A DNA stretch of 64,000 nucleotides from a virus. The position numbers and the translations under genes are program-made. The stretch lies in the IMG/VR virus record IMGVR_UViG_3300009788_000087, one strand, 5' to 3'. Positions 1 through 64,000 of this stretch are shown one piece after another. Within the stretch, counting starts at the first letter, position 1; each line of letters starts with the position of its first letter. The notes beneath the pieces are model-generated. The model searched no databases. It was not told where the DNA came from and saw nothing but the letters and a program-made list of their open reading frames with translations.

Positions 1-176
1 CTTAGTTTGAACCAATAGTATACAGTGAACGGTGTGCCCAACACCAAGAACGTTCCTGTGTATCCGACAGTATCATATCGACTTGTCATGAAACCGATCA
101 CAACGAGCCATAGATTAAGAATAGACATGGACAGCCATATCCAGAACTTAAACTCTGTCCCGTCATACCACTTCAC
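1..176 (-). CDS. small membrane protein, 3' end runs off the window
   Basis: Manual translation from GTG at 176 (MKWYDGTEFKFWIWLSMSILNLWLVVIGF...) is open to the edge with two hydrophobic segments; it abuts the stop of the upstream gene. Confidence 0.5.
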   Translation of the reverse strand, partial: MKWYDGTEFKFWIWLSMSILNLWLVVIGFMTSRYDTVGYTGTFLVLGTPFTVYYWFKL

Positions 177-737
177 TTAATTTAAAGTCCTCATTCTTTT
201 TGCATCGAAGATTTCTTCTGAAAGTTTGATAGTTAGATCATCAAGCTTACGTTCTTCAAGTTTCACAAACACGTCATCACAACCATCATTAACTGTAGTT
301 TCAAACACGTCAAGTTGCTCTTTCCACTCAGCAAGACTATTAAACTCATGCCTATAGAAATATCCTTCAGCGATGCCTTCCTCAATGCTGATCTCATTCT
401 TTCTATTTACTTCGATAATCTCCTCAACGGTCATCTTCGGATAAGTTGTTGCCGGTGCAACACTCGTTTCCATTCGATCCATAACGAGCTTACATGTAGT
501 TGCTGCAATCTCAATGTCATACACAACTAGACGTGAGATTGCATCGATCTCTTCGATTGGAGTATCTGGATCTTCTAACTTCACATCGAGAATATCAAGA
601 GACTGATGCACGTTGTTACTTGCTTCCTCCATTGCGGGATTGTCATTTCTTGGTATTTGTTTGACGATAGCTTTCTGTTGATCAACCATTGCACGCATTG
701 ATTCTCTAAACTTTTCTGGGTCGACTATTTTTGTCAT
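177..737 (-). CDS. hypothetical protein (helical, acidic)
   Basis: 186-aa ORF co-oriented and tightly packed; AAGGA-like RBS upstream. Confidence 0.75.
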   Translation of the reverse strand: MTKIVDPEKFRESMRAMVDQQKAIVKQIPRNDNPAMEEASNNVHQSLDILDVKLEDPDTPIEEIDAISRLVVYDIEIAATTCKLVMDRMETSVAPATTYPKMTVEEIIEVNRKNEISIEEGIAEGYFYRHEFNSLAEWKEQLDVFETTVNDGCDDVFVKLEERKLDDLTIKLSEEIFDAKRMRTLN

Positions 738-739
738 GT

Positions 740-943
740 TTACTTTCCTTTTAATTGATCTCTGATGCGTGTAAAGTATCCTGCCAAGAAACCAAAGGCA
801 GAAGCTACAGCAACACTCGTCATATCATTATTTACGTAGATTGCAATACCTGCGCCGGCAGCTACAGTCACCATACGCAGTAATCCTATCTTTACAGCTA
901 TGTCCATACGGATAATTATCCGCTCAGGACAACCAAGGCACAC
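740..943 (-). CDS. small membrane protein
   Basis: Two hydrophobic segments; coupled to neighbours; true start may be the internal Met (MDIAVK). Confidence 0.55.
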   Translation of the reverse strand: MCLGCPERIIIRMDIAVKIGLLRMVTVAAGAGIAIYVNNDMTSVAVASAFGFLAGYFTRIRDQLKGK

Positions 944-1638
944 CGATACGCTTCCATCGCCAGTGCATCTCCCTTATCAAAATTAAGCTGACCGCGCACT
1001 TTTCCAAGATGGCGGCGGCGCGCCTCTTCCTCAGTGAGTGAGATGACAGCTTCATGCTCGATGCAGAACCCACTGAGATCTACGCGTCCACCCTTTATTG
1101 CGATGTACACAGTCTTTCCCTTCACAGAGCCTGTGATCTTGTAGAAGCTAGACTTTTCATCAACTGTCAGGTCTTTTGCTGCAGCAAGCATGTCATCCAA
1201 GAGGTGTGAACCCTTGACCTGACGCTGACGTCGCTCTTTACGTTGGCGTTCTACTTTTTTACCAGCAGCTACGAGTCTCTTGCTAAACTCAGCATTCTGC
1301 TCGTTAATATATTCTATGTCTTTTTCATTCACAGGCTTGCACTCTCTTCCCGTATACTTAATGAATTCACTGCTATTGAGCCAAACCCATACAGCACGTT
1401 CGTAAACACCATCAACCTCAGCAATTGCATAGTCAGCGACTATACCTGTACAGCAGCCAGGCCAAACGATAACTGTCTCTCCAATTCGAGGTAGCTTAAA
1501 GTCACCAGTCCACAGTTTCTTTTCTTGGCCAGATCGCTGACATGCTGCATCCATTCGTGCCCAATCACAACCTTGCTTGATCTCGCTTTCGTAGTCAACA
1601 AGTTGATCACGCAAATCTCTCTCATCTTGGGTAATCAT
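916..1638 (-). CDS. hypothetical protein; probable true start ATG at 1638 (leaderless)
   Basis: ORF 916..1674; the first 12 codons overlap a promoter and the ATG lies 6 nt after TATAAT. Confidence 0.7.
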   Translation of the reverse strand: MITQDERDLRDQLVDYESEIKQGCDWARMDAACQRSGQEKKLWTGDFKLPRIGETVIVWPGCCTGIVADYAIAEVDGVYERAVWVWLNSSEFIKYTGRECKPVNEKDIEYINEQNAEFSKRLVAAGKKVERQRKERRQRQVKGSHLLDDMLAAAKDLTVDEKSSFYKITGSVKGKTVYIAIKGGRVDLSGFCIEHEAVISLTEEEARRRHLGKVRGQLNFDKGDALAMEAYRCALVVLSG

Positions 1639-1644
1639 ATTCTC

Positions 1645-1673
1645 ATTATACCACGCGCATGTCTGAGTGTACA
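1645..1673 (-). promoter_or_regulatory. sigma70-like promoter with extended -10, leaderless
   Basis: TGTACA-N17-TATAAT with TG-n before the -10; ATG 6 nt downstream. Confidence 0.65.
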
Positions 1674-1692
1674 ATCATATTAGAATTTATTG

Positions 1693-2049
1693 TTAGCCGC
1701 ATTTCCTCTTCATATCTTCCATCATCATTAGATATCTTTTATCCGTTCGCTCATCGTAGATATCCCCCTCTCGAGAGAGTGTCAACATGTTTGACTTCGG
1801 CATGTTTGGCCATAGAATATTGATGACAGCTGGATATTCATCGATACTTTCCGTACGTGCGATATTACCTCGACTGATAGAGATATCGATAGTGAATTCG
1901 GAACCATCCTCTGTCTTGCCTGAGGCTAAGAACTTTACTCGACCATCGACTCGGCACCACTCAGGAATGTAGTAATCAAGTACATCGCTGACAGTGGTGC
2001 CGTCAAAGTCTTTCTGATGCCTATCGAAATGAAAAGTGCCTGTACTCAT
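1693..2049 (-). CDS. hypothetical protein
   Basis: 118-aa ORF with GAGGGA upstream of ATG. Confidence 0.75.
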   Translation of the reverse strand: MSTGTFHFDRHQKDFDGTTVSDVLDYYIPEWCRVDGRVKFLASGKTEDGSEFTIDISISRGNIARTESIDEYPAVINILWPNMPKSNMLTLSREGDIYDERTDKRYLMMMEDMKRKCG

Positions 2050-2168
2050 AATCCCTCAGAAAATGGGGACCACCAGAATTCTCGGTGACATGAGGAGGAA
2101 GGACTGGTTATCCAGCCCGGATCGAGAGAGAGTGCCACTGATCGTCTCTGGTGGTCCCGTATAGTGTG

Positions 2169-2354
2169 TTAGCTTGTCTTCGCGTCCTGGTCCCTAACCT
2201 TCTCGTCGAGCGTCGACTTAAGGAGATTGACAGCAATCTTCTTGCGGGGCTGCCATGAACACAAACCCTTGTAATCGCCCTTCGCAACTCGGGCAACCCA
2301 GTACTTCTTATCGTTGAAGTATGTGGTGATGACGTGATTTCTATAGACTTCCAT
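2169..2354 (-). CDS. small hypothetical protein
   Basis: 61-aa ORF with GGAG RBS, co-oriented. Confidence 0.55.
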   Translation of the reverse strand: MEVYRNHVITTYFNDKKYWVARVAKGDYKGLCSWQPRKKIAVNLLKSTLDEKVRDQDAKTS

Positions 2355-2363
2355 TATCTGCTC

Positions 2364-2552
2364 CTACAACCACGGGATTCCATTCTCGTCCAGCTCTTCC
2401 TTCTTCTCATCCTTGTCTTTATCTTTGTCCTTATCATCTTGTGCTAGTGGACCGCCTTTCGCATAGGGACCATAATTATACTTTGCAGCAAGTTTCATCC
2501 ACGGTGATCCACCGAACATATCTTCTACTTGTTGTGTAACTTTATTGCTCAT
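2364..2552 (-). CDS. small hypothetical protein with DK-repeat acidic tail
   Basis: Probable start MSNKVTQ at 2552 with GGAGAG RBS; DDKDKDKDKDEKKEE low-complexity run. Confidence 0.6.
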   Translation of the reverse strand: MSNKVTQQVEDMFGGSPWMKLAAKYNYGPYAKGGPLAQDDKDKDKDKDEKKEELDENGIPWL

Positions 2553-2778
2553 TGTTTCTCTCCTCTGTGATTGATGTTCGTCGTCCAACTTCAAAAGTCT
2601 TTGTGTTATTACGCGTCTCATCTTCATAACACACGTATTCAATATTCACAGACCCACATTTACTACACCACTGTATACGGTCTTCATAAATACCAAACAT
2701 ACAAACGAAAGCATACACTTCAATAAAGTCATGCTTATGTGGATTTACTTCTGGCACGTGAACACTCCTTGCAAACAT
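2542..2778 (-). CDS. small hypothetical protein with CxxC motif
   Basis: WCSKCGS motif; start uncertain. Confidence 0.45.
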   Translation of the reverse strand: MFARSVHVPEVNPHKHDFIEVYAFVCMFGIYEDRIQWCSKCGSVNIEYVCYEDETRNNTKTFEVGRRTSITEERNNEQ

Positions 2779-3095
2779 TAAACTCGAAACTAACAGCTGT
2801 CGAGCGCCATGCTTTGATTGAGTACGGTATGACAGACACTAAAGCCCAACACATAAACAGTGACACAAGCCAGTGCTCGTCCATGAATTCCCAGATATTC
2901 ATAACTTAATCTCTCATAAATAACCAAAACATAAATGCTAAAAATGACAATGACAATAATAATGCTAATACTTCTGCTGTGTTATCATCCATCGATCAGC
3001 CTATTCGAATCAGGACCATGACGCCATTCATCATATTTCTTGCGTGCTTTCCAGCCTCCGTATAGTCCTACTACAATGAGTATCGTTGTAATCAT
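2735..3095 (-). CDS. three tandem micro-ORFs encoding hydrophobic peptides (2985..3095, 36 aa; 2906..2992, 28 aa; 2735..2902, 55 aa)
   Basis: Manual translation; ATG starts, head-to-tail packing, one hydrophobic stretch each; below the ORF-track cutoff. Confidence 0.5.
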
Positions 3096-4087
3096 TAGTT
3101 ACATTCGACATATACATGTCGCCTTCTGTTGAGAGTCTCGAACCCGACAATCACATTGTTCTTCTTTAGGTCAGCCTCGGCACGACTGAGTACATCACGC
3201 CAGAAGTTACCGCTGCAGTTTCCACTCCACTCAGACGTGATCCATTCCACGACACCGTTATGTTCGTTGTAGGAGTAACCACTCAGTTTCTCACCTTGGA
3301 GTAGAAGCTCCTTCGCTTTCTCAACGAAGTCATCCTTCTTCCTGGCAGAACTGATTCGACTGACTGCTTCCTCTGCGTTTTCAATTAGGCGGAAGTCTAT
3401 TCCGTGTGCTGTCATTGGAAACTCGTACGGCATGTTTCCAGGACCGAATCGATTCTTGGTCAGCTCAAAGACACGGTTGCCCGTGTCTCTATTGATGTCA
3501 AGGCGTGCGTGTACATCGACAGCATGCTTCAGCACCATGGGACCAGCGAATGTGCCGCCCTTCGTGATGTGTCCGACAAGGACGATGGTGATGCCATGAT
3601 CATTAGCGAATCGTACCATCCTATTTCCAACGTCACGAATAAGACCTTGTCCATTTCGATCACCATATGTCAGCGTCTGAATGGAGTCTTGGAATAAGAT
3701 ATCTGTTCCGCTCTCAAGAACATGTGCTAGTAGATCATCAAGCTCTGAGAATTGAGAGATGTTGAAGTCTGCCTGAAGCTCAAGACGATTGGCACGCATC
3801 TTCACCATGTACTCATTCTCCTCTCCAACATTGAAGAGAATCTTGTGACCTGTGTGTCGGCTCATTAGATCAGCCAACTGCAGTGACATAGTGCTCTTGC
3901 CTGCACCTGGAAATCCAGTAAACAGAACTGTTGCACCAGGAAGAATCCCTGGCATGTCCTGTCCACCAAAGATCTCATCCAGGAGTGGGACACCCGTTGT
4001 AATCCTGTTGTAGTATTTCTCAGGAACCTCTACATCCCTGAGTTTATGTACGTTGCCGCTCACATACCCGAGCTTCATCGCTGTCAT
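3095..4087 (-). CDS. radA: RadA/Sms-like ATPase (RecA-fold core only)
   Basis: Walker A GFPGAGKST, Walker B-like FQDSIQ, signature KNRFGP, RITTG..LDEIFGG start; no N-terminal Zn finger or Lon domain. Confidence 0.85.
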   Translation of the reverse strand: MTAMKLGYVSGNVHKLRDVEVPEKYYNRITTGVPLLDEIFGGQDMPGILPGATVLFTGFPGAGKSTMSLQLADLMSRHTGHKILFNVGEENEYMVKMRANRLELQADFNISQFSELDDLLAHVLESGTDILFQDSIQTLTYGDRNGQGLIRDVGNRMVRFANDHGITIVLVGHITKGGTFAGPMVLKHAVDVHARLDINRDTGNRVFELTKNRFGPGNMPYEFPMTAHGIDFRLIENAEEAVSRISSARKKDDFVEKAKELLLQGEKLSGYSYNEHNGVVEWITSEWSGNCSGNFWRDVLSRAEADLKKNNVIVGFETLNRRRHVYVECN

Positions 4088-4126
4088 TCGCTCTCTCCTC
4101 CTTGTGGCTTTATTGATTGAGAGTCT

Positions 4127-4155
4127 AATATATCACAAGTGTGAGGGAGAGTAAA
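4127..4155 (-). promoter_or_regulatory. sigma70-like promoter upstream of radA-like gene
   Basis: TTTACT-N17-TATATT with TG-n extension, followed by AAGGAGGAG RBS. Confidence 0.6.
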
Positions 4156-4161
4156 GGTGTT

Positions 4162-4449
4162 TTAGTTTAGTCCTTCTCTTCCACCGCCTGGTTTTCCTGG
4201 GTTCGTGTCAGTGGATACCTCGACGAAATAGGACTCGTCATCATCGATCAGATCACCAGGTTCGATGTCATGCTCACACTCACACACGCCACACGCCACA
4301 CACTCATCACTGGTATCATCTAAGTCAGCGAAAATATCAGCAAGCATTTTCTTTCGAAACTGACGGTCACCCCATTTCATTCCACAAAGGAAGATTAAAG
4401 CCACAGCAATAAGAACAAGAAGCACAACAATCAAATTACTCACGATCAT
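4162..4449 (-). CDS. membrane-anchored small protein with Cys cluster
   Basis: N-terminal hydrophobic helix, CVACGVCEC, acidic tail. Confidence 0.65.
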   Translation of the reverse strand: MIVSNLIVVLLVLIAVALIFLCGMKWGDRQFRKKMLADIFADLDDTSDECVACGVCECEHDIEPGDLIDDDESYFVEVSTDTNPGKPGGGREGLN

Positions 4450-5086
4450 ATCTCCACCCAGTTTCTTGTTTTATCCACGTCAATCTCTCTGATGTCATGC
4501 ATTGTGTTTGCAATCTATAGTCTTCATCATTTTTATATCTTTCAATAAAATGTAAGAAGTCAAACCAGGATTCTACATGCACGTCAGCGCACTGCTCGCC
4601 CCTATTCCATGGTCTGTCTAGACAGACTGACGTGCCACGGAAATCACGTAGATTATGTGCTCCATCATCAAACAACATATCTCCATTGATTAGTTCCTTA
4701 CGATGGCAGACAATGAAATTACTAAGCTTGAACCACGGCATGTAATCACGAAGCCAGTCTTTCTTCTCTTCCACTGCAGTACTTGATCTAATCGGCGAAG
4801 CTGTAGCAATTACTATATCATTGCCATAAGATAATTTAACGGCTCCATCGAGGGCGCCGTCAACGGGTTCCATGTTGAAATAGAATCCAGGTTTACTGAG
4901 ATAATCATAGATTTTCATTCCACACTCAGGCTTTACCCAATAGTGTATGTTCCATCCTCTTATATCCTCGAGCGTGCGGTCATCATCATAGTCGATGTTG
5001 TATGCATCGAGCCACGCTTGATTTGTTTGAACGAGGATGTCATCCATGTCGAGGACGATTAGCATTAACGAGTACCATGTTTCCAT
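4436..5086 (-). CDS. 5'(3')-deoxyribonucleotidase, HAD superfamily (NT5C-like)
   Basis: DMDDIL motif I, IATA motif II, K..WL, FDDGAHN motif IV, PWN; true start probably a few codons in. Confidence 0.9.
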   Translation of the reverse strand: METWYSLMLIVLDMDDILVQTNQAWLDAYNIDYDDDRTLEDIRGWNIHYWVKPECGMKIYDYLSKPGFYFNMEPVDGALDGAVKLSYGNDIVIATASPIRSSTAVEEKKDWLRDYMPWFKLSNFIVCHRKELINGDMLFDDGAHNLRDFRGTSVCLDRPWNRGEQCADVHVESWFDFLHFIERYKNDEDYRLQTQCMTSERLTWIKQETGWRYDRE

Positions 5087-5499
5087 GCATCACGTTCAGA
5101 TATATCAAACTCATCTTTAGCAAGTGCAATATCTAGATTGACTTCGTTATCTAGAGTCGGACGCTGCAGTTTCTCACAATTCCGCCTCTCTTCCTTGGCA
5201 ATCTTATATGCAAGTAGAGAATACACGAGGTTGTCAAGCAGCTTCTCTTCAATGGGCTCACCTTTCAACGTTTCACCTCGCACCCACTTCTTAATAGACC
5301 TGAGGTGCTTATTCAGTCCGACACCGAGAGCCTGACGCATCGTAATCCCTAAGTCCTTAGCTGTCTCACGGAATTCAGCAAGTCTATCACCTTCTTCAGC
5401 GTAGTCGATTGACTTGGTCTTTAGAATACGAAGAGCCTTGTCGATTAACTCGTCAAAGTCTTCGTCATTAGTATATTTGCTGTGTCCTTTATCACTCAT
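5065..5499 (-). CDS. DUF1599-like, all-helical nucleotide-modification-associated protein
   Basis: K.K..DY near N-terminus and E.IEEKLLD..VY pattern, recognised by eye. Confidence 0.55.
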   Translation of the reverse strand: MSDKGHSKYTNDEDFDELIDKALRILKTKSIDYAEEGDRLAEFRETAKDLGITMRQALGVGLNKHLRSIKKWVRGETLKGEPIEEKLLDNLVYSLLAYKIAKEERRNCEKLQRPTLDNEVNLDIALAKDEFDISERDAWKHGTR

Positions 5500-6140
5500 A
5501 TCGTCACTTTCTTATAGAGCATCCCATGTTCTTTCATAGCATCATAGATCTGACGCTCGTACTCATTGATTGGTCCCCATACTTGAGCACGAAAAACTGC
5601 AGCCTCTAATCTATCTCTTATGTATTCCTTAAATGGCCACATGAAATAGTAGTTTAGGCCGGTAAAGTTACTCACATAGTAATCGTAATGCTTGTCTTCG
5701 ACCTTACCATATCTCCATTGTCTAAGGACTACTGAAAGCTGGTATGCTTCAAGCTCCTTCATCATCCTGAAGTATGCTGGAATCGGTAGAGCAAAGAGCA
5801 AGAATAATAGGAACCATGAGTTCCACAGTATTAGAGGTAGCACAATCCCCAACACTCCTAGAATTTGTGGCATCACATATAAGAGTGAGTGTATTATCCT
5901 CGTCTGTCTCTTAGCCTGAAGAATGTGTACGCCTTCATGTGCTAGCACGTTCCAGTTTGGAACGTGCTTTCTGGCTATAGCAATTGTCCATCCAATTGTA
6001 GTGGAGAAATCCATATACTTTGGAAAGATCTTGCCAAGCAATCTATGTTGCCACATCTTATTCTTTGATTTAAGTGTAGCCTTTGGCTGAAATCTCTTGA
6101 TTATTACCAAGACTTTGGTAAAGAAATCGAGGTCGTTCAT
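5496..6140 (-). CDS. membrane protein with HExxH metallopeptidase-like motif
   Basis: LAHEGVH, a later hydrophobic hairpin, downstream ELEAY glutamate. Confidence 0.6.
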   Translation of the reverse strand: MNDLDFFTKVLVIIKRFQPKATLKSKNKMWQHRLLGKIFPKYMDFSTTIGWTIAIARKHVPNWNVLAHEGVHILQAKRQTRIIHSLLYVMPQILGVLGIVLPLILWNSWFLLFLLFALPIPAYFRMMKELEAYQLSVVLRQWRYGKVEDKHYDYYVSNFTGLNYYFMWPFKEYIRDRLEAAVFRAQVWGPINEYERQIYDAMKEHGMLYKKVTI

Positions 6141-6892
6141 GATATATCCAACTCTATAATCTGCTTACCACATGCTGCATTCGAAAAGATCGTCGTACCG
6201 CCATCAGTTTCAAAACGACCACGTCCACCGTGTGCATGTCCGTAACAGAACAAGCGTGGCATACGTTTATCATCATCATACAGCCGTTCATTGATCCACT
6301 TAGTAAACTCGTGTGATCCAATATGTTTACTGTATCCCATGTCTAAAATACCATGTGGAGGCGAATGAGATATCACCACATCGAGATCGTCAGGCATCAT
6401 TTCGATGTCCATCCCAATACGTTCAGGATCCCGTTCTCCCCACCATTCATCGCTAAACCTATTCACGCCTCTGAATCCTCCGAATCGTAGTCCACAATAA
6501 TCTTGAAACCGTGTGGAATCGTCAGAGACTTCAAAGTGTTTGCCTCCAAACATTGGACCAAGGTCTGTAAAGTCATGGTTTCCCCGTACGATGACGACTG
6601 GGTTGTGTTTGCAGTTTTTAGGGAAGAAATGTCTGAGCCCGAGTGGTTTCTTCTTGTCTGTAAACTTCCGCTTGAACCAATCAAGCTGTAATCGTTCTTC
6701 TCTTTCATGAACTATCTCGCGCTGGACACAGAAAGGATCATACGGGATCCACCCTCCTTGCCGAGACCGTCGTGGTGACATGTCGACAATCGGATAGTTG
6801 TCTAACATATCTCCTGTTATGACATAAACATCAGCCTCAGGAAATTGACTCCATTGATTGTGCCAGTCTGATACATGTGCTAGCCGCACCAT
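6137..6892 (-). CDS. calcineurin-like metallophosphoesterase
   Basis: SDWH, GD, GNHD, SHSPP and GHAH motifs. Confidence 0.92.
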   Translation of the reverse strand: MVRLAHVSDWHNQWSQFPEADVYVITGDMLDNYPIVDMSPRRSRQGGWIPYDPFCVQREIVHEREERLQLDWFKRKFTDKKKPLGLRHFFPKNCKHNPVVIVRGNHDFTDLGPMFGGKHFEVSDDSTRFQDYCGLRFGGFRGVNRFSDEWWGERDPERIGMDIEMMPDDLDVVISHSPPHGILDMGYSKHIGSHEFTKWINERLYDDDKRMPRLFCYGHAHGGRGRFETDGGTTIFSNAACGKQIIELDIS

Positions 6893-6900
6893 TGTAATTG

Positions 6901-6929
6901 ATTATACACCATTATCCGCTGAGTGTACA
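6901..6929 (-). promoter_or_regulatory. sigma70-like promoter, leaderless, for the metallophosphoesterase operon
   Basis: TGTACA-N17-TATAAT, ATG 8 nt downstream, no SD; shares TGTACACTCAG with the promoter at 1645-1673. Confidence 0.65.
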
Positions 6930-7015
6930 CCTTTTCAGGTTGACTGTTAGACGCTGGATTCGCCGTCTCCATCTTCTTGCGGATACGGCGCTTCTCTTTC
7001 TTTGTCTTACGGCGC

Positions 7016-7237
7016 CTAGTCTCGTCTGTCGTAGCACTCTCTGAGGGCTTCGTTAATGTCTTGTTGCGATTCACTTTGAGCTTCAGTCTTTTCCCTAACT
7101 TCAATCGTGTTATCCTCCATGATATGTTCAACAAGTTTCTTGGTAGCTTCGTACCACCTGCAGTTCATCACATCGATATACACTTCATGAATGAAGTCCT
7201 CCAGCTTATCACAATCTTTGCATTTAACTCTACTCAT
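7016..7237 (-). CDS. small hypothetical protein (probable start MMSRVKCKDC)
   Basis: ATG overlaps the end of the upstream gene; CxxC motif. Confidence 0.5.
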   Translation of the reverse strand: MSRVKCKDCDKLEDFIHEVYIDVMNCRWYEATKKLVEHIMEDNTIEVREKTEAQSESQQDINEALRECYDRRD

Positions 7238-7526
7238 CATCCCAACTGAGGTCTTCAATATGCTCTTGAACCTGCTCAGGTGTTGCATCCTTCGCTTGCG
7301 TTGTCGTCTTGCACGCTTCCCACCATTCATTGAATGTGGGTCTGCGGCCGAGGATTGGTTTGCCACGTTCGCTATAACGTGCACGTCTACGTTCATTTAT
7401 CCTGAATCTGTTGCTTTGGTTGTCGAGCTCGTTCTGCTCTACTATAGTATTAGTCCAATTCTTACAGAATTCTTTGTACAGCTTTTTAGCTGCATCTCTC
7501 TTTATCTTCCTTAGATTACTAGCCAT
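7230..7526 (-). CDS. basic hypothetical protein
   Basis: 98-aa ORF coupled to upstream stop. Confidence 0.65.
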   Translation of the reverse strand: MASNLRKIKRDAAKKLYKEFCKNWTNTIVEQNELDNQSNRFRINERRRARYSERGKPILGRRPTFNEWWEACKTTTQAKDATPEQVQEHIEDLSWDDE

Positions 7527-7783
7527 TACTGCACGAACAACTTAACAAAAGCAAGACAACCGAGACCAGTTACAAGGTAAAGGAATAAAGCTATAGCTAA
7601 CTTCGCTACTTTTAATCCTAATGGTTTATCTTCATCATCTTCAAGTTCTTCTTGTTTTTCATCAATAAGAATGAAGGTCTTTTCAAGAACAGTACAAAAG
7701 AAAAAACCCATTGCGATTGCGAGTATAATAATCATATAATCTTTCCTAACGAGGTTCTTCGACTGGAACCGCTGTCGGTCCAT
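7526..7783 (-). CDS. two-TM membrane protein
   Basis: Two hydrophobic helices separated by an acidic loop. Confidence 0.65.
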   Translation of the reverse strand: MDRQRFQSKNLVRKDYMIIILAIAMGFFFCTVLEKTFILIDEKQEELEDDEDKPLGLKVAKLAIALFLYLVTGLGCLAFVKLFVQ

Positions 7784-8381
7784 AGTGTCGCTTGAACTCC
7801 TTTATTTCTACATCACACAGACTCTTCAATCCACCTTTGGAATTCATGAACCTATGCATAAGACAATCTTTATATGGAATATGGTGTAGACCTAATGCGT
7901 GTCCAACTTCATGTCTCGCAACGCTAAGCCTGAAATTCTTTCCGTCTATAAACCAGTGTTTCCAGAATCTAATCTTAACTGATCTCATGTGACGATCATC
8001 GATCGAGATGATGTCACGGTATGCTGTTCCTCGTACTGAGACACGATCCCCATCAGCATTTTTCTTTGACCAGGTTACTACAATCATTTGTTTTTCTGGC
8101 CAGACATCCTCAGTTTTCACACATTTTCTTTCATGGAAGAGATCTATATTCGTCATGTCATCCCACCACTGAAAGGAATCACGAACGTCTTGCTTAAACT
8201 TTTCAGGAAAATCACATGTAAATCCCCAAACAACGGGAACTTCAGTGATGTGCCAACTCCACGTTTCGAGCTGCATCGTCTCATTCTCATATTGAAGAAG
8301 ACGTCGTTTACCAACAAAACTACAGCTCATTAAAGCTACAGCAAATAGTATTAAAAGTGCACTTCGAAGTCTACATCGCAT
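7746..8381 (-). CDS. matrixin-like (M10/metzincin) metalloprotease, probable lipoprotein
   Basis: HEVGHALGLHH zinc motif, Met-turn CLMH, signal peptide ending ALMSC. Confidence 0.85.
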   Translation of the reverse strand: MRCRLRSALLILFAVALMSCSFVGKRRLLQYENETMQLETWSWHITEVPVVWGFTCDFPEKFKQDVRDSFQWWDDMTNIDLFHERKCVKTEDVWPEKQMIVVTWSKKNADGDRVSVRGTAYRDIISIDDRHMRSVKIRFWKHWFIDGKNFRLSVARHEVGHALGLHHIPYKDCLMHRFMNSKGGLKSLCDVEIKEFKRHYGPTAVPVEEPR

Positions 8382-8505
8382 TCCTTCTCTTCCTCGACAT
8401 GCTCAGGCTCAACAAGTGGCAGTCGTAGTTCACGTTGGTGTTCGGCTTCACGTTGGCGTCTAAGCTTTTCGAGTTCCTCCATAATTGGAAGGATGTTTGG
8501 TGTTG

Positions 8506-8802
8506 TCATTCATCATTTCCCTTTTCAACTACACTCTCAATCTCGTCAAGTATGTGTCCTTGCTCACGCCGAGACCAGCTTGCTTTCTTCTTATTGACAG
8601 TATTCATATCTTTGTGTGTTCTGGCAATCTTTCTGATATGATCATCACCATCTAAGTAGGCAAGGATGCATGCCTCCACCAATGTCTGAATCTTAATTCC
8701 CTCAAGCGCCGCCTTTGATTTCAGTGCTTTATGGTCATTCATGTGTAGACGGAAGGGTATCTGCTGTATATTCCGTTGTTTCTCAGTTAGTTTAATAGCC
8801 AT
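8506..8802 (-). CDS. small DNA-binding protein, ribbon-helix-helix-like
   Basis: IPFRLHMNDHKALKSKAALEGIKIQTLVEACI strand-helix-helix pattern. Confidence 0.55.
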   Translation of the reverse strand: MAIKLTEKQRNIQQIPFRLHMNDHKALKSKAALEGIKIQTLVEACILAYLDGDDHIRKIARTHKDMNTVNKKKASWSRREQGHILDEIESVVEKGNDE

Positions 8803-9019
8803 CGATTTCTAATCTTTCTTTTATTTCTTCGAGAGTATACCAATATTCCATCTTGCTTTGTGCCATACCAACACAGATACTCCAAACTACATCAAATGAT
8901 TCATTCGACTTAATCCAGAAACTAATAGATGCGAATGGAACAGGAACATAATATCTCATGCGCCATAGTTTTACGTACCACGATTGGTTCTGATACCTGT
9001 CTTCTAGATCACTGGACAT
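8792..9019 (-). CDS. hypothetical protein
   Basis: 75-aa ORF coupled to both neighbours. Confidence 0.6.
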   Translation of the reverse strand: MSSDLEDRYQNQSWYVKLWRMRYYVPVPFASISFWIKSNESFDVVWSICVGMAQSKMEYWYTLEEIKERLEIDGY

Positions 9020-9538
9020 CTATGACACGCATCGTGATGAATGATCTAGGATACACTCGTACGACACCATCCCACTCGAAGGTAATCCAGCTGTACCGTG
9101 CTCATCGACAGGAGTAGATAGCTGTAATGTATCATTCGTCAAGGGCACAAGAGTACCATCACATGTGAGTGTGGGTTCAGTCTGGCTAATATAAATCGTG
9201 TGATCCCATTGTGGTGCTGTGTTCGGAGTGCTCACGGTCGGAGCTGTTCCCCACCAATATTGTGGATAAGACGGAGGATAGACTGGCCAAGTCTGTTGTG
9301 GCCATGCATGTGGCTGCGTACGCTCATGGTTAGTGAGAGCGTCCTGAATCATGCGAGTGACACTCTCCTCGTTTAGAATCCGCTTACCAGTCTTGCTCGA
9401 CTCATTCTTCTTGTCGCCACTGGGCTTCTCGAGTTGAGCCAGTTCCTCAGCTGTGCCTTCAAATTCAATGACAGTGCCGTCAGGCTGTGTTATCTTCTTC
9501 TTCATTATCTGTAATCTCCATCTTCCATTGTGAACCAC
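9020..9538 (-). CDS. hypothetical protein with Pro/Trp/Tyr-rich low-complexity region
   Basis: WPQQTWPVYPPSYPQYWW; true start likely MKKKITQ. Confidence 0.6.
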   Translation of the reverse strand: MVHNGRWRLQIMKKKITQPDGTVIEFEGTAEELAQLEKPSGDKKNESSKTGKRILNEESVTRMIQDALTNHERTQPHAWPQQTWPVYPPSYPQYWWGTAPTVSTPNTAPQWDHTIYISQTEPTLTCDGTLVPLTNDTLQLSTPVDEHGTAGLPSSGMVSYECILDHSSRCVS

Positions 9539-10016
9539 GACCGAAATCTTTAAGATCCACGCCGTCTATATAGATATCATTCTGACATATAACTTCTACA
9601 GAATTATTCATCAGGAGCTCGATGCCTTCTGTATTCCTGTATAGTTCCGTGTACACGACTTGTTCAATTCCAGCATTTATGATTCGCTTAGAACACATCT
9701 TGCAGGGTGATGTCGTGGTATACAAGCGTTTAAATGAAGGATCATTGAAGTCTAACTTGATGATAGCATTCTCTTCCGCGTGCAAGCATCCACATTTTCC
9801 TGGTTCTTTCGAATCACAACCGTGTGGCCCGCCCTTGTAATTTCCATTGTAGCCGATGGCAAGAACACGATTGTAGTCCCACGATGTGATGACACATCCA
9901 ACTGAGGCTCGCAAACACATACTTCTCTTACTGAGAATATACGCGAATGTCAGATATACGTCAGCCCAGCGAGGACGTGAGACAATCGTTGAGCTCTCCT
10001 CGTATACGTAGCTCAC
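9480..10016 (-). CDS. dCMP deaminase (cytidine/deoxycytidylate deaminase family)
   Basis: S.C.R..VG, GYNG, HAEEN and PCKMC zinc motifs. Confidence 0.93.
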   Translation of the reverse strand: MSYVYEESSTIVSRPRWADVYLTFAYILSKRSMCLRASVGCVITSWDYNRVLAIGYNGNYKGGPHGCDSKEPGKCGCLHAEENAIIKLDFNDPSFKRLYTTTSPCKMCSKRIINAGIEQVVYTELYRNTEGIELLMNNSVEVICQNDIYIDGVDLKDFGRGSQWKMEITDNEEEDNTA

Positions 10017-10351
10017 ACTATCGTGAATACATCTTGATTAGATGTCAGTGCTACAACCACAGCGACAGTGCTACCACGATCGATGGGGATTGAGGCAGCT
10101 AAACACTTCACGTGTGCTTCAACCTCTTGTCCTGGAAGAACGAGTGTTGCTTTGTTGACTAGCTCTAACCCCTGACTGCGTGCATAGTCGCACTCTAACA
10201 ATAATACTGGTACGTTAAAGGTAACACCAAGCGGAACACGTTTAACTTCATCTTCTGCAAGATTAAAATCAAGTGGTGCGCCCAACCTAAGAACTGGTAG
10301 TTCTCCTTTTGGTGTTGTTCCATCGCCTAATTGACATTCTACTATAGCCAT
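10013..10351 (-). CDS. degenerate trimeric dUTPase-like protein
   Basis: Residual VPLG and I.RG..VA patterns; catalytic motifs not recognisable. Confidence 0.4.
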   Translation of the reverse strand: MAIVECQLGDGTTPKGELPVLRLGAPLDFNLAEDEVKRVPLGVTFNVPVLLLECDYARSQGLELVNKATLVLPGQEVEAHVKCLAASIPIDRGSTVAVVVALTSNQDVFTIV

Positions 10352-10362
10352 AATCTTTCCCT

Positions 10363-11490
10363 TTATCTATTCACTACGTTTTCAATCTTATCCACGAAAT
10401 TGGATACATCCATAAATCTTAGCTTCTCTATGTTCTTTGACCTGATGTCATCACGTTCTTTTACACTGATAGTTGCGAGGTTTTCAACGATGAAACACAG
10501 CTCATTAGGATCATCAGCTATGAACTCCACATAGTCTTCGATACCTAAGTGTGGTTTCAGGCCGACAGGTATCGTACCAAATAACAGCGCTTCCCATGGT
10601 CGAGGAGTAATGAACCCGCTCTCAAGGTATGACTGCTTACCAAGCAATGGACACGCAGCTGCAGTACCATACACACGTCTGAAATCTGATATCGTTATAC
10701 GTTCGTTATACAAGACATACGGCCATTTCAATCTGCATTCAGTAAGGTTCGGTTCGCGTGTCCAGTTGCCCCAAAACTCTACTTCAAACCTAAATGCCTC
10801 GCTGACAGGTGCTATCCACTTATCGATGACATCATCTCTTTCGTACCTTGATCCAATGTAAACGAGCTTTCTACTCTTACTAACGGGGAGTGTTGGGAAC
10901 TGGTATAGATCATCTACTACGATTGGCGGCTCCACTCTTGTTCTATAAAATCCGTAGTCCAACGGTTTGACTGACGTCTCAAAGATTGCATCGGGTGCCC
11001 ACTTCACCTCATCCTCTAGCGTTAGTTTATGATCTAGATCCCACAGTATAATCTTGGTGCTCTTACCTTTGAAGTATTCAAGTATCTGCGTCTGTCTATC
11101 AAGGTCTGACTGATAGCCCACATCATTAATATCTATGTCAATGTTCCTACCTGGAATTGGGAAGCGCCATTCAATGAGAAGCACGTCAAGTTCGGGTAGT
11201 TCATCCAATTCAGTCAATGAAATGTCTGCTGTTGTTAACGTCTTGAACGATCTACGCCATGCATTATATCGTTTTTCAGTAGAGAATGAAGAGAATGCAT
11301 TATGAAACTTACCACTCACATATTCAAAGTCACGATCACGTTGAAGTAAATACGTCTCCCATCCTCGCTTCTGTGCTTCATGAAGAATGGACCATGAGTA
11401 CGCTGCATTACCATCAGGGGTGGAAACTTCCTTGCCGAACTCGAATTTACGATCAGCGATGAATCCCCAGTATGCGTAACCTAATCTCAC
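10363..11490 (-). CDS. GT-B glycosyltransferase resembling T4 DNA beta-glucosyltransferase
   Basis: C-terminal LVYIGS...VEFWGN...LLGKQSYLESGFITPRPWEAL parallels BGT VIYGGS...IEFFGN...IIGDKNYNDNFITLRVWETM (BGT recalled from memory). Confidence 0.75.
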   Translation of the reverse strand: MRLGYAYWGFIADRKFEFGKEVSTPDGNAAYSWSILHEAQKRGWETYLLQRDRDFEYVSGKFHNAFSSFSTEKRYNAWRRSFKTLTTADISLTELDELPELDVLLIEWRFPIPGRNIDIDINDVGYQSDLDRQTQILEYFKGKSTKIILWDLDHKLTLEDEVKWAPDAIFETSVKPLDYGFYRTRVEPPIVVDDLYQFPTLPVSKSRKLVYIGSRYERDDVIDKWIAPVSEAFRFEVEFWGNWTREPNLTECRLKWPYVLYNERITISDFRRVYGTAAACPLLGKQSYLESGFITPRPWEALLFGTIPVGLKPHLGIEDYVEFIADDPNELCFIVENLATISVKERDDIRSKNIEKLRFMDVSNFVDKIENVVNR

Positions 11491-11759
11491 TTAGTTTGCT
11501 TGTGGGGATATGATGGAGAAGATGGGCGCCCACTTGGGTGAATGTCATATTCGATACTGCCATGTTTACTCGGGTGATATGCATCAGAAGCATTCGCTTG
11601 AGTTGCATATGGTATTAGCTTCTTAAATCTTTCAAGTTGTGTAACTTTAATTATAAGCTCGTTAATCTGTGCTTCACGTGTCTTACTTGGAACAACAGGA
11701 AGTAACCAAATCGAGAACCTAAAGAACTTTATCGATAGCCATTTTCTAAATCTTCTCAT
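11487..11759 (-). CDS. small hypothetical protein
   Basis: 90-aa ORF overlapping both neighbours by 4 nt. Confidence 0.55.
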   Translation of the reverse strand: MRRFRKWLSIKFFRFSIWLLPVVPSKTREAQINELIIKVTQLERFKKLIPYATQANASDAYHPSKHGSIEYDIHPSGRPSSPSYPHKQTK

Positions 11760-12301
11760 AACTCTACCTTTACACCGCTATCTGAATTTAGACTGCGTAT
11801 TAGGTTAATCTTTTCCGTGAGTTGCGGCAACTGTCGTTCAATGTCATCATCGTAGTCATCAACAAAGATCTTAATAACATGACAATTCGTCTGATGATAG
11901 AATCTCGTATATCTATTATGTAGTGCTTCTAATTTGTGTGATTCTACGAGCTCATCATTTACTACAGAATAATCATGACGCAGACACATTACGACAATAG
12001 CACCCATCTCGCTCCACTCACTATCAATTCGATTCAGTGGTTCAGAAAGTGTTGAGCGTCCATACACGTCTGAATACACGATCTCTGATATGTAGCATCT
12101 ATCTGACACAAACGCAGTGTCTGTCTGTCTCACAAACTCAGGTAACAGTATATCAAATGGAATAGAGCTTGTAAAACAATCATTGATCCAGTTTGATTTT
12201 TCAGTTGTTACCTTGAAATATGGGATCCCATAGTGATTAGAGAGAGCGTGGGAAATATGAGTTTTGCCGCATCCGTCTGGACCTTCTACAAAGATGATCA
12301 T
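11756..12301 (-). CDS. dNMP kinase (thymidylate-kinase-like P-loop)
   Basis: MIIFVEGPDGCGKT, SDR motif; ATG at 12301 overlaps upstream TGA. Confidence 0.85.
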   Translation of the reverse strand: MIIFVEGPDGCGKTHISHALSNHYGIPYFKVTTEKSNWINDCFTSSIPFDILLPEFVRQTDTAFVSDRCYISEIVYSDVYGRSTLSEPLNRIDSEWSEMGAIVVMCLRHDYSVVNDELVESHKLEALHNRYTRFYHQTNCHVIKIFVDDYDDDIERQLPQLTEKINLIRSLNSDSGVKVEL

Positions 12302-12996
12302 GGTTTTCTTACACACCAATAATCTGAGGGTGCTTGCCCTTCTTCGTTCGACCATCTTTCGTGCTCTATTGGAAGATCGTGTAGAGGACTATAAAACATA
12401 TCACCTACTGCAGCCATCACACCTTTCCAATATTCGCAGTAATCATCACCGAACATAATGCCACCAGCACGAAGTAGTGGCCAGTATGCTTCGAGATCTG
12501 CTAAGACATCTTCATACTCATGGCTACCATCAATGTAGATGAGGTCTGCTTGCACGTCTTTCTTTCGCAATAGACGAGCAGCATTTGTTGATGTCTGTGG
12601 AAATGGTGTGATTCGACCTTGGTTCCCAGTTATAATTACATTTGCAAGAAACTGATAGTATACTTGTGGATAACCATTACACAACTCGAGAGACTTGTAT
12701 CTCTTCTCGTCCTTGTGGTCCTCCCAAAATTCTGTCGCACCAAGCCATGTATCAACACATGTAATCTCAGTCTTACCTCTTAACTCTGGATCTGCGCCGC
12801 ATATATCTGCCATCGTGATCGCAGACTTACCTTTCCATGTACCAACCTCAATGATAAGTTCAGGTTTTACTTCATCGATCTTCTTCTTGAAATATTCATA
12901 ATGTCCGCCCCAACCTTGAGCATCGAATGAATATGCTACTAAAGGAAAATCCTTGTAGATGTCATGGTCGTAAAGAATATCATAGATTCTACTCAC
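12298..12996 (-). CDS. class I SAM-dependent methyltransferase (Methyltransf_24-like)
   Basis: IEVGTWKGKSA, VDTW, YIDGSHEYEDV..D, GGIMFGDDY; probable GTG start at 12996. Confidence 0.88.
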   Translation of the reverse strand: MSRIYDILYDHDIYKDFPLVAYSFDAQGWGGHYEYFKKKIDEVKPELIIEVGTWKGKSAITMADICGADPELRGKTEITCVDTWLGATEFWEDHKDEKRYKSLELCNGYPQVYYQFLANVIITGNQGRITPFPQTSTNAARLLRKKDVQADLIYIDGSHEYEDVLADLEAYWPLLRAGGIMFGDDYCEYWKGVMAAVGDMFYSPLHDLPIEHERWSNEEGQAPSDYWCVRKP

Positions 12997-14077
12997 TGCC
13001 AACCCCTTTGAATAATCCTGCCCAGATCTGCATGGCTTTGCCGAGCTTCTTGAAGTAGTCCGTATATTCGGGGAATTCATCATACTTGGTGATGTGTTTT
13101 CCGAGATGCATGTATATCGTATTAGCTTCTATATAACCTTCAACTATTCCAGGATGATCGAATGAGTCTACATACTCCCACAGCTTCTCATTCACCTCGA
13201 GACCATTTGCTTCCTTCTTTAGGTTGGTGAATGGATTGGATGCACGCTCGTGCCTGATGTATGGAATCCCGGTGCTGACAGTTTTACCTAGAATATCTGC
13301 GCACTTCTTCATAAAGATGCCGCACCATATGTCACCGAAGCGATCGAATGGAAGTTTTTTCAAAGTTGTATATGGTTTCAATTCAAAGTCTTCTGGCGTA
13401 ACTTTAGGTTTCAACTGTTGCCCCATCAGTAAGTGATACATCAGTACCGTGTACTCTGCTTTCCACATCACGTTCATCCCACACATGGGGAAGTATGAAC
13501 CATGGGGCACGATCTTATTGTCATAGGCAAACTTCTCTTCTACGGGATTGACGAGCTGAGTGGGCGCATCATAGTCTATTACATTCGTCCACAGCCCGTG
13601 ATTTACAATCGTATCGTTCCGTTCACCAAGATTGTAGAACGGTATTCCACGAGGTTTCACACAGTCGAGAGTATTGAACCATCTTGTGCGGCCACCATTG
13701 AGATATTTCTTGTGTTGCTCGACGAATCCTTTGCCATCATATATGTGATCCATCGGATAGCAGTCATCATCGAGTGTCATGATGTACCTATAGCCACATG
13801 AATGCGCATACCAATATGCAAAACTTCTGACAGTATCAGATCTTCGTGGGATTATCCACTCATCCTCACCAAGTCCATCCCGGATATTTTTCCAACACAA
13901 ATGTACGATATTATTTTTGGAACCATCAAAAACTTTGAATGTCTTTGTTGGATTGTCTTCCATAACAAACAGGTCTACATGATCGAATAGACCGATATCA
14001 TTCCACCTCTTATAAAAATCAGTGAAGCAATTCTCACGAATCGTAGGAACTATTAATGCGATTTCTTTAGCGATCAT
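12989..14077 (-). CDS. RGP / UDP-arabinopyranose mutase homolog (GT75)
   Basis: TLDDDC, RGIPF, HGLWTNVIDYDAPTQLVNP, FPMCGMN, TGIPYIRHERASNPFTNLKKE match conserved plant RGP/UAM blocks. Confidence 0.88.
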   Translation of the reverse strand: MIAKEIALIVPTIRENCFTDFYKRWNDIGLFDHVDLFVMEDNPTKTFKVFDGSKNNIVHLCWKNIRDGLGEDEWIIPRRSDTVRSFAYWYAHSCGYRYIMTLDDDCYPMDHIYDGKGFVEQHKKYLNGGRTRWFNTLDCVKPRGIPFYNLGERNDTIVNHGLWTNVIDYDAPTQLVNPVEEKFAYDNKIVPHGSYFPMCGMNVMWKAEYTVLMYHLLMGQQLKPKVTPEDFELKPYTTLKKLPFDRFGDIWCGIFMKKCADILGKTVSTGIPYIRHERASNPFTNLKKEANGLEVNEKLWEYVDSFDHPGIVEGYIEANTIYMHLGKHITKYDEFPEYTDYFKKLGKAMQIWAGLFKGVGSE

Positions 14078-14080
14078 CTT

Positions 14081-17000
14081 TTATCCCTCTACCTCATCCA
14101 CATTAATTAATGCACCATCTGCACTGTATTCACTGTGTGCCCATCCCGGTTTGCCAAGCACGAGATTCTGTGGTTCATCCAGCTTTCTATTGAAGGTGGC
14201 AAAGAATACATTACCCTTCACTGCTTTCTTCGCAATGTACCGCCAGATTGTTGCGAAGCACGGTGCGTCAAACTCAGTCCCATTTCTGTCACCGAACTTA
14301 ATGAATGCCATCATGCCACCACGAGACTGAGCACGTTCACGGACATCTTTAATGATTACAGGGATGACACCGATTTTATCCTCTGACTTCACAAACTCTT
14401 CAAAGTCTTGAACCATGCCTTCCTTAGCAAGTATCTCTATCTTCTTATCCCTATCGAATAGTTTGAATGGTGTACCAATAAGATTGAATCCAAGCAACTC
14501 ATTCTCATACTCTACAAGCTTAGCGATTGGATGCGGTTCACACTCAAGAGCAAAGTACTGCTCTTCAAATTCAGCTTTCTTTTTCTTGACGCGAAGCTTT
14601 GGATTGTCCTGCCACAATTCATACCTCAACTCAGTCAGCGCCATGTTCTCTTCCAATGAAGTAAACGCACCGACCTTGATAAGGGGAACCGTTGCAGTCT
14701 TACCACCGCCTGTCTTATAGAGATAATCACGTAGACTCTCATACGGTTGGCTCTTCTCAATCTTCTTAACAGCTGCGTCACCGACACCCAACGCAGAACC
14801 AAGTGCTAACCTGATCGCAACACCCTCAATCTTGTGAAAAGCACTCGATTTATTGATATCTACCGGCAGAATCTTAAATCCCTGACGCTTGATGTCGTCC
14901 ACATAAGATTGAAGATCATCTGCTTTACCATGAATTAGAAGTGCTGTAAAGAATTCAAGTGGATAGTATGTTCGAAGGAATGCAGTCTGCATGGAGATCA
15001 TAGCATAGCACTTGGCATGACTGGCATTGAAACCATATCCACCAAAGTGCTCGAACATATTCCATAGTTCAAGACCCTGCTTCTCAGTCAATCCATTCTC
15101 TACACATCCCTTAACGAATGGTTCTCTTAGCTCCTTCTTCTCGTTCTGAAGGAAGTCATCCTTCTTTGACTTGTCTTTCTTTAGGAACAGCTTCCTAAGT
15201 CTGTTGACATGTGTCATCGGTAGCTTACCGAGGTGGTGACCGATGTTTAACATCTGTTCCTGATATACAAGACAACCGTAAGTCTCCTTCATGATCTCTT
15301 CCATCATGGGATGCACATATTTGATCTTGTCAGGGTTGTGTTTGTTCTCAGCGTATAGCTTATGCATGCCTGAACCAAGTGGTCCCGGTCTATAGATCGC
15401 ACCGATCGCTGACACGTCATTGAAGCAGTCAGGTTTAATCCGTTGAGCTACTTTCCTGATACCTTTGTTTGTAAACTGAAATATGCCCGTGAAATTCCCG
15501 TCGATGAAGACTGTCTTGATTACTTTCTGATCATCGATGTCCATGTACGTTGGATCGACCATCTTATATGCTTCATCATAATTCATGTCATGTCGTTTAG
15601 ATATTAGCCTAAGTGCACGGTCGATGACCGATAGAGTTGAAAGCGACAGTATGTCAAACTTGACAAATCCCATCGCTGAACATTGCTTGTTAACAATCCC
15701 GTCAGTGAACGATGTTTGTAGAACTCCTTTATTCTGGAATAGAGCCATCTCTCGAGGTAGGTTGTCTCCGATAACGAGGCCACAAGCATGACGTCCCACG
15801 TGACGATTCTTCCCATACAACTTAGTGATATTTTCACCGATGACGGGATACTTCTCGACGAGAGCTCTGTAAGTAGGAGAGACTCTAACGACATCTTCGT
15901 ACTTGATGTCGATGGTGGACTTGTCTTGGCCTTTACCTCGCAAGACTCGAAGCTCGCCCTCGATTTTCTTGTTTGCCTTGTTGATCTCTCGATGGTCGAT
16001 ATCATAGACACGTGCTATATCCTTGAGTAGTCCCTTAATTTGGAATGTACCGTATGTGCTGATGCAAGCGACGTTGTCGTGACCGAACATCTCACGGAGC
16101 ATTTCGCGCGCTTGCTCGCTATCTTGAAAATCAGTATCAATGTCAGGAAGCTCGACACGGGAAGGGTTAATAAATCGCTCGAATAGAAGATTATGTTTAA
16201 TGGGATCGAGATCTGTGAGACCACTGAGGTAACAAACAAGAGAACCAGCAGCACTACCACGTCCCGGTCCCACGAGCATTTGCTCTTTGGCTTTGGTAAT
16301 GATGTCACGCATAATGAGGAAGTATGAGGCAAAACCCTTCTCCTTAATCAGCTTCATTTCATGCATGAAGCGTTTACGATACTGCTCATCATCAGTGAGG
16401 TTCAGCTCTTTCATCCTCGCAATGGCCACCTCACCCAGTTTCTTGAATGGATGCTCGAACCTACACGTTGGAAGCCTCTCTTCCGTATTAGGTTCATAGT
16501 CTTCAACCATCGAGTCAATGAGCAGTGTATTTTCAAATGCCTCACGAACAAGATTTGCATCTGCATCGCCACCAAAGCGCTCGAATGTTTCCCACATCTC
16601 TTGAGGTGACTTAATGTAGAGCTGCTTGATATTAAAATCCCAGTCATCTCCTCTTGTCGACATCGTCTTCTGACTGCGAAGCATGTAAAGAATTTCCTGC
16701 GCAGCCCACTCGTCTGAGTTCACGTAGTGTGAATCGCATGTTACATTGAGCGGGATTCCAGTCTCATGATGCACTTTGATAATAGACTCGTTGATAAATC
16801 GCTGAGAATCAGACTCGTTGAACTGCAGCTCAAGGAAGAATCTGTCACCGAAGATCTCCTTATATTCTTCAGCTTCACGAACGACATCACTCCACTCAGC
16901 GTCACCGTTCTTCCATGCCCAGCACCTATTAGCAATGACTCCGCCCATGCACGCTGAAGACGCGATGACTCCGTTACCGAAATCATTCATCATCCTCTTA

Positions 17001-17464
17001 TCGATCCTCGGCTTCATGTACATGCCCTCCTTGTGCGCAAGGTGTGTGAGGTTGTACAAGTTATCGAGACCCGCCTGATTCTGTGCTATGAGAACAAGGT
17101 GACCTTTCCTATAGAGAGACTTCTGTCTACTCTTCATATCGAGATTGGTAGCATCTTCATCTACCGCCTCAGACTTCTTTAGCTTCTTCAGTGACTCCTT
17201 GTCGGACTCTAACTTTGCTTTCTCTTCTGACCACTTCTTTAGATCATCAATCGCATATGCTTCAACACCGTAGATTGTGCGGACTCCATGTTTCTTTCCA
17301 TGCAGATAAAAATCTGCAATACCATGCATATGCCCATGATCAGTTAGTGCAATAGAGCAAAGACCTTTCTCCTTCGCTTTAAGGACCATGTCTTCAGGTC
17401 GAGACAGACCATCCATGAAACTGAAGTGGGAGTGATTGTGCAGACTAGCAAAATCTTTTATCAT
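14081..17464 (-). CDS. dnaE: DNA polymerase III alpha subunit
   Basis: PHP HNHSHFSFMDG, GPGRGSAAGSLV, PDIDTDF, KFDILSL, VYQEQ, YGFNASHA, C-terminal OB fold; no intein. Confidence 0.97.
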   Translation of the reverse strand: MIKDFASLHNHSHFSFMDGLSRPEDMVLKAKEKGLCSIALTDHGHMHGIADFYLHGKKHGVRTIYGVEAYAIDDLKKWSEEKAKLESDKESLKKLKKSEAVDEDATNLDMKSRQKSLYRKGHLVLIAQNQAGLDNLYNLTHLAHKEGMYMKPRIDKRMMNDFGNGVIASSACMGGVIANRCWAWKNGDAEWSDVVREAEEYKEIFGDRFFLELQFNESDSQRFINESIIKVHHETGIPLNVTCDSHYVNSDEWAAQEILYMLRSQKTMSTRGDDWDFNIKQLYIKSPQEMWETFERFGGDADANLVREAFENTLLIDSMVEDYEPNTEERLPTCRFEHPFKKLGEVAIARMKELNLTDDEQYRKRFMHEMKLIKEKGFASYFLIMRDIITKAKEQMLVGPGRGSAAGSLVCYLSGLTDLDPIKHNLLFERFINPSRVELPDIDTDFQDSEQAREMLREMFGHDNVACISTYGTFQIKGLLKDIARVYDIDHREINKANKKIEGELRVLRGKGQDKSTIDIKYEDVVRVSPTYRALVEKYPVIGENITKLYGKNRHVGRHACGLVIGDNLPREMALFQNKGVLQTSFTDGIVNKQCSAMGFVKFDILSLSTLSVIDRALRLISKRHDMNYDEAYKMVDPTYMDIDDQKVIKTVFIDGNFTGIFQFTNKGIRKVAQRIKPDCFNDVSAIGAIYRPGPLGSGMHKLYAENKHNPDKIKYVHPMMEEIMKETYGCLVYQEQMLNIGHHLGKLPMTHVNRLRKLFLKKDKSKKDDFLQNEKKELREPFVKGCVENGLTEKQGLELWNMFEHFGGYGFNASHAKCYAMISMQTAFLRTYYPLEFFTALLIHGKADDLQSYVDDIKRQGFKILPVDINKSSAFHKIEGVAIRLALGSALGVGDAAVKKIEKSQPYESLRDYLYKTGGGKTATVPLIKVGAFTSLEENMALTELRYELWQDNPKLRVKKKKAEFEEQYFALECEPHPIAKLVEYENELLGFNLIGTPFKLFDRDKKIEILAKEGMVQDFEEFVKSEDKIGVIPVIIKDVRERAQSRGGMMAFIKFGDRNGTEFDAPCFATIWRYIAKKAVKGNVFFATFNRKLDEPQNLVLGKPGWAHSEYSADGALINVDEVEG

Positions 17465-17474
17465 ATTCCGTATT

Positions 17475-17786
17475 CTAACTGATCGATTTCTTAGAAGACT
17501 TACTAATAGGTATTTCAGCGAGATATCCGCTTAAGACACTATCTCTAAGTCGTTCGTCAACGTAGGCTCTTTTTGCTTCTTCAAATGAACAACGACTCCA
17601 TCGTTCATTTCCAAGAGAATCTTTACTAAGAGACTCTGTAACGACATAAATCTCATATTGCTTGCCATTAATCCCTACATTTAGAAGATGATAAGGATCG
17701 TCTGCTCTCTCGGATGCAATGAAACGATAGTCCTTACATGATAACACAACTCTCGGTAGTTTTAGATTTTTAGTAACCACTTTCAA
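17475..17786 (-). CDS. hypothetical protein
   Basis: 103-aa ORF inside the coupled operon. Confidence 0.6.
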   Translation of the reverse strand: MKVVTKNLKLPRVVLSCKDYRFIASERADDPYHLLNVGINGKQYEIYVVTESLSKDSLGNERWSRCSFEEAKRAYVDERLRDSVLSGYLAEIPISKSSKKSIS

Positions 17787-18150
17787 ACCTTTCTTTTACA
17801 ACTCGGTTCTTACGACAGAACTCATTGTACATCTCTTGTGGTGAGATGCCGGACAGTATACAGATCTCCATGAAATACGCCAATGTATCTCCTAGCTCTT
17901 CAACATAGTGTGAACGATCGAATTCCCTATCATCAGTCACTTTATGTATCTTGTTCTTCAGAGTATACGTTGCCTCCCACAGTTCATTGTGACAGTCACT
18001 AACGATCTCCTTGATCATACGTTGACCCTGTTTAGTTGTCAAATCAATCGGCCAAGGAGGTAGGACATCACGTTCTTCCAATATCTGCATGTTCCCCTCT
18101 TGGCGATAGAACATGTCTTTCCATAAGTCAGTTGAAAGTGACATCGTCAC
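17770..18150 (-). CDS. all-alpha dNTP pyrophosphohydrolase (MazG / dimeric dUTPase / dCTPase-like)
   Basis: ELWEA...EELGD acidic helices and C-terminal KN......R...GY. Confidence 0.8.
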   Translation of the reverse strand: MTMSLSTDLWKDMFYRQEGNMQILEERDVLPPWPIDLTTKQGQRMIKEIVSDCHNELWEATYTLKNKIHKVTDDREFDRSHYVEELGDTLAYFMEICILSGISPQEMYNEFCRKNRVVKERFESGY

Positions 18151-18550
18151 TCCTTACCTTATAAGTCTGCGGACCGGACGCATCAGTTATCAGGCACTTA
18201 CCAACGTTAGACACGAGATCCCACGCGCATGATGGGTGCCAATAACTTTCAAGCAAACCCTGCACCTTTGATCGCATAAAATCATTCTCACTGAATAAGA
18301 TGATTGTCCCTACATTTATACAACATAGATGCCCGATGAGTTCGTCGGTCAACTCGACACCCCTTACAAAGATCTTATCGTAGACCTTCGAGTAGTTGAG
18401 ATCAGATACGTCTTCTACATGATCCAATTCAGCTACATACTTCTTCATGAACGACATTGGATCTGCACCAAGGAACAGCATCCTATCAGAAGACCTAACT
18501 CCTGTCACGTCAGAGACGTCATCACATTTGCTATACGGATTCTTTGTCAC
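18128..18550 (-). CDS. hypothetical protein
   Basis: 140-aa ORF overlapping both neighbours. Confidence 0.6.
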   Translation of the reverse strand: MTKNPYSKCDDVSDVTGVRSSDRMLFLGADPMSFMKKYVAELDHVEDVSDLNYSKVYDKIFVRGVELTDELIGHLCCINVGTIILFSENDFMRSKVQGLLESYWHPSCAWDLVSNVGKCLITDASGPQTYKVRSDDVTFN

Positions 18551-19511
18551 GTTTTTCCTTATGCTCCACTAGTTGTTGAAACATCCACAATAGAGTTTCA
18601 TTCTGTACTGGCAATGATTTTGGTAGTAGTGCACCAGTTCGAAGGCATTCCTCTGCCGTTATTAGAATATCTAGCTCCTCAAGATTACTCAGCGGTGCCA
18701 TCGGTTCAGTGAATTTACCTCGTTTTGGACTAGAATCTTTTATCCACTTCGCATACCTTTGCCTATGTTCATTCAACATCTTCTCTGATAATTCGTAGTG
18801 TCGATCATAGACATGGAGTGAACCAGTTGTGTGATAATACAGACCAAGCTCTAAGTCTGGATAGTGTTTCTTTAGCTCTAATAACATGCACTCTTGAAAG
18901 AGAGTGAACGAGAATAAATCATACGTCAGTCCCCAGTGTACATCATTTGAGCGCATATTGACATGGAGATGTAGCTTATTCTCTCGAATAAAGAATTGAA
19001 GAGAAAGCGTGCACGGTACATCTTTGGATCCTTCAGTATCTGCATTAAACTGATGTACTGGTTGGTGGATTTGCAACACTGCTCTTCTGCTATCTTTGTC
19101 AGATTTAAGCGTGTTAATACAGATTTTCCACTGGTCAACTTTTGCTGCTTTATCTGGTCCTGTTGGTGCCATCCCATGAATGATATGACCATACGCAGAT
19201 ACTACAGTCTTTCCGTCATCTGAAAACTGCGGCATCCTCTTGTTGTAGTACGTCATCTCCTCAAGAGAGTTCGAGCCGCGCCAATACCAAAGGAACTCAC
19301 CGACTGCAAACGCATATTTAGACTTACGGACTTTAGATGATAGTAGTCTGTTACGAGGATCACTGAGGATCAAGCGAGGTACTAAGACTTCTCTTACTTC
19401 AGTGCCACGTGGTTTGCAAACATAGTCAGGGAAAGACATCTCCATGAGGACATCGTACATCAACTCATCGAAGCTATCCTTGACAAACCTATATCCCACC
19501 ATTGGCTTCAT
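18531..19511 (-). CDS. thymidylate synthase homolog, predicted dCMP-modifying (hydroxymethylase-type)
   Basis: GEFLW, DSRRA, catalytic PCT, MRSNDVHWGLTYD with Asp at the Asn177 specificity position, LHVY. Confidence 0.85.
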   Translation of the reverse strand: MKPMVGYRFVKDSFDELMYDVLMEMSFPDYVCKPRGTEVREVLVPRLILSDPRNRLLSSKVRKSKYAFAVGEFLWYWRGSNSLEEMTYYNKRMPQFSDDGKTVVSAYGHIIHGMAPTGPDKAAKVDQWKICINTLKSDKDSRRAVLQIHQPVHQFNADTEGSKDVPCTLSLQFFIRENKLHLHVNMRSNDVHWGLTYDLFSFTLFQECMLLELKKHYPDLELGLYYHTTGSLHVYDRHYELSEKMLNEHRQRYAKWIKDSSPKRGKFTEPMAPLSNLEELDILITAEECLRTGALLPKSLPVQNETLLWMFQQLVEHKEKRDKESV

Positions 19512-20416
19512 GGGTGTATGACCTCAAGCAATTCTTCGATAGTCTTCCTATCAATCGGGTGTCCTGCGGCTCTAGCATGTCCGCCGCCTCCAAACTGTTT
19601 CGCTATCTCTGTTGCGTCCACTTTTTCTGTGCTCCTAATGCTCGCGACACCACCAAAGCTATTCAACTTAATTCCAATCGCCACATCACAATCATGTCGT
19701 TCCATGACACGCTGTAGAAGTTGTGATTGGTGATCGCTACAGAAAACATAGGCACACTTCACACCATCTAACTCTTTAAAGAATGGTTTCTCTGAGTGTT
19801 TCTCAATGTATTTATCTCTCTTGGATTCGAGGACCTTCACGACATTCAAGTCTGCGTCTGTCATTAGTGGATAACATTTCCTAATCCTGTATGTCATCAT
19901 GTCCACGAACTTTTCTTGACCGAAGAAGTTAGCAAAAAGACTGAGCTGATCAGATTTTGGATCCTTTCGTATCCACATGTCACGATCATTGATCATTTCA
20001 GCGAAGTTCCAAACTGCACCCCAATGATCATCAGGTTCACCATTTTCAAACAGATAGTCGTAGAGTAAGAATGTGCCACACTTCTCCATGTTGATGTGAC
20101 ACCAATCTCTGTCTTTAAGATCGAGTGCAGTCTTGTGGTGATCGATGATTGTTATGTCACCGTGGTACAGCTTCTCAAATAGATCAGCTGTCTCAGTATC
20201 ACATGCAACATCAGCTATGATTACACGATCATGTGTCTCAAATACGTCTTGGTTCTTCTTATAGAAATCTCTAACACCATTTCCCGCAGGAACGTAGTGG
20301 ATATTCTCTTTCTTGCCGCCAGCGAGGAGGAACACGACTGCACAACCTGAACCGTCGCTACAACCTTTATGAGTTATTAGTACTGAATTCTTTAGTTCAT
20401 CAGGTTTATATTTCAC
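19508..20416 (-). CDS. DHH/DHHA1 phosphoesterase
   Basis: H...SDG, ADV, DHH, GGGGHARAAG motifs. Confidence 0.9.
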   Translation of the reverse strand: MKYKPDELKNSVLITHKGCSDGSGCAVVFLLAGGKKENIHYVPAGNGVRDFYKKNQDVFETHDRVIIADVACDTETADLFEKLYHGDITIIDHHKTALDLKDRDWCHINMEKCGTFLLYDYLFENGEPDDHWGAVWNFAEMINDRDMWIRKDPKSDQLSLFANFFGQEKFVDMMTYRIRKCYPLMTDADLNVVKVLESKRDKYIEKHSEKPFFKELDGVKCAYVFCSDHQSQLLQRVMERHDCDVAIGIKLNSFGGVASIRSTEKVDATEIAKQFGGGGHARAAGHPIDRKTIEELLEVIHP

Positions 20417-22164
20417 AAATCACACGTGCCATTCTTGCATGAGTCGATTGCAGTGGCTTCTTCCTTTGCAGTCTGTGCATGCTCTACAGCCTTTTCAAGT
20501 GGGATGGGAGTGAGTGGCTGGTCCTCGCGACTCCCATCTGGATATACTGTCATGCCTTTTAATTCAGGCAGAAACTCCATATAAAGATCTGATAACTCCT
20601 CAGCAGATGTATCTGACATTAAGTTGATTGTCTTGCTAACCGCGTTGTCGACGTGTTGTTGGCATGCACGCTGCATTTCAAGATGATCCCGAATTGAGAG
20701 ATCATGCGCACCTTGGAAGTGTGAGACGTCCCTGCCCTCATCGAGGAATCTCTTAAGGAGAGGATGGACAACCACCTCAGTGTCATATTGATTTCCCTCG
20801 TCGACTCTGAAGCGTCTCTCGTATGCAGGGGCAAACATCGGCTCAATGCCAGACGTGACTCCACATACCATAGAAGTTGTGCCTGTCGGTGCGATCGTCA
20901 AGAGTGCAGCATTTCTAATTCCATGTTCTTTAATCTTCCTTCTAATCGTCGGTTTAAGAGTCTTAACAAAATTGGACTTCAAGAATAAGTCTGCTTTAAA
21001 AACTGGAAAACAACCCTTCTCTTTTGCCAACTCCACTGATGCTTCGTATGCATAATTCTTTATAGTCTTCATGAGCTTATCAACAAGCTCCAAACCCTCA
21101 GGACTATTATAACACAAGTCATTCATTAATAACACATCATGTAGTCCCATAATGCCAAGCCCTATCCTTCTAACTTTCTTACATGTTTCAGCAATTTCCG
21201 ATAGTGGATAGTTGTTTACGCTAAGGACGTTGTCAAGAAACCGGACGGCTTTAGATACTGTGTATTTTAAGAGTTTCCAATCTATTCCACCCGTGTCTTT
21301 TACAAAATTGGGTAAAACAAGTGATCCCAAATCACATGCGCCGTACTTAGAAAGCCAGAGCTCGCCGCAAGGATTCGTACTAATGAGTGGTTTCCAGTAC
21401 CAGATGTTGCTCATCCTATTTGCATACCATCCATTAAGAATGCCGGGCTCACCACTCTTCAATGCATTCTTAATGATACGATCCCACAGTTCACGTGCTG
21501 GGATAACGCCGATAGCTTTATCACGATGTTTAAACTCAAATGTGCCACCGTCTCGAACGAGCTTAAAGAAGTCTTCCGGATTCTGGTCAAACACGACTGA
21601 CACATTTGCATTCGTTAATTGATTAAGATCAAGTTTCTTATCAAGAAACTCAAGTAGATCACCGTGTCTAAGATTAAGACAGAGCATAAGCGCTGTTCGA
21701 CGGCCACCACCTGCTTTGATTACATTACCTGCTGCATCGACGATTTCCATAAGAGAAACTGCACCAGTCGCTTTACCACCTGATCCATTAATATCTGTGC
21801 CACGTGGTCTAATAGGCGAGCAGTTCATTCCTACGCCGCCGCCAACGCCTGAGATCACAATCATGTCACTGACAGTCTTTCCCCAGCCTTCGCGACTATC
21901 TTCTGTGGGTATTACAAAACAATTTAACAACTGTCCTTTAGCTCGACCAGATCCTGCCCAAATTCTACCGCCAGGCATGAATAAGTTCTTACTAAGAATA
22001 TCATATGAGTCATCTCTAAATTTTAGAATGTCATCACCCTTCTCAGCCATTGAGACATGAGTGGCAACTCGCATGCATGCATCATTCCATGACTCATCAT
22101 CATGAATCGTATATCTTAAGTTGAATATTTCTTTGGCAAGACCAGTAGGTTGGTAACATTCCAT
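20413..22164 (-). CDS. nrdJ: ribonucleotide reductase, probably class II (B12-dependent), no ATP cone
   Basis: PGGR, LLNCF, GGGVG, TNPCGE, RRIGLG, TIAPTGT, C-terminal Cys pair; no beta subunit nearby. Confidence 0.85.
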   Translation of the reverse strand: MECYQPTGLAKEIFNLRYTIHDDESWNDACMRVATHVSMAEKGDDILKFRDDSYDILSKNLFMPGGRIWAGSGRAKGQLLNCFVIPTEDSREGWGKTVSDMIVISGVGGGVGMNCSPIRPRGTDINGSGGKATGAVSLMEIVDAAGNVIKAGGGRRTALMLCLNLRHGDLLEFLDKKLDLNQLTNANVSVVFDQNPEDFFKLVRDGGTFEFKHRDKAIGVIPARELWDRIIKNALKSGEPGILNGWYANRMSNIWYWKPLISTNPCGELWLSKYGACDLGSLVLPNFVKDTGGIDWKLLKYTVSKAVRFLDNVLSVNNYPLSEIAETCKKVRRIGLGIMGLHDVLLMNDLCYNSPEGLELVDKLMKTIKNYAYEASVELAKEKGCFPVFKADLFLKSNFVKTLKPTIRRKIKEHGIRNAALLTIAPTGTTSMVCGVTSGIEPMFAPAYERRFRVDEGNQYDTEVVVHPLLKRFLDEGRDVSHFQGAHDLSIRDHLEMQRACQQHVDNAVSKTINLMSDTSAEELSDLYMEFLPELKGMTVYPDGSREDQPLTPIPLEKAVEHAQTAKEEATAIDSCKNGTCDL

Positions 22165-22188
22165 CTTCTCATCCTCCTTAACGGACTG

Positions 22189-23553
22189 TTACTTAGTATG
22201 TCCTGTTAACTGCTCGAATCTTCCTCTCAACATGCTTGCAACTTGATCTTGCGATGGAGGAAATGCTTCTTCAGGTAGTTCATGCTCAGCCAGAATCCTG
22301 ACCTTTACCGTCGCTGGATCCATTATGAATGGGAATACCATGCCATCAGGACCAAGCCTTGATTTCGCAACAAACAATCTACCAGTATTGTGTCTCTTAT
22401 CCTCTAACTTTCTGCTTACAGTCATGATGAGATCACAGACTGTAGCTTTTGCATACGATTCAGCAATCGCATCGAGTGTAACGATCTCTAAATTGAGACC
22501 ACTGCGATTCGTCTGGTCTGCAGTAACTACAACAATGTTTAATTCCTGTGCAAGACCACGAAGCTCCTCGTATACACCTTCAAGCTCATGTCTCTTTTCA
22601 CCGTAACTCTTACTTGGCTTAAGCAGATCCGCATAATCAATGACAAGCACATCAGGAGCAAAATTATGGAGTGTCTTCAGTCTATTCAGATAACTCCTAA
22701 TCGTCTGAACAGATGCCATCTTCGTTGGGAACTCCTTGATGAAGAGCCTGCCTTTGACAACTGTTCTGGCTTCTTTCTCAACGCGCTGCATCTCGTCAGG
22801 TACGTCATTGATCTTAACACCAGAGAAATACGCGTCATGTCGTAGTCCGACTTTGTAGTCAGCAATCTCCATAGAAACGTAGCATGCGTTGTAACCCTCA
22901 ATGATCGCGCCGGCTGTTACGTTACACAAGAAGTGCGTCTTACCAGCACCAGTAGGTGCGATGAACGTGCTAAGTGTCTTACGCTCCCAGCCTCCACCGA
23001 GAATACTGTTAAGAACAGGCCACGGCGTAGCAAGAGGTACTCGTACACTCTTCTCTGATCTATCCTTAAATCCATCCATGTACTCGTGACCAACGTCACG
23101 TGTAGTTCCTCTACTTGCAGCGTCTGTTATTGTCTTCCACACGCTATCAAACGTACCGGTCTCGATGTGTTCTAATGCTTTGTTAATCCCTTCCAACATC
23201 GCTTGACGTCTACAGAAATCAATTGACGTATCCTGAATGTAGCTCATGTCTCCATTCAAGGGTCTGTCTTTTACATTTTTTAAGAACAATCGAATCTGTG
23301 TTTGAATTACATCGCCAATATCATCATCTTTCTTGATGATGTCAAACAACACTTCATTAGATGGAAACGCGTTATACTTCTGTTTGTATCCAAATAGTAT
23401 GTTAACGATCTCACTAAGATGTTTGTTCTCCTTAAACATCTCAGGTTTAAGGATGTCACCTATCTGCTCAGCATAAAGGTGGTCCTGCATGAGAGCTTGG
23501 ACCACCTTCTCTTGATATCTTTGATCGCCAATTCCATGACGCTCTTCGCTCAT
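22189..23553 (-). CDS. replicative helicase, DnaB/T4 gp41-like
   Basis: APTGAGKT, SME, IDYADLL, QTNRSG, KSRLG. Confidence 0.92.
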   Translation of the reverse strand: MSEERHGIGDQRYQEKVVQALMQDHLYAEQIGDILKPEMFKENKHLSEIVNILFGYKQKYNAFPSNEVLFDIIKKDDDIGDVIQTQIRLFLKNVKDRPLNGDMSYIQDTSIDFCRRQAMLEGINKALEHIETGTFDSVWKTITDAASRGTTRDVGHEYMDGFKDRSEKSVRVPLATPWPVLNSILGGGWERKTLSTFIAPTGAGKTHFLCNVTAGAIIEGYNACYVSMEIADYKVGLRHDAYFSGVKINDVPDEMQRVEKEARTVVKGRLFIKEFPTKMASVQTIRSYLNRLKTLHNFAPDVLVIDYADLLKPSKSYGEKRHELEGVYEELRGLAQELNIVVVTADQTNRSGLNLEIVTLDAIAESYAKATVCDLIMTVSRKLEDKRHNTGRLFVAKSRLGPDGMVFPFIMDPATVKVRILAEHELPEEAFPPSQDQVASMLRGRFEQLTGHTK

Positions 23554-23562
23554 CGCATTACC

Positions 23563-24522
23563 TCAGCTTTTGCTTCTTGCACGAAAATATTGCTCCTTGA
23601 ACATGATAAAAAAATCAGTAGGTTTAAGCTGCAGTTGGTCTTTGAATAGCTGCAGCTTCATGTCCGTTGGTCTGTAGCTGTTTGTCGATTCATCTAATTT
23701 ATATCTTATCGACTTCGCTGCCATCGGATCCATCAGTGGACTTGATAGTTGCATCAAGCGCACATTATTCATAACTATCTCCCGATCTGCAAGGATGCGG
23801 TTGTATTTTGAATTCGCGTCTTTATTCTCCTCGGCGTGATCGAAGATATCATTTGTACATGCAAATCGCTCGGACAGAAATGGGAACAATTTCGTGACAG
23901 ATTTCGGCCCGATGCCTCTGATGCCATCGATATTATCACTCTTGTCTCCCATGAGTGCTTTCATTAGAATATAGTTCTCAGGCAGGATATCGAGTGTTTC
24001 TCTCAGATCACTGGAAGAGAAATATTTCTTCTTGGTAGGTACATAGATTACAGTTTTAGTATCCAACAACTGATAGAAATCCTTGTCACTGGACACGATT
24101 ACTTTCTGGTCATTCTTATCCAATAAGAAGCCCCAAAGATATGCAATCACGTCATCAGCTTCGACTCCCTTAATACGTATACTCGTCAGTGGCAAGAACT
24201 CGAGGTACTTATCAAGCATCTCAAGCTGTCTACGAAAGCTCTCCATCTGCTGATTGGGATCTTCAAAGCTATACTGTCTGTTTACTTTCGGTTTCCTGCC
24301 AGCTTTGTAATCCTTGAAGATTGAACGTCTCTTCAGTGAACCACCTTCTCCGTCCCACACGACGATGATGTGTGTTGGTCTCTGTTCACGTACAAGCTTG
24401 TTCAACCCGATGAGGAAACCTATTGTCCCACCGACATGCTCACCATTCATATCCATTGTAGGGTTAACAGTGAAAGAACGGATGAAAAAATTCAGTCCGT
24501 CTATTAATAGATAACGTCTCAC
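23563..24522 (-). CDS. 5'-3' exonuclease / flap endonuclease (Pol I N-terminal, T4 RNase H-like)
   Basis: IDGLN, WDG, EADD, SSDKDFYQL, GDKSDNIDGIRGIG. Confidence 0.93.
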   Translation of the reverse strand: MRRYLLIDGLNFFIRSFTVNPTMDMNGEHVGGTIGFLIGLNKLVREQRPTHIIVVWDGEGGSLKRRSIFKDYKAGRKPKVNRQYSFEDPNQQMESFRRQLEMLDKYLEFLPLTSIRIKGVEADDVIAYLWGFLLDKNDQKVIVSSDKDFYQLLDTKTVIYVPTKKKYFSSSDLRETLDILPENYILMKALMGDKSDNIDGIRGIGPKSVTKLFPFLSERFACTNDIFDHAEENKDANSKYNRILADREIVMNNVRLMQLSSPLMDPMAAKSIRYKLDESTNSYRPTDMKLQLFKDQLQLKPTDFFIMFKEQYFRARSKS

Positions 24523-24524
24523 AT

Positions 24525-24953
24525 CTAACTCCCAAATAGTGGTTTAGTGCCAGTAGAGAACACAGATGAGATCTTCTTGATGTCTATCCTCTGCACACCA
24601 CTCATTTTTCGTGAAAAGTATGTCCTATACACGTCTTTGTTCCTAATGAAAGGTTTCACAAACTGGATATAGAACTGAACTGGTTCGAGAATGAGAGTGG
24701 GAGGGTCCATCCGCGTTAGGATATCTGTAACCAGCGGAAATCTATGACCCTTTCCCTTTGATTCCGGATCCATAACAACCTTGATTGTTTCACGTTCTGC
24801 GGCTGTCAATCTCTTTAGATCAATAGCATGAACCTTGCCACCCCAATTTGTATGAAGGACAAGTATTTCTTTGTAGATCGATGTTGAACCAGCCCTTGAA
24901 GCAGAACCCATGTAAGTAAATCGTATTACGTCACCAATCTCAAATAGTGCCAT
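24525..24953 (-). CDS. hypothetical protein
   Basis: 142-aa ORF coupled in the replication operon. Confidence 0.65.
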   Translation of the reverse strand: MALFEIGDVIRFTYMGSASRAGSTSIYKEILVLHTNWGGKVHAIDLKRLTAAERETIKVVMDPESKGKGHRFPLVTDILTRMDPPTLILEPVQFYIQFVKPFIRNKDVYRTYFSRKMSGVQRIDIKKISSVFSTGTKPLFGS

Positions 24954-24957
24954 GATA

Positions 24958-25521
24958 TTATCCTGTTAGTTCAAGATCACACTCGACCTCATTGCCCCAT
25001 GAATCCCAACCGTCTGTTTTCTCTCGTGCAAACAGCTCGATGCGCGGTACATAGCTGACAATCTCTATCATCTCTCGCATCTCATCAGGTTTCTGCGAAT
25101 GTCTCTGACGTGGTGCTATGATCGCAGTTCTACCTTGCAGACGACCACCTTCTTCATTTCTTCGATAGGGTAGTCGACCCATGACACCGAACAGACATGA
25201 TTCAGACGCTCCTCTGAAATACTGTCCTAGCCCACACTGCAGTTTCTTGTTAACCTTGACCCAGTCTATCTTCGTAACATACCTGAATCCCCAAGACTGC
25301 ATAATCCTAAGACCGTGTGGCAAGAAGTTATTCGTCACCCACATGTAAAGATGAGAACCTTGTTCATCAGCTATATCACGAACAGGGAGTGCCTCGATCT
25401 CAGCAAGAGACATGACTGGATAGTGTCTATCAGAACCCCAACTTCTTCCTGTCTTATCTTTACCACCAACTTCTTTCCACGGAGGATCAACTAGTATTGT
25501 TCTATATCTCTGATCAGTCAT
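24958..25521 (-). CDS. MT-A70 family N6-adenine methyltransferase
   Basis: ILVDPPW, Y..M...EI..LPV, LYMWVTN, WGF.Y, HSQKP, RIELFAR..GWD.WGNE. Confidence 0.92.
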   Translation of the reverse strand: MTDQRYRTILVDPPWKEVGGKDKTGRSWGSDRHYPVMSLAEIEALPVRDIADEQGSHLYMWVTNNFLPHGLRIMQSWGFRYVTKIDWVKVNKKLQCGLGQYFRGASESCLFGVMGRLPYRRNEEGGRLQGRTAIIAPRQRHSQKPDEMREMIEIVSYVPRIELFAREKTDGWDSWGNEVECDLELTG

Positions 25522-25745
25522 ACAACCTCCGATGGTTTCTTAGGTCTATCTTCGCAGTAACCACAATACTGATCAGAACATTGTTTCTCACGCCATTCAT
25601 CACAGTCTTTGCAGAAATATGCATCATATCGTTCATGACGTATAAGCTTACCATGTTTTTCACACACTTGCTTCTTAAGCGTCAAGCGATTCCATTTCCA
25701 ATGCTGAGTCAGTGTCAATCTCCACTTCAGGAATATCCTGATCAT
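25518..25745 (-). CDS. small Cys-rich (Zn-binding-like) protein
   Basis: CEKH...CKDC...CSDQYCGYC; true start probably MEWNR-region internal codon. Confidence 0.5.
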   Translation of the reverse strand: MIRIFLKWRLTLTQHWKWNRLTLKKQVCEKHGKLIRHERYDAYFCKDCDEWREKQCSDQYCGYCEDRPKKPSEVV

Positions 25746-26841
25746 CGTATTTAATTACCAACAGCTCTTCAAGTTTGCTGTCAATGAATTTCTTAAACTC
25801 TCGATCTCTTAACATCTTGGCCCATTTAGCAGCCCTGAATTTTAATTCACCACTGATGATGCCCTCGTCGGGACCTTTCATGATCATGCAGCCATTTACT
25901 TTTTCAATGACACCGCGCTGCCATAAAAAGTCACGAATGCTATTAGCGTCATCAACACCTGAAGCAAAGAGAATATCGAACTCACACTTTCTCATGGGTG
26001 GACCGAGTCTATTCTTGAAGACCTTCGCATATGTATGGAAACCGAGAGTCTCCTTCAATGCTTTCGCGCCCTCTGCAATCTCCTTAGACTTTGTCAATCT
26101 AATCCTTACGTCGGCATGGTACGGGATCGCCTTGCCGCCAGGAGTTCCCATAGGATCACCAAACATCACACCGATCTTCACCTTGAGCTGGTTCGTAAAA
26201 ACCAGAGTGACCTTGTCATTCCCAATCATTCTCTGAATCTTACGTAGTCCTTTAGCATGTGCCTTGGCTGCGAGTCCAATTCGAGAGTTTGGGTCATAGT
26301 CACCATCAAGTTCTGCTTGAGGTGGTGTCGCAGCAATGGAGTCCCACACGATGCAAACAGGACACTCAACATTTCGTGTCTTTGCCATGAGTATAGTCTT
26401 CTCAATTGCTGCATAACAATCTTCAATAGAACCAGGGTTCATGTAGACAAGCTTATCAATGTCGATGCCCAGTCTTTTCATAAAGTCCGGGCTTGCTGCA
26501 TATTCAGTATCCATATAGATCGCTATGCCGCCTGCTTTCTGTGCATTGGCAAGAATCTGTGTAGCAAGAAGTGATTTACCTGATGCTTCTTCTCCTACGA
26601 TCTCTGTTAACTTGCCTTGCGGAATCCCAACATTTCCTGACTTGTTGGCTATCATCATATCAAGAACTGTAGAACCAGTTGAAATATAGTCCTTTACTTC
26701 TGTCGGGTTCGGATCATTCAGGCTCCACGCGATCGGAAGATCTTCTCCATTGTTCATCTGTTTGATGAGGAACTTCGTTATTGCTCTTTGGTCTTCCTTA
26801 GCTACTGTTACTTCAACAACTTCTTTCTTCTTACGTGCCAT
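25675..26841 (-). CDS. recA: RecA/UvsX recombinase
   Basis: ISTGS..LD, GEEASGKS, VWDSIAA, FTNQL, TPGGKA..Y, KNR..PP. Confidence 0.95.
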   Translation of the reverse strand: MARKKKEVVEVTVAKEDQRAITKFLIKQMNNGEDLPIAWSLNDPNPTEVKDYISTGSTVLDMMIANKSGNVGIPQGKLTEIVGEEASGKSLLATQILANAQKAGGIAIYMDTEYAASPDFMKRLGIDIDKLVYMNPGSIEDCYAAIEKTILMAKTRNVECPVCIVWDSIAATPPQAELDGDYDPNSRIGLAAKAHAKGLRKIQRMIGNDKVTLVFTNQLKVKIGVMFGDPMGTPGGKAIPYHADVRIRLTKSKEIAEGAKALKETLGFHTYAKVFKNRLGPPMRKCEFDILFASGVDDANSIRDFLWQRGVIEKVNGCMIMKGPDEGIISGELKFRAAKWAKMLRDREFKKFIDSKLEELLVIKYDDQDIPEVEIDTDSALEMESLDA

Positions 26842-27351
26842 CTATTCATTCACCACCTTGATCTCTCTTGCTTCCAAGTCCTGAAGATCAAATATAAGGT
26901 TGTCCCAGTCATATGCAATTAACCCAACACTAAGGAAATGCTGGACCGCTGCAGCTCGTTCTAATCCCATGAAGTTATGTGAATACAACAATAAATCTTC
27001 TTGTCTGACATTGATCGTCAAGGCATTCTCATATGCAGACCATCTCACGTCCAACTCGCCATTCGTGACATTACCTGATCTTAAGAAAACACCGAACGGG
27101 TTGTCTGTAAGTTGATCGTCATCATGTTCTTCAAACGGAATGAGACATGAAGCTTTTATGTAAAGACACTCGTCTTCAATTGGAAGTGAAAATGAACTAA
27201 ATAATGCATGATCACTCTGTACTCTACAAACAGATATTAATGTTCTACTTCCATCATCTAAGTCTTCGATTTCGCTACCCTTAGTGTCATCAAAATAAAC
27301 AACGAGTCCATCAAATGGCTTACCAAGATTCTTAATTATAAACTTCTTCAT
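26842..27351 (-). CDS. hypothetical protein
   Basis: ATG at 27351 with GAGGA RBS; acidic. Confidence 0.7.
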   Translation of the reverse strand: MKKFIIKNLGKPFDGLVVYFDDTKGSEIEDLDDGSRTLISVCRVQSDHALFSSFSLPIEDECLYIKASCLIPFEEHDDDQLTDNPFGVFLRSGNVTNGELDVRWSAYENALTINVRQEDLLLYSHNFMGLERAAAVQHFLSVGLIAYDWDNLIFDLQDLEAREIKVVNE

Positions 27352-27367
27352 GTGTTCCTCACGCAAC

Positions 27368-27426
27368 TCAGGTCTAGAGTGACCACTACATCACTAGGCT
27401 GTAGACTTACGCCACCCTAGACCTGA
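27368..27426 (-). other. long intergenic inverted repeat (RNA hairpin)
   Basis: TCAGGTCTAG / CTAGACCTGA perfect 10-bp arms, extendable by 6 bp with G-U pairs, plus inner CTACA/TGTAG stem. Confidence 0.7.
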
Positions 27427-27436
27427 ATATACTTTC

Positions 27437-28276
27437 TTAGCCGGCAGCTAAATCTTTGAACGCGTCATCAATGGATTGCCCACCTTCGACTGGCTTCTCA
27501 GCCGTGTTCGCTTTATACTCAGTACCGCTGTCTTCTACCTTCACATCAGTACCACCGCCACTGATGAAGTCCATGAAGATCTTGTTGACTTCTTCAGTCG
27601 AAACTTCCGGATACACCTCTGACATGTTTGGTACTTTGGCGATCAGTTCTTCTACTTCCTTCTTGCTCTTGGCGAGCTTAGATGGACGCATTTTATTTTC
27701 AACGACCGTGACAGGGAAAGTCTTGGTATTACCCTTCTTGTCTTCGTTCATCGCCTTCTTGAAATCGACAGTAAGATCAAAAGCACTATCGACGTCAGTA
27801 AGAACATCGGTACCTTCCTTCTTTGCGATCTCATTCATCTCTTCATTGAGACACATGTTCAACAGGCGCTCATAGATGGTCTTGCCAAACGCATAGAACT
27901 TAGGCGTCGGGTTATCGTCTTCCCTATCGATCATCGGAATATACCAACGCTCCCTGACCTGAATCTTCTTGAAGAGCTCGAAGTCTGCCTTACGAACTTC
28001 CTCTGGTTTATCGGCTCCCGACTCATCATTCCAGCTACGAAGCTTATCTGCTAGATTGCAGACTGCACATTCATTGCCAAAGTTGTGCTTCGGGCAGAGA
28101 AGGGACCTGACTGCTCCTAGTTCGTAGTGAAATCCAAGCTCAAGGATTGGCTCATCTCCGTGTGGGTAGGGAAGACAACGGATAACATGCTTATCCTTTG
28201 GTTTCCACATGTCGCGACGCTTCTGTGTCTTATTGGCTAGGCCTGCAAGTCGGTCGCGAATCTGCTTTAAATTCAT
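27437..28276 (-). CDS. single-stranded DNA-binding protein, T4 gp32-like
   Basis: WKP...IRCLP, H...CP...C.VC zinc site, acidic C-terminal tail ending F.DL. Confidence 0.85.
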   Translation of the reverse strand: MNLKQIRDRLAGLANKTQKRRDMWKPKDKHVIRCLPYPHGDEPILELGFHYELGAVRSLLCPKHNFGNECAVCNLADKLRSWNDESGADKPEEVRKADFELFKKIQVRERWYIPMIDREDDNPTPKFYAFGKTIYERLLNMCLNEEMNEIAKKEGTDVLTDVDSAFDLTVDFKKAMNEDKKGNTKTFPVTVVENKMRPSKLAKSKKEVEELIAKVPNMSEVYPEVSTEEVNKIFMDFISGGGTDVKVEDSGTEYKANTAEKPVEGGQSIDDAFKDLAAG

Positions 28277-28366
28277 ACTGTAATACTCCCTTTATTAGTG
28301 ATAGTGGTTAATCCACACCTCACCAATAAATAGGCTCCACGGCGGCACTAGACCAATCAATCGTCT

Positions 28367-28885
28367 TTATCTGTTAGTCTTTTTGTGGTGTAGTCTGTCT
28401 ATACAGGTCCATAGAAATGGGTGTGATTCGGACGTCATGTCGTTCCCTGTATAGTACTTCTCGAAACCTATTGCCCAGTACTCTGCAACATCGCTTTTGA
28501 TGCGTGCGTGTACCATAGATCCTGAGAGCATGACCCACTCTCCCACGAGTAGAGGGTCTCCCGAAAACCAGTCGGTTTCCTCATCCACGTGGTGTCCAAC
28601 CTCATGTATAAAAATCTGATCCAGTCGGTCACAATATTCTTTGTTGCAACCTACTCGGATCTTGCCATCACAATAGTCACCTTCAAGTTTTGACTTTAGG
28701 TATGTGAAGTAAATCTCTTTTAGGCCTGAGGTGTGTGAGAGCGGAAATTGAATCTCCTCCATCTTCGACATTAATACTGTCAGCAGGCCTTTAGGCACTT
28801 GTTTGTGGAACTTTATCAGCGTGTCCGACTTGTTTAAGAGAGTGAACGTCCCGTTCTTGTTCTCCACTGCGTTCCACGATTCCAT
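28367..28885 (-). CDS. HExxH metallopeptidase-like protein
   Basis: IFIHEVGHHVD and downstream AEYWA..FE. Confidence 0.6.
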   Translation of the reverse strand: MESWNAVENKNGTFTLLNKSDTLIKFHKQVPKGLLTVLMSKMEEIQFPLSHTSGLKEIYFTYLKSKLEGDYCDGKIRVGCNKEYCDRLDQIFIHEVGHHVDEETDWFSGDPLLVGEWVMLSGSMVHARIKSDVAEYWAIGFEKYYTGNDMTSESHPFLWTCIDRLHHKKTNR

Positions 28886-29714
28886 TAGATCCCTTTTTTA
28901 GAATAGGATCGACCCTAAACTGTACATCTCCTTTGAATGTTCCAATGAATTTAACGAGTCTATCGATGACCTCACGATCCATGACATAATATCCAAGCTC
29001 TTCATGCACGAATATGACAGAATCTGCCTTCTCAAATAAAATCTCTGATGGTTTGATTGAGTTCCATAGATTATCAAAAATGTCTGAATCGATGAATTCG
29101 TCATCAATCCTAGATAGAATATCATCAACAGAAGAGAACTTGATCCCTGGATCAATTCCCGCGACACGTGCAATCTTAATGAATTTCCTCAGCGGAAGTG
29201 CTACAACTTCGTTGCCAATCAACGCATCAATATTTGTCTCCCGGTCTGCCTTATTACGAAGCTCACTAAGGATTTGTTTCAATCCAAGGATTGGATCTCG
29301 CTTCTTCTTAAAAGTGCGCCCCAAGACAGAACCACGACCAATACCTTTCTCAGTCGCTTCAGCAATATCATTGACTCTATGACAAAGTTCCCAAATACCC
29401 TGCTCTTTAAGGTCCGAGATTAATTCAGAATTAAATGCATCTCTCAATTGTTGAGACACACGACAGATTTTTTCACGGAAGTTCGAAGAAAAAGTCCAAG
29501 GCTCAATGGTTGACCTGAATGCTCCAAGCTGCTTGACCTCAATCTTCTCGCCATCTGGACCGAGCACGTCGAAATCTTGTTTTTCAGCTACAGTTCCACC
29601 AATCTGATGTGCAAGCTTATGCTCACCATTACCTGTTTGTTTGCAGCTCACACCCATCGCAGCGGATGCATCGAACGGTATATCGTTAAGTTTATTCCAC
29701 TTGTGCCAATTCAT
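28791..29714 (-). CDS. putative PD-(D/E)xK endonuclease
   Basis: GE..LA..GG....QDFDV......IEVK. Confidence 0.5.
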   Translation of the reverse strand: MNWHKWNKLNDIPFDASAAMGVSCKQTGNGEHKLAHQIGGTVAEKQDFDVLGPDGEKIEVKQLGAFRSTIEPWTFSSNFREKICRVSQQLRDAFNSELISDLKEQGIWELCHRVNDIAEATEKGIGRGSVLGRTFKKKRDPILGLKQILSELRNKADRETNIDALIGNEVVALPLRKFIKIARVAGIDPGIKFSSVDDILSRIDDEFIDSDIFDNLWNSIKPSEILFEKADSVIFVHEELGYYVMDREVIDRLVKFIGTFKGDVQFRVDPILKKGSNGIVERSGEQERDVHSLKQVGHADKVPQTSA

Positions 29715-29764
29715 GCATATAAATATTTTCTCTCATACACACGATTGTAAGTAAAAAGAAAAGC

Positions 29765-32700
29765 TTATTTCTCTTCCTCATCCTCTGGCGGAATCTCTTT
29801 ATTATTGACACGATTAAACTGAGCAGTCGACCAAGGAGAAGACTGCGCGCCGCGGCCAGCAGCATAGTGACCCATGCCCGACATCGACATGCTAGTGCCT
29901 GGAGGGGCGCCAAGCTCAGCAATGAATCGTTCAGCGAGCTTTCTTGATGCATGCTCCAACACATCGGGCTCTGCACCAGGTGAATTAGATTTACCTAGAT
30001 CATTGATTATATAATGAGAACCCCGCTTCATCACATTACCACTGTGATAATCAGCGAATTCGATATTGTGTTGTCTCAATTCAGCATGCATTTCAGGAAT
30101 GTTGTATTTCTTTAAGAGATTTATATTGAACCCATACTGTCTCGTTGTAGCCTTTCTAATCTTATTTGCACCCTTGGGATCATTTGGATCTACACCAAGT
30201 TCTTTTGCAGCTTCCTCTTTATATTTTTCATAGAGAGCATTTTCAAACTCTTCCCATGATTTTGTTGCAACAATCTCGATAAGATCATCATGCTCTCCCA
30301 TAAAATCAGTTGCTCTATCAACATCACGTTTTTCAGTAGCGCTAAGTTCTGTCAACTTCTCTGTTACAATACCGTAGATTAATGGCTCCTCTCCAGGAAA
30401 TCTGAATACATCAAAGATCTTTACGACGTGTTGTAAAGCTGTTTTTCCTTTGAGCGAATTGCTGGTCACTGCTTCTCGTGCATCTGTCGTGACTTTAAGA
30501 ACTTTTCCTCCGCCTGCATCAAATGCAATACCCATCGCTCCATGACCAAGATATCCGAGTGATGACGCATTAATACCAGTTCTCTCTTTTAGTTTATCAG
30601 CGTTCACTATCACGATCTTTTCAAGATTATCAATGCCCACTGACTCTAGATCTGGGGATTTTTCTACTTCTGCTTCAGTGATTGCTTCCTGGATAGAGAT
30701 AACATCTTTCATCTCTTCACGCATGTCATCATAGATGTTATCAAACCCCTGTGGATCTGAGATAACGTGTGCGTCGAGCATCTTCTCAACGGTGTTCCTG
30801 TCATTCTTGGCAAGTGCGTCGCGAATTGCAGTGGATGATATTCTTTCCATGTCATCCATGTCATTCTTCACACCAGGAAGTTTCGTGACATTAACGAGTG
30901 CTGGATCGAAGTTGGGTAGATTCTCCCTGTTTGCAGCTGCATGCTGCATCTGTTTCTTCATGCTCTCGAATCTATCGGGACCGACAAGCACGTTGATAGC
31001 AATTTCGGGTTCAATGGATGAATTGTGATCGTTGATAATGTCAGACAACACGCCTGGAATGTAGCCGCTGGCTTTACCTTCCCACTCAGCCACATACACT
31101 TCAACCTTCGGCATGACATCAGGTAGAGATCTTTGCATCATCTCTACTCTTGTCTCGTATGACCACGGATTCTTCTTGTCTCTCTTGTTTCCTGCTACAA
31201 TGACCACGACCTTTGTGAACTTTGATGCTAGGTCACGGATGATCGCTGCATGTCCTTTATGGAAAGGCTGGAAGCGACCGATAGTCACGCCGATAGTGTC
31301 TGCTGGGTTGTAGTTTGGTTCTTCAAACATGCTCTTCACAACTTCAGACACTATGTTATCAACGGTATTCATTGATTCTGAAACTTGAACGCCTGGAACA
31401 TATTCCTTTACCCAATTCGCTGCCCCACGTGAACCGAAATCGTCGTTATCAGCATCCCAATCTTCGAAGTCATGAGAAAGAATCTTCGCATTCGGGGCAG
31501 CTTTCCTAAAGAAATCGACGAGCGCATTCCAATGTATATGAGACAAACCACCACTTTCCAGATCAGAAATATTATGCACTTCTTTCATGTCAGGTGTAAT
31601 TGTTACCATCGCTCCACGATTTTTTAAAACTGGATTATCTCCCTTGTGTAAGACCCATAAGTCTGCACGTTTTGCCAGCATGTCGGGATCATGACCCGTA
31701 TTGCGCCACTCATATCCACCATCTATTTTTACAGCGCTTCTTGAATCACCTCCAGTGATGAATCCAACAAATTTTTCATTTTCCTTAGAACGAAGAAGTT
31801 CCTCATCATTAAGTTCTGATTTTGTTTTGTTGAAGAACTCTTTCACATACTTCCAATATTTTTGATCAGGAGCTCTATTCTCTTTTCCTTTTATCTGAAG
31901 AACTGTTTTATTTGCTTCATTCCACGTCATCGTCACGTGTGGTTTATTGCTTGGATCACGAAGCGAAATTAAATTGCCACGTTCATCTTCACCACAGTGT
32001 CCCATTTTTTCAGCTTCATGAGGGCATGACGATTTCTTAAGATCAGTCCAATAAAAACCATCAGGAAATTCAATGATAGCATTGCTTTTATCTCGCTCTG
32101 CCGAAGCATCATCTGCAATCGTTTCAATTGTATTAAAGTCTTTTGCTGCCTGTATTTTCTTGGCTAGATGTGGTTTTTTCTTCAAAGTAGAAAGAAGATT
32201 TGAACCAAAATCCTCCATAAATTCATCGACTCTATCTTTTCTTTTTCCCAACTTAAAGCGCTGAATATTAGGTGGAAGCTGATCGTCGATGGTGAGAGAT
32301 TCGACAAAGTCGTCATCCCATTTTTCACCATAAAGTTTAAACGCTGTAGCAAGTGCAAAAGTATGTTTTTTATCTATCTCATAGAAATGATCAGCTGCCC
32401 ATTTTGGAAACTTAAGAAGCCTCGTAATATTTCCACGTGAGTCTTCATCGATCATGCCGACAGTGTCCGCCTCATTGGCGGTCTGATCACTACCGGCTTC
32501 TAGAAAAATAGAATAAACCTGTTCTCGAATGATTGACTCAAGCACATCGGGTTCTTCTCCACCTTGGACATCTGAAAGACCAATGTCAATCAAGACATAT
32601 TCGCCTCCCCTCTTCATGAGGTTTTCACCTCGATAATCAGAGAATGAAATGCCTTTTCCTTTCAATTCCTCCCATGAAGACTTTACTTTGTATTCATTTT

Positions 32701-35700
32701 CAAGCTTGTCAAGGATTTCAGTCGCCCAGTTTTTTGCAATCCTACCCTCTTTAGATGCAGGATCACCACCACCCTTCTTCTTTACAGCATGTCGTATTGA
32801 TTCCTTAACAGCTTCTTCCCATGTCTTAGCTCTTTTAAGCCAGATAGGAAGACCAGTAAAGACCAGCATGTTGTCAAATTTATCTGATTCTTCTTTTGAT
32901 AGTGGTTCAAGTTTTTCCTGTATGATCCCGTATGCTTGAAGATCTTTAAACCTGAAGACGTCGATTATTGCAGCGACATGTTTCATGGTCATGCCTTTGA
33001 TCTTGTTGGACGCTATAGCTTCTTTTGAGTCCTTCGTGACCTTAAGAACCTTGCGGCCACCAACATCAAAAGCAGTACCCTGTGTTCCTTTACCTAGTTC
33101 TTTTGCAGTGGAAACATCAATGAGCTTCTTTGTCTTGAGTAGATCAGCATTCCTCTCGAGGATCTTCTTTGCATCTGCTGGATTGGAAGGATCTAGTCCC
33201 ACAAGTCCAGTCTCTGGATCGTCCAATGGTTTTGAACCAGGTTCATCATCAGCTTTCGCACCTAGTTTATCTCCTTTGCGGCGACCGACGGCACTTGGTT
33301 CATCAGGAGGACCAAACAACTCATCACCCAAAGCTTCAGTTAATTTCTCTACTAAAGAATTGATACTATCTTTTTTCATCTCACCAAATGCCTCACAAAG
33401 CTTGAACCATCTCACCCTTCCAAGTGCAGTTCTAATCATGTTGAGAGGAGAGAAATCCTCAGTCATAACTTCTTCGCGGATCCATGTATCCACTGAGAAG
33501 AACTCATTATCTGTCCTCTCCACGATTATCGGATGCATTGCGATCTTGTAGATGTGGCTCTCAAATACCGGTAGAGGCTGCGTCTTCCACGCCTCAGCAA
33601 GCTTAGAAAACCTGTAGATTGTAGCATTTGCAGTCTCAAGATACCTCTCTTTGTATCCCTCACTGAAAAGCTTGTTGTCATTGCAGAACTTGCTGAGTGC
33701 CTCGCCGAGTGATAGATTTCCGTAGTGCCTCTTCATGTATCCCACAATTGCTGGAATCTTGAGAGTCTTGGATCCAATGACATGCTCCGCAACTTTGTTT
33801 CTAAACTCTTTGGTCAGACCTGGAGTCCAGACGCCATCTTCTTTCAATCCCTTACCGAGTTGCTCGCGGTGGCGCCACATGGTTTTGTTAAGTTCAGTGA
33901 AGAGATGGCGGTTGACAACTTTGACCATCTCATTTGTCAGCGTGTTTCGAATGACAATGCCCTCGACAATCTTCCCGCCAAAGTGTGGAAAGATCATGGC
34001 AACGTGTGTCATGAGATGTTCTTCAATTACATGTCGTTCTTTCACCACAGGAAGCATGAATTTTCCAACTGGAACACACTCAAACATCCAACCGTCAAGC
34101 TTGACAGCTTCCGTGAGACGCTTGAATTCCTCAGACGTGTTGTGCAACACGATGGCATTTGGCCCATACTCCAACACATTGGGTACAGGACCGTCTAGAA
34201 TCTCACAGGTGACGCTCAGTGCTCCTGCAGGCCAGTTTGATATGATGGCCTCAGCCTGAGATTCAAGAGCCTCATGCGCCCTCTGGAGAGACGAGATGGC
34301 ACGGCTATTTGGCCAGTCTCTCGAGTCCATGACGGGCCCATAGTTCTTTGACTTGGTCCACAGGGTTCCTTCCTTGACACCGAACTCCATGAAGGCTGAA
34401 CCGTCAAGCTTCTCGGTAATTTCAGCATTTCCTGCACGCCAGGCCTCGATGAACTCCCAGAATTTCTCTTCCTTTAGATTACCGATGTGCGGAATGCCTT
34501 TTCCCATAGTGCTAATTGTATAACACTCAGGACGCAAAGTATCTGCTTTTTTGCTTTCTGTAAATTCTTTTGGAAGAGTACCACGATCATTCCTCTTATC
34601 ATACCAATCTCCTTTATTGTTACCAGAACGATGAAGTTTTTCCATGTCCTCTTCTACTATAATTTTAACATTATTTGAACCATGGTTTATTACAATGTAT
34701 TCTTGCTCTTCGTCTCTATAGTCTGTAGATAATCTTCTCGTATAATAGTTTATCAAGTTATCAAACCATGAAACAGTATGTTTTGGACCAGATATTAATA
34801 TATCAGGTTTGTCTTTCAGTTCTAATATGTATCCAATACCTTCTTCGTTTCTATCAACACCGTATGCATTTGCTATATTTGCAAACCTGAGAGCCGCGTG
34901 TGGTTGTGTTGTCCAGCTACTAAATGCTCCAACTGTTGGTAATGCCAGCACAGAACCTTCACCATTTCCGATTCTTTTCTTTAACACTAATCCACGATAT
35001 AGTGGTGGTAGACTTGTGGTAGTAAAAATTTCTTTGCGCGCTTGTGGATTTTGATATAGGAATTTAACATTTTCGACTGTCGTTTTTTTACCTGCTTCTT
35101 TGATTGCCTCCTTGCCCCATACCCACATAACGACTTCATTTAACATACCAATAAGCGTCTTTTGCCCGTAGCGTGACATAAATGATTTAGCTTCTTTTAT
35201 CTCACTGTCATTTAATTTAGAAAACGCTTTTCCAAGCTGTTGTTTGCCAACGACGGCAGCGGCCTCATTGGTAATCTTTCCGCCTGGCTCCGCAAGTTTC
35301 TGCTTGAACTGGTCCACTGGCATCTGAGACATGCCGCCAAAGAAACCCTCATCATCATAGTGCTTGAGGTAGGCAGCTTTCGCTTCATCAGCACATCCAA
35401 AACCGAGCATGCACTTGTCTTCATCGTGTTCAATGAAGTCAGGCTTCGTCATCTGGTGCACGACATAGACCCACTCAGCATCCTCGTCATCACCGATATA
35501 GACATCTACTGGATCGTCATCGGTGCCCTCAGTTTCCTCGACATAGCCGTAGTCATGCTGCATCTTGGTCTTGCCAGTCTTGCCGTCACTGTCAGTCCAC
35601 TCACGTGAAGAACCCTTTGACTGCTCTATAGAGATTGGGATATCCTGAAATGTATACCTGTCATCGAGCTTGAAACCTTCTTCGTTGTAACCTAGATCTT

Positions 35701-37288
35701 CTACGCCACAACCCATCTGTTCTGCATAGCCATCGAGCTTCTCTACTTCAACGTCAGGTTCTGCGTGTTCTTTGAGAAAATCAAGGACATCAGGATCTGG
35801 ATCTGACATAAAGATCTTTTCAATGTAATTCATCGCGAGCTTGTCGTTCTTCTTTAATTTTTCGATGAATGACTTTGTCTTTTTGTAATCGAACCACTCT
35901 TCTCCACTGGGTTTTTCAAGACTCGACTTGTCAATTGAATCAATACGTTTTATACTAACGGCGGCATATGGGTTTGCAGAAACTTTCTTCAGTAGTTCTA
36001 TCGTTGCGCGTTCGATACCAAATGGATCATCTTCATTGTCGTCAAATTTCTTTCTAACCTTATCGACTTCAAACTGTATGGCACTCATGTCGATCTCATA
36101 ATTTGCATCATCTGTTACGACGATGTTAACCACGTGACCTGGTATACGCTTTACGTATGCTTCGAAACCGGACTCATTAGCTGCTTTTGCAAACGCTGGT
36201 GATATACCTGAACATACTTTAACGGCACGTGAACATACCATTAATTGAAAGACGACAACAGGGATTGCTTCCTTTAGCCACGATTTTAAATCAGATGTAC
36301 TCTTTCCTTCCTTGAGCCTAGGATTCTTTGCGATTTTTATACGTGGATCAATCTCACCAGTCCGTGTCATGAGCAACGGATCTTCAGGGTCTGCATCGTG
36401 GATAGGTTCTGTGAGTTGTGGGCCTATCGATACTTCATTGGTAGAATTTTCGATTGAAGATTGAGTCTTTTTAAGAAAAGCATTTATATATTTCCAGTAT
36501 TTTTTATCTGGATCTTTACTTTGCTTTCCTGCAATTTCTGTAACGAGTTTTGTTTTTTCATCCCATGTCATTGTAACATGTGGACTATCATTTTGATCGC
36601 GGAGTGAAAACATTTCACCCTTAGATTGAACCTGACCACAATGCTGCATGAGCCCGCCTTCTAATGAACATGCATCAAATCCACTCACGCTAGAAAGGTT
36701 TGACCAATAAAACCCATCTGGAAACTGCATAAAAATTTCATCTCTTATTGCTTTACTTCTTTTCTTGTCAAGAGATATATTGGTAAAAATCTGGTCTATT
36801 GTTTTTTCATCATTAGCGTTGTTTATTTTTTTTGCCACAGATGGATTCAATTCAAGCATCTCTATATATCTCTTTCCACCCTCATCGCCGTCGTCGTCAC
36901 TCCAATGTTCATATACTATTTCAATATCTTCTTCACTCATGTTATTACTAACATGTTTTATTTTAAAAATCTTTGCTAATGCAAAAGCTATCTTTGGATT
37001 AATCTCATTAAGATCATCAGCAATACTTCTTGGAAGCTTTAATAGCTTAACGATAGAACCACGAGAATCTTCTCTTAATTTATCAGAGAATGCCTCATCT
37101 TGCAACTCGGGTCTCTCATCGGGATCCTTAATCATACCTCCAAGTGGATATGACTTTGCAAACATACCCCTAGAACGCCCGCCGCCAGGACCTGATTTGT
37201 TTACAGTCTGTGTGGTAGCAGCATTTTTATGTCCAGTGAGCTCTAAGAGTTGCTCACGGATGATCTTGTCGAGATAACTGAGAGACAT
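29765..37288 (-). CDS. 2507-aa polyvalent multi-enzyme protein (2x PcfJ-like, transglutaminase-like, pyrophosphatase-like, ART, ligase-like, 2x kinase-like, HIGH nucleotidyltransferase)
   Basis: MQHCG/SLRD..PH (x2), VCSG..GHVV..IDMS, DYGYV..TEGTDDDPVDV, LYRG..SSWT..EQEY, EKLDGS..EGIV, G.G..G/LKVT/D.xxxN/D.G (x2), GRFQPFHKGH..SSTAIR. Confidence 0.85.
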   Translation of the reverse strand: MSLSYLDKIIREQLLELTGHKNAATTQTVNKSGPGGGRSRGMFAKSYPLGGMIKDPDERPELQDEAFSDKLREDSRGSIVKLLKLPRSIADDLNEINPKIAFALAKIFKIKHVSNNMSEEDIEIVYEHWSDDDGDEGGKRYIEMLELNPSVAKKINNANDEKTIDQIFTNISLDKKRSKAIRDEIFMQFPDGFYWSNLSSVSGFDACSLEGGLMQHCGQVQSKGEMFSLRDQNDSPHVTMTWDEKTKLVTEIAGKQSKDPDKKYWKYINAFLKKTQSSIENSTNEVSIGPQLTEPIHDADPEDPLLMTRTGEIDPRIKIAKNPRLKEGKSTSDLKSWLKEAIPVVVFQLMVCSRAVKVCSGISPAFAKAANESGFEAYVKRIPGHVVNIVVTDDANYEIDMSAIQFEVDKVRKKFDDNEDDPFGIERATIELLKKVSANPYAAVSIKRIDSIDKSSLEKPSGEEWFDYKKTKSFIEKLKKNDKLAMNYIEKIFMSDPDPDVLDFLKEHAEPDVEVEKLDGYAEQMGCGVEDLGYNEEGFKLDDRYTFQDIPISIEQSKGSSREWTDSDGKTGKTKMQHDYGYVEETEGTDDDPVDVYIGDDEDAEWVYVVHQMTKPDFIEHDEDKCMLGFGCADEAKAAYLKHYDDEGFFGGMSQMPVDQFKQKLAEPGGKITNEAAAVVGKQQLGKAFSKLNDSEIKEAKSFMSRYGQKTLIGMLNEVVMWVWGKEAIKEAGKKTTVENVKFLYQNPQARKEIFTTTSLPPLYRGLVLKKRIGNGEGSVLALPTVGAFSSWTTQPHAALRFANIANAYGVDRNEEGIGYILELKDKPDILISGPKHTVSWFDNLINYYTRRLSTDYRDEEQEYIVINHGSNNVKIIVEEDMEKLHRSGNNKGDWYDKRNDRGTLPKEFTESKKADTLRPECYTISTMGKGIPHIGNLKEEKFWEFIEAWRAGNAEITEKLDGSAFMEFGVKEGTLWTKSKNYGPVMDSRDWPNSRAISSLQRAHEALESQAEAIISNWPAGALSVTCEILDGPVPNVLEYGPNAIVLHNTSEEFKRLTEAVKLDGWMFECVPVGKFMLPVVKERHVIEEHLMTHVAMIFPHFGGKIVEGIVIRNTLTNEMVKVVNRHLFTELNKTMWRHREQLGKGLKEDGVWTPGLTKEFRNKVAEHVIGSKTLKIPAIVGYMKRHYGNLSLGEALSKFCNDNKLFSEGYKERYLETANATIYRFSKLAEAWKTQPLPVFESHIYKIAMHPIIVERTDNEFFSVDTWIREEVMTEDFSPLNMIRTALGRVRWFKLCEAFGEMKKDSINSLVEKLTEALGDELFGPPDEPSAVGRRKGDKLGAKADDEPGSKPLDDPETGLVGLDPSNPADAKKILERNADLLKTKKLIDVSTAKELGKGTQGTAFDVGGRKVLKVTKDSKEAIASNKIKGMTMKHVAAIIDVFRFKDLQAYGIIQEKLEPLSKEESDKFDNMLVFTGLPIWLKRAKTWEEAVKESIRHAVKKKGGGDPASKEGRIAKNWATEILDKLENEYKVKSSWEELKGKGISFSDYRGENLMKRGGEYVLIDIGLSDVQGGEEPDVLESIIREQVYSIFLEAGSDQTANEADTVGMIDEDSRGNITRLLKFPKWAADHFYEIDKKHTFALATAFKLYGEKWDDDFVESLTIDDQLPPNIQRFKLGKRKDRVDEFMEDFGSNLLSTLKKKPHLAKKIQAAKDFNTIETIADDASAERDKSNAIIEFPDGFYWTDLKKSSCPHEAEKMGHCGEDERGNLISLRDPSNKPHVTMTWNEANKTVLQIKGKENRAPDQKYWKYVKEFFNKTKSELNDEELLRSKENEKFVGFITGGDSRSAVKIDGGYEWRNTGHDPDMLAKRADLWVLHKGDNPVLKNRGAMVTITPDMKEVHNISDLESGGLSHIHWNALVDFFRKAAPNAKILSHDFEDWDADNDDFGSRGAANWVKEYVPGVQVSESMNTVDNIVSEVVKSMFEEPNYNPADTIGVTIGRFQPFHKGHAAIIRDLASKFTKVVVIVAGNKRDKKNPWSYETRVEMMQRSLPDVMPKVEVYVAEWEGKASGYIPGVLSDIINDHNSSIEPEIAINVLVGPDRFESMKKQMQHAAANRENLPNFDPALVNVTKLPGVKNDMDDMERISSTAIRDALAKNDRNTVEKMLDAHVISDPQGFDNIYDDMREEMKDVISIQEAITEAEVEKSPDLESVGIDNLEKIVIVNADKLKERTGINASSLGYLGHGAMGIAFDAGGGKVLKVTTDAREAVTSNSLKGKTALQHVVKIFDVFRFPGEEPLIYGIVTEKLTELSATEKRDVDRATDFMGEHDDLIEIVATKSWEEFENALYEKYKEEAAKELGVDPNDPKGANKIRKATTRQYGFNINLLKKYNIPEMHAELRQHNIEFADYHSGNVMKRGSHYIINDLGKSNSPGAEPDVLEHASRKLAERFIAELGAPPGTSMSMSGMGHYAAGRGAQSSPWSTAQFNRVNNKEIPPEDEEEK

Positions 37289-37291
37289 CTA

Positions 37292-37663
37292 TCACTCCAC
37301 TAGAGTCGGCACTCGGCGGCGAACTTCGTCTTCGATGTCTTGTCGACGATCGACTTTCTCAATGATTTCAAGAGTCTTTTCCTGTGTCTCAACAACTCGG
37401 TCAAGGTGTTTGGCTACACTTGCTAGGTGCTCAGCCATTTTCTCTTGGTGGTTTTTCATGTCACTAATATCCCTCTCAATCATGATATTGTTTGTATGAA
37501 CCTTTTCATAGGTTTCTCTAATCTGTCTTGAAACTTCAGGATGCAAGTGTATCGGCGACTTTCCGTTTTTCTTCGTATCCCATCTCTTAATAAAGAAATC
37601 GATTACTTTCGATAAAGCAATGATTACGGTAACGAGAGCAGCGACTGTTCCTGGGGAATCCAT
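37292..37663 (-). CDS. N-terminally anchored membrane protein with coiled coil (holin-like, uncertain)
   Basis: One TM helix then basic patch and long heptad-rich helix. Confidence 0.55.
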   Translation of the reverse strand: MDSPGTVAALVTVIIALSKVIDFFIKRWDTKKNGKSPIHLHPEVSRQIRETYEKVHTNNIMIERDISDMKNHQEKMAEHLASVAKHLDRVVETQEKTLEIIEKVDRRQDIEDEVRRRVPTLVE

Positions 37664-38325
37664 TAGTTTATTTCTCCGCTACCTGATTTTTTACGTGCAG
37701 CTTTCGCTTTATCAAGCTCACCTTTTGGAATATTTTTAAGCTCCGGATTAATTCCCGGATCATAGTCTTGTGTTGACGCGAGTGCTATAGCAATTTGTCG
37801 CATCGACGACGTCAATTTCTTCTGCGGAAACATTCTCTCATCATCACCATACCACTCATTTCCATCCCAATAATAGATGTGATCTGGGTTTTTTATTTTT
37901 CTCTTTTCTGGTTCACCTTGCGGATCAAACATCGCAAATCTATCATCCCACCAAAGCTTTGCTGCAATATCGCCATCAGTAAACCACTCTTCTTCACCAT
38001 TTTCAAAATAACTTTCACCTTTACTACTGATATCTTTAAAATGTTCTTCGCGCATGTCTGCAAACTTTTTATACGTTTCTCGAGCACTCTCTACATCATC
38101 TTCTGTTGCTGGCTTGCCGTCTGCTCGCTTAATACCTGCAGCTATATCTTCAGAATCTCTCTCTATAGCTGATCTATAAGCATCAGCCATACTCTTAAAA
38201 AATTCCTTCCACACATCTACAAACTTTCGCCTCGCGTCAGGTGGTAGTTCTTTAAACTTCACATATCTCGTTTCCTGACCACTATACATGGATTCGAACA
38301 GGAATATTCGTGCAAGAGAAATCAC
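37663..38325 (-). CDS. hypothetical protein, probable head-internal
   Basis: MISLARIFLFE N-terminal motif shared with neighbours. Confidence 0.65.
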   Translation of the reverse strand: MISLARIFLFESMYSGQETRYVKFKELPPDARRKFVDVWKEFFKSMADAYRSAIERDSEDIAAGIKRADGKPATEDDVESARETYKKFADMREEHFKDISSKGESYFENGEEEWFTDGDIAAKLWWDDRFAMFDPQGEPEKRKIKNPDHIYYWDGNEWYGDDERMFPQKKLTSSMRQIAIALASTQDYDPGINPELKNIPKGELDKAKAARKKSGSGEIN

Positions 38326-38330
38326 TATAT

Positions 38331-39527
38331 TTACTCTCCGTACAGACGGTGACCGTAGCTAGCCTTTGATGTCTTCTGTTCTTTTACTTTCTTACCACCA
38401 AGCTGCTGAAACTTGCTCAACTCCTTGATTCTACCATCCGGCCCCTTCATCCCACCAATAAGAGTATACACGTTTAAACGAGGTTTCTCATCTTCGTACA
38501 CACCACGGTGCATCATTGCGTCACCTGTCAACATAGCAAGAGTATCGAAACCTTCTTCGATTGCTGTGTTGTCTAATTCCTCGAGGATTGACGAACCGCC
38601 AAGAACAACGGCTGCAGCGTGTGATGCAGATGTTAGATCAAATCCACCTGCTAACAGAGTCTTGCTAAGATTGCTCTTCAGTGCAGCAGACACAGAACCG
38701 CTGTCGTCGAGATTCTTCACAGACGTGACACCCATGATCATGCAGCCGCCGCTGCGCATGACTGACATGTAATCTGCTGTGTCGAATGTTGTATATTCAG
38801 TCGGCTTCTTCGTGATGATATTGAACACGTGGAAGAGACCCGCCACTGTTGCATTGACAGTTGGCCAGAAACTCTTAACTGAGAGCTTCGGATACATCTT
38901 CTTTATCTTATCATTGTCGATGAATATAAGTGGACTAACGAGCTTCTTGTCTGCGTAGCCGACTAGTGTCTTTGAAAGCAGTTCGGCATTTTCAGCAACT
39001 GCCTTTGACGCTGACTCACCCGCAGTTGGAAGCGTCATGATTACACCGACACGCTGGTCTGCGTTTGGTTGTCCAATGTGAGTGAGATATAACTTAGCAG
39101 TCTCCACGAGAACAAGTGTTGAGCCGCCACCTGATCCACCACCAGCACCGACACAGATCATGATGTGATCGACTGGTCCAAACTTCTTCTTCATGAGGTC
39201 GAGTATCTGTTGCTGTGAACCAGCTGCTGCAGACTCTCCCTTCGCCATGTCTTTTCCAGCACCCTGCTCTCCTGCATTGAGAAGCACCTTCTGATCTTCT
39301 GGCACATCAACTTTGCTGAGATCTTGTATCGCAGTATTCACGCACAGTGTCTTCTTGTAGCCAAGTTTATAGAATGCCTGAGCTAGCCGACAGCCTCCCT
39401 GACCTGAACCGAGGAATGCATATGTCACAGCACCGCCGGACTCGTCTTCTAGGGACTCATCCTCATATTCTTCTAACTCTGCTTCTAATGGCAGATCAGG
39501 AATTTCGATGTCAAATTCTTCACTCAT
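38331..39527 (-). CDS. tubulin/FtsZ family GTPase (PhuZ/TubZ-like)
   Basis: GSGQGGCRL, VNT, GAGKD, GAGGGSGGG signature, IDND, TFDTADY T7-loop-like segment. Confidence 0.92.
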   Translation of the reverse strand: MSEEFDIEIPDLPLEAELEEYEDESLEDESGGAVTYAFLGSGQGGCRLAQAFYKLGYKKTLCVNTAIQDLSKVDVPEDQKVLLNAGEQGAGKDMAKGESAAAGSQQQILDLMKKKFGPVDHIMICVGAGGGSGGGSTLVLVETAKLYLTHIGQPNADQRVGVIMTLPTAGESASKAVAENAELLSKTLVGYADKKLVSPLIFIDNDKIKKMYPKLSVKSFWPTVNATVAGLFHVFNIITKKPTEYTTFDTADYMSVMRSGGCMIMGVTSVKNLDDSGSVSAALKSNLSKTLLAGGFDLTSASHAAAVVLGGSSILEELDNTAIEEGFDTLAMLTGDAMMHRGVYEDEKPRLNVYTLIGGMKGPDGRIKELSKFQQLGGKKVKEQKTSKASYGHRLYGE

Positions 39528-40171
39528 GTTCCACTTCCTCCAGTCGATGGGCCAAACTGAACATCTCCTCTCGTCCCGAACGGGTCAAACTCACCTATAC
39601 CGTGAGTCTTCTCTTTCTTATTATCTTTTGATTCCCATCTCTTTGTATGGAGCAATCGCACTTTATTTGGATCGATATGCCTGATTATTTTAGCAGAACC
39701 ATCAACAAGTACTTCGACCATGTCGGACGCGTCTCTTTTCTTTGACATACTTGATGGATCACCCTTCCAATATTCTTCTGCATATGCACGGGCTTCTTTT
39801 GATTTAAAGTCTGCTTCTGTCCAATATTCCATGTTTGTATAAAATACTTTACCAGTCACTTCAACCTGATAGACATCATTGAAATTATCTTCAGACCATA
39901 TGTCACTTGCCCATGATATTGCTGCGTATATACTTGGAAATACCAGTTTACTTCCTAATCGTGATGGTCGATCTGGCCATTTTTCTTTTCTCACTTGATC
40001 AAATAATTGTTCTTGTTCTTCCATGCCTCTAACACCATTGAATGTTGGAACTTGCATGCCTGGCTCAAATTTAGTAGAACCCTCCGCGGGGTTTGATACC
40101 CAAAAAAAACTCTTATTAGCTGAAACGTTTTCAAGTTTCTCTATAATATAAATTTCTTTAAGAGTGATCAT
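39524..40171 (-). CDS. DUF2441-like protein (ADP-ribosyltransferase-like fold)
   Basis: E.LF..VR..KWPDRPSR....F...AA..W...VY.VE; start MITLKEIY at 40171 coupled to upstream TAA. Confidence 0.55.
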   Translation of the reverse strand: MITLKEIYIIEKLENVSANKSFFWVSNPAEGSTKFEPGMQVPTFNGVRGMEEQEQLFDQVRKEKWPDRPSRLGSKLVFPSIYAAISWASDIWSEDNFNDVYQVEVTGKVFYTNMEYWTEADFKSKEARAYAEEYWKGDPSSMSKKRDASDMVEVLVDGSAKIIRHIDPNKVRLLHTKRWESKDNKKEKTHGIGEFDPFGTRGDVQFGPSTGGSGT

Positions 40172-40629
40172 TAACCCGATTCCCATGTTCCAGGAGGATA
40201 ATCATAATATACTTTTTTTTCTCCTGGACTATAGTTGGCTAATTCCCCTTGTCCGCCATCTGCTTTTGGATCCCAAATCCAAACAGGATCATCCTTAATT
40301 GGGCCAGCTTCAGCCCAAAGAGTCTCGTCTTTTTCAACAAAAACCCAATCTGACGGATCTGGATTAACTTCTTCATGCTCTATGGATGTCCAATACTTAG
40401 CAAAATCTGGAAATTTAGAAGTTACATCACCCCATGATAGTTTCTTTGCAGGAGAATTGTATACGTCATCTATTCCTTTCGGTGATGTCCTAGTAGACAC
40501 AGGTTGTGACCTCTTTGTCCAAGGATCTGCTTTGCCTGTCGGCTTCCTCTTTCCAGCTGGATCATCAAACTTACCCCAAGGGAAGTCAGCTTCCCAAAGA
40601 CGTCTGTATATTTTCTTTAGTCTTATCAT
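40171..40629 (-). CDS. hypothetical protein, paralogous N-terminus with 63383..63850
   Basis: MIRLKKIYRRLWEADFPWGKF.DP.GK. Confidence 0.7.
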   Translation of the reverse strand: MIRLKKIYRRLWEADFPWGKFDDPAGKRKPTGKADPWTKRSQPVSTRTSPKGIDDVYNSPAKKLSWGDVTSKFPDFAKYWTSIEHEEVNPDPSDWVFVEKDETLWAEAGPIKDDPVWIWDPKADGGQGELANYSPGEKKVYYDYPPGTWESG

Positions 40630-41187
40630 TTAGACTCCCACATTCGAGACTCGCATGCTCGAACCACCAAACTTCAGTGGTCGCTTGCTGTGGTTAATCC
40701 CAGTTCCAAGTGGGTCCAAGTCGTCATCGTCGATCAGATGTGCTTGCGTTTGACTTACTTCAACTTCTCCCAAAGCACCATTGTTAGAATCTGGAACATC
40801 ATCACGATCATGTCGAGGATCTACTGAGGAATAGAAACCTTCACTGAAGCGATAGATGCTCTCGAGTTTCGGCATCCTCGATTCTTCTTGGTGGTCATAG
40901 TACTGTGGATCATCGACAAGGTGATCCATCGCTATTTCCATTGCTGCTGCAACATCACTAGTGTGTTCAAGTTCGTGGTGCATACCTTGCATTAGCTGCA
41001 CTTGATCGAACTGCCCGGGATCATACTGTGATCCTTCTCCGCCTGGTAGACGTTCCATCGCGATGGGATTAGCATGTTCCTTCTTATCAGGCAGCTTGTC
41101 GTAATTAGTTCCTTTTCCTAACTTCTTTGCAAGCTTTGGATCATTAGCATAGGCCCACTTCTGTTGTTGTCTTGAACGAAATGGCAT
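40630..41187 (-). CDS. DUF5661-like protein
   Basis: G..HELEHT.D...A.EIAMDHL.DDP.YY; N-terminal MPFRSRQQQKWAYA. Confidence 0.7.
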   Translation of the reverse strand: MPFRSRQQQKWAYANDPKLAKKLGKGTNYDKLPDKKEHANPIAMERLPGGEGSQYDPGQFDQVQLMQGMHHELEHTSDVAAAMEIAMDHLVDDPQYYDHQEESRMPKLESIYRFSEGFYSSVDPRHDRDDVPDSNNGALGEVEVSQTQAHLIDDDDLDPLGTGINHSKRPLKFGGSSMRVSNVGV

Positions 41188-41191
41188 TATT

Positions 41192-41776
41192 CTACAGTTC
41201 GTTTCGAATCTGCCCCTTGAAGAAGAATTTTATCATCCCGGACTTTCCAAGCAAAATATGGAGAGGATGTGGGATTTCCTCGAATTGGATGACAACCTCA
41301 TGTGCACCACCCATCATCTTAGATTCAGGATTATATGCAATCGACTGAATCTGTCGACCGGTTATTTCTTTCGAAATAGCTCCGCCTTCTTTCTCTTCTT
41401 CATCTCCCTGATCCTCGACATCCTGCGACAGTTCTGTGTCTGATGGATCTGGATCTCCTGCTGGAACTTCCTCATCAGGAATGTCCTGGTCACCCGCTTC
41501 TGGATCAGCTGGCTGTTCCGGTGGCGATTCTTCTCCCGGAGGTGGTGCTTTTGGCTCATCACCCTCTGGAGCACCAGTCGCTATCTCAGCTCCCCGCTTT
41601 GGTGCCATGTCTGTGCCAGATTTCTCGGGTGCGACATTGTCATTGTCTTTATCAGCACCTTGGACGCCAGGCTCTTTATCTTCCTTATCGTCTGCTTCGA
41701 AGAACTCTCTTATTAGGAGCTCAAGCTCTTCGCGGACAATCTTCTCAACTCTAGATTTCTTAAACTTGATCGACAT
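41192..41776 (-). CDS. acidic Pro-rich disordered protein, probable head-internal or scaffold-like
   Basis: Start MSIKF at 41776 with GGGAAG RBS; long D/E/P-rich centre. Confidence 0.7.
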   Translation of the reverse strand: MSIKFKKSRVEKIVREELELLIREFFEADDKEDKEPGVQGADKDNDNVAPEKSGTDMAPKRGAEIATGAPEGDEPKAPPPGEESPPEQPADPEAGDQDIPDEEVPAGDPDPSDTELSQDVEDQGDEEEKEGGAISKEITGRQIQSIAYNPESKMMGGAHEVVIQFEEIPHPLHILLGKSGMIKFFFKGQIRNEL

Positions 41777-41838
41777 GGTATCTTCCCTTGTATTGAGATA
41801 CAACTGTTCGATCTAAGTATCTTTCTCAAGTATCTTTC

Positions 41839-42417
41839 CTAAGTTGCAGTTGACTTTTCGGTCTTGCAAGCGAACATATCTGCCCAGTGGACAAGAAGTG
41901 CCAACTCGGGCTCTTTCATCTTGTAATCTGAGTTAGCTGGATCATACTGTCCATCAGCAAGACGAAGTGCCAGATACTCATCATAGCCTATTTCGATACC
42001 ATACTTCTGAAGAATGAACAGACCACCGTCGGTGACTGTCATGTAGTTCATATCTGGGTTTATCGTGTACAGCTTTCCATATTCAGTTCGCTGAAAGCTG
42101 TTCCTGTTGGGAATGTATCTCTCCACGCTTCCATCACCAACTTTTCCAAGGTCATGGAAAAGCCCGACAAATGCAAGCTGGTCTTTAGCATAGCGGTCAG
42201 GACAAAGATCTTTAACCAGTCGCCAAAGGTTAGCGACCACGAGGAGACTATGGTAGCATAAGCCTCCAGGATACGCGCTATGGAAGCTTTCCCGTGACGA
42301 GGCGGGTGCAGTAAAATAACTCTCCCCGATCTTTCCATCCATCATCTCCTTAACTTTCGTACGTCTCGGCTCTGGAAATGCTTCAATGAGCGTCATTACT
42401 TTCTCGACATTCTCCAT
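41839..42417 (-). CDS. HD-domain phosphohydrolase (YhaM-like)
   Basis: TAPAS...HSAYPGGL..HSL.V, FHDLGK, LVHWAD; start uncertain. Confidence 0.88.
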   Translation of the reverse strand: MENVEKVMTLIEAFPEPRRTKVKEMMDGKIGESYFTAPASSRESFHSAYPGGLCYHSLLVVANLWRLVKDLCPDRYAKDQLAFVGLFHDLGKVGDGSVERYIPNRNSFQRTEYGKLYTINPDMNYMTVTDGGLFILQKYGIEIGYDEYLALRLADGQYDPANSDYKMKEPELALLVHWADMFACKTEKSTAT

Positions 42418-42427
42418 TTTCTGTAGT

Positions 42428-42727
42428 TCAGCTATCACGGCTTTCTCTTTCTTCGACAAGTTTCTGTGCAAAATACCTAATGAAGTCTGTCTCAAAGAAC
42501 TCCATGGCTGCTTCGAACACAAGCTCCTCAGACTGATCGACATATGATACATCTACCTGAGGATAGTGTAAACACCATAATGTTAGTGGGTTTCCTTCTG
42601 GATCCTTTGGATCCCTGACATCATCCTTGTGTAGACGATATTCTGCTTTTACCTCAGCACCCTTCACACACATTTTTGCTGAGTCTTGTCTAACCAAATT
42701 CTCGAGGTTTAGTTGAAAGTCAATCAT
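42428..42727 (-). CDS. hypothetical protein
   Basis: 99-aa ORF overlapping the polymerase stop. Confidence 0.6.
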   Translation of the reverse strand: MIDFQLNLENLVRQDSAKMCVKGAEVKAEYRLHKDDVRDPKDPEGNPLTLWCLHYPQVDVSYVDQSEELVFEAAMEFFETDFIRYFAQKLVEERESRDS

Positions 42728-44177
42728 TTTGATCCCAATAGTTTAGACCCGATTTTACCTTAACTTTCAGTCTCATTCCGAAAAGTCTAGCTGAACCGAG
42801 TTCCATTATGTCTCGCATCTCATCGAGGTACTCCATCTCGTCTGGATGCATATCGATAACTAGCTCATCATGCACAGTGAATAGCATCACTGATTTCTTG
42901 TCCTGAAGAAAATCATGTAGACTTACGATTGAATCCATGAACACATCACTTGTGCAAGTCTGTGCATAAAGAGCGAGCACTTTGCCTGGATGTTCTGATC
43001 CATTCAGATCAATTTTCATGTCATCTGGTGTAATTACATACCCTTGATTCATTGATTCAGAATACATCTTCTCTCTGAAGAACACGATTGGTGCGAATAG
43101 TTCATTGAGTTTCTCAACGAGAACTCCTACTTTCTCACTCGACAAACCAGTTGTCTTTGGCAGATTCTTCAATGATCCACCGTAAAGTCGTGTATACGTG
43201 ATTGTCTTTAGAACACGTCGTCTGATACCAGATGTGTCATGGAACTCGTTATCTCCAAAGATATACTCTACAGTTCTATCGTGAAAATCGTCGCATCCTT
43301 CATAGTATGCGTTAAGGTTCTCATCGTCAACTGATGCTACAATGCACCTATAATCCGCAGCGTTGAAATCGAAGGTTGCAATCTTGCCGCCATCAAATCT
43401 ACTGACGATACTCTGACGTACATGGTTTCTTGGTATATTCATGCATTTGAAAGAACCTTTCGCTGTATGGACTCTTCCGGTCTTGGTTCTTTGTGGTATG
43501 AACTTGTTATAGACATATGATCCAGACATCTTGTCTCTGATGTGTTGGATGAATGCCAAATCGTGTGTTGTCATGCCTGCATCAAGATCAATATTATCAG
43601 GGTCTACGTGCACACTATTTTCTTCCATGAGATATAGGACACGTGCTCTATCATAACCAAAAGATCGAAACTGTTCACTATCAAACTTCTTCACCAGTGT
43701 ATTGACCATCCAGTTTCTTAATCTATAGAATGATATTACCACCTTACTTGGGATTATATCAATGAGAGAGTGTTCGTCAAGATTAATCTTCGCTGTTTTA
43801 CATGCCTTGATATGTGAATTGTACTCATGTCTTCCTGCAAGATACTCAACGACATCAGCATCTTTGATATGCTTATTGACTGCTTTGTACAGGTTTTCCT
43901 CACCTGCCATCACTGACACATCTATCACATCACAGTATCTCTTGAAATTACAACCAAGCTTAAGCACATCACGCATGTCAAAACAGATCTTCTCATGCTT
44001 GTGAGAGAAGATCTCATGAATGAAACCATCGAATTCGTCCCAGTCGTTATTCAGGACAAAATAATGATCTGCACCAAAGGATAGAGAAATGCCTTTGACT
44101 CCGGTCGAGTCCTTCACTGCTTCGAAAGTGAACCCTTCATTCTGGGCTCTCTTCTTCAGAGTCTCCAAATGCGCCAT
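42720..44177 (-). CDS. family A DNA polymerase-like protein (polymerase domain, divergent)
   Basis: TGR, motif A FDFNAADYR, DFH, motif B RRVLKTITYTRLYG, motif C VHDEL; probable ATG at 44177. Confidence 0.85.
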   Translation of the reverse strand: MAHLETLKKRAQNEGFTFEAVKDSTGVKGISLSFGADHYFVLNNDWDEFDGFIHEIFSHKHEKICFDMRDVLKLGCNFKRYCDVIDVSVMAGEENLYKAVNKHIKDADVVEYLAGRHEYNSHIKACKTAKINLDEHSLIDIIPSKVVISFYRLRNWMVNTLVKKFDSEQFRSFGYDRARVLYLMEENSVHVDPDNIDLDAGMTTHDLAFIQHIRDKMSGSYVYNKFIPQRTKTGRVHTAKGSFKCMNIPRNHVRQSIVSRFDGGKIATFDFNAADYRCIVASVDDENLNAYYEGCDDFHDRTVEYIFGDNEFHDTSGIRRRVLKTITYTRLYGGSLKNLPKTTGLSSEKVGVLVEKLNELFAPIVFFREKMYSESMNQGYVITPDDMKIDLNGSEHPGKVLALYAQTCTSDVFMDSIVSLHDFLQDKKSVMLFTVHDELVIDMHPDEMEYLDEMRDIMELGSARLFGMRLKVKVKSGLNYWDQND

Positions 44178-44184
44178 CTCCTTT

Positions 44185-44193
44185 ATTATAACA
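44185..44193 (-). promoter_or_regulatory. extended -10 promoter, probable leaderless start of the PolA-like gene
   Basis: TGT-TATAAT then 7 nt to ATG 44177. Confidence 0.5.
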
Positions 44194-44233
44194 CATCTCT
44201 GTGCCAATTAATACTAAGTATGACACAAAAGTG

Positions 44234-44262
44234 TTTACAAGCCGAAGGTGAGATGGTATAAT
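44234..44262 (+). promoter_or_regulatory. sigma70-like promoter, leaderless
   Basis: TTTACA-N17-TATAAT with TGG extension; ATG at 44270 is 7 nt downstream. Confidence 0.7.
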
Positions 44263-44269
44263 GAGACAC

Positions 44270-44446
44270 ATGCTAACATGGTTTATTCTCACAATTCTCA
44301 TCAGTTGCCTTGGACTCGGATGGTTCGGCTACGATATGGTCACGAATTTCTGGGACTACTATAAGGAAGCACCAGTGTTCATTCAAATTCTTGGACCACT
44401 AGTGTTCCTCGGATCACTCAGTGGTGGACTAAAGCAGTACGAGTAG
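44270..44446 (+). CDS. small two-TM membrane protein, the only credible plus-strand gene
   Basis: Sits in an intergenic gap with its own promoter; two hydrophobic helices. Confidence 0.65.
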   Translation: MLTWFILTILISCLGLGWFGYDMVTNFWDYYKEAPVFIQILGPLVFLGSLSGGLKQYE

Positions 44447-44452
44447 AGAAAA

Positions 44453-46363
44453 TTATTTTCTTCTCTTCTTTCCTTTCTGCTTACCAGTCTTTCTACCAAG
44501 AGCTTCGTTAGCTTTATCAACACGGGCTTGAGCTCTATTCTTTGCTTTTTTCCGGGCGCGCTTGAGCTCGATCTTTGCAAGACGAAGTTCTTTTTCTTTT
44601 GCAAGTTGATCGGCACTCAGTAATGTCTTCGTATTAAGTGGATCACCACCCTCAGTATACACTTCGATTGAAGTTTCAAAACCATTAGCAGTAAGAACAT
44701 CAGATCTCTGTCTTATACTAAAGAGACCATTCCAGGTTGAGACACCAAAATCTATCCAAATATACGAGAACACATTGAAAACAAAATTACCGAGCATGTT
44801 GACATTTCCTTTCAACGTGCTTTGCCATATGTCATTGAAGTTCTCAGACATTGGTTTTTCTGTTTCAGCTTTCGTCTCGTGTGCTACTTCCTGACGTGTC
44901 TTAAGATGCTGCGCGTATCTCTCAATCATTGCTCGTTGGATTAAAGGATCCATTTCGACTTCAAATGATGCATCTTTTATGAAAGACAGCGCATTTCCAA
45001 ACGACACATAGGGAATTCCTTTCTCGATAACTTTCTTTCTAATTCTATCACGAGATATTCTACCTGTCTTTGCATCAGGTTCAAGTTGATCTGACGGATC
45101 AAATCTGATAAGTTCCTGACGAATATCAATAACCACAACTGAAAGAATCTGCTTTCCTTTCAGGCTCTTTTCTGAGACTCCGATCTTTATTGTCGGTCTA
45201 GACTGCGGGCGAGAAGTATCCTTGTTCGTTGCCCAAGAAGCTCCGCTTCCAGCTATGCTAGTCAGCGTTGTCATGAAGTTTCTCATCGTAACTTCAGACC
45301 CTTTTGCTGATAATCTTTTTGCAATATCTTTTAGTGTTGCGACTGGTATCTCAAAGCTGCCGATTGATTCACCACTCATGTTTCTACTATTATATTTCTT
45401 TGTCGTAGTTCCAACGTTGACATTGAAATTTCCAAGTAAAAGTTCGACATTGTCATAACCCCACTGCTTTGCTCTTCTAGCAATTGTAGGAGCAACCAGT
45501 TTATTCATGACATCGATCATTTTAACGTGTGTCGTTTTATTATTTTTCTTAATTGTCGAAGCTTCAATGAGATCTGTCATTTTCGCTTGGAGTAATTTTC
45601 GCAGTGGTTTCGCATTTTCACCAAATAGTGGACTCTGTTCAGGATTTAAAGCAAATTGGGAACGATCGAAATTCTCATTTTCATGAACTTCATCAATATC
45701 TGCCACTAACATTTTCCTAAGTGCAAAGTCACCGTTTTGTTTGCCTTTGATGTTAATTTCAAACTCACCATTCTCTCTAATCGTGAATGTATAATAGTAT
45801 GTCGTGAATAAGACTGATTTGATAGAATCAACAGCGACAGTTGTATTGCCTATCCTTTCACAAAAAACGTCACCATTTACCAACTCATTCTTTGATGACC
45901 CTGCCCAACCGTATCTCACTATGTGTGACTCACCAGGAGTAATGAGAGAGACCCATCCATTGTTTTCAGGATCATCAAAGAATGCATCTGGCCTATGGAC
46001 AACCAGATTAATTTCGACGTCTTGCAATACAAGCGGACCAAGGTCCTGTGTCGTGCCGATTTTAAACTCTCTGAGAGAGACTGGTGGCCTCTCACCGTGG
46101 CGTGTATGGTCTGCTATAGCCAAACCAAACTCAGGTGGTTTCTGAAAGAAGACGTTAAGTGATTCTGCGTCTTCCAATGGAGAACGTGTACCAGGATCAA
46201 CACGAACTATCTGAAGGAATGGTACAGCTTGTGCCATATCCGTAGCAGTAATGCTCTCAAGCATTTCCACCGCACCTTGAGATGCTTGTTGTATTGGTCT
46301 TAAATCCGGCCCAGTAACAAACTTTGCAGAATTTGATGCTGATTGTATGGTTACCAAACCCAT
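44453..46363 (-). CDS. putative baseplate hub protein
   Basis: Position after the LysM gene; C-terminal G...F.....I..GV..WNGLF.I....D..T.NGFET.I pattern typical of hub proteins; basic tail. Confidence 0.5.
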   Translation of the reverse strand: MGLVTIQSASNSAKFVTGPDLRPIQQASQGAVEMLESITATDMAQAVPFLQIVRVDPGTRSPLEDAESLNVFFQKPPEFGLAIADHTRHGERPPVSLREFKIGTTQDLGPLVLQDVEINLVVHRPDAFFDDPENNGWVSLITPGESHIVRYGWAGSSKNELVNGDVFCERIGNTTVAVDSIKSVLFTTYYYTFTIRENGEFEINIKGKQNGDFALRKMLVADIDEVHENENFDRSQFALNPEQSPLFGENAKPLRKLLQAKMTDLIEASTIKKNNKTTHVKMIDVMNKLVAPTIARRAKQWGYDNVELLLGNFNVNVGTTTKKYNSRNMSGESIGSFEIPVATLKDIAKRLSAKGSEVTMRNFMTTLTSIAGSGASWATNKDTSRPQSRPTIKIGVSEKSLKGKQILSVVVIDIRQELIRFDPSDQLEPDAKTGRISRDRIRKKVIEKGIPYVSFGNALSFIKDASFEVEMDPLIQRAMIERYAQHLKTRQEVAHETKAETEKPMSENFNDIWQSTLKGNVNMLGNFVFNVFSYIWIDFGVSTWNGLFSIRQRSDVLTANGFETSIEVYTEGGDPLNTKTLLSADQLAKEKELRLAKIELKRARKKAKNRAQARVDKANEALGRKTGKQKGKKRRK

Positions 46364-46368
46364 CTCTG

Positions 46369-46662
46369 TTACACCCTATCTAAGACACTTCTTGCGTTGA
46401 AAGGAATTCTCAATCTCTGACCTGGCGTTAGGAATGGTAATACAATGTTGTTGATAAGTGCGATGATCCACCAGTATCTATCTTCACTAAGATATCTCGC
46501 AGCGAGATGGTCGAGCCTATCACCACGCTTCACAGTATACTCGAATGTGTTAATTCCAGCAAAAGTATCAGGTTCTTTGATAGCATTGGTCTGTTCAAGA
46601 GTAAATGTCTCAAACTGATTGTCATTGATTGTTTCAAATCTATCGTATCTAGATCTTGCCAT
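46369..46662 (-). CDS. LysM-domain baseplate protein (gp53 / tail X-like)
   Basis: YTVKRGDRLDHLAARYL....WWIIALIN.I......GQRLRIP. Confidence 0.85.
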   Translation of the reverse strand: MARSRYDRFETINDNQFETFTLEQTNAIKEPDTFAGINTFEYTVKRGDRLDHLAARYLSEDRYWWIIALINNIVLPFLTPGQRLRIPFNARSVLDRV

Positions 46663-48634
46663 CTATGTTTCCAAATCCCCTGAATCCGTTGCTGGATTCC
46701 ACCTTGTTCTGTGTACTAACTTCATGTGTTCCTGTCTTGGTGACACGACTTGTCTTGCCAGTATCGTCAGCAACGATGTCAAATGTACTTTCAGATCTCG
46801 ATGTCCTGAATTTTCCATCCGGGCCGACGCGTCCAATTGTGCCAAACTTTCCATTCTCTCCGCGACCGATGATTGTATCGTGAAGTACGTGGAATGAAAT
46901 TGAAACTCTAATAGACCTAGGCACTTTAGATCCTTTCTTAAGTTCCCAAATTGAATCCGTGTAGTCAAAGCTGAGCGAGTCAATCACACCTGGTAATCCA
47001 AGCTGTCCGCTCTTTATGACATCACCTACTCTCATCCTACACACTGGACCTGCTTTCAATAATCTCTCTGAATCATATTCTGGGTAGACCATCGATGCAA
47101 GCCAGTTTAGTTTCTGATACATTACTTTGACATCTTCGGGCGCGAATGCATGCAGTTCAAGCCCTAGAAAGATTGTTCTAAGCGTAGACATGTATGTTAC
47201 GACTTGGTCGTGTCTACCATAGAATGTTTTCTTATCCCATTCTGGAGCAAAATCTTCTGTTAATGATGTAATGATCGGCCTGAAATACACAGTCCTAAAC
47301 TTACCATCATTGTTTCCGAATGGTCTAACATCTGTAAATGATACTGGCACGTACACTTGATCGTCGTAAAATCCATCTACATCTTGCGGTACGCCATCAT
47401 GTGTAATCGATCCGTCGTCGTCTTCACCAGAGAAATTCATTGGAATGATTCCTTCTGGGAATGCTGCAGCTGCAAGCGTACTATCTCTTACATATTTAGC
47501 AGTACGAATATCAGATCTTGAAGCTTGCGTCGGAGCCCATCCTAGATCAACACGGTTCTTTTCAAACACAGAGCTAAGATTGAATCTCTTTCGATCGATA
47601 TTCGTCTGACCCGGGATTGGTTTATTGACAATTAGATCTGAATCTGTCTCATCAATTATCGCATCGACAATCTCACCAACAGTCCACCTAGCATTAATTT
47701 CATATGCTGCTGTAGCACCAGGAGATTCTGCGCTTGGTGGAGTGTAAAGGTTTCTAATCTTTAATGCTAGATCGACAATGGGAATAGGAGTAAGACCTGC
47801 AAGACCTGAATCTGTCGCCATGTCACGTGGCAGCAGCGATCCATCTTGACTTGCTGCACCAGCTGAACGTGGGCTATTCATGTTCTTCTCTGCAAATGTC
47901 CCCGCGAATCCTATTCCAACCTCAAAATTATTAAACGGAGGATTATAGTCATTTGTTACACGCAAGTTAAATCTATCATTACTCTTAAGATAGTTAGTTA
48001 ACTGTGTTCCTTCAGAGATGTTGTTTTCTCGAGTTAATATCCTCTGCTCATATAATCCAGGCTTATCGTTGACGCCCGCTAGTGGATTATTTGGATCATG
48101 TGCAACTGGTATGAAGTTATTAATAATCGGTGCACGGTTTACAAAATATAAAGGATCCCAAATCTGTTGACCGTCATTATTCAATGCGAAGAGTGTTGCT
48201 TGCTGTACACCGAACAACGCAAGACCTGACTTTCCGAGAGCGTTTCCTATGTTGATTAACGACTTCGTGTATATCCTAGGATCAAGACCCAATGTACCCT
48301 GTGCACCGAACGGACTATGCGGTGCTATAGCGTTCGGTGCGAACTTTCCACCGATGCCAAGAACTTCAAATGCAGCGTTGTCAATGTTATTTAATAGATC
48401 TCTTATACGCTCATCAGCCTGACGCACTTGTGGATGCCACTCGGCGCGCTGGTTTGGATTCGCAGTTAGTGGATCAATTAAGGAACTAGGGCGATCATCA
48501 CGCTGACTTCTTGCACCCACAAGATCTTCGAGCTTATTCGGAGTCGGTCCAAGCTCAGGAAAGGTAGCATCAGGATCTGGAATATGGAATCTTTTACCCC
48601 CGATTGATAGTTTATTTCTTGGATCGTCTGCCAT
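46649..48634 (-). CDS. baseplate / tube-initiator protein with C-terminal tube-like domain
   Basis: F...ITSLTEDFAPEW....YGR....Y..T.R...LG; P.CRMRVGD; PG.I.SL.F.Y...WE. Confidence 0.6.
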   Translation of the reverse strand: MADDPRNKLSIGGKRFHIPDPDATFPELGPTPNKLEDLVGARSQRDDRPSSLIDPLTANPNQRAEWHPQVRQADERIRDLLNNIDNAAFEVLGIGGKFAPNAIAPHSPFGAQGTLGLDPRIYTKSLINIGNALGKSGLALFGVQQATLFALNNDGQQIWDPLYFVNRAPIINNFIPVAHDPNNPLAGVNDKPGLYEQRILTRENNISEGTQLTNYLKSNDRFNLRVTNDYNPPFNNFEVGIGFAGTFAEKNMNSPRSAGAASQDGSLLPRDMATDSGLAGLTPIPIVDLALKIRNLYTPPSAESPGATAAYEINARWTVGEIVDAIIDETDSDLIVNKPIPGQTNIDRKRFNLSSVFEKNRVDLGWAPTQASRSDIRTAKYVRDSTLAAAAFPEGIIPMNFSGEDDDGSITHDGVPQDVDGFYDDQVYVPVSFTDVRPFGNNDGKFRTVYFRPIITSLTEDFAPEWDKKTFYGRHDQVVTYMSTLRTIFLGLELHAFAPEDVKVMYQKLNWLASMVYPEYDSERLLKAGPVCRMRVGDVIKSGQLGLPGVIDSLSFDYTDSIWELKKGSKVPRSIRVSISFHVLHDTIIGRGENGKFGTIGRVGPDGKFRTSRSESTFDIVADDTGKTSRVTKTGTHEVSTQNKVESSNGFRGFGNIDGKI

Positions 48635-51600
48635 TATGTACTTGAGTTCTCAAGGATGCTATTAAGAAGGTGTCTTCCTACAAGTCTTCCATCTAAATAT
48701 ACAGGCCCTGCTGTTACGGTCGCAACAGCTTTATTATCTCCTGAAGAACCACCTGATGCATAGTTTACCAATTTCTTAGCAGCACCACCGCCAAATCTCG
48801 TAGGTTGTCTGCCCTTGCCGCGTGCCATTGTAGAAAGTGGAATGATTGCTTCAGGGCCTCTTTCACCGATTAACGACATCGTTGGACGTGTTACGATACC
48901 ACCGTCAGCTTTCCTAACAGCGCCGCTAACTTGGCCAGTTTCGATCATTGCTTTTAACAAGCCGCCGCCAATCCCTTGTTTTTTTGCTCCACCCTTGCGG
49001 AGGAACTGCGTGAGAATATCTTTCTCAGTGCCTCCTGCAAATTTCTCTTGTTGACTAAACTCTATGAATTCAGTAGATCTTTTTATGAGTCCTGCACGCT
49101 CGATCGCAATGACTTGTTTTGTATGTCCAATCTTAAGTCGAATCTCTTCGTTCTGTGCTGTCTTTAATTTCTTTTCTGCAGATCGAGACTCAATCTTCGT
49201 ACGATTTCTTTGTTCTTTTAAATCACGATAAAGCTTAAGTTCCGCTTGTCTTTGTGGTTTAAGTGTCGTATTATTGTATCTTGCTGCATCTTCCTGAAAT
49301 TCAAGATCCTTAAGGTGTCTTTCCTGTTCAGAACCAAATCTCTTCTTTGCAAGTTCTTCGGCGCGCTTGGCCTCATCACTCTGTAGTTTAAATTCCTCTA
49401 CTTCAGCAGTTTTTAATCTACGTTTTGCACCGATCCCTTCGATCTCAATCTTCTGAAGAGCTGCAGCTGTCGCTTTCTCTGTTGCTTCCTTAAGCTCACT
49501 GAGTTTTTCCTCATATTTTATGGATGCATTATAAATCGCTTTAAGTTGTTTTCCTGAGAGTTTTGCTGGACCTTCCCCAGCGCCTAATTCGTCAAGTGCA
49601 CTCGTAACTTTCTTATTTGCAAGCCCGAAGTCACCAAGGACATTTATCTTATCTCTAAGTGATGCCGCTTCTTGTCCTGAGAGGATTACTCCTTTTTTCG
49701 TAGCCTTGTCAGATAAGTCTTTTAGCTTTGCGTTATCTTTGGCACGAAATATAGCTTCTCGTCTTTCAACTATCTGATACTTTGTTGCTTGTATAGACCT
49801 TCGGCGCTCTTCCATATTGAGATCTTTAAGAAGACCAACACGTTCCTTCTCAAGTTTTACCATTTGCGCTTTATGAATATCTTCTGCAGATGGTGTTGTA
49901 AAATAATCGACAATACCTTGCAGTTCCTTTCCGACAAGACCACCTATAGCTCCACCAAGTGCAGAACCAAGCGGACCAAAGACCATTCCCAAAGCGCCGC
50001 CAGCGGCTCCACCGATTGTACCGCCAGTTGTTCCGCCACCAGTTAATTGACCAACACCGGCGCCGATACCAGCTCCCATTAGACCCTTGCCAGCAACCGA
50101 TGCGGCACCACCAACCCTGTGTTTAAATCTTCCCCATTTAATATTCGAACTTGGAGCACCACTACCACCTAGCCCAAGCTTCTTGCCGCCCCAACTTCCA
50201 GCAACACTACCAGCGCCAAGACCACCAACCGTGCTAGCCATTCTACCAAGATTTAGAAGCATAGCTGTAACTTTACCGCCGATCCAAAATGCAATAAGAA
50301 CTTGTGACCATTTTACGAATGATCGAATGCCACTGATCATCTTATCAAAGAAACCGGTAATGTCAGCTGACTTCAGGTTTGCTACCCACTTTGCGGCACC
50401 TTTAATGCTCCTGCCTAAACCTTGCATCATCTTTTTCCATTCATCAGACTTTGCAAGTGAATTGAACATTTTGACGAGCGTTGCAGTGACTCCCTTCATG
50501 ATACCACTGAAACCAGACCATGCATCACTACCCTTCTCAACGAGACCGATTTCTTCAAAGAGTGGTCGCAGTGCGTTTGCAATCGCAGTCGTTACCTTAT
50601 CCATTGCAGAACCGAAGTCGAATAAGGTCTGCACAGTTGCTTGCATTTGTTCCTGCATCATCTTCTGTGCATCACGCTCACTAATCTCTACTTTGGCTGC
50701 TTTGGCTTTGAAGTCAGCATAGGAAATGCCAGCTTTTTTACGATCAAGCATGAATGCGATTTCCTGCTCGCCGATCTTTAATGTATCTGCAAGAGTTTTC
50801 CTCTCGAAACGTGATAGATTCTCGAATGTCTTGCCCTGCGCAAGCAATTCTTGTCTAACAGTCTCAAATCTCTCAGCTGGATCTTGCTTGAGTAGCATGT
50901 CCATTGAGCTGATAGTTGTGCCAAAGATTGTATTCAATCTTCCAGTTGCTTCAGTCGCACTATCAAATGTGTCCCATACATCCATGAAACGTACAGTGTC
51001 TTTAAGTCCAATATTGAATTGTTTAAGATATACTGTTGACTGAATTAAAGCTTTCTGACCTGAGCGACCAAACTCAGACATGAAATCGCCTGCCTCAGCG
51101 AGATCTTTCATTACTTCTTGTACGTTTACATCAACTCCTTCTAATCCGGATATACCAATCATTTGTGCAAGTTCTTTTGTGGCTTCACCTGCTGAAAACC
51201 CCAGTGTTCTGAGTGTCTTGGTTAAGTTACCAGAACCCTTGGCACCAAGATCAAATCCGCGAGCTAGCTGTAGACCAAGCTTATTGAATTCCTGTACGTG
51301 CTTGCCAGTTGTCTCAAGCGTGGCAGCATACTCCGTGAACATCGCACCACCGAGTTTGAAATCACCTGTCAACCCTCGCATGGTTCCTCGCCAAGCATTA
51401 GCTGTCTTGGTTAAGTTCTTGATATTGGGAGTCAATGCTCCCATCTTCATATTCAATAGGCCTGTGGCTTCAGCCCATCTCTCTTTTAACTCGTAGACCC
51501 TTTGTACGGCAGTAATGAGAAGACCCACTCCTAAGCCAATGATCGATGCATTGAGACTGATGAGACTCCTACCAAGTTTGTCGAATACATTGAGAAGTCC

Positions 51601-51852
51601 ACGAGATCCTTTCTCAAGTTTGGACATCGATTTTGCAGCGCTATCAGTGCCCTTACTGATCTTGTCCATCGAGTTACCGATGTCAGCACTAGTCTTGGCT
51701 GCAGTCTCACCAGCGTTGCCCAGTTCCTTAACGAAACCAAGCATCTTGCTGCTCATTCCATCAATACGATTGGCGATATCATTAATACGACCACCTAAAC
51801 CTCTAAGTTGAGATTCAGTTGCGCCGAATATTGGATCTTTAGTTCCTGCCAT
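48634..51852 (-). CDS. tail tape measure protein
   Basis: 1072 aa, helical with Gly/Ala-rich segment, C-terminal GGIVTRPT..LIGE.GPEAIIPL, follows the chaperone genes. Confidence 0.85.
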   Translation of the reverse strand: MAGTKDPIFGATESQLRGLGGRINDIANRIDGMSSKMLGFVKELGNAGETAAKTSADIGNSMDKISKGTDSAAKSMSKLEKGSRGLLNVFDKLGRSLISLNASIIGLGVGLLITAVQRVYELKERWAEATGLLNMKMGALTPNIKNLTKTANAWRGTMRGLTGDFKLGGAMFTEYAATLETTGKHVQEFNKLGLQLARGFDLGAKGSGNLTKTLRTLGFSAGEATKELAQMIGISGLEGVDVNVQEVMKDLAEAGDFMSEFGRSGQKALIQSTVYLKQFNIGLKDTVRFMDVWDTFDSATEATGRLNTIFGTTISSMDMLLKQDPAERFETVRQELLAQGKTFENLSRFERKTLADTLKIGEQEIAFMLDRKKAGISYADFKAKAAKVEISERDAQKMMQEQMQATVQTLFDFGSAMDKVTTAIANALRPLFEEIGLVEKGSDAWSGFSGIMKGVTATLVKMFNSLAKSDEWKKMMQGLGRSIKGAAKWVANLKSADITGFFDKMISGIRSFVKWSQVLIAFWIGGKVTAMLLNLGRMASTVGGLGAGSVAGSWGGKKLGLGGSGAPSSNIKWGRFKHRVGGAASVAGKGLMGAGIGAGVGQLTGGGTTGGTIGGAAGGALGMVFGPLGSALGGAIGGLVGKELQGIVDYFTTPSAEDIHKAQMVKLEKERVGLLKDLNMEERRRSIQATKYQIVERREAIFRAKDNAKLKDLSDKATKKGVILSGQEAASLRDKINVLGDFGLANKKVTSALDELGAGEGPAKLSGKQLKAIYNASIKYEEKLSELKEATEKATAAALQKIEIEGIGAKRRLKTAEVEEFKLQSDEAKRAEELAKKRFGSEQERHLKDLEFQEDAARYNNTTLKPQRQAELKLYRDLKEQRNRTKIESRSAEKKLKTAQNEEIRLKIGHTKQVIAIERAGLIKRSTEFIEFSQQEKFAGGTEKDILTQFLRKGGAKKQGIGGGLLKAMIETGQVSGAVRKADGGIVTRPTMSLIGERGPEAIIPLSTMARGKGRQPTRFGGGAAKKLVNYASGGSSGDNKAVATVTAGPVYLDGRLVGRHLLNSILENSST

Positions 51853-51854
51853 TT

Positions 51855-52070
51855 CTAATCGTATTTCCTACCGTGTGGGTCTACGTGTCCTTCACCACTA
51901 CCTTCCGCTGCTTGTTCTTTCTTGATTGCTTTATTGGTTCTATCTATCCACCATTTTCTAACTTCTACAGGTAAATCCCATGCTTCAGAAAATGTTAACT
52001 TGCAGTGTCTAACACAGGTGAATATTTCTTCATAGATATATTTTTTGTTACTTGAGCTCAGGCCAAAAGA
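51855..52070 (-). CDS. tail assembly chaperone C-terminal part, probably reached by frameshift
   Basis: YEEIF....H....FSEAWDLPV..R.WWI.R; no good in-frame ATG/RBS; overlaps the upstream gene in the +1 frame. Confidence 0.6.
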   Translation of the reverse strand, partial: SFGLSSSNKKYIYEEIFTCVRHCKLTFSEAWDLPVEVRKWWIDRTNKAIKKEQAAEGSGEGHVDPHGRKYD

Positions 52071-52917
52071 AATCCGCGCCAAAAGGCACGTCCACCTCCG
52101 ATTCTTCACCACACGCAGGACATGTAACATTTCCCTTTAATTCTACACCGGGAGAAATCTCATCGATATATTTTCTCAACCCAAGTGAATCCCTTGCAGG
52201 AATATTCCTGATCATCTTAGCTAACTTCTGCCTGTCGTTAACAGCTCCGATTGAAACGACTTGGTGCAATAAGCGCATCGTTACGTTGCTTTCCTGTGCA
52301 CCCACGCCACGAGCTTTTCTCGAACGATCCTGAAGAGTGTTCAGTTCACGCTCTTCGGCACCGGTCAGCAACTTGAATACGACTCGTTTCTTTAGTACCG
52401 GTAATTCAAAGTAGAAGAGATTTCGCCCTTCTTCAACCGGCTCTACCTTGAGCTCTTTCATTGGAATATGCCCAAGGCTGAATACGTGATCGAAGGACTC
52501 AGTACACTCTGGGCAATCGAGCTTACCATCATACTCAGCACCGTAGCCTGATACTCTGATCGCAATCAACACAGCGTTCCTGTCACCCACCAGCATCTGC
52601 TCTGGATCAATTGACTTATCAATGATGCAGCTTCTAAGAAGAGCAGACATCGCTTTCCCTTGTTTAAGCAGAGGCATTGATGTGAGGATATCTTCCTCCT
52701 TTGCCGTCATTGACTTGATGTCAATCTCTCCCCTGTTGTGGAGCGGCGACTCAACTGGGTAAATCTTACCTCTACTTGGAATAGAAACAGATGCTACTGG
52801 CACCTGAATATCATCTTCTCCGCCTGCTGCAGCCTGTTCCATCTGTGTCTGATGTAGCGCTCGCTGCTCATTTACAGTCGGCGCAGCATTCGACAAATCA
52901 ATCTTATCCGTAGACAT
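52048..52917 (-). CDS. tail/baseplate assembly chaperone (T4 gp26-like)
   Basis: V.IPS.G..Y, MTAKEEDIL, GDRNAVLIAIR..GYG..Y, CP.C, F.LP, C-terminal CP.CG...FFWP. Confidence 0.8.
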   Translation of the reverse strand: MSTDKIDLSNAAPTVNEQRALHQTQMEQAAAGGEDDIQVPVASVSIPSRGKIYPVESPLHNRGEIDIKSMTAKEEDILTSMPLLKQGKAMSALLRSCIIDKSIDPEQMLVGDRNAVLIAIRVSGYGAEYDGKLDCPECTESFDHVFSLGHIPMKELKVEPVEEGRNLFYFELPVLKKRVVFKLLTGAEERELNTLQDRSRKARGVGAQESNVTMRLLHQVVSIGAVNDRQKLAKMIRNIPARDSLGLRKYIDEISPGVELKGNVTCPACGEESEVDVPFGADFFWPELK

Positions 52918-52948
52918 TCAAGCTCCTTTATTCTTGATATTGCTCCAC

Positions 52949-52956
52949 ATAAGTAT
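52949..52956 (-). promoter_or_regulatory. candidate late-promoter core ATACTTAT
   Basis: TA(C/T/A)TTA core recurs in several intergenic gaps upstream of structural genes. Confidence 0.4.
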
Positions 52957-52972
52957 GTCTCGGAGCATCTTT

Positions 52973-53674
52973 TTAAGACGTGATCTCTGAGAGAGATAGA
53001 TGTCTTCCTAAGTTCTTTTCTTCCATATGCAGAACCTCGTGACATTCTTGACAAAGTGTGATACCAGAGACACTTTCTTTTAAATGATATGCGATGACAT
53101 CTTCAACAACTTCAGTCTCTTCATCCCATGACATCTTAGGCCAATGTTCTGACATGAATCTTTGGATGATCTCAGCCATTCGTTCCTCATAGTGATGAAC
53201 AATAAGATTTTCTGTCGACTTGCATTGTGCACATTGGAAATTTGCTTCTTTAAGAATCGGTCGTTTCCAGTGTTTATAAAGTTGATGTGAGCCACGAATT
53301 CTCTGTGTGACTGCAGAACTTCCACCTTTCCACATGGGATGATCGGGACCTGTGAGAGGTAAGTTTATAGTTCCTTCTTTCCATCTCTTTTTGAGAGAAT
53401 TAGATCTTCGTAATTTTCCTTCTTCTGACTTTGCTTCAGTTATCAACCCTTGGATATTTTTCTTCACGCGCTCATCTGATTCTATAGTCTTTCCCTTATT
53501 CCAAACTTCAGGCATAATACCGTCTTTATGTCTTTTTTTCATAGATACGCGACGTCTTTCTCTGATGTCGGCACGTTTTGAAACGTTATTAACCCGTGAA
53601 TGGTGACCACGAACCCACTTATTCTTTACCTCTGCGCCGCAACCACACATACAATACTTCTTCTCTTCAGACAT
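52973..53674 (-). mobile_element. freestanding HNH homing endonuclease (NUMOD-type N-terminus)
   Basis: YCMCGCG, VWNKGK, G.DHPMWKGG, CAQC.....VHH...GITLCQECH; AT-richer than flanks. Confidence 0.85.
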
Positions 53675-53676
53675 AG

Positions 53677-53708
53677 AAAACCCCCTAGCAGTTTTAGCTA
53701 ACTAGGGG
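53677..53708 (-). terminator. intrinsic terminator after the tail tube gene
   Basis: CCCCCTAG-N13-CTAGGGGG followed by TTTT on the minus strand. Confidence 0.75.
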
Positions 53709-53746
53709 GTCATCGTGTTTGATTATGCTTTAATATAAAGCGTTAT

Positions 53747-54235
53747 CTAAAATTGCTGGATCGCGTTGTCAAATCTTATGCTCAAACTAATCTCTACGTT
53801 ATCTGAGCTAGCGTAGTCTAGGTCACCCCAGTTGATGTCCATCGGCCATGCGCCCTTTAAGTCCCATAGCTCAACAACTGCACCTTGTGGGTCAAGAAGC
53901 TTCAGTGTGATATCTTTCTTATACACTGTAGCATATCCCATCCTGCCTGTTAAGTTCTCGTAGTTCAATCGCATCCAGTCCATGATCTTCTGTGATGCAG
54001 ACGGAGCGATAGGATCATGGAGCGTAACAGCAATCGGGTTCCATGCTTGCTTACCAGAGATCCATCTCTTTGCATTGATATAGTCAATGACTGTCTCTTC
54101 GAATGTTGCCTGTGGACGTGCAGCTGTCTTCATAACAAATGCATCAACACCGTCGATCTCGAGCAACCAACGAAATTTTCTTTTCGGTTCGTATGTGTTA
54201 GCCAGTAACTGCCCAACTTCAAGTACTTCTGCCAT
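53747..54235 (-). CDS. tail tube protein (T4 gp19-like)
   Basis: YEPKRKFRW, W.PI.VTL.DPI.PS.SQ..M.W, YKKD..L..LDP.G.VVE.W.L.GA.P....GDLDY. Confidence 0.92.
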   Translation of the reverse strand: MAEVLEVGQLLANTYEPKRKFRWLLEIDGVDAFVMKTAARPQATFEETVIDYINAKRWISGKQAWNPIAVTLHDPIAPSASQKIMDWMRLNYENLTGRMGYATVYKKDITLKLLDPQGAVVELWDLKGAWPMDINWGDLDYASSDNVEISLSIRFDNAIQQF

Positions 54236-54424
54236 TTTATTATTCTCCCGCGCGCTTCTGCTGCGCCCGCTACTACTAAATAATGAAATGTGTCTGTTTT
54301 CACATAGTTTCTTATAAATCTATGATAATGTCACGTACTTCGAGCGACTCTAGACTTAGCATGTTAAATACTCCACGACCCCCTAGACTGAAAACAACAG
54401 AGAGGAGCTGGTGGCCACTGGCGC

Positions 54425-55069
54425 CTATGAGAATTGCTTATAGCCTACAATTCTCATTGTAAATTCCGTGAGAGATGTAAGATCATCCTTTATGACTACT
54501 ACGGCTTTATCTTCTGTGCCTCTACCTAGACGAATACCATTGGGAACAATGGCTGCGACATCAAGAACCATCATCAATGCATTGTCTGTAGAAGTCCAGT
54601 TAGTAATCTGATTAACTGCACTCGCGGTGCCCCAAGCAGCAGCCATTGCCGTTGAAGCTAAGAACTGACCGTTTGTTTGAACATCTTGTACAACAAACGT
54701 TTCAACTCCAGATTCTTCAATCTTTATATCAACACCGTTTGTTAAACCGCTAATGATATTTCCAAACCTATTTGTTGGAACGGCTGAATCTGCGACTATT
54801 ATTATGATTTTTCCGATGTGAATATCTGCATCGGCATCTGCAGCAATAAAGAATTCTTGATTAGTCGTGGATCCATCAACATTCATATTTCCATTTACAC
54901 GACCTGTAATACCACTCGACCCTATATACCCGCCGAAAAACCTAAGACGATTCGAAGTTCCAATAGCAGGAAGCTCATCGGGTACATTAGTAACTCTAAG
55001 AGCTCTCTGCTTAGTAACAATAGCCGCTGTTTCATCGTCAGGGTTTATTATAATATTCTTTATTGGCAT
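54425..55069 (-). CDS. hypothetical virion-associated protein
   Basis: 214-aa beta-rich ORF between sheath and tube. Confidence 0.65.
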   Translation of the reverse strand: MPIKNIIINPDDETAAIVTKQRALRVTNVPDELPAIGTSNRLRFFGGYIGSSGITGRVNGNMNVDGSTTNQEFFIAADADADIHIGKIIIIVADSAVPTNRFGNIISGLTNGVDIKIEESGVETFVVQDVQTNGQFLASTAMAAAWGTASAVNQITNWTSTDNALMMVLDVAAIVPNGIRLGRGTEDKAVVVIKDDLTSLTEFTMRIVGYKQFS

Positions 55070-55642
55070 TTATTCTTCTAAGAGATCAAAGAATCTAACA
55101 AATGGCGTAACTCTGAGAAATGTATTTCCTGGCGGAGGAGTTATTTGCATTCCTAATGATGATCCAGGAGGAAGAGTAATAGGTACAGTTCCAGTGACAG
55201 TCCTACCAGTTGGCACATATCCAGAAAAGAATATCTGACCATTGTCGAATGTCGTTCCTTCGCCGCCGAGTTGCGCTGAAACAACCGGTGCTTTCAATGA
55301 ACCAAAATTCATGTTGGGTGTTTCAACAATTGAACCCGACGATATTGAACCAGGGTTTCTAAAAAATTCAACTAATACAGATCCAGTACCAGGACCAATC
55401 GGTGTGTCTATTACGACGCCTTGAACTTTAGCTAAGTAATTAACTGTGCTGTTATTCATAAGAAACAACACTGCGCTAGGATTAGCAGAAGTCAAAGTTA
55501 TAGAGCCTGAGTTGAAATTATAAAGAGTTAATGTTTCAGATGCGTGAGCTTCATCTGATTCAGTTATTGCTCTTGTCTTTAAACGATTATCAAAGCTTAC
55601 TTCTGCTCTTCTTCCTGTTGATGGTGATTGGATTAATGCCAT
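55070..55642 (-). CDS. hypothetical virion-associated protein
   Basis: 190-aa Gly/Ser/Thr-rich ORF coupled to the next gene. Confidence 0.65.
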   Translation of the reverse strand: MALIQSPSTGRRAEVSFDNRLKTRAITESDEAHASETLTLYNFNSGSITLTSANPSAVLFLMNNSTVNYLAKVQGVVIDTPIGPGTGSVLVEFFRNPGSISSGSIVETPNMNFGSLKAPVVSAQLGGEGTTFDNGQIFFSGYVPTGRTVTGTVPITLPPGSSLGMQITPPPGNTFLRVTPFVRFFDLLEE

Positions 55643-55684
55643 TTCTCTTATTCCCTAACGCGTTGGTGGATCCTTACAATCATA

Positions 55685-55969
55685 CTAAATATCAATGTCT
55701 TCTTTCTCTATATTCTGGTCGTTAATCAGTGAGAAATGCGCATTCATAATTTTTAATTCACACAGAATATCTTCCAAAAGTGAAACCTGTGTCGGTTGTA
55801 ATCTGAGATTCATCAACGCAGATCCACTGATCGCAGATCCTGGCCCAAGACTGCCACTTATTGAATTTAAAGAACCTGTAGCTTCTGCAAACGAACCAGT
55901 AAGTTCATCTAACCTATAAAGATTCTCATCTGGGAAATAATCACCAGCTGGTGGACAACCATGAGTCAT
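55685..55969 (-). CDS. small hypothetical protein
   Basis: 94-aa ORF, co-oriented. Confidence 0.55.
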   Translation of the reverse strand: MTHGCPPAGDYFPDENLYRLDELTGSFAEATGSLNSISGSLGPGSAISGSALMNLRLQPTQVSLLEDILCELKIMNAHFSLINDQNIEKEDIDI

Positions 55970-55992
55970 ACATTATACTTAGATTACACAGT

Positions 55993-56568
55993 CTATGATG
56001 GAACCGCGAAGCTAGCAGATGGTTTCCAATGAACTTGAACTGTCAAATCTGCAGATTCACCACCTGTGACTTCATCAAGCACTACGCCGAGGAGTTCACC
56101 TGCCGCCCAACTACTTGAACCTGGTGCGAATGTAGATGTCTCAGCAACAGCTCCATCACCGTCAGAAGCAGAGAGATTGCACTTGAATACCAAGTCAGAG
56201 AAAATCGACTCATTTGTACCTGGAAGTGCACCGGCCGCAATCTTCTGAATATCGACTGTAGTCGTTCCGCCGGATCCGCTCATTCTCTGGAATGCAGTGA
56301 TCTTCGTGATGATTCTGTTAGACTGTGCATTGTAGCGTAGTCCACCGTAATACTCACCACCAACATCCTGACCTTGCCCCAAGTGCTCGGCGATTGTGCC
56401 GGACACATGCATTACCTCATTAAATGAAGCTGTCAAGTGTCCGACAAGTGAATCTATCTGATCACGATTGTAATTTTCGATTCTATCATCTTCAAGACGA
56501 GAGGTATAATGTAGCGGACGTGTTGCTAGTTCTGACCCGGATAATCCGAGAACATGAGTTATTGACAT
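55993..56568 (-). CDS. hypothetical virion-associated protein
   Basis: 191-aa ORF directly after the sheath gene. Confidence 0.65.
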   Translation of the reverse strand: MSITHVLGLSGSELATRPLHYTSRLEDDRIENYNRDQIDSLVGHLTASFNEVMHVSGTIAEHLGQGQDVGGEYYGGLRYNAQSNRIITKITAFQRMSGSGGTTTVDIQKIAAGALPGTNESIFSDLVFKCNLSASDGDGAVAETSTFAPGSSSWAAGELLGVVLDEVTGGESADLTVQVHWKPSASFAVPS

Positions 56569-56582
56569 TCTCTATTGTCTCC

Positions 56583-58946
56583 CTACGCAGTGAACTCAAC
56601 ACCAGATGCGGTGATAATGAACTGCAAGTCAATGAATTCAGCTGTCCTGGTTGGCTGCAAGAAGATCTTTCCGATCATGATGTTCCTGTCAACCACGTCA
56701 GGCGTGTTGAGGTTTGTGTCCATTACAACCTGGAATCTTTCAAGACCCTGTTTCTGCCTGATGTCTTCCAAGATTGGATTGACGAGGTTTGTGAACCTCT
56801 GGTATGTAGCAGGATTGTTCGGCTCGAAGACTAGGAACTTAGCTGCAGATGCAATCGTCTTCTTTGCGAAGATGAGAAGCCTACGCACATTCACTCTGTC
56901 GAGTGCCGATGCTGCAACTTGAAGAGTCTTCTGACCCCAGACCGTAATTCCCTCATTTGGGAACGACGCGATTGGATTGACCCTGTTGTCATACAGTGAA
57001 TCTCTATCAGAGAATGTCAATCTGTCGATTACATCAACGACACCAAACTGGTTGAGACCACCACGATTCAGACCTGCTGGAGCAAACCACTGCTGTCCGA
57101 CGCGGTCAGAGAATGCATACGCACCCAAAACCACAGTCGACGGCTTGACTCTAACAATCCTGTTATTGTCCCTATCATCGATCTTGACGTCTGGATAGTA
57201 TGTTGCAGTATAGTTGTCATCAATTTCACGAGACTTCAATCCATCAATTGCTTCAGTTGGCGTTGCGCCGGTGATGTCCATGATGTAGATTGCATCCATC
57301 CTATCATTTACAAGCAATCTCGCGTGATCAGTGACCTTAAGGTTCTCAACACCAGGTATTGCCAAGATGTTGATATCGATGAAGTCAGGATTCGCGATAG
57401 TATCGAGAGATCTCTTCATGGATGTAACAGCGAGGTTCGTGTCACTGGCATTGTTAGCGATATCAAGTGGATCTTCAACTCTAAGATCGAAACCATCGAA
57501 ACCACCCTGTATTGCAAACGTGAACTGCTGTAATGAAGCACTAATGAAGATTGGCGCATATGCCGTGATTGCCGTGTTGTACTCGTACCTCTCTCTGCCC
57601 GTTGCGAACGATGCACTGAGATGTTTAAGTGAGAAGTCAGTATCATCCTGACCGGCTATGCTTACTACATTATCAATTACCTCTTGGTCGGTAAGTGCAG
57701 GAAGTGACCTCATCCTGTCAGCAATTCCACCAGACACAAACTGGACTCCCCAGTAAATCTTGGAATTGAAGTTTCCATTTGTGTCAATTTGGTTCGGCTG
57801 GAACTTAAGTTCAGGAATCCTATTATCTCCGTCACCATCAAGCTCAGTATCATGACGAGAGTACGCCATCTTATCATATCCACGGAATCCCCATGGAAGT
57901 GCTTCCGACGGTGCACCATTGTTCTTTAAAGCTTCAACTCTGATTAGCTTGCTCTTTGTTGGGAAATCTCCGTGTGAAACAAACTTGCGCTCATTCGTAT
58001 CGAACTCTTCCCACATATCACCAATCCTACGACAAATGTAATTCCTATCATCAGGATCAAGAGAAAGACCGATAAACGTCTCGAAAACCTCAGGACGAAT
58101 GTCGGTATCATAGAAGTTTCTTACAACTAGATCAAAGCTTCCAAACGGAGTTGACAAGTCATTTACAGATGGTCGAATATTCTGGATTGAAATCTTTATT
58201 TCGTCATTTGTCGAACGACCATGGCCAAGTGTATGGAGCTTAAAGAGGTTAAACTCATTACCACCGAGTAATTGTGACTTAACGAATGTCGTAGAACCAG
58301 ATGTAAAGTTCTTTGCAAACGATGTAATTGTTCCTGAAACAGCTACTATATCCCATGAAGCTGATGCGGGAAGGTCTGCATACTTGAAAATCTGGTATAC
58401 GTAGTGATTATCTGTGCTATATCTTGTCGGGTCTGTATTAAGAACCTTTCCGATATATTCTGCAGATGACGTCAAGAATGACGCAGTTGCAGAAAATGTT
58501 CCAGCTGTAAACACAAACTTGTCAGCATCACCATCAACACCAACAACACTGATTTCGCTCACTGTACCGCTATGATGGATTACAGCAAGAATGCTACCTG
58601 TAGTTTCAATCGAACCACTGGTATCATAAATTCCACTAATTCCATCTACGGAATATCCAGCAGTTACATTAGCCAGACCATCATTATGGCCTAGAACTCT
58701 AACAAAATTCAGAGTTGAGTTGTTCGCAAGGTAATTCTGTGCGGCATAAGGTCCTTCCTTAAGCACGTCTAGACCACCCAGTCTCTCAAGGAATTCTTGG
58801 AAATTAGCTAGCGTAACTGGAACCATAGCTGGTCCCTTCTTGGAAGTACCGATAACTGCGGCGCCGATTCCAGCAACTCCCTGTGCTAAGAATGACTGGT
58901 CGATCTCGCTGGTAAAGACACCTGCGCTTAAAAACTTTGAAGCCAT
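56583..58946 (-). CDS. contractile tail sheath protein (T4 gp18-like)
   Basis: SAGVF..EIDQSF, G...KGPA..P, WFAPAGLNRG, LY...VNPIA.FP..G..VWGQKTLQ...SALDRVNVRRLL, AEFI. Confidence 0.97.
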   Translation of the reverse strand: MASKFLSAGVFTSEIDQSFLAQGVAGIGAAVIGTSKKGPAMVPVTLANFQEFLERLGGLDVLKEGPYAAQNYLANNSTLNFVRVLGHNDGLANVTAGYSVDGISGIYDTSGSIETTGSILAVIHHSGTVSEISVVGVDGDADKFVFTAGTFSATASFLTSSAEYIGKVLNTDPTRYSTDNHYVYQIFKYADLPASASWDIVAVSGTITSFAKNFTSGSTTFVKSQLLGGNEFNLFKLHTLGHGRSTNDEIKISIQNIRPSVNDLSTPFGSFDLVVRNFYDTDIRPEVFETFIGLSLDPDDRNYICRRIGDMWEEFDTNERKFVSHGDFPTKSKLIRVEALKNNGAPSEALPWGFRGYDKMAYSRHDTELDGDGDNRIPELKFQPNQIDTNGNFNSKIYWGVQFVSGGIADRMRSLPALTDQEVIDNVVSIAGQDDTDFSLKHLSASFATGRERYEYNTAITAYAPIFISASLQQFTFAIQGGFDGFDLRVEDPLDIANNASDTNLAVTSMKRSLDTIANPDFIDINILAIPGVENLKVTDHARLLVNDRMDAIYIMDITGATPTEAIDGLKSREIDDNYTATYYPDVKIDDRDNNRIVRVKPSTVVLGAYAFSDRVGQQWFAPAGLNRGGLNQFGVVDVIDRLTFSDRDSLYDNRVNPIASFPNEGITVWGQKTLQVAASALDRVNVRRLLIFAKKTIASAAKFLVFEPNNPATYQRFTNLVNPILEDIRQKQGLERFQVVMDTNLNTPDVVDRNIMIGKIFLQPTRTAEFIDLQFIITASGVEFTA

Positions 58947-59074
58947 CGATGATATCTCCTATTAATCTGGCCTAGGATTCAAGGTAAACGACCAGATATA
59001 GCTACCGTTAATTAGATTTGTTGACAGTCAAAGTCCCTTTTTTCTGGAAAGTTTTTTGGCAAAATATTCAAAAC

Positions 59075-59959
59075 CTAACTAGGGAGCGTATAGTATGTCT
59101 TAAGAATTGCTCCTGGAGAGAAAATCTCATCAAGTTCATCTTCACTATCCACAAAACAAACGTTTTCATCTGAGAACTTGATATCAAAAGCAGTTTTTTC
59201 AGTTTGAATAGCAGGACGTGTACCCTGCGGGTCAAGTTGAAGGTATGTCGGAACTGTCACGTTGAAAGAATATTTCACGATTCTCTCTTGATCTGTGAAT
59301 TCTTCGAAGTTCCCAGCGTCTGTGAGGCTAGTGTCGATTAATCCGATGAAGTAATAACCTTTGAGCGGATCTTTATTTTCGAATTCGACACCTTGACTCG
59401 ACTTATTCTCGAACTTACTCCTGTAAAGAGGTGCGACGAATTGGTTCTGTATATCAAGTGCATTGAAGATTTTCTCAACAATCTTATTCATCTGCAGGAT
59501 ATACTGAGCTTGGATTGTTACTTCGTATGTAGTCACGAACCAGTCTGGCATCGGTATCTTCGTTAGTTCATAGACGATTTTTCCACTTCTATCCTGGTTC
59601 GGCAACGTGCGTGAACTGATTGCATTCTGCACGACACTAGTCTTCTTGTCTACTCTCCTCGCAATTGTTAGGTTTGCTTGTTCAGTACCAAGAGCCATCA
59701 TCGACCTATCACGTTCCATGGAAGTGCGTCTAACACTAACGAGAGGGAGTATCAGAAGACCATTTTTGTCTCTCAGTCCGCGCTGATCTCGAGCTGTCGA
59801 CCATCTCTCACCTGATGCGAAGATAACAGGTACTTTCTTGAGTTCTCGAGTAGGCGTCTCAACGAATGCATCAACAGAACGATCGAACCAATCATAAATT
59901 GATTGATCGACATCTTCTATCGTAATGTCTTGATATTCTGTTCTCTCGTCAGTTGACAT
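59075..59959 (-). CDS. tail terminator / completion protein (gp15-like)
   Basis: VPVIFASGERW, G.LILPL.S..RT, P.PD...TYE, between neck and sheath genes. Confidence 0.65.
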   Translation of the reverse strand: MSTDERTEYQDITIEDVDQSIYDWFDRSVDAFVETPTRELKKVPVIFASGERWSTARDQRGLRDKNGLLILPLVSVRRTSMERDRSMMALGTEQANLTIARRVDKKTSVVQNAISSRTLPNQDRSGKIVYELTKIPMPDWFVTTYEVTIQAQYILQMNKIVEKIFNALDIQNQFVAPLYRSKFENKSSQGVEFENKDPLKGYYFIGLIDTSLTDAGNFEEFTDQERIVKYSFNVTVPTYLQLDPQGTRPAIQTEKTAFDIKFSDENVCFVDSEDELDEIFSPGAILKTYYTLPS

Positions 59960-60818
59960 CTTCTTCTAATCCCAAATTGACAGGATCCTTTTCATTCCAA
60001 TTTCGAAGTGCGTAATCAATGAATGGAGCTACTTTATCAATTCCAGGTCCCCAGCTGAGATGTGGATAATCCATGTTTGCTATTGTAAGTATAGCAACGA
60101 GCTTTCCTTTGTAGTAAACACCTGATCCACTCATACCAGATGTTACAGGAATAGAAGTGTGGTAAAACCCGCTATATCCAAGAATTGTGCTCTTGTTGAT
60201 ACCTGAAAAGAACCCATAGACGACATTTACATCATCTGCTCCCCAATTTCCCTTTGGAGCTCCAGCAGTCAATAGGTATGCTTGTCTTGGAGGGTGGGAC
60301 GTCGCCACGATAGCTGGTTCACCAGCGAGTCCTGTAGTTTCCATTGCACAGATATCATTTGCAATATCTCTATAAAGCACTCTTGCTTTCAGTTTTCTCC
60401 CATCAACAGTCACGATATATTTTGCTATAGAAAGCACAATTCCTTCATTAACCAGATCTCCAACACTGAATGCATTAACACATACGTGACTAGCGGTCAA
60501 TATTAGGCTCTCATTTACATCTTCATCAAGAGCAATAACTGTCCCCGTTCCTGACGATCCGACAATTGATTTATCTAGACCAAGTATGGTTAAGTCTTCT
60601 ATGATAAAAACCGCATGTGAAACAAGTGCTCGACGTTCTGCAGCATCTTTGTCAAACGATCCAATTGGATCTTCATGTGGCATCGTTATCGGCTGGATGT
60701 TTATCACATCCGGCTCGAATTCTATTGTAGCTTCTTCCTGTGTAGCTCGATACTCTCTAGAAGAGAGCAGAAATGCCACGCCACAAATAATAATCCAGTA
60801 TTTCAACCATCTAAGCAC
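59949..60818 (-). CDS. trypsin-like serine protease with N-terminal signal/anchor
   Basis: GTGTVI, LTASHVC (His), DIC (Asp), GMSGSG (Ser). Confidence 0.88.
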   Translation of the reverse strand: MLRWLKYWIIICGVAFLLSSREYRATQEEATIEFEPDVINIQPITMPHEDPIGSFDKDAAERRALVSHAVFIIEDLTILGLDKSIVGSSGTGTVIALDEDVNESLILTASHVCVNAFSVGDLVNEGIVLSIAKYIVTVDGRKLKARVLYRDIANDICAMETTGLAGEPAIVATSHPPRQAYLLTAGAPKGNWGADDVNVVYGFFSGINKSTILGYSGFYHTSIPVTSGMSGSGVYYKGKLVAILTIANMDYPHLSWGPGIDKVAPFIDYALRNWNEKDPVNLGLEEDVN

Positions 60819-60821
60819 CCA

Positions 60822-61331
60822 TTAACTCCCACAAGTTGACGGATCAACTGGGTGGGAATTATCAATGAATTGAGCGGAATCACTATGTATTTGCATTTGA
60901 CCCTCACGTGATGGTGTACACCTGCACTGAGTCATGATCTTCTCATTGACCTGACCAAATACAAGCTGTGGCTGCGTGACTGATGTTATCTCAAACACTA
61001 CTTGACCAAACTCAATGAAGTCACCTTCTTTTGGTGAAACATTCCTGCCGATAAGTTCATCTGTGTGGAAATAAACATCAAGACTGTATTTTGAATCTAG
61101 TGTAAACTGTGTCGTATCGACGCCTGGATTGTCATAATTGACCAAAGCATTGATTTTCACAGGACTAAACCATATCTTATTTATGCTTTCCTGATACAAC
61201 CTGTGTGAGACAGTGTGTTCTTCAGAGATTGCGTAGTAGATGACCTCTTGACCAACAAAGTTCTGGATGAGTTCTTTGTTTATCTTCGATATAAAATCGA
61301 GCTCTTTCGATGTTATGAATTTTCTAGAGAT
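60822..61331 (-). CDS. neck protein (gp14-like); frame is open upstream of the called TTG to an ATC at 61331
   Basis: SRKFITSKELDFI...E.I..FVGQ...YY...LY.E...K, P.EGDF..FG...FEI..V; GGAGG 8 nt upstream of ATC. Confidence 0.7.
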   Translation of the reverse strand: MSRKFITSKELDFISKINKELIQNFVGQEVIYYAISEEHTVSHRLYQESINKIWFSPVKINALVNYDNPGVDTTQFTLDSKYSLDVYFHTDELIGRNVSPKEGDFIEFGQVVFEITSVTQPQLVFGQVNEKIMTQCRCTPSREGQMQIHSDSAQFIDNSHPVDPSTCGS

Positions 61332-61705
61332 TGTTCTGGCCTCCGTATATCAAAAATTGATCCAGGTTCTTCAATATCGACATCAACGATTGTCGCTAAT
61401 TTATATGCAAGAGCTCCAATATCTTGCTGTGATATTTTCATTAACATGTGTGGTTTACCGGTTGCGCCAGCATCATAAAAGAAACCCTTAAGGCCTTTTT
61501 CGAGTTCATCAATAACAACATCAATATCATTATGCTCACGATGAATATCATTAATCAAATCTACTGTAGATTGCTTCAGATCATCTACTATCTCATGGTT
61601 AACATCACCTCGTCGATTTTTAACCCATGTATCGATCACGTCATCTACAATTGTAGATATTTCATCGTTTTCACAAAGTTTATATACTTCAGTAAGTCTA
61701 ATCAT
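61313..61705 (-). CDS. hypothetical protein with shared N-terminal motif
   Basis: MIRLTEVYKLCE start at 61705 with GGGAG RBS. Confidence 0.6.
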   Translation of the reverse strand: MIRLTEVYKLCENDEISTIVDDVIDTWVKNRRGDVNHEIVDDLKQSTVDLINDIHREHNDIDVVIDELEKGLKGFFYDAGATGKPHMLMKISQQDIGALAYKLATIVDVDIEEPGSIFDIRRPEQSLENS

Positions 61706-62234
61706 CACGCTCCCACCATCCAATGAGCTCGCCGCCCGCACCAGTATCTGGTGTATTGAATGCCGCAACTTCCATATCAAAACCTTCCAGCATTTCTTTT
61801 GTGACTGTCACTGCATGTTCTTCACGATCATTTCCATATGATGCCTTCTGCGGACATAAGCCCCACGGACATCCGTATATGATCCTCTTCACATTTTTCT
61901 TCAACATTTTGGTAACTTCACCGAGCCATTCTTCATTGAGAGCATGCTCAGGACCGTGATCCCAGTGTACAGTGTGCCACTCATCTTTCTCAAACATCTT
62001 ATGCAAGTCTGCGATGTCACCGAGATGTTTTTCAATACCTTCTACATCAAATTGAGCCAGATTAGGTTTGAATATCTCAAGTAGACCGATCCTCTCCGCA
62101 CCGAGCTTCTTTGCATAGTCTACCCAGTGGAGATATGATCCCTTTCTCCATCCGACATATAGGAATGAAGAAGTAGGAGTAAATTTTTCTACGCTATTGT
62201 CCAACCAATCGTATGCTGGTTTATTGTGTGGCAT
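61698..62234 (-). CDS. SAM methyltransferase-like protein (divergent)
   Basis: FLYVG, LEIF, GDI, EH, GCPWG...GN..EEH pattern. Confidence 0.5.
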   Translation of the reverse strand: MPHNKPAYDWLDNSVEKFTPTSSFLYVGWRKGSYLHWVDYAKKLGAERIGLLEIFKPNLAQFDVEGIEKHLGDIADLHKMFEKDEWHTVHWDHGPEHALNEEWLGEVTKMLKKNVKRIIYGCPWGLCPQKASYGNDREEHAVTVTKEMLEGFDMEVAAFNTPDTGAGGELIGWWERDD

Positions 62235-62239
62235 TATTT

Positions 62240-63382
62240 CTATCCTACGTAAATTCCTAATGGCACCTGAGCCAACTGCCTATTCAAGTTTTCTGCCACC
62301 TCTGCTTCACGTGCAGCTATATTTTGATATGTCGTATCTTCCAAGAACTCTCTTATCTCTGACCTAAGTCTTTCCTGTTCAGTCCTTGCATCTGAAATAA
62401 GCTCTGGACCGTTCAAAGTGAGGTCACCGTTTGGAATCGGGATCGTGGAAATCTTTGAACGAATCTCACCTAACACTTCTTTCGATAATGCGTGAGTCAT
62501 CTTCCAAATCCACGACCTTGAAATAGAATTCAAGTTGCAGTATTCAATGTTACTAAACGGTACATTCGATACGTTTGAAACCCCGTCGAGCTGTGCATCA
62601 TCATAGTCCGGAACATAAGGGTCTTTCGGCAACCAGTATGTAAAGTGGATTCGTGTTGCATTTGTCGGAGTCGGATACATCTTAATCACGTTGTTATTGA
62701 TATCGTAACTAAACTGTGATCTCCTAACTCTATTGGATGTTTCAAACTGCATTCCGCGAAGGATATCTTCCCAGACAGGAAGGAGATAGAATATAGTCTC
62801 AGGTGTGAATGACTCAAAGCTGAACTGATTATTCAGGAAGTTAACTGCAGACGTCGTACCGAAGAATCTATACTGCGTTAGTGGACTGAAGTGGAAGACT
62901 TCCTTAATCTGTGCTTTTCTTATTCGACCGTCTGATCCTGTGAGTGAGCCCGATATGATGACTTGAATGTCGTAGTCTTGCTGTCCGACCGTCGTTGTGA
63001 AAGAGCCACTGTGTAGCGTAAAAGAACCTCCGACACCAGCAAGCTCTCCGTACGGTTCTGCCTGTCGACGCTGGAATTCAAGAAGATTCTGTGAGTACCT
63101 ATTCTCTTGCCCGCCGCCAGCAACTGATCCAGTAAGAGAACCGGTTGGAGAACCGAGCACACTAGCTGCCACAGATTTATATTGGTACTGGTTAATGTAT
63201 GCACCGTACTCGATTGCTGCTTCTTCGAATGATGAATACACGTCAGACGCACTGAGTTCTACACAGATTTTTGATCCCCCAAGCTTCTTGCGAACCCAGT
63301 TCTCAACTTTGTCTGCGTCATCCTGGAAACAGACGTCACTATCAAAAATACCGAAAGGTGTTGCGCCTACTGTAAATGCCAT
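62240..63382 (-). CDS. neck protein (gp13-like)
   Basis: TPFG.FD.D, W...KLG.....VEL, AL.KE.LG.IRSK...IPIPNG..TLNG.EL...A..E. Confidence 0.8.
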   Translation of the reverse strand: MAFTVGATPFGIFDSDVCFQDDADKVENWVRKKLGGSKICVELSASDVYSSFEEAAIEYGAYINQYQYKSVAASVLGSPTGSLTGSVAGGGQENRYSQNLLEFQRRQAEPYGELAGVGGSFTLHSGSFTTTVGQQDYDIQVIISGSLTGSDGRIRKAQIKEVFHFSPLTQYRFFGTTSAVNFLNNQFSFESFTPETIFYLLPVWEDILRGMQFETSNRVRRSQFSYDINNNVIKMYPTPTNATRIHFTYWLPKDPYVPDYDDAQLDGVSNVSNVPFSNIEYCNLNSISRSWIWKMTHALSKEVLGEIRSKISTIPIPNGDLTLNGPELISDARTEQERLRSEIREFLEDTTYQNIAAREAEVAENLNRQLAQVPLGIYVG

Positions 63383-63850
63383 TTATTTTAATCTTCCACC
63401 AAATGGGTCATAACCAAAATCTTTAAGTATCTCAGGTTCTCTACCGAGATGTATGTGACGTTCCCAAGTTTTACCGCCATCAATATCTGGATGTGCTAAG
63501 AATACAAAAACTTCACCTGAGTCCGGGTCAATTACTTCAGTTCTAAACTTCTTTCCACCATGATCCCATAAAGTCACGTCTGTCAATTTTCCAAGATCTA
63601 TACCTTCTTCTTCAATTTTTTCTCCAAAAGCAGTATGTAGCTGATTGCCGACTGTGCGATAGAAGTCGACATTTTGAATCTGCTTACCGTCGGTGGTGGC
63701 ATCTGCATTCCCGACGCCGAGATCTTTTGATGTTAAACCAGCACTTGGAGGAGTCGGTCTTGCACGATGTTTTCCCTTTGGATCTTTAAACTTACCCCAA
63801 GGGAAGTTGGCTTCAAAAATTCGCTTGTATATCTCAGTGAGCTTGATCAT
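63383..63850 (-). CDS. hypothetical protein, paralogous N-terminus with 40171..40629
   Basis: MIKLTEIYKRIFEANFPWGKFKDPKGK; ATG overlaps upstream TGA. Confidence 0.7.
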   Translation of the reverse strand: MIKLTEIYKRIFEANFPWGKFKDPKGKHRARPTPPSAGLTSKDLGVGNADATTDGKQIQNVDFYRTVGNQLHTAFGEKIEEEGIDLGKLTDVTLWDHGGKKFRTEVIDPDSGEVFVFLAHPDIDGGKTWERHIHLGREPEILKDFGYDPFGGRLK

Positions 63851-64000
63851 GGTCCACCCTCCCAAACCTTGTTTCGTTCATCCCACCAAAGATAATCTTC
63901 TCCAATTTCAGATTTCAAATTATCGTTATATGCACGCCACTCACCTGAAAAATCTTCGAATTCCCATTTTGACGCATCTAAATCCATATTTGGATGGCCA
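63847..64000 (-). CDS. 3' end of a Trp-rich hypothetical protein entering from outside the window
   Basis: Manual translation WPSNMDLDASKWEFEDF...YLWWDERNKVWEGGP*. Confidence 0.55.
   Translation of the reverse strand, partial: GHPNMDLDASKWEFEDFSGEWRAYNDNLKSEIGEDYLWWDERNKVWEGGP

Follow-up and report, generated by a model that had tools for sequence, protein, structure and literature searches.

Predicted synthesis of furanosyl-hydroxymethylcytosine in an uncultured phage whose replication module carries a GT75 sugar mutase

That a phage may combine 5-hydroxymethylcytosine (hmC) or 5-hydroxycytosine (5hoC) with a sugar-donor enzyme of its own and a GT-B transferase is an established concept. 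T4 makes glucosyl-hmC by means of gp56, gp42, gp1, the deaminase Cd and BGT. The DNA of the Rhizobium phage RL38JI (Pootjesviridae) contains galactosyl-5-hydroxycytosine, and the UDP-galactopyranose mutase of that phage has been proposed to provide UDP-galactofuranose for its DNA glycosyltransferase (PMC13326640). RB69 carries arabinosyl-5-hydroxycytosine, made with a D169N enzyme (PMC13326640, PMC13390438), so that an earlier note on the DNA considered here, which took RB69 as a precedent for arabinosylated hmC, was outdated on this point. The same note knew of no described phage pathway with a GT75 mutase or with such chemistry coupled to DnaE, which overstated the novelty, since the route from mutase to transferase had already been proposed for RL38JI.

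The source of the window, that is, of the whole 64-kb stretch of DNA that was analysed, is a T4-shaped phage, uncultured and some 196 kb in size. It is probable, though well short of certain, that the DNA of this phage contains furanosyl-hmC, whatever the sugar. The nine genes named earlier were all found, on the minus strand at 9480-19511 (Table 1), and three ORFs that had gone unmentioned lie inside the run (18128-18550, 17475-17786 and 11487-11759). The run had been called translationally coupled; eight of its 11 junctions do overlap (4-23 nt) and three are gapped (3-11 nt), but the adjoining replication genes are just as densely packed, and tight coupling is thus not specific to the pathway. 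The gene set is not due to chance, since both the set and its order are found again in dozens of independent contigs. Palindromic 6-mers had a mean z of +0.37 and CTAG alone was clearly avoided, both as judged without a control set.

Table 1. Genes of the run, with predicted functions and the basis of each assignment
Feature	Coordinates	Strand	Basis
TS homolog, predicted dCMP hydroxymethylase, 326 aa	18531..19511	-	PF00303 E 1e-24; best PDB match MilA
Accessory 140-aa protein, no family match	18128..18550	-	Pfam, PHROG; homologs
MazG-like all-alpha NTP pyrophosphatase, predicted dCTPase (T4 gp56 role)	17770..18150	-	PHROG 12184 E 3e-15
Small hypothetical ORF, about 101 aa	17475..17786	-	Close relatives only
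DnaE (Pol III alpha-type) replicative polymerase, 1127 aa	14081..17464	-	Four Pfam families
GT75/RGP metal-dependent NDP-pyranose mutase, 362 aa	12989..14077	-	PF03214 E 4e-39
Predicted class I SAM O-methyltransferase (Methyltransf_24, CmcI/TylF-like), 232 aa, accessory	12298..12996	-	Pfam E 1e-20
P-loop dNMP kinase (thymidylate-kinase-like), predicted hmdCMP kinase, 181 aa	11756..12301	-	PHROG 761 E 2e-13
Small hypothetical ORF, 90 aa, variable slot	11487..11759	-	PHROG search, relatives
BGT-like GT-B glycosyltransferase, 375 aa, predicted hmC-DNA furanosyltransferase	10363..11490	-	AF2 model, hhalign, genomic context
Truncated dUTPase-fold protein, 112 aa	10013..10351	-	Atlas structure, TM 0.79 to dUTPase
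dCMP deaminase	9480..10016	-	Pfam E 2.5e-17; HAE + PCxxC motifs intact

The TS homolog is most likely a dCMP hydroxymethylase of the T4 gp42/MilA type, to judge from its signature residues. MilA is its best match in the PDB (E 6e-32), and alignment with T4 gp42 and RL38JI gp216 places D164 (within K-D-V-P-C) at L143D, C167 at C146, D190 at D169 and D198 at N177D. L143D marks hydroxymethylases, and all tested 5hodCMP synthases have N at position 169 (PMC13326640). L143D and N177D together with a retained D169 are common to T4 gp42 and MilA. The present protein reads RSND against the RSQN of RL38JI gp216, and its lack of D169N argues against a 5-hydroxy-dCMP synthase of the type of RB69 gp48 or RL38JI gp216. 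ThyX was found in five of five relatives, which would free the TS homolog from dTMP synthesis; none was found in the 64-kb window or in the following 7 kb. The pre-replicative route to hmdC proposed earlier is borne out as a prediction, from the TS signature and the context of the module. Within that context, the MazG-like protein (probably beginning at the ATG at 18144) has an ExxE..EExGD motif, the catalytic PDIDxD of DnaE is intact, the kinase (most likely starting at 12301) has a P-loop and DR motifs, and the deaminase is predicted to supply dUMP for dTMP. The protein described earlier as a dUTPase-like relic does have a dUTPase-like fold, but it is truncated and of doubtful activity, and a Pfam search with it gave no match. 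The 140-aa protein matched nothing in Pfam or PHROG and only hypothetical clusters in Atlas; a minority of the relatives have a homolog at this position.

The glycosyltransferase found no match among Pfam, PHROG or PDB sequences. Its AF2 model (pLDDT 96) folds as GT-B, and a Foldseek search with the model brought T4 DNA glucosyltransferase to the top, with AGT in first place. VIA-align ranked BGT sixth (Z 20.3), amid near-tied GT-B folds, and scored the HY126 transferase lower (Z 17.2). By hhalign the match to T4 BGT was 94.4% (E 8.7e-8) over the C-terminal half, within which the two are about 20% identical. R218, Y288, R297 and E300 correspond to BGT R195, Y261, R269 and E272, and E107-W-R109 corresponds, in the MAFFT alignment only, to D100-I-R102; in BGT these residues serve in catalysis or UDP binding. 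D153 had been considered as the catalytic base and was dropped, since the alignment puts E107 on BGT D100. Homology and genomic context together suggest a distant relative of BGT that would modify hmC-DNA, as the earlier note supposed. No sequence relation was found to AGT, RL38JI gp215 or, in an Aeromonas phage, the neighbour of the FAD-dependent UDP-galactopyranose mutase Glf. The family, apparently undescribed, falls into some 400 groups when clustered at 50% identity. Among cultured phages none encodes either this transferase or a GT75 within such a module. In actinobacterial loci an Asp-type TS adjoins the homolog in 76 of 80 cases.

The GT75 protein matches PF03214 over its full length (135 bits, cut-off 23.8) and matches MtdL and OsUAM2 in the PDB (fold TM 0.70-0.73), although its identity to solved members is only 20-23%. 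The roles of residues in GT75 mutases are known from MtdL and the plant UAM/RGP enzymes (PMC9937993), and all the catalytic residues of MtdL are kept: D103-105 (DDD), R143, D168, R246, D249, H276 and R278. The enzyme is apparently an active mutase, and the role of furanose-donor enzyme given to it earlier holds to that extent, its substrate being predicted. Plant-type specificity is defined by Pro13, Asp86-Ser87 and Gly228 (MtdL numbering), and by this measure the evidence is mixed, since P11, G200 and M201, along with a PMCGMN block, are plant-like but S80-D81 equals S86-D87 of MtdL where plants have D-S. S80-D81 is invariant among 119 homologs. In MtdL this pair governs guanine binding and L-fucose turnover, and S91D in AtRGP2 abolishes formation of UDP-Galf; T13P in MtdL, the counterpart of P11, lowers the affinity for GDP about 28-fold, and in plants GT75 enzymes turn UDP-D-Galp and Galf into each other (PMC9937993). 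S80-D81 would argue against a plant-like pocket for UDP-Gal. When cultured carriers were sought, the only GT75 match came from an uncultured phage of 595 kb lacking the module.

A furanose donor for hmC-DNA is likely because of the company that the transferase family keeps and because GT75 and Glf alternate beside it. The family occurs in phages of 45-416 kb with TS, kinase, MazG and DnaE; of its long phage loci, 45 once redundancy was removed, 40 have the kinase, 38 DnaE, 36 TS, 35 MazG and 27 the dCMP deaminase. The co-occurrence of GT75 with the BGT-like module, suggested earlier as worth surveying, was seen in 24 of 68 lineages, a set in which GT75 loci are over-represented through the choice of queries. 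Another 15 lineages have Glf near the transferase and 29 have neither within 10 kb, so members of the family need not use a furanose. No lineage has both, against about five expected under independence, a count that is phylogenetically non-independent (three changes for GT75 and seven for Glf on a fast tree; the trees were quick ones and FastTree). Glf is absent genome-wide from two near-complete GT75 genomes among the relatives (G001, G002), and GT75 is absent from a Glf genome (G005). In 23 of the 24 lineages of the GT75 clade, GT75 lies between DnaE and the kinase-transferase pair. The transferases linked to GT75 have as their sister group L086 and L119 (46-47% identical to the transferase in the window), which are Glf-linked, and donor-pocket residues are common to GT75-linked and Glf-linked members. 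The order kinase-GT75-UDG-GT in L031 mirrors kinase-UDG-Glf-GT in L141, L154 and L161, and GT75 was apparently recruited twice, because the GT75 of L031 belongs to a different GT75 lineage. Viral GT75 alone is not diagnostic, since none of 30 long non-module loci has TS or DnaE. Most viral GT75 genes are located away from DNA-modification modules, in many cases near terminase, GT2s, epimerases and methyltransferases of the family seen here.

The methyltransferase, most likely starting at 12996, exceeds the cut-offs of Methyltransf_24 and CmcI (33.5 bits vs 23.2) and falls below that of TylF; its PDB match, to an O-methyltransferase, is weak (E 0.34). It stands behind GT75 or ahead of the kinase in six other phages. 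It may be a sugar O-methyltransferase, and methylation of the sugar, part of the earlier proposal, is plausible but would be accessory, as the gene is confined to the source phage and a minority of relatives.

In the pathway that we propose, the MazG-like enzyme would strip dCTP to dCMP, as its family and context suggest, and the TS homolog would convert dCMP to 5-hydroxymethyl-dCMP. The kinase, with the host NDP kinase, would produce hmdCTP, to be incorporated by the phage DnaE. The Mn2+-dependent GT75, through an adduct on Arg143, would convert an NDP-pyranose to the NDP-furanose, an activity established for the family. The BGT-like enzyme would then move the furanose onto the hydroxyl of hmC in duplex DNA, probably with inversion and with E107 as base. 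The likeliest donor is UDP-D-galactofuranose from host UDP-galactose, which would yield 5-(galactofuranosyl-oxymethyl)cytosine; we favour galactofuranose over arabinose, with confidence a little below the midpoint. O-methylation of the sugar by the SAM enzyme may follow, a step for which the chances seem about balanced. The full combination, an O-methylated furanosyl-hydroxymethylcytosine, possibly derived from a GDP-linked L-sugar and made by GT75, the BGT-like family and a tailoring methyltransferase, is offered tentatively, as less likely than not. No report of a natural-product-style tailored glycan on DNA was found in the literature. The modification would shield the DNA from restriction, CRISPR and nucleases directed against glucosyl-hmC.

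The sugar might instead be L-arabinofuranose, the choice of the earlier note, made from UDP-L-Arap, the native substrate of plant GT75s, or a D-galacto-configured sugar such as D-fucofuranose. P11 and the PMCGMN block would suit such a substrate, and relatives encode elsewhere a UDP-sugar dehydrogenase, unassigned epimerases and CDP-glucose-dehydratase-like enzymes. This seems decidedly unlikely, however: relatives replace GT75 by Glf and not by an arabinose pathway, S80-D81 is of the MtdL type, the 64-kb window has no epimerase or arabinose-nucleotide genes, and the module genes include no cluster of arabinose-5-phosphate isomerase, sugar kinase and nucleotidyltransferase as in RB69 and DLP3. 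Such sets, where known, serve 5hoC, and NDP-arabinose is an uncommon metabolite in bacteria (PMC13326640, for Enterobacteriaceae). The invariant S80-D81 would fit an enzyme like MtdL or Hyg20, making GDP-L-fucofuranose or GDP-L-galactofuranose for transfer to hmC, and in L147 an epimerase gene (best PDB match GDP-mannose 3,5-epimerase) directly precedes the transferase. Yet P11 mimics the mutation that weakens GDP binding, the transferase has the same nucleotide pocket as its Glf-linked kin, L147 has no mutase nearby and the window has no GDP-sugar genes, all of which leaves a GDP-L-sugar clearly unlikely.

A broader doubt is whether the mutase serves DNA at all. The BGT-like enzyme might put an ordinary pyranose such as glucose on hmC, GT75 and the methyltransferase being passengers or belonging to virion-glycan synthesis; relatives do have a second large cluster of glycosyltransferases and epimerases, about 100 kb away, that could consume furanose, and the lineages without a mutase and the viral GT75s outside modules fit this idea. 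It is nonetheless unlikely, given the fixed place of GT75 in its clade and its second recruitment to the same transferase family, in alternation with Glf. The association of a single transferase with two unrelated ring-contracting enzymes is not readily put down to passenger genes. Perhaps, finally, the TS homolog makes 5-methyl-dCMP or 5-hydroxy-dCMP, or the transferase acts on a free nucleotide or small molecule. MilA uses CMP in an antibiotic pathway, and operons of transferase, TS and carbamoyltransferase on actinobacterial chromosomes may make small molecules. Against this stand the retained D169, the hydroxymethylase mark L143D, the BGT D100/R102 motif in the transferase and the presence at phage loci of a dCTPase-like enzyme, kinase and polymerase, and we regard it as very unlikely.

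Furanosyl-hmC, if confirmed, would enlarge the sugar chemistry of phage DNA hypermodification, perhaps by the first sugar tailored with a methyl group. DNA metabolism would then count among the functions of GT75 enzymes, and hmC replacement would be seen to run on DnaE polymerases across phages of 45-416 kb, gut phages included. The GT75/Glf swap offers a cheap and direct route to testing the identity of the donor, and the enzymes might find use in labelling hmC or probing the specificity of type IV restriction. No paper combining GT75, mutase and phage was found, an earlier computational mention being possible (Iyer et al. 2013 was not covered). Pyle 2023 does not mention mutase, RGP or furanose. 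The moraphages, jumbo phages of Bacteroidota, were not linked to this lineage because the paper on them mentions neither DnaE, mutase nor thymidylate.

The system is most likely a variant of the T4-style shield against host nucleases, as far as its genes allow one to judge. Its logic and enzyme classes are those of T4, but T4 uses a family B polymerase in place of DnaE, the kinase here is thymidylate-kinase-like and the dCTPase MazG-like, and T4 has neither a ring-contracting mutase, here dedicated, nor an O-methyltransferase, here optional. RL38JI resembles the present phage in the proposed feeding by a phage mutase of a transferase acting on C5-modified cytosine. There, however, a D169N flavin enzyme provides 5hoC as the acceptor, as opposed to the hmC predicted here; its mutase is an FAD-dependent Glf encoded far from TS, and gp215 has no sequence similarity to the present transferases. 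In RB69, DLP3 and HY126 (PMC13326640; He et al. 2026 and Mahler et al. 2025 as cited elsewhere), GT-B enzymes place a pentose, reported as furanose, on modified cytosine after replication, but the acceptor is 5hoC and the donor is built without a GT75, by an isomerase, a phosphatase, a kinase and a nucleotidyltransferase. The 5-carbamoyloxymethylcytosine system (PMC8670742) shares the Asp177 TS and a context of MazG/PRA-PH and dCMP deaminase, and differs in its carbamoyltransferase, of which the present locus has none, the decoration here being predicted as a sugar. Distant members of the transferase family occur within TS-carbamoyltransferase operons. In common with MtdL, Hyg20 and plant UAM/RGP the GT75 has the fold, the DDD motif, the autoglycosylated Arg, the catalytic Asp and the Mn-binding His (PMC9937993), but those enzymes act in antibiotic or cell-wall synthesis, whereas this one, in which the specificity residues are mixed, is encoded within the replication module of a phage.

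The phage is a T4-shaped myophage, and the window is one piece of its genome. Among the proteins encoded in the window are tail sheath, gp13, gp19 and those of the baseplate (Gp23 follows just past the right end), as well as RecA, TubZ and proteins resembling gp32 and PolA; the longest contig carrying these proteins is 196,492 bp. Nearly all genes lie on the minus strand, and the module there is real and conserved. The gene run described in an earlier note was borne out, with every named gene class present in coupled order: TS homolog, 140-aa ORF, MazG-like protein, small ORF, DnaE, GT75, methyltransferase, kinase, 90-aa ORF, 375-aa glycosyltransferase (GT), dUTPase-fold relic and dCMP deaminase (5' to 3'). 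Neighbors overlap at 8 of the 11 junctions and are 3-11 nt apart at the other 3. Since equally tight packing runs on into the DHH, RNR and DnaB genes upstream, the module is part of a replication arm. Besides DnaE, the phage has a PolA-like protein, and either may serve in repair or on the lagging strand when modified dCTP is used. Outside the module it also carries genes for a tubulin-like GTPase (in a DnaE myophage), for a DNA methyltransferase-like protein, and for a 2507-aa protein that is possibly an ejected anti-defence polyprotein.

Coordinates of features in the window and in loci fetched for comparison
Feature	Location	Description
Module	window 9480-19511	minus strand
GT	window 10363..11490	375 aa, BGT-like
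GT75	window 12989..14077	362 aa, PF03214
DnaE	window 14081-17464	
TS homolog	window 18531..19511	326 aa
DNA methyltransferase-like	window 24958-25521	PHROG 359, E 2e-63
2507-aa protein	window 29765-37288	inorganic-pyrophosphatase-like and cytidyltransferase/NMN-adenylyltransferase-like domains; DarB-like or head-protein segment
TubZ	window 38331-39527	
PolA-like	window 42720-44207	495 aa
TS variant	L031:8167-9147	RSED..NE, apparently Glu at 177
UDG-superfamily gene	L031:10953-11705; L139:2430-3083; L141:1397-2089; L147:11019-11624; L299; L301	adjoins GT or mutase
Glycan cluster	L311 (G001:18000-38000); L312 (G002:133000-153000)	~20 kb
Bacterial operon	L195:4785-16974	example from L179-L258
Glf homolog and 358-aa protein	L315:6004-8185	Aeromonas phage 25

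The best solved relative of the TS homolog is the CMP hydroxymethylase MilA (E 6e-32), far ahead of ThyA. In such enzymes Asp177 governs the choice of dCMP, an acid at 143 marks a hydroxymethylase, and Asn169 marks a flavin 5-hydroxy-dCMP synthase (PMC13326640). The aligned residues at 143, 169 and 177 are D, D and D, as in T4 gp42 (RL38JI gp216 has N169), so the predicted base is hmC. The TS homolog would not have to supply dTMP, as ThyX occurs in 5 of 5 related genomes; neither the window nor the 7 kb beyond it yielded a ThyX.

No family library names the GT. Its AlphaFold model (pLDDT 96) has a GT-B fold, with T4 alpha-glucosyltransferase the top Foldseek match, and a wide fold search gave near-ties (BGT at Z 20.3); the modeled fold is not by itself decisive on the closest relative. 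A profile of the GT family (23 diverse members) aligned with T4 BGT over 175 columns (94.4%, E 8.7e-8) and did not align with AGT, RL38JI gp215 or a Glf-adjacent Aeromonas phage protein. In a multiple alignment, E107-W-R109 sits on D100-I-R102 of BGT, and R218, Y288, R297 and E300 match R195, Y261, R269 and E272; these BGT positions include catalytic and UDP-binding residues. The family comprises 394 representatives at 50% identity, and no member was found in cultured phages.

Loci for comparison were fetched with GT75 and GT profiles and annotated with HMMs. Across phages whose sizes span ~45-416 kb, the companions of the GT are an Asp-type TS, kinase, MazG, DnaE and dCMP deaminase; among 45 long non-redundant loci, the kinase occurs in 40, DnaE in 38, MazG in 35, deaminase in 27 and TS in 36, the last gene frequently falling just outside the 10-kb flank. 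It is mainly because of this company that hmC-DNA is the predicted acceptor.

Other relatives of the GT keep different company. A sizeable set of phages of 40-60 kb (L261-L289), many from gut or rumen-type samples judging by IMG ids, carries MazG-kinase-GT-TS-DnaE but no mutase, and frequently another one or two GT-like genes; these are candidates for oligosaccharide-hmC. Distant members occur in 80 or more loci of actinobacteria and other bacteria (L179-L258; also L309, L310), in operons with an Asp177 TS (76 of 80), carbamoyltransferase, P-loop protein, SAM methyltransferase, APH-like kinase and epimerase, which could be chromosomal hmC DNA-modification systems or nucleoside natural-product clusters. 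The UDG-superfamily gene adjoining the GT or mutase in several lineages perhaps repairs deaminated modified cytosine.

GT75 clears the Pfam cut-off by a wide margin, resembles OsUAM2 and MtdL in fold (TM 0.70-0.73), and retains all residues required for metal binding and catalysis (PMC9937993). As for specificity, P11, G200 and M201 agree with the plant enzymes, and S80-D81 with MtdL. Mutation T13P lowers GDP binding, S86D abolishes it, and plant S91D loses UDP-Galf formation (PMC9937993). With such a mixture, the sequence supports a mutase but leaves the sugar unnamed.

Where GT75 is missing, an FAD protein often adjoins the GT, and it is a UDP-galactopyranose mutase, Glf (PF03275 E 1e-41 and 6e-68; PDB E 3e-57). 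Within the fetched DNA of 68 lineages, which are non-independent and over-sample GT75 loci, GT75 is present in 24 and Glf in 15; no lineage has the two together, and 29 have no mutase of either kind. The survey suggested in the earlier note found GT75 beside the GT in 24 of 68 lineages and, as counted here, TS in most long GT loci. Two GT75 genomes (91-96% complete) lack Glf, and a Glf genome (98% complete) lacks GT75. In fast GT trees, the main GT75 clade has the Glf-linked loci L086 and L119 as its sister group. One locus, L031, reads kinase-GT75-UDG-GT where L141, L154 and L161 read kinase-UDG-Glf-GT, and its GT75 nests within non-module viral GT75s, so this transferase family appears to have recruited GT75 twice. 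(The TS of that second lineage is a variant.) That two unrelated ring-contracting enzymes alternate beside one transferase points to a furanose donor, and we consider furanosyl-hmC in the phage DNA, predicted from genes, fairly probable.

As Glf makes UDP-Galf and the aligned nucleotide pocket of the GT does not change between GT75-linked and Glf-linked groups, galactofuranose is the best guess for the sugar. A small part of our expectation of furanosyl-hmC goes to furanoses of GDP-L-fucose or L-galactose, for which S80-D81 speaks, as does one GT locus whose epimerase is nearest to GDP-mannose 3,5-epimerase, and a slightly smaller part to D-fucose or arabinose, the type named in the earlier note. 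Its precedent, arabinosylated hmC in RB69, is outdated: that DNA carries arabinosyl-5-hydroxycytosine (PMC13326640, PMC13390438). The furanose might instead enter a second large glycan cluster, which lies ~100 kb off in relatives; we think this unlikely. This conserved cluster, with many GTs, two epimerases, a UDP-sugar dehydrogenase and methyltransferase-like genes, probably serves virion glycosylation. Viral GT75s do lie mainly outside DNA modules (TS or DnaE in 0 of 30 non-module loci); more than 50 (L015-L074) have as neighbors GT2s, dehydratase-like epimerases, and genes for terminase or structural proteins, a setting which suggests that smaller phages put furanoses into their virion glycans.

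The methyltransferase (Methyltransf_24, similar to CmcI/TylF) lies between GT75 and kinase, or immediately before the kinase, in five comparison loci (L006, L105, L113, L132, L308) and one Logan contig, and ~17 of its top homologs, paired by eye, lie on contigs that apparently equal in length those of GT75 or GT matches. As most module lineages do without it, its tailoring step would be optional. Enzymes of the family also occur with GT75 in viral glycan clusters outside the module; this is consistent with a sugar acceptor but does not place that sugar on DNA. A methylated sugar on the phage DNA is, overall, doubtful.

The novelty claimed earlier was overstated: for RL38JI, a mutase of the phage has already been proposed to supply the donor for a DNA transferase (PMC13326640). 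No paper was found that connects GT75 with phages, or DnaE with the glycosylation of hmC, most subscription journals lying beyond the search's reach. Cultured Pootjesviridae and Aeromonas phages carry Glf. In Aeromonas phage 25 an unannotated 358-aa protein follows the Glf homolog, a pattern found in cultured Tulanevirus phages, which are a candidate for galactofuranosylated DNA. Among known systems, the module would work like the glucosyl-hmC pathway of T4 and falls outside the 5-hydroxycytosine systems of RB69 and RL38JI.

Follow-up and report, generated by a model that had tools for sequence, protein, structure and literature searches.

Among described enzymes, those closest to the glycosyltransferase reported here (hereafter the GT) are T4 BGT (CAZy GT63; PF09198; PDB 1bgt, 1qkj, 1j39), the product of a T-even phage gene, and T4 AGT (PDB 1xv5, 1y6f, 1ya6), which acts on 5-hmC in DNA. 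The occurrence of BGT-like DNA glycosyltransferases beyond the T-even group is already on record in the literature. In 2023, a metavirome study described GT53, GT66 and GT94 as BGT-like GT-B enzymes that put non-glucose sugars on 5-hmC, and associated about 28% of the GT-B matches in viral contigs with thymidylate-synthase (TS) homologs (10.1101/2023.12.21.572611). The enzymes tested there differ from the present one in being coupled to C5-methyltransferase/TET (post-replicative 5-hmC) and in using heptose or other donors, and the paper makes no mention of a mutase, RGP/GT75, pentose or furanose (10.1101/2023.12.21.572611). Since the general idea is already published, it is for the GT family and the donor module, rather than for the concept, that the present locus is of value.

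The arabinosyl and galactofuranosyl 5-hydroxycytosine systems of phages RB69, DLP3 and RL38J1 use furanose UDP-sugar donors (PMC13326640). In these systems, as in the window (the whole 64,000-nt stretch of DNA analysed here), a TMK-like kinase clusters with the first glycosyltransferase and a TS homolog, and the RL38J1 donor comes from a pyranose-furanose mutase that the phage itself encodes, as we propose for the window (PMC13326640). They differ in that their TS homologs, which bear D169N, produce 5-hydroxy-dCMP, whereas the window keeps D169; their first glycosyltransferases are GT4-like, not BGT-like; and their mutase is a flavin-dependent UGM, with arabinose derived from ribulose-5-phosphate and no GT75 route (PMC13326640). 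In the literature searched, nothing relevant turned up on a UDP-arabinopyranose mutase or a reversibly glycosylated polypeptide encoded by a phage, nor on any coupling of GT75 to a BGT-like GT.

The GT gene comes from an uncultured contractile-tailed phage (myovirus) of roughly 196 kb, which has a polymerase of the DnaE type and is without cultured relatives. It is an intact ORF (10363..11490, minus strand) for a 375-aa protein, assigned to the BGT superfamily of GT-B glycosyltransferases from the family profile, hhalign and an AF2 model. Its GTG start codon overlaps the stop of the upstream 90-aa ORF (11487..11759, minus strand) in a GTGA junction, and the N-terminus is conserved among homologs. 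The 90-aa ORF had no Pfam or PHROG match, and small ORFs at its position in the related loci L002 and L004 showed no detectable homology to it. Megablast and tblastn searches of 50,697 phage records gave zero nucleotide or protein matches to the GT gene. This result, together with the origin from a DnaE myovirus and not a T-even phage, agrees with an earlier note on this DNA, which had placed the enzyme far outside the T-even group. As a single sequence, the protein matched nothing in Pfam, PHROGs or PDB (phmmer, E<=10), and a BFVD search returned no close viral relative, every match being at 15% identity or below. DNA bearing the GT gene was found in one sequencing run, a subsurface metagenome that is probably its source; no RNA runs were listed.

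The GT carries YIGS at residue 211, EFWGN at 238 and FITPRPWE at 293. Their counterparts in T4 BGT (sequence from AF158101) are YGGS at 186, EFFGN at 211 and FITLRVWE at 265, so that the YxGS, EFxGN and FITxRxWE motifs pointed out in the earlier note are all present with BGT-like spacing (27/55 in the GT vs 25/54 in T4 BGT). The likeness to BGT is also beyond chance. Pairwise BLASTP of the two proteins gave E 1e-4 over the stretch from EFWGN to FITPRPWE. A 43-member family profile run against 177,635 PDB sequences matched only T4 BGT and its mutant (E 2.5e-5), making T4 BGT the only solved protein that the GT-family sequence profile detects. Aligned by hhalign with a 22-member BGT alignment, the GT family scored 95.5% probability in local mode (E 1.5e-8, 171 columns) and 96.2% in global mode (E 1.6e-9, 315 columns). 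T4 BGT as phmmer query recovered GT-family members from 268 sequences (best E 3.2e-7), and T4 AGT as query gave zero matches on the collected family. These sequence comparisons support true homology of the GT to T4 BGT, very distant and with an identity of about 13-15%. None of the 43 GT-family members, the window protein included, matched the BGT model PF09198 at E<=1; every true BGT relative, even at 27% identity, does match it. Clustered at 90% identity, the GT family comprises at least 321 clusters vs 42 for the BGT family proper. The N-terminal half, described earlier as divergent, indeed gave no confident local alignment. That description is incomplete, however: EWRFP of the GT still aligned on DIRLP of BGT in three modes.

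That alignment places the invariant GT E107 (EWRFP) on BGT D100 (DIRLP) in all three modes, with low per-column confidence. E107 closes strand 103-107 of the GT model, and its position was acidic in 118 of 124 superfamily representatives. D151 and D153 are equally invariant among the 124 and are alternative candidates for the catalytic residue. In BGT, D100 is the catalytic general base, and S189, R191, R195, R269 and E272 are UDP-binding residues according to the established literature. On this low-confidence alignment, the position of the base would be acidic in both enzymes, Asp in T4 BGT and Glu in the GT, with x-R-x-P after it. Y211 and G213 are further key residues of the GT. At the UDP site, the alignment matched S214 with S189, R218 with R195, R297 with R269 and E300 with E272; T4 BGT differs at R191, where the GT has Y216 and an Arg (R215) one residue earlier. 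Conservation among the representatives was high for R109 (123), R218 (121), R297 (120) and E300 (120). In the mechanism that we propose, Glu107 would act as general base, replacing BGT Asp100, and S214, R218, R297 and E300 would hold the UDP. An EX7E motif in the C-terminal domain is the mark of GT4 retaining glycosyltransferases. Sequence inspection showed no such motif in the GT: E300 stands where the second Glu would be, but eight residues before it lies an invariant Gly, Gly292. The protein matched no GT4 model in Pfam or NCBIfam. We infer an inverting course.

The AF2 model of the GT (pLDDT 92.9) has a GT-B fold of two Rossmann-like domains, which is common to T4 BGT. In Foldseek searches against PDB, T4 AGT gave the best E-value (1e-10). 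By structure scores alone, BGT and AGT stood level with many GT4 enzymes, and these scores did not discriminate between them. The same level scores, shared with envelope and small-molecule GT4 enzymes, would fit a CgeB/Glyco_trans_1_2-type glycosyltransferase with a non-nucleic-acid acceptor (envelope, virion protein or metabolite), whose position in a replication module is incidental. The nearest ESM-Atlas feature clusters, PF13524-labelled bacterial proteins (0.97-0.98) ahead of T4-Gluco-transf clusters (0.96), also lean that way, as do weak PF13524 matches in 13 of the 43 family members (best E 6.9e-6; the window GT had none at E<=1). However, a PF13524 match is non-discriminating because genuine BGTs match PF13524 too, and the PF13524-like bacterial relatives also adjoin TS homologs. 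For both reasons, these matches do not refute a DNA glycosyltransferase in the way that the earlier note had set out for a CgeB-type best match. Moreover, the context of the GT is nucleotide metabolism and replication, with no envelope-polysaccharide genes around it, and its linkage to gp42-type TS homologs persists over 27-63% identity and differing gene orders. We therefore regard the CgeB-type explanation as very improbable.

The GT lies in a minus-strand run of genes for a TS homolog, a MazG-like protein, DnaE, GT75/RGP, a methyltransferase, a TMK-like kinase, the GT and dCMP deaminase. The TS homolog (18531..19511, minus strand; PF00303 E 1.2e-24) has a gp42-type active site and is a predicted dCMP hydroxymethylase. 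Next to it, a 126-aa ORF (17770..18150, minus strand) encodes a small all-alpha protein resembling NTP pyrophosphatases, a weakly supported candidate dCTPase whose dUTPase_2, MazG and PRA-PH matches in Pfam were all sub-threshold (E 0.014-0.041); in 9 of 21 related loci, the TS homolog has a homolog of this MazG-like protein beside it. The DnaE-type DNA polymerase III alpha (14081..17464, minus strand), with PHP, DNA_pol3_alpha, finger and HHH_6 domains, lies directly upstream of RGP, as it does in relatives. The GT75/RGP family protein (12989..14077, minus strand) covers the full PF03214 model (E 4.1e-39), matched the UDP-arabinopyranose mutase 8cid among PDB sequences (E 7.9e-12), and is predicted to be a UDP-sugar pyranose-furanose mutase. 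The SAM methyltransferase (12298..13083, minus strand) is of the Methyltransf_24/CmcI sugar-O-methyltransferase type (PF13578 E 1e-20; PF04989 E 4.6e-8); present in just one of the 21 related loci (L015), it is a lineage-specific accessory. The TMK-like nucleotide kinase (11756..12355, minus strand; phrog_761 thymidylate kinase E 2.4e-13), a predicted hm-dCMP kinase, has the P-loop GPDGCGKT and weak dNK and Thymidylate_kin Pfam matches. Directly downstream of the GT is a 112-aa ORF (10013..10351, minus strand) with no Pfam or PHROG match. Its position is conserved and its sequence weakly so: the 101-aa ORF at this place in L002 matched it at E 4.6e-5, and that L002 ORF and the 115-aa ORF of L004 matched each other at E 2.5e-10. 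The dCMP deaminase (9480..10016, minus strand; PF00383 E 2.5e-17; phrog_174 E 3e-43) follows; 11 of the 21 loci likewise have one downstream of the GT.

The TS homolog was aligned with E. coli ThyA, T4 gp42 and RB69 gp48. Its active site reads RSNDVHWGLTYD, compared with RSNDVVFGFRND in gp42 and RSCDVFLGLPFN in ThyA; the catalytic Cys (aligned DVPCT) and RSND are kept, and Asp stands at the position of ThyA N177. In all 11 readable TS homologs among those linked to GT genes, the Cys and D169 are retained and position 177 is Asp. The D169N signature belongs to 5-hydroxy-dCMP synthases (PMC13326640). A 5-hydroxycytosine acceptor of the RB69 type was rejected, since D169 is kept in the window and in all readable linked TS homologs, and RB69 gp48 has Asn.

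Of the 21 related loci, 14 have RGP, 17 the kinase and 12 a TS homolog at 10 kb or less from the GT. DnaE-RGP-kinase-GT synteny was kept in contigs whose GT is 42-63% identical, and RGP lies beside the kinase and GT in all close family members except one. Distant members without RGP (27-33% identity) have a TS homolog 0-3.5 kb away. At L011, the TS homolog begins at 9222, directly after the GT end at 9218, an arrangement that mirrors T4, where b-gt abuts gene 42. The BGT and GT genes are each linked to a TS homolog of the dCMP-hydroxymethylase type. The conserved neighbourhood with gp42-type TS homologs strongly supports a link of the GT to hydroxymethylcytosine. The carriers of GT-family genes are environmental myoviruses of roughly 185-215 kb with DnaE as their replicative polymerase. 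The superfamily also has a bacterial branch, which occurs in TS-homolog clusters together with carbamoyltransferase, methyltransferase, sulfotransferase and ABC transporter genes. These clusters resemble small-molecule biosynthesis, which makes a nucleotide-level acceptor plausible for the superfamily.

On balance, we think it probable that the GT is an inverting GT-B 5-hmC glycosyltransferase completing a T4-style cytosine replacement, with DNA as the likely acceptor and a UDP-furanose as the probable donor. In this pathway, the gp42-like TS homolog would convert dCMP to 5-hydroxymethyl-dCMP, the TMK-like kinase and then host NDP kinase would take the hydroxymethylated nucleotide to the triphosphate, and the phage DnaE polymerase would put the modified dCTP into DNA. 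The GT would then use a UDP-sugar to glycosylate the hydroxymethyl oxygen. The GT75/RGP mutase would supply a donor of the UDP-arabinofuranose type, and in the window lineage the sugar is possibly O-methylated as well.

By analogy with BGT, the GT most likely acts on 5-hmC after its incorporation into DNA, and we infer DNA, not the nucleotide, as the substrate. Base flipping on duplex DNA, the mode suggested in the earlier note, may apply to the GT; the evidence that bears on it is the gene context. The same chemistry could act on free 5-hm-dCMP, giving pre-replicative glycosylation or control of the nucleotide pool. The GT is flanked by the nucleotide kinase and dCMP deaminase, and its bacterial branch sits in TS clusters typical of small-molecule products, both of which would suit a mononucleotide acceptor. 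The study of RB69, DLP3 and RL38J1 left undecided whether the first sugar is added to the mononucleotide or to DNA, its experiments not distinguishing the two, and single GTs showed no activity there when given 5hoC DNA (PMC13326640). The GT protein is also acidic (pI 5.08), as is its family (median 5.67, range 4.8-6.8), whereas T4 BGT is basic (pI 9.05). This is a weak argument against DNA binding, because T4 AGT is acidic too (pI 6.11). T4 BGT, the only characterised homolog, acts on duplex DNA (PDB entry titles). Nor is a route known by which phage replicative polymerases use glycosylated dNTPs, which also speaks against a mononucleotide acceptor. We consider the mononucleotide acceptor unlikely, and retain 5-hmC in DNA as the preferred acceptor.

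For the donor, the GT is probably served with a UDP-furanose (UDP-arabinofuranose type) by the adjacent GT75/RGP mutase, and not with UDP-glucose. This change of donor from that of T4 BGT is read solely from the conserved neighbouring mutase (14 of 21 loci), whose linkage to the GT implies a different donor. GT75 mutases are best known from plant cell-wall biosynthesis, and a cytosine-replacement cluster that includes such a plant-type sugar mutase suggests that the phage DNA probably carries a non-glucose sugar. GT75 proteins are also self-glycosylating and are classed as glycosyltransferases. Hence the GT might instead be a UDP-glucose-using 5-hmC DNA glucosyltransferase like T4 BGT, with GT75/RGP as a second glycosyltransferase or serving another glycan. 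The UDP-contacting residues common to BGT would suit such an enzyme, as would the distant family members that lack RGP nearby (7 of 21 loci) and the 64-kb window itself, within which no enzyme making the mutase's pyranose substrate (a source of UDP-arabinopyranose) was found. Against this, RGP is retained beside the kinase and GT in every close member but one, and the protein covers its full Pfam model and matches the mutase 8cid. Near-complete relatives, moreover, encode a UDP-glucose-dehydrogenase family protein together with GalE-like and 4,6-dehydratase-like SDRs, a set able in principle to produce UDP-pentoses; these relatives may feed the GT75 mutase through the dehydrogenase and SDR enzymes. 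We hold use of UDP-glucose to be quite unlikely, and a furanose donor remains our preferred reading.

More speculatively, the GT may belong to a large unrecognised superfamily of hmC O-glycosyltransferases with phage and bacterial biosynthetic-cluster branches, of which BGT (GT63) would be a small, fast-evolving offshoot; the donor here would be UDP-L-arabinofuranose made by GT75, and the product DNA with O-methylated arabinofuranosyl-5-hmC. This fuller version is tentative, and we find it somewhat doubtful. If the main reading is right, the reach of the BGT lineage widens from 42 clusters (BGT proper) to several hundred (the GT family), and the same superfamily has a bacterial branch in TS-homolog gene clusters. 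On that reading, the GT75 mutase would be an additional sugar-supply route for DNA hypermodification and the predicted furanosyl-hmC a base so far undescribed; the RB69 modification, at one time reported as arabinofuranosyl-5-hmC, has since reportedly been revised to one of 5-hydroxycytosine. The GT enzymes would then be candidate tools for selective labelling of 5-hmC with new sugars, and the modification would affect how restriction, CRISPR and type IV defence perceive a widespread phage group. The huge-phage record LR756511.1, in which a search run with no positive control gave no GT-family match, encodes an RGP homolog of 38% identity.

One uninterrupted 375-aa ORF (10363-11490, minus strand) encodes the GT; its GTG start codon overlaps, as GTGA, the stop codon of the 90-aa ORF before it. 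Homologs keep the N-terminal M-R-x-G-Y, so we consider the gene model sound. The earlier note had aligned the motifs YIGS, EFWGN and FITPRPWE with T4 BGT by eye. We located them at residues 211, 238 and 293, and their counterparts in the b-gt product of the annotated T4 record at residues 186, 211 and 265, so that the spacing is near-equal. As a single sequence, the GT matched nothing in Pfam, PHROGs or PDB, and neither DNA- nor protein-level searches found it among 50,697 phage records. At least 321 metagenomic homologs (48-76% identity) were retrieved, many of them from 185-215 kb contigs. Results showed that a profile of the 43-member GT-family alignment matched solely T4 BGT and its D100A mutant among all PDB sequences (E 2.5e-5). 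The same profile aligned with the single BGT sequence over 239 columns in hhalign (probability 79.5%, E 1.5e-5). Profile-profile comparison with an alignment of 22 true BGT relatives gave 95.5% (E 1.5e-8) in local mode and 96.2% (E 1.6e-9, 315 columns) in global mode. In the reverse direction, phmmer with T4 BGT as query recovered GT-family members among 268 collected sequences, and with T4 AGT as query recovered none from the same set. These profile, hhalign and phmmer results confirm, at the level of sequence, that the resemblance to T4 BGT is a genuine but remote homology.

None of the 43 family members matched PF09198, the Pfam model of BGT. Weak matches to PF13524 (Glyco_trans_1_2), the CgeB-type relationship that the earlier note had set against its own reading, were found in 13 of the 43. 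They do not refute the BGT reading, since bona fide BGT clusters show this match too, in about half of cases. In an ESM-Atlas feature search, the neighbours of the GT were PF13524-labelled bacterial clusters (0.97-0.98) and T4-Gluco-transf clusters (0.96). Judged by these sequence comparisons, the GT falls outside the BGT family by strict Pfam definition and belongs to a broader superfamily of which BGT is part.

An AlphaFold2 model built from the family alignment (pLDDT 92.9, pTM 0.92) has two Rossmann-like domains. The invariant E107-W-R-F-P of the GT falls on D100-I-R-L-P of BGT in all three profile alignments, with low column confidence in this N-domain. D100, mutated to alanine in PDB entry 1nzd, is the established catalytic base of BGT. 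In the same alignments, S214, R218, R297 and E300 map to the UDP-site residues S189, R195, R269 and E272 of BGT. Among 124 representatives of the wider superfamily, the E107 position is acidic in 118, R109 is kept in 123, R218 in 121, and R297 and E300 in 120 each. Where the GT4 EX7E motif has its first Glu, the GT family has an invariant Gly and BGT likewise a non-acidic residue; an inverting, BGT-like mechanism is therefore predicted. This carries the caveat that D151 (kept in 122/124) and D153 (121/124) might be alternative catalytic residues.

The window phage is contractile-tailed, with genes for a tail sheath, a baseplate hub, a UvsX-like recombinase, DnaE polymerase, a class II ribonucleotide reductase, DnaB and a flap endonuclease. 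It probably originates from a subsurface metagenome, and we found no cultured relatives. The phage lies far outside the T-even group, where the earlier note had placed the enzyme. On the minus strand, the GT lies in a cluster of the TS homolog (18531-19511), a weak MazG-like ORF (17770-18150), DnaE (14081-17464), the GT75/RGP protein (12989-14077; PF03214, E 4.1e-39), a CmcI-type (Methyltransf_24) methyltransferase (12298-13083), the TMK-like kinase (11756-12355), the 90-aa ORF (11487-11759), the GT itself, a 112-aa ORF (10013-10351) and dCMP deaminase (9480-10016). The methyltransferase, inserted between the RGP and kinase genes, is a lineage-specific addition and possibly a sugar O-methylase. 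The 112-aa ORF is one of a group of 101-115-aa ORFs, directly 3' of the GT gene, that are conserved in position (also L002:11160-11465 and L004:11112-11459 in two related loci); their sequence conservation is weak (pairwise E 2.5e-10 and 4.6e-5), and family searches gave no match.

Alignment with E. coli ThyA, T4 gp42 and RB69 gp48 showed that the window TS homolog retains the catalytic Cys and Asp169 and has Asp at the positions of ThyA Asn177 and Leu143, the same as gp42. This pattern is of the dCMP-hydroxymethylase type as predicted from the aligned residues, and differs from the D169N that is diagnostic of 5-hydroxy-dCMP synthases (PMC13326640). We further compared 21 related loci, of which IMG/VR supplied 18 and other assemblies 3, counting neighbours within 10 kb of the GT gene; their GTs are 27-63% identical to that of the window. 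The RGP gene was present at 14 loci, comprising all members of at least 42% identity but one, the TMK-like kinase at 17, the TS homolog at 12 (and at the edge of one further locus), dCMP deaminase at 11, and the methyltransferase at one (L015). The gp42-type signature was found in all 11 readable linked TS homologs, the twelfth ORF being cut short. Distant GT-family members are without RGP and have a TS homolog 0-3.5 kb away; at L011 the GT gene ends four bases ahead of the TS homolog start, much as b-gt abuts gene 42 in T4. Since GT-TS linkage, the main evidence, persists across divergence and differing gene orders, we read the acceptor as a hydroxymethylcytosine. At L011 (5599-12283), two radical-SAM enzyme genes precede the GT gene (31% identity) and that of a 227-aa TS homolog follows it directly; the locus may encode another kind of hypermodification that makes use of the same gene pair. 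The DnaE gene of that contig is interrupted by a GIY-YIG endonuclease gene.

T4 BGT acts on duplex DNA, and DNA is, on balance, the probable acceptor of the GT as well. Transfer to a mononucleotide, which we regard as unlikely, would suit the acidic character of the GT (pI 5.08; family median 5.67) as against the basic BGT (pI 9.05), although T4 AGT has a pI of only 6.11. It would also suit a bacterial branch of the superfamily (profile E 1e-42 to 1e-49) that keeps the E-[WY]-R-x-P motif. On these apparently cellular contigs the GT adjoins an Asp177-type TS homolog, with a carbamoyltransferase, a methyltransferase (sometimes GT-fused, as in P0207), an APH-like kinase, a sulfotransferase, an ABC transporter and an aGPT-Pplase3 protein as neighbours. 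Examples are the soil metagenome contigs L039 (3705-10387) and L040 and the contig with P0191; Suf, LytB and CPSase genes lie nearby and an SDR epimerase lies in the cluster. In one contig the cluster carries the sulfotransferase and the ABC transporter along with ATP-sulfurylase/APS kinase and a dCMP-deaminase-like protein. Its gene content suggests that the bacterial cluster makes a decorated hydroxymethylcytosine nucleoside or is a cellular island for DNA hypermodification; the former possibility strengthens the hydroxymethylcytosine link but weakens the assumption that DNA is the substrate. The level of first glycosylation in RB69 and DLP3 is likewise stated to be unresolved (PMC13326640).

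As for the sugar transferred to the probable DNA acceptor, we infer a donor other than UDP-glucose from the conserved RGP neighbour alone. The window RGP protein covers the GT75 model in full and also matches a UDP-arabinopyranose mutase of known structure (8cid, E 7.9e-12). More than 1,700 RGP homologs were retrieved, many of the closest on 185-207-kb contigs. Two near-complete relatives, G001 (196.5 kb, contig of L019) and G002 (185.5 kb, contig of L020), each encode one UDP-glucose/GDP-mannose-dehydrogenase family protein and three SDR epimerase/dehydratases (GalE-like, 4,6-dehydratase-like and heptose-epimerase-like), at L031, L033, L035 and L037 in G001 and at L030, L032, L034 and L038 in G002. 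With the mutase, these enzymes could convert UDP-Glc through UDP-GlcA, UDP-Xyl and UDP-L-Arap to UDP-L-Araf. Their role may be the supply of UDP-pentoses, or it may lie with another glycan. The genes are scattered at a distance from the RGP-GT cluster and have additional glycosyltransferases (GT4-like, heptosyltransferase-like) as neighbours, none of their products reaches an NCBIfam equivalog cut-off, and no gene of this type lies within the 64-kb window; arabinofuranose is thus a reasonable lead, not a result. The sole RGP homolog among 50,697 phage genomes (38% identity) lies at L006:11995-12930 of LR756511.1, a 595-kb uncultured phage. A search without positive control found no GT-family match there, which indicates that phages use the mutase in at least one further setting.

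The concept of BGT-like DNA glycosyltransferases beyond T-even phages is already known. BGT-like GT-B enzymes from non-T-even viral contigs glycosylate 5-hmC with diverse sugars, and about 28% of mined GT-B hits are associated with a thymidylate-synthase homolog (10.1101/2023.12.21.572611); kinase-GT-TS clusters, furanose donors and a phage mutase have also been described (PMC13326640). The kinase-GT-TS grouping is common to the latter systems and the window, whereas their mutase is a flavin UGM and the one predicted in the window is GT75/RGP. In the searchable literature we found no phage DNA-modification cluster with a GT75/RGP mutase and no description of this large GT family.

Elsewhere in the window, besides the full DnaE, a 495-aa protein (42720-44207, minus strand) matches phage family-A DNA polymerase PHROGs over their C-terminal part only, and a very long ORF of 2,507 aa (29765-37288, minus strand) lies in the structural region. 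The related 214-kb phage contig L002 carries a ThyX gene (14150-14887) in addition to the ThyA-type homolog, and a gene with a ribosomal protein S12/S23 Pfam match together with a NADAR-domain gene (20903-21158 and 20407-20823).

Follow-up and report, generated by a model that had tools for sequence, protein, structure and literature searches.

What would a phage do with a GT75 protein? The question is raised by a 64,000-nucleotide stretch of IMG/VR record IMGVR_UViG_3300009788_000087 (hereafter the window), which comes from an uncultured phage with a genome of approximately 196 kb. Phage hallmarks in the window include a tail sheath (nearest to that of Microcystis phage Mel-JY01, 37%), a T4 gp19-type tube, baseplate genes, tubulin, DnaE and RecA. 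The gene in question is the following:

12989..14077, minus strand: GT75 / RGP-family protein, 362 aa, ATG start (Pfam PF03214, MtdL alignments, AF2 model and Foldseek)

The first-pass annotation had named this ORF a plant-type reversibly glycosylated polypeptide (RGP) on the strength of near-verbatim sequence blocks, and had proposed a PF03214 search as a check. The ORF and all of the quoted blocks were found as described, with DDD at residues 103-105, HGLWTNVIDYDAPTQL at 160-175, FPMCGMN at 196-202 and ASNPFTNLKKE at 279-289. The PF03214 (RGP) profile matched over its full length, with residues 4-360 on profile positions 4-341 of 342 (E 4.1e-39; 135.2 bits against a curated cut-off of 23.8 bits). 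Among PDB sequences, the ORF matched GT75 proteins only, namely MtdL and OsUAM2, and a profile built from 50 relatives recovered the pair at E 4.5e-48 and 1e-45, the latter being MtdL. These two solved GT75 proteins were also the sole Foldseek matches of the AF2 model (pLDDT 92.6) at E of approximately 1e-20 (OsUAM2, TM 0.74/0.78; MtdL, TM 0.70), with GT-A enzymes next in the ranking at E 1e-6 or worse. All the Pfam, PDB sequence and Foldseek matches were GT75 or GT-A, and no flavin UGM/Glf entry was found among them.

MtdL (A201A pathway) and Hyg20 (hygromycin A) are bacterial GT75 GDP-L-galactose / GDP-L-fucose pyranose-furanose mutases (PDB 7XPR-7XPV, 7YUA). The roles of the catalytic residues were defined through mutagenesis of MtdL and AtRGP2 (PMC9937993), and the autoglycosylated arginine is the nucleophile (OsUAM1 R158, MtdL R159). 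The phage protein shares only approximately 22% identity with MtdL, but the key residues (DDD 103-105, R143, D168, R246, D249, H276 and R278) are all in place. D103-D105 and H276 align to the MtdL metal ligands D109-111 and H287, and are conserved in 120/120 and 119/120 relatives, respectively. R143, within a PRGIPF motif, aligns to MtdL R159, and is invariant both in the 120 relatives and in a diverse alignment of 50 sequences. D168, R246 and D249 (the last in an RFGD motif) align to MtdL Asp195, Arg257 and Asp260, each conserved in 120/120; R278, the equivalent of MtdL Arg289, and S80-D81, corresponding to the MtdL Ser86-Asp87 dyad, are likewise invariant in the 120 relatives. The ORF at 12989-14077 belongs to GT75 with its active site intact, and is predicted to encode an Mn2+/Mg2+-dependent NDP-sugar pyranose-furanose mutase.

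Which sugar nucleotide it would use is less clearly indicated. Selectivity for the nucleotide base is associated with T13/N42/S86 in MtdL, for GDP, and with P/D/D at these positions in plants, for UDP. The phage protein is mixed, with a plant-like Pro11 where MtdL has Thr13, an MtdL-like Ser80, and Pro43 aligned to the N42 position. The candidate substrates are UDP-L-Ara, UDP-Gal, GDP-L-Fuc and GDP-L-Gal.

The FPMCGMN, DYDAPTQL and ASNPF.NLKKE blocks of the phage protein are common to AtRGP1. Further points of likeness to the plant class-1 RGPs (OsUAM1, AtRGP1-3) are the full-length Pfam RGP match, the autoglycosylated arginine, the proline at the Thr13 position, and Gly200, equivalent to AtRGP2 Gly216 (PMC9937993); where the phage has Gly200-Met201, the first of the two being Gly as in plants, MtdL has Ser228-Gln229. 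Identity to OsUAM2, a class-2 protein and the plant structure compared, is 21%. Because at least 565 species genomes of bacteria and archaea in GTDB, and 93 viral contigs in IMG/VR, encode GT75 homologues, the label "plant-type" is too narrow, although the RGP blocks are real; moreover, the phage protein has the Ser-Asp order of MtdL, whereas active plant RGPs have Asp-Ser. The homologues form approximately 1000 clusters at 50% identity. A language-model feature search did place plant clusters among the nearest to the phage protein, and the best cellular homologues among the matches listed are approximately 35-42% identical to the phage clade. With homologues this widespread, the suggestion that the gene bears on the origin of GT75 carries little weight, and we found no evidence of plant-to-phage transfer.

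The clade of this protein is well represented in metagenomes. More than 1,700 homologues were identified, the best 120 of which are all at least 54% identical to it; a dozen or so clusters among these 120 have contigs of 185-207 kb. Ten distant homologues looked up by cluster were all metagenomic singletons. No close isolate was found in INPHARED, where megablast with a 7 kb query gave no match, and where tblastn with GT75 matched only LR756511, an uncultured 595 kb phage (38%). The two NCBI-named proteins among the best 120 are both labelled hypothetical protein, and there is no GT75 model in NCBIfam and no GT75 family in PHROGs. We found no literature linking GT75/RGP to phage DNA modification, and the missing NCBIfam model and uninformative labels may help to explain why such a link was overlooked.

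The position of the gene points to replication and nucleotide metabolism. Its neighbours are as follows:

18531..19511, minus strand: ThyA homologue, dCMP 5-hydroxymethylase type, 326 aa (PDB match and signature residues)
17770..18150, minus strand: MazG-like nucleoside triphosphate pyrophosphohydrolase, candidate dCTPase (PHROG 12184, E 3.4e-15)
14081..17464, minus strand: DnaE-type DNA polymerase III alpha (Pfam PHP, DNA_pol3_alpha, finger, HHH_6)
12298..13083, minus strand: class I SAM methyltransferase (Methyltransf_24, CmcI / rhamnosyl O-methyltransferase-like; Pfam PF13578, E 1e-20; PF04989, E 4.6e-8)
11756..12355, minus strand: P-loop kinase, dNMP / thymidylate-kinase-like (Pfam AAA_28, 4e-8; dNK, 1e-4; PHROG 761 'thymidylate kinase', 2.4e-13)
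11487..11759, minus strand: 90-aa ORF (p90), with 4-nt overlaps with the kinase and GT-B genes
10363..11490, minus strand: GT-B glycosyltransferase, candidate DNA (5hmC) glycosyltransferase, 375 aa (AF2 model and Foldseek)
10013..10351, minus strand: 112-aa ORF (p112), between the GT-B and dCMP deaminase genes (weak homologue in locus L089)
9480..10016, minus strand: dCMP deaminase (Pfam PF00383, 2.5e-17; PHROG 174, 3e-43)
4436..5086, minus strand: NT5C-type 5'(3')-deoxyribonucleotidase, wider nucleotide-pool module (Pfam PF06941; PHROG 2643)

The GT75 start follows the dnaE stop after a gap of 3 nt, with a Shine-Dalgarno-like AGAGGGA run within the 3' end of dnaE, and overlaps of 4-8 nt continue downstream through the methyltransferase, kinase, p90 and GT-B genes. 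In public gene calls, the methyltransferase begins with a GTG at 12996 and shares 8 nt with the stop end of GT75, and the kinase is 181 aa with a start at approximately 12301. The GT75 gene belongs, by translational coupling, to an operon of replication and nucleotide genes. Further downstream, p112 and the dCMP deaminase gene share 4 nt; neither p112 nor p90 has a Pfam or PHROG match. MazG-like homologues are also found in related cassettes. The methyltransferase varies within the clade, being found only in the window and in loci L006 and L095, and its distant homologues adjoin GT75 in CPR bacteria, a gammaproteobacterium and other viral contigs.

We examined the ThyA homologue for residues that specify its substrate and product. 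Its best PDB match is the CMP hydroxymethylase MilA (E 6e-32), compared with 7e-16 for ThyA and 7.5e-15 for T4 gp42. In this family, N177D specifies a dCMP substrate, L143D/E with D169 kept a hydroxymethyl product, and D169N a 5-hydroxy-dCMP synthase (PMC13326640). In alignment to MilA, the KDVPC and MRSNDVHWGLTYD motifs of the phage protein have Asp where E. coli ThyA has L143 and N177, and D169 is kept. Of the 12 phage homologues aligned, 11 have these dCMP and hydroxymethyl signatures, and the L095 sequence diverges in this motif. Since D169 is kept, the predicted product is 5-hydroxymethyl-dCMP, and a 5-hydroxy-dCMP synthase as in RB69 was rejected on the absence of the D169N signature. 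A dUMP hydroxymethylase was also considered, since relatives of SPO1 gp29 are among the best full-length isolate matches, and was rejected on the Asp at the uracil-specifying Asn position, which is as in MilA and differs from SPO1 gp29.

The GT-B protein, encoded three genes downstream of GT75, resembles DNA glycosyltransferases at the level of fold. Its AF2 model (pLDDT 91.7) has as top Foldseek matches the T4 alpha-glucosyltransferase-DNA complexes 1YA6/1XV5/1Y8Z (E 7e-11, TM 0.63), and T4 BGT (1QKJ) is also among the matches; the likeness to T4 AGT is one of fold only (TM of approximately 0.6, 14% identity), with many GT4-like enzymes scoring close behind. The protein has no Pfam, PHROG or PDB sequence match, its family profile matched no PDB sequence even at E 10, and nothing was found among the INPHARED phage isolates. 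It is a candidate AGT/BGT-like enzyme that may have DNA as its acceptor.

With moderate confidence, we consider the best reading of the GT75 gene to be that of an NDP-pyranose to NDP-furanose mutase that feeds the furanosylation of 5-hydroxymethylcytosine (5hmC) in DNA. GT75 would contribute a step to a T4-like pathway of cytosine hypermodification, in which the ThyA homologue would make 5-hydroxymethyl-dCMP, the kinase and host enzymes would convert it to the triphosphate, the MazG-like enzyme would deplete dCTP, and DnaE would put the modified nucleotide into DNA. The AGT/BGT-like GT-B would then glycosylate 5hmC in DNA with a furanose donor from GT75, and the sugar may be O-methylated by the methyltransferase encoded next to GT75 in this phage. 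GT75 itself would interconvert NDP-pyranose and NDP-furanose in a divalent-metal-dependent, flavin-independent manner via a transient sugar-arginine adduct, with R143 as the adduct arginine, D249 as the base, and the metal held by D103-105 and H276. In this scheme, the mutase activity, the identity of sugar and nucleotide, the choice of DNA as acceptor and the part played by the methyltransferase are what we infer. The supply of a furanose donor, one of two functions suggested by the first-pass annotation, is the one that agrees best with the surrounding genes, with the conserved co-occurrence and with what is known of GT75 chemistry, the activity itself being predicted.

The co-occurrence extends across phages. 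GT-B, kinase and DnaE genes lie within 10 kb of GT75 in all 12 IMG/VR loci in which GT75 is at least 46% identical to that of the window, and 12 of the 15 contigs with this GT-B have GT75. The GT-B also accompanies GT75 in locus L131, which belongs to a different type of phage (PolA, primase, RecA) and has the gene row dCMP deaminase, ThyA homologue, MazG, kinase, GT75, UDG-family gene and GT-B. The L131 GT75 groups with Dehalococcoidia genes, apart from the main phage clade, and an AU test rejected a single clade of the two (p 0.015), showing that GT75 has been recruited twice independently to a predicted DNA-modification cassette. Two near-complete phages of 45-47 kb have the ThyA homologue and GT-B, the latter on a separate long branch, and no GT75 was found anywhere in either record. 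The presence of ThyA and GT-B without GT75 fits a role for GT75 as an accessory that changes the donor.

An active mutase might instead feed separate phage glycan genes, acting on virion proteins or the host surface, with the proximity to DnaE reflecting early co-expression only. The wider family speaks for this, and against a role in DNA: beyond the clade, GT75 in bacteria, archaea and most other viral contigs usually adjoins surface-glycan genes, including GT2, GT1/4, SDR epimerases and dehydratases, Wzx/Wzy and methyltransferases. Each of the near-complete relatives G001 and G002 carries, elsewhere in its genome, genes for three SDR sugar enzymes and one NDP-sugar dehydrogenase-like gene; G001, the one of the two in which GT2 was looked for, also has a GT2-domain protein. 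A user of the furanose donor other than DNA is therefore at hand. None of the SDR enzymes scored above the cut-offs of the NCBIfam models for UDP-xylose synthase and UDP-arabinose 4-epimerase. However, the sugar genes of G001 lie approximately 30-110 kb from GT75, whereas in every close relative GT75 is translationally coupled with the run of kinase and GT-B genes, and the separately acquired GT75 of L131 has ended up inside the same DNA cassette, with no SDR sugar enzyme or GT2 found within the 52.8 kb of that record. We therefore regard a separate glycan destination as unlikely.

The remaining explanations deny that GT75 acts as a mutase here. The second function suggested initially was that of a second-sugar transferase, and a GT75 glycosyltransferase might place a second sugar on glycosyl-hmC DNA, or a sugar on an arginine of itself or of another protein. 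GT75 has a GT-A fold with DxD, autoglycosylation occurs with sugars that are not isomerised, such as UDP-Glc with AtRGP2 (PMC9937993), and some relatives have an extra GT4-like gene near DnaE, suggesting that the number of sugars may vary. We nevertheless consider this quite improbable and found no specific support for a second-sugar role: sugar transfer by GT75 members is known to their own arginine only (PMC9937993), the full set of mutase residues (R143, D168, D249, S80-D81) is invariant in the 120 relatives, and the operon already has a dedicated GT-B, the AGT/BGT-like enzyme. Most improbable of all is a catalytically silent protein with a scaffolding or regulatory role, for which the plant class-2 RGPs (AtRGP5, OsUAM2) provide the model. 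Inactive plant paralogues do exist (PMC9937993), and the top structural match of the phage protein is the class-2 OsUAM2. Yet inactive members lack the equivalents of His287 and Arg257 (PMC9937993), and rice UAM2 in 8CID has DDN instead of DDD, whereas the phage protein keeps DDD, H276 and R246; among the 120 relatives, 119 have H276 and all have DDD and R246.

The preferred reading, a mutase supplying furanose for 5hmC DNA, combines elements of several known systems. To T4 hmC glucosylation (gp42, gp56, gp1, AGT/BGT) it owes the predicted dCMP hydroxymethylase-type enzyme, NTP pyrophosphohydrolase, dNMP kinase, dCMP deaminase and GT-B, although the phage has a DnaE polymerase, GT75 and, in some members, a SAM methyltransferase, and no sequence-level similarity of its GT-B to T4 AGT or BGT was detected. 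Arabinofuranose on 5-hydroxycytosine provides a precedent for furanosylated phage DNA (PMC13326640). In RB69 and DLP3, as is predicted here, a dCMP-acting ThyA homologue, a dNMP kinase and glycosyltransferases that add a furanose to cytosine C5 via oxygen are encoded near replication genes (PMC13326640; He et al. 2026 as cited there). In contrast, their NDP-D-arabinofuranose is made de novo from ribulose 5-phosphate with no need of a mutase (PMC13326640), and their ThyA homologue has D169N, giving 5-hydroxy-dCMP, where the present one keeps D169. The closest logic is that of the Pootjesviridae (Rhizobium phage RL38J1), which have hexosylated cytosines with a base-proximal galactose, and for which a phage flavin UGM was proposed to make UDP-galactofuranose (PMC13326640), that is, a phage pyranose-to-furanose mutase as donor source for DNA glycosylation. 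That enzyme is FAD-dependent and unrelated to GT75 in fold and mechanism, and the base precursor there is 5-hydroxycytosine. The characterised GT75 proteins themselves serve other ends, MtdL in antibiotic biosynthesis and the plant RGPs in the supply of cell-wall arabinofuranose, whereas the phage gene lies in a replication and predicted DNA-modification operon.

Whether a phage is sensitive to restriction enzymes, CRISPR and type IV systems is decided by the hypermodifications of its DNA, which are also a source of new DNA-labelling enzymes. We tentatively propose, at somewhat less than an even chance, that a large clade of uncultured myophages of approximately 200 kb, and separately a PolA-type phage, carry an undescribed base, 5hmC-furanose, O-methylated in some, with the donor made by a GT75 that was recruited twice from bacterial glycan clusters, and that this is the first role of GT75 in nucleic-acid modification. 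Furanosylated cytosines have been described only recently, with NDP-arabinofuranose synthesised de novo as donor or with a flavin UGM proposed as the donor's source (PMC13326640). The GT75 route, if true, would be a third and mechanistically unrelated feed for a DNA glycosyltransferase, and would give a family known mainly from plant cell-wall work its first function outside glycan and antibiotic synthesis. The clade is abundant in metagenomes, and given the number of homologues found, the predicted modification may be common in nature.

We identified the GT75 protein (P0001) as a 362-residue open reading frame on the minus strand, running from an ATG at 14077 to a stop at 12989, precisely the interval of 12989-14077 proposed in the first-pass annotation, and containing all the RGP blocks quoted there (DDD at residues 103-105, HGLWTNVIDYDAPTQL at 160-175, FPMCGMN at 196-202 and ASNPFTNLKKE at 279-289). 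The Pfam RGP model suggested there, PF03214, matched it end to end (E 4.1e-39); NCBIfam release 20 contains no model matching the protein. Searched by sequence, the PDB yielded only two relatives, MtdL from a bacterium and UAM2 from rice, which are the GT75 proteins with solved structures; a profile from 50 relatives recovered both at E 1e-45 to 4.5e-48. Both also headed the search with its AlphaFold model (pLDDT 92.6), with TM 0.70-0.78 and E ~1e-20, followed by ordinary GT-A enzymes at E 1e-6 or worse.

Structural and mutational work on MtdL has assigned its residue roles: Asp109-111 together with His287 hold the metal, Arg159 is the nucleophile that becomes glycosylated, catalysis requires Asp195 and Asp260 (the latter being the strongest candidate for the base), the diphosphate is bound by Arg257 and Arg289, and Ser86-Asp87 sit at the base/sugar pocket (PMC9937993). 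A HMMER alignment placed phage residues D103-105, H276, R143, D168, D249, R246, R278 and S80-D81, respectively, at these sites. All of these aligned residues were invariant in 120 close relatives, with the sole exception of H276 (kept in 119/120), and the changes typical of inactive plant paralogues (losses of His287 and Arg257, and DDD to DDN) are absent from the phage protein. Because these residues are intact and such losses absent, phage GT75 should be catalytically competent, as judged from sequence. The nucleotide-choice residues are mixed: Pro11 and Gly200 are in the state of active plant RGPs, which use UDP-sugars, and Ser80-Asp81 in that of the GDP-sugar users MtdL and Hyg20.

All window genes lie on the minus strand, and GT75 is the sixth gene of an operon.

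Operon around GT75, in transcription order (all minus strand)
Gene 1: ThyA homologue
Gene 2: 140-aa ORF
Gene 3: MazG-like enzyme
Gene 4: 103-aa ORF
Gene 5: DnaE
Gene 6: GT75
Gene 7: Methyltransf_24 protein
Gene 8: P-loop kinase
Gene 9: p90, a 90-aa ORF
Gene 10: 375-aa protein (GT-B)
Gene 11: p112, a 112-aa ORF
Gene 12: dCMP deaminase

GT75 starts 3 nt after the DnaE stop, and most operon genes downstream of it are joined by overlaps of 4-8 nt. The ThyA homologue matched MilA CMP hydroxymethylase at E 6e-32, versus 7e-16 for ThyA. It has Asp where E. coli ThyA has L143 and N177, and D169 is retained; from these positions the experimentally validated signature rules for this family (PMC13326640) predict dCMP as the substrate and a hydroxymethylated product. 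Under the same rules 5-hydroxy-dCMP was set aside as product, D169 being kept. Sequence-level searches gave no annotation for the 375-aa protein. Its model has a GT-B fold (pLDDT 91.7), the best PDB matches being DNA-bound T4 alpha-glucosyltransferase, with T4 beta-glucosyltransferase also listed.

The contig encoding GT75 is 196,492 bp long, and the window gene set includes T4-like sheath, tube and baseplate, tubulin, RecA, DnaB, RNR, DnaE and a PolA fragment. The best 120 of more than 1,700 GT75 homologues were all at least 54% identical to the phage protein. A dozen or so of their clusters lie on 185-207 kb contigs, an indication that this uncultured clade is of some size; none of the phage isolates searched was close. 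Both NCBI-named matches among these 120 are labelled "hypothetical protein".

Other genes of the window
24958-25521, minus: MT-A70-type adenine methyltransferase (PHROG 359, E 1.7e-63)
29765-37288, minus: giant 2507-aa ORF (precomputed Pfam InPase and CTP_transf_like)
38331-39527, minus: tubulin (PhuZ-like) homologue
42720-44207, minus: 482-aa DNA_pol_A protein

The phage therefore has a PolA-type protein besides DnaE. The giant ORF is flanked by ORFs of 123 and 307 aa. The MT-A70-type gene is next to those for RecA and FEN and would amount to another DNA modification, independent of the first.

Each of the 12 IMG/VR loci with a GT75 of 46% identity or more contains GT-B, the kinase and DnaE within 10 kb, and most also have MazG, a ThyA homologue and dCMP deaminase; contigs from a protein look-up agree with this pattern. 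Searching in reverse from GT-B, we found GT75 in 12/15 contigs, and the other three retain the ThyA homologue, MazG, GT-B and DnaE. Two of these three, genomes of 45-47 kb that are 91-99% complete, have no GT75 anywhere in the record, and their GT-B proteins form a separate long branch; this makes GT75 an accessory that goes with a single GT-B subfamily. Sugar number may vary within the phage clade. Upstream of DnaE, one clade relative (L005) has an extra GT4-like glycosyltransferase (L005:2162-3226, plus strand; GT4-conflict, E 2.5e-6) and a second AAA_28 kinase; it also encodes ThyX besides the ThyA homologue.

One locus, L131, represents another type of phage, with DnaB, primase, PolA and RecA, and carries in a row dCMP deaminase, the ThyA homologue, MazG, kinase, GT75, a further gene and GT-B.

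Gene between GT75 and GT-B in L131
L131:10953-11705, plus: uracil-DNA-glycosylase-superfamily gene (PF03167, E 1.3e-15)

In a tree without plant sequences, the L131 GT75 groups with Dehalococcoidia genes, the other 11 form their own clade (99% support in FastTree and IQ-TREE alike), and an AU test rejected a single origin (p 0.015). The cassette therefore gained GT75 on two occasions, something difficult to account for unless GT75 serves the cassette.

A plant origin for this protein, labelled plant-type in the first-pass annotation, does not hold up: the GT75 family is not confined to plants, being widespread in bacteria and viral contigs, and nothing indicates a plant source for the phage gene. 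Matches at E 1e-3 or better come from about 1,000 clusters (50% identity level), GTDB species genomes contain at least 565 matches (33-42% identity, and Planctomycetota, Patescibacteria, Chloroflexota, Acidobacteriota and others, among the matches listed), and 93 IMG/VR contigs carry a relative. A feature-based Atlas search placed plant, viral and bacterial RGP clusters equally near. Cellular GT75 genes immediately neighbour GT2 and GT1/4 glycosyltransferases, SDR epimerases/dehydratases, Wzx/Wzy and methyltransferases, as do those of most other viral contigs. On viral contigs without GT-B, 15/111 neighbouring proteins matched the SDR Pfam 'GDP-mannose dehydratase/epimerase' and 18/111 GT2; phage GT75 therefore has two or more distinct settings. 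Among the contigs concerned (L099-L168 range) are huge phages of 436 kb and 572 kb (L110, L113). A conserved ORF of ~1100-1180 aa, excluded by length from the Pfam neighbour scan, lies directly 3' of GT75 in several Planctomycetota genomes (Planctomycetota and Brocadiaceae loci L012, L017, L018, L019, L021, L045 and L050).

We propose that GT75 would convert an NDP-pyranose, which either the host or NDP-sugar genes of the phage itself could provide, to the NDP-furanose, that GT-B would move this furanose onto 5hmC of replicated DNA, and that the Methyltransf_24 protein may methylate the sugar. Of the close loci, just three have the methyltransferase gene; distant homologues (E 1e-5 to 3e-9) are direct neighbours of GT75 in CPR bacteria, in a gammaproteobacterium and in unrelated viral contigs, which suggests a recurring pair.

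GT75-adjacent Methyltransf_24 homologues
L042:5506-5988
L044:5552-5977
L084:6966-7730
L105:2664-3149
L112:9458-9973

Arabinofuranosyl-5-hydroxycytosine was recently described in RB69 and DLP3 DNA, Pootjesviridae DNA contains hexosylated cytosines with galactose base-proximal, and a phage flavin UGM has been proposed to make UDP-galactofuranose for the latter (PMC13326640). Our literature search found no description of GT75-based donor supply for phage DNA modification.

A furanose-donor role, already raised in the first-pass annotation, is the best-supported reading. The furanose could instead go to protein or a surface glycan, since two near-complete relatives, G001 and G002, both encode three SDR sugar enzymes and one NDP-sugar dehydrogenase-like gene away from GT75, as well as, in G001, where GT2 was looked for, a GT2-domain protein, also away from it. 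We consider this rather unlikely. The same genes could instead supply the pyranose substrate: together with a decarboxylase and a 4-epimerase, UDP-Glc dehydrogenase would offer a possible route to UDP-L-arabinose, although in NCBIfam the SDR enzymes stayed below every cut-off. The 52.8 kb of the L131 record (estimated 67% complete) contain no SDR sugar enzyme or GT2 as alternative consumer. Less likely again is that GT75 acts directly as a transferase, and the second-sugar transferase envisaged earlier gained no specific support. A silent paralogue, set against the predicted competence, is very improbable. The interest of the donor role lies in a widespread candidate DNA-furanosylation pathway, directly testable, more than in a "plant enzyme in a phage".
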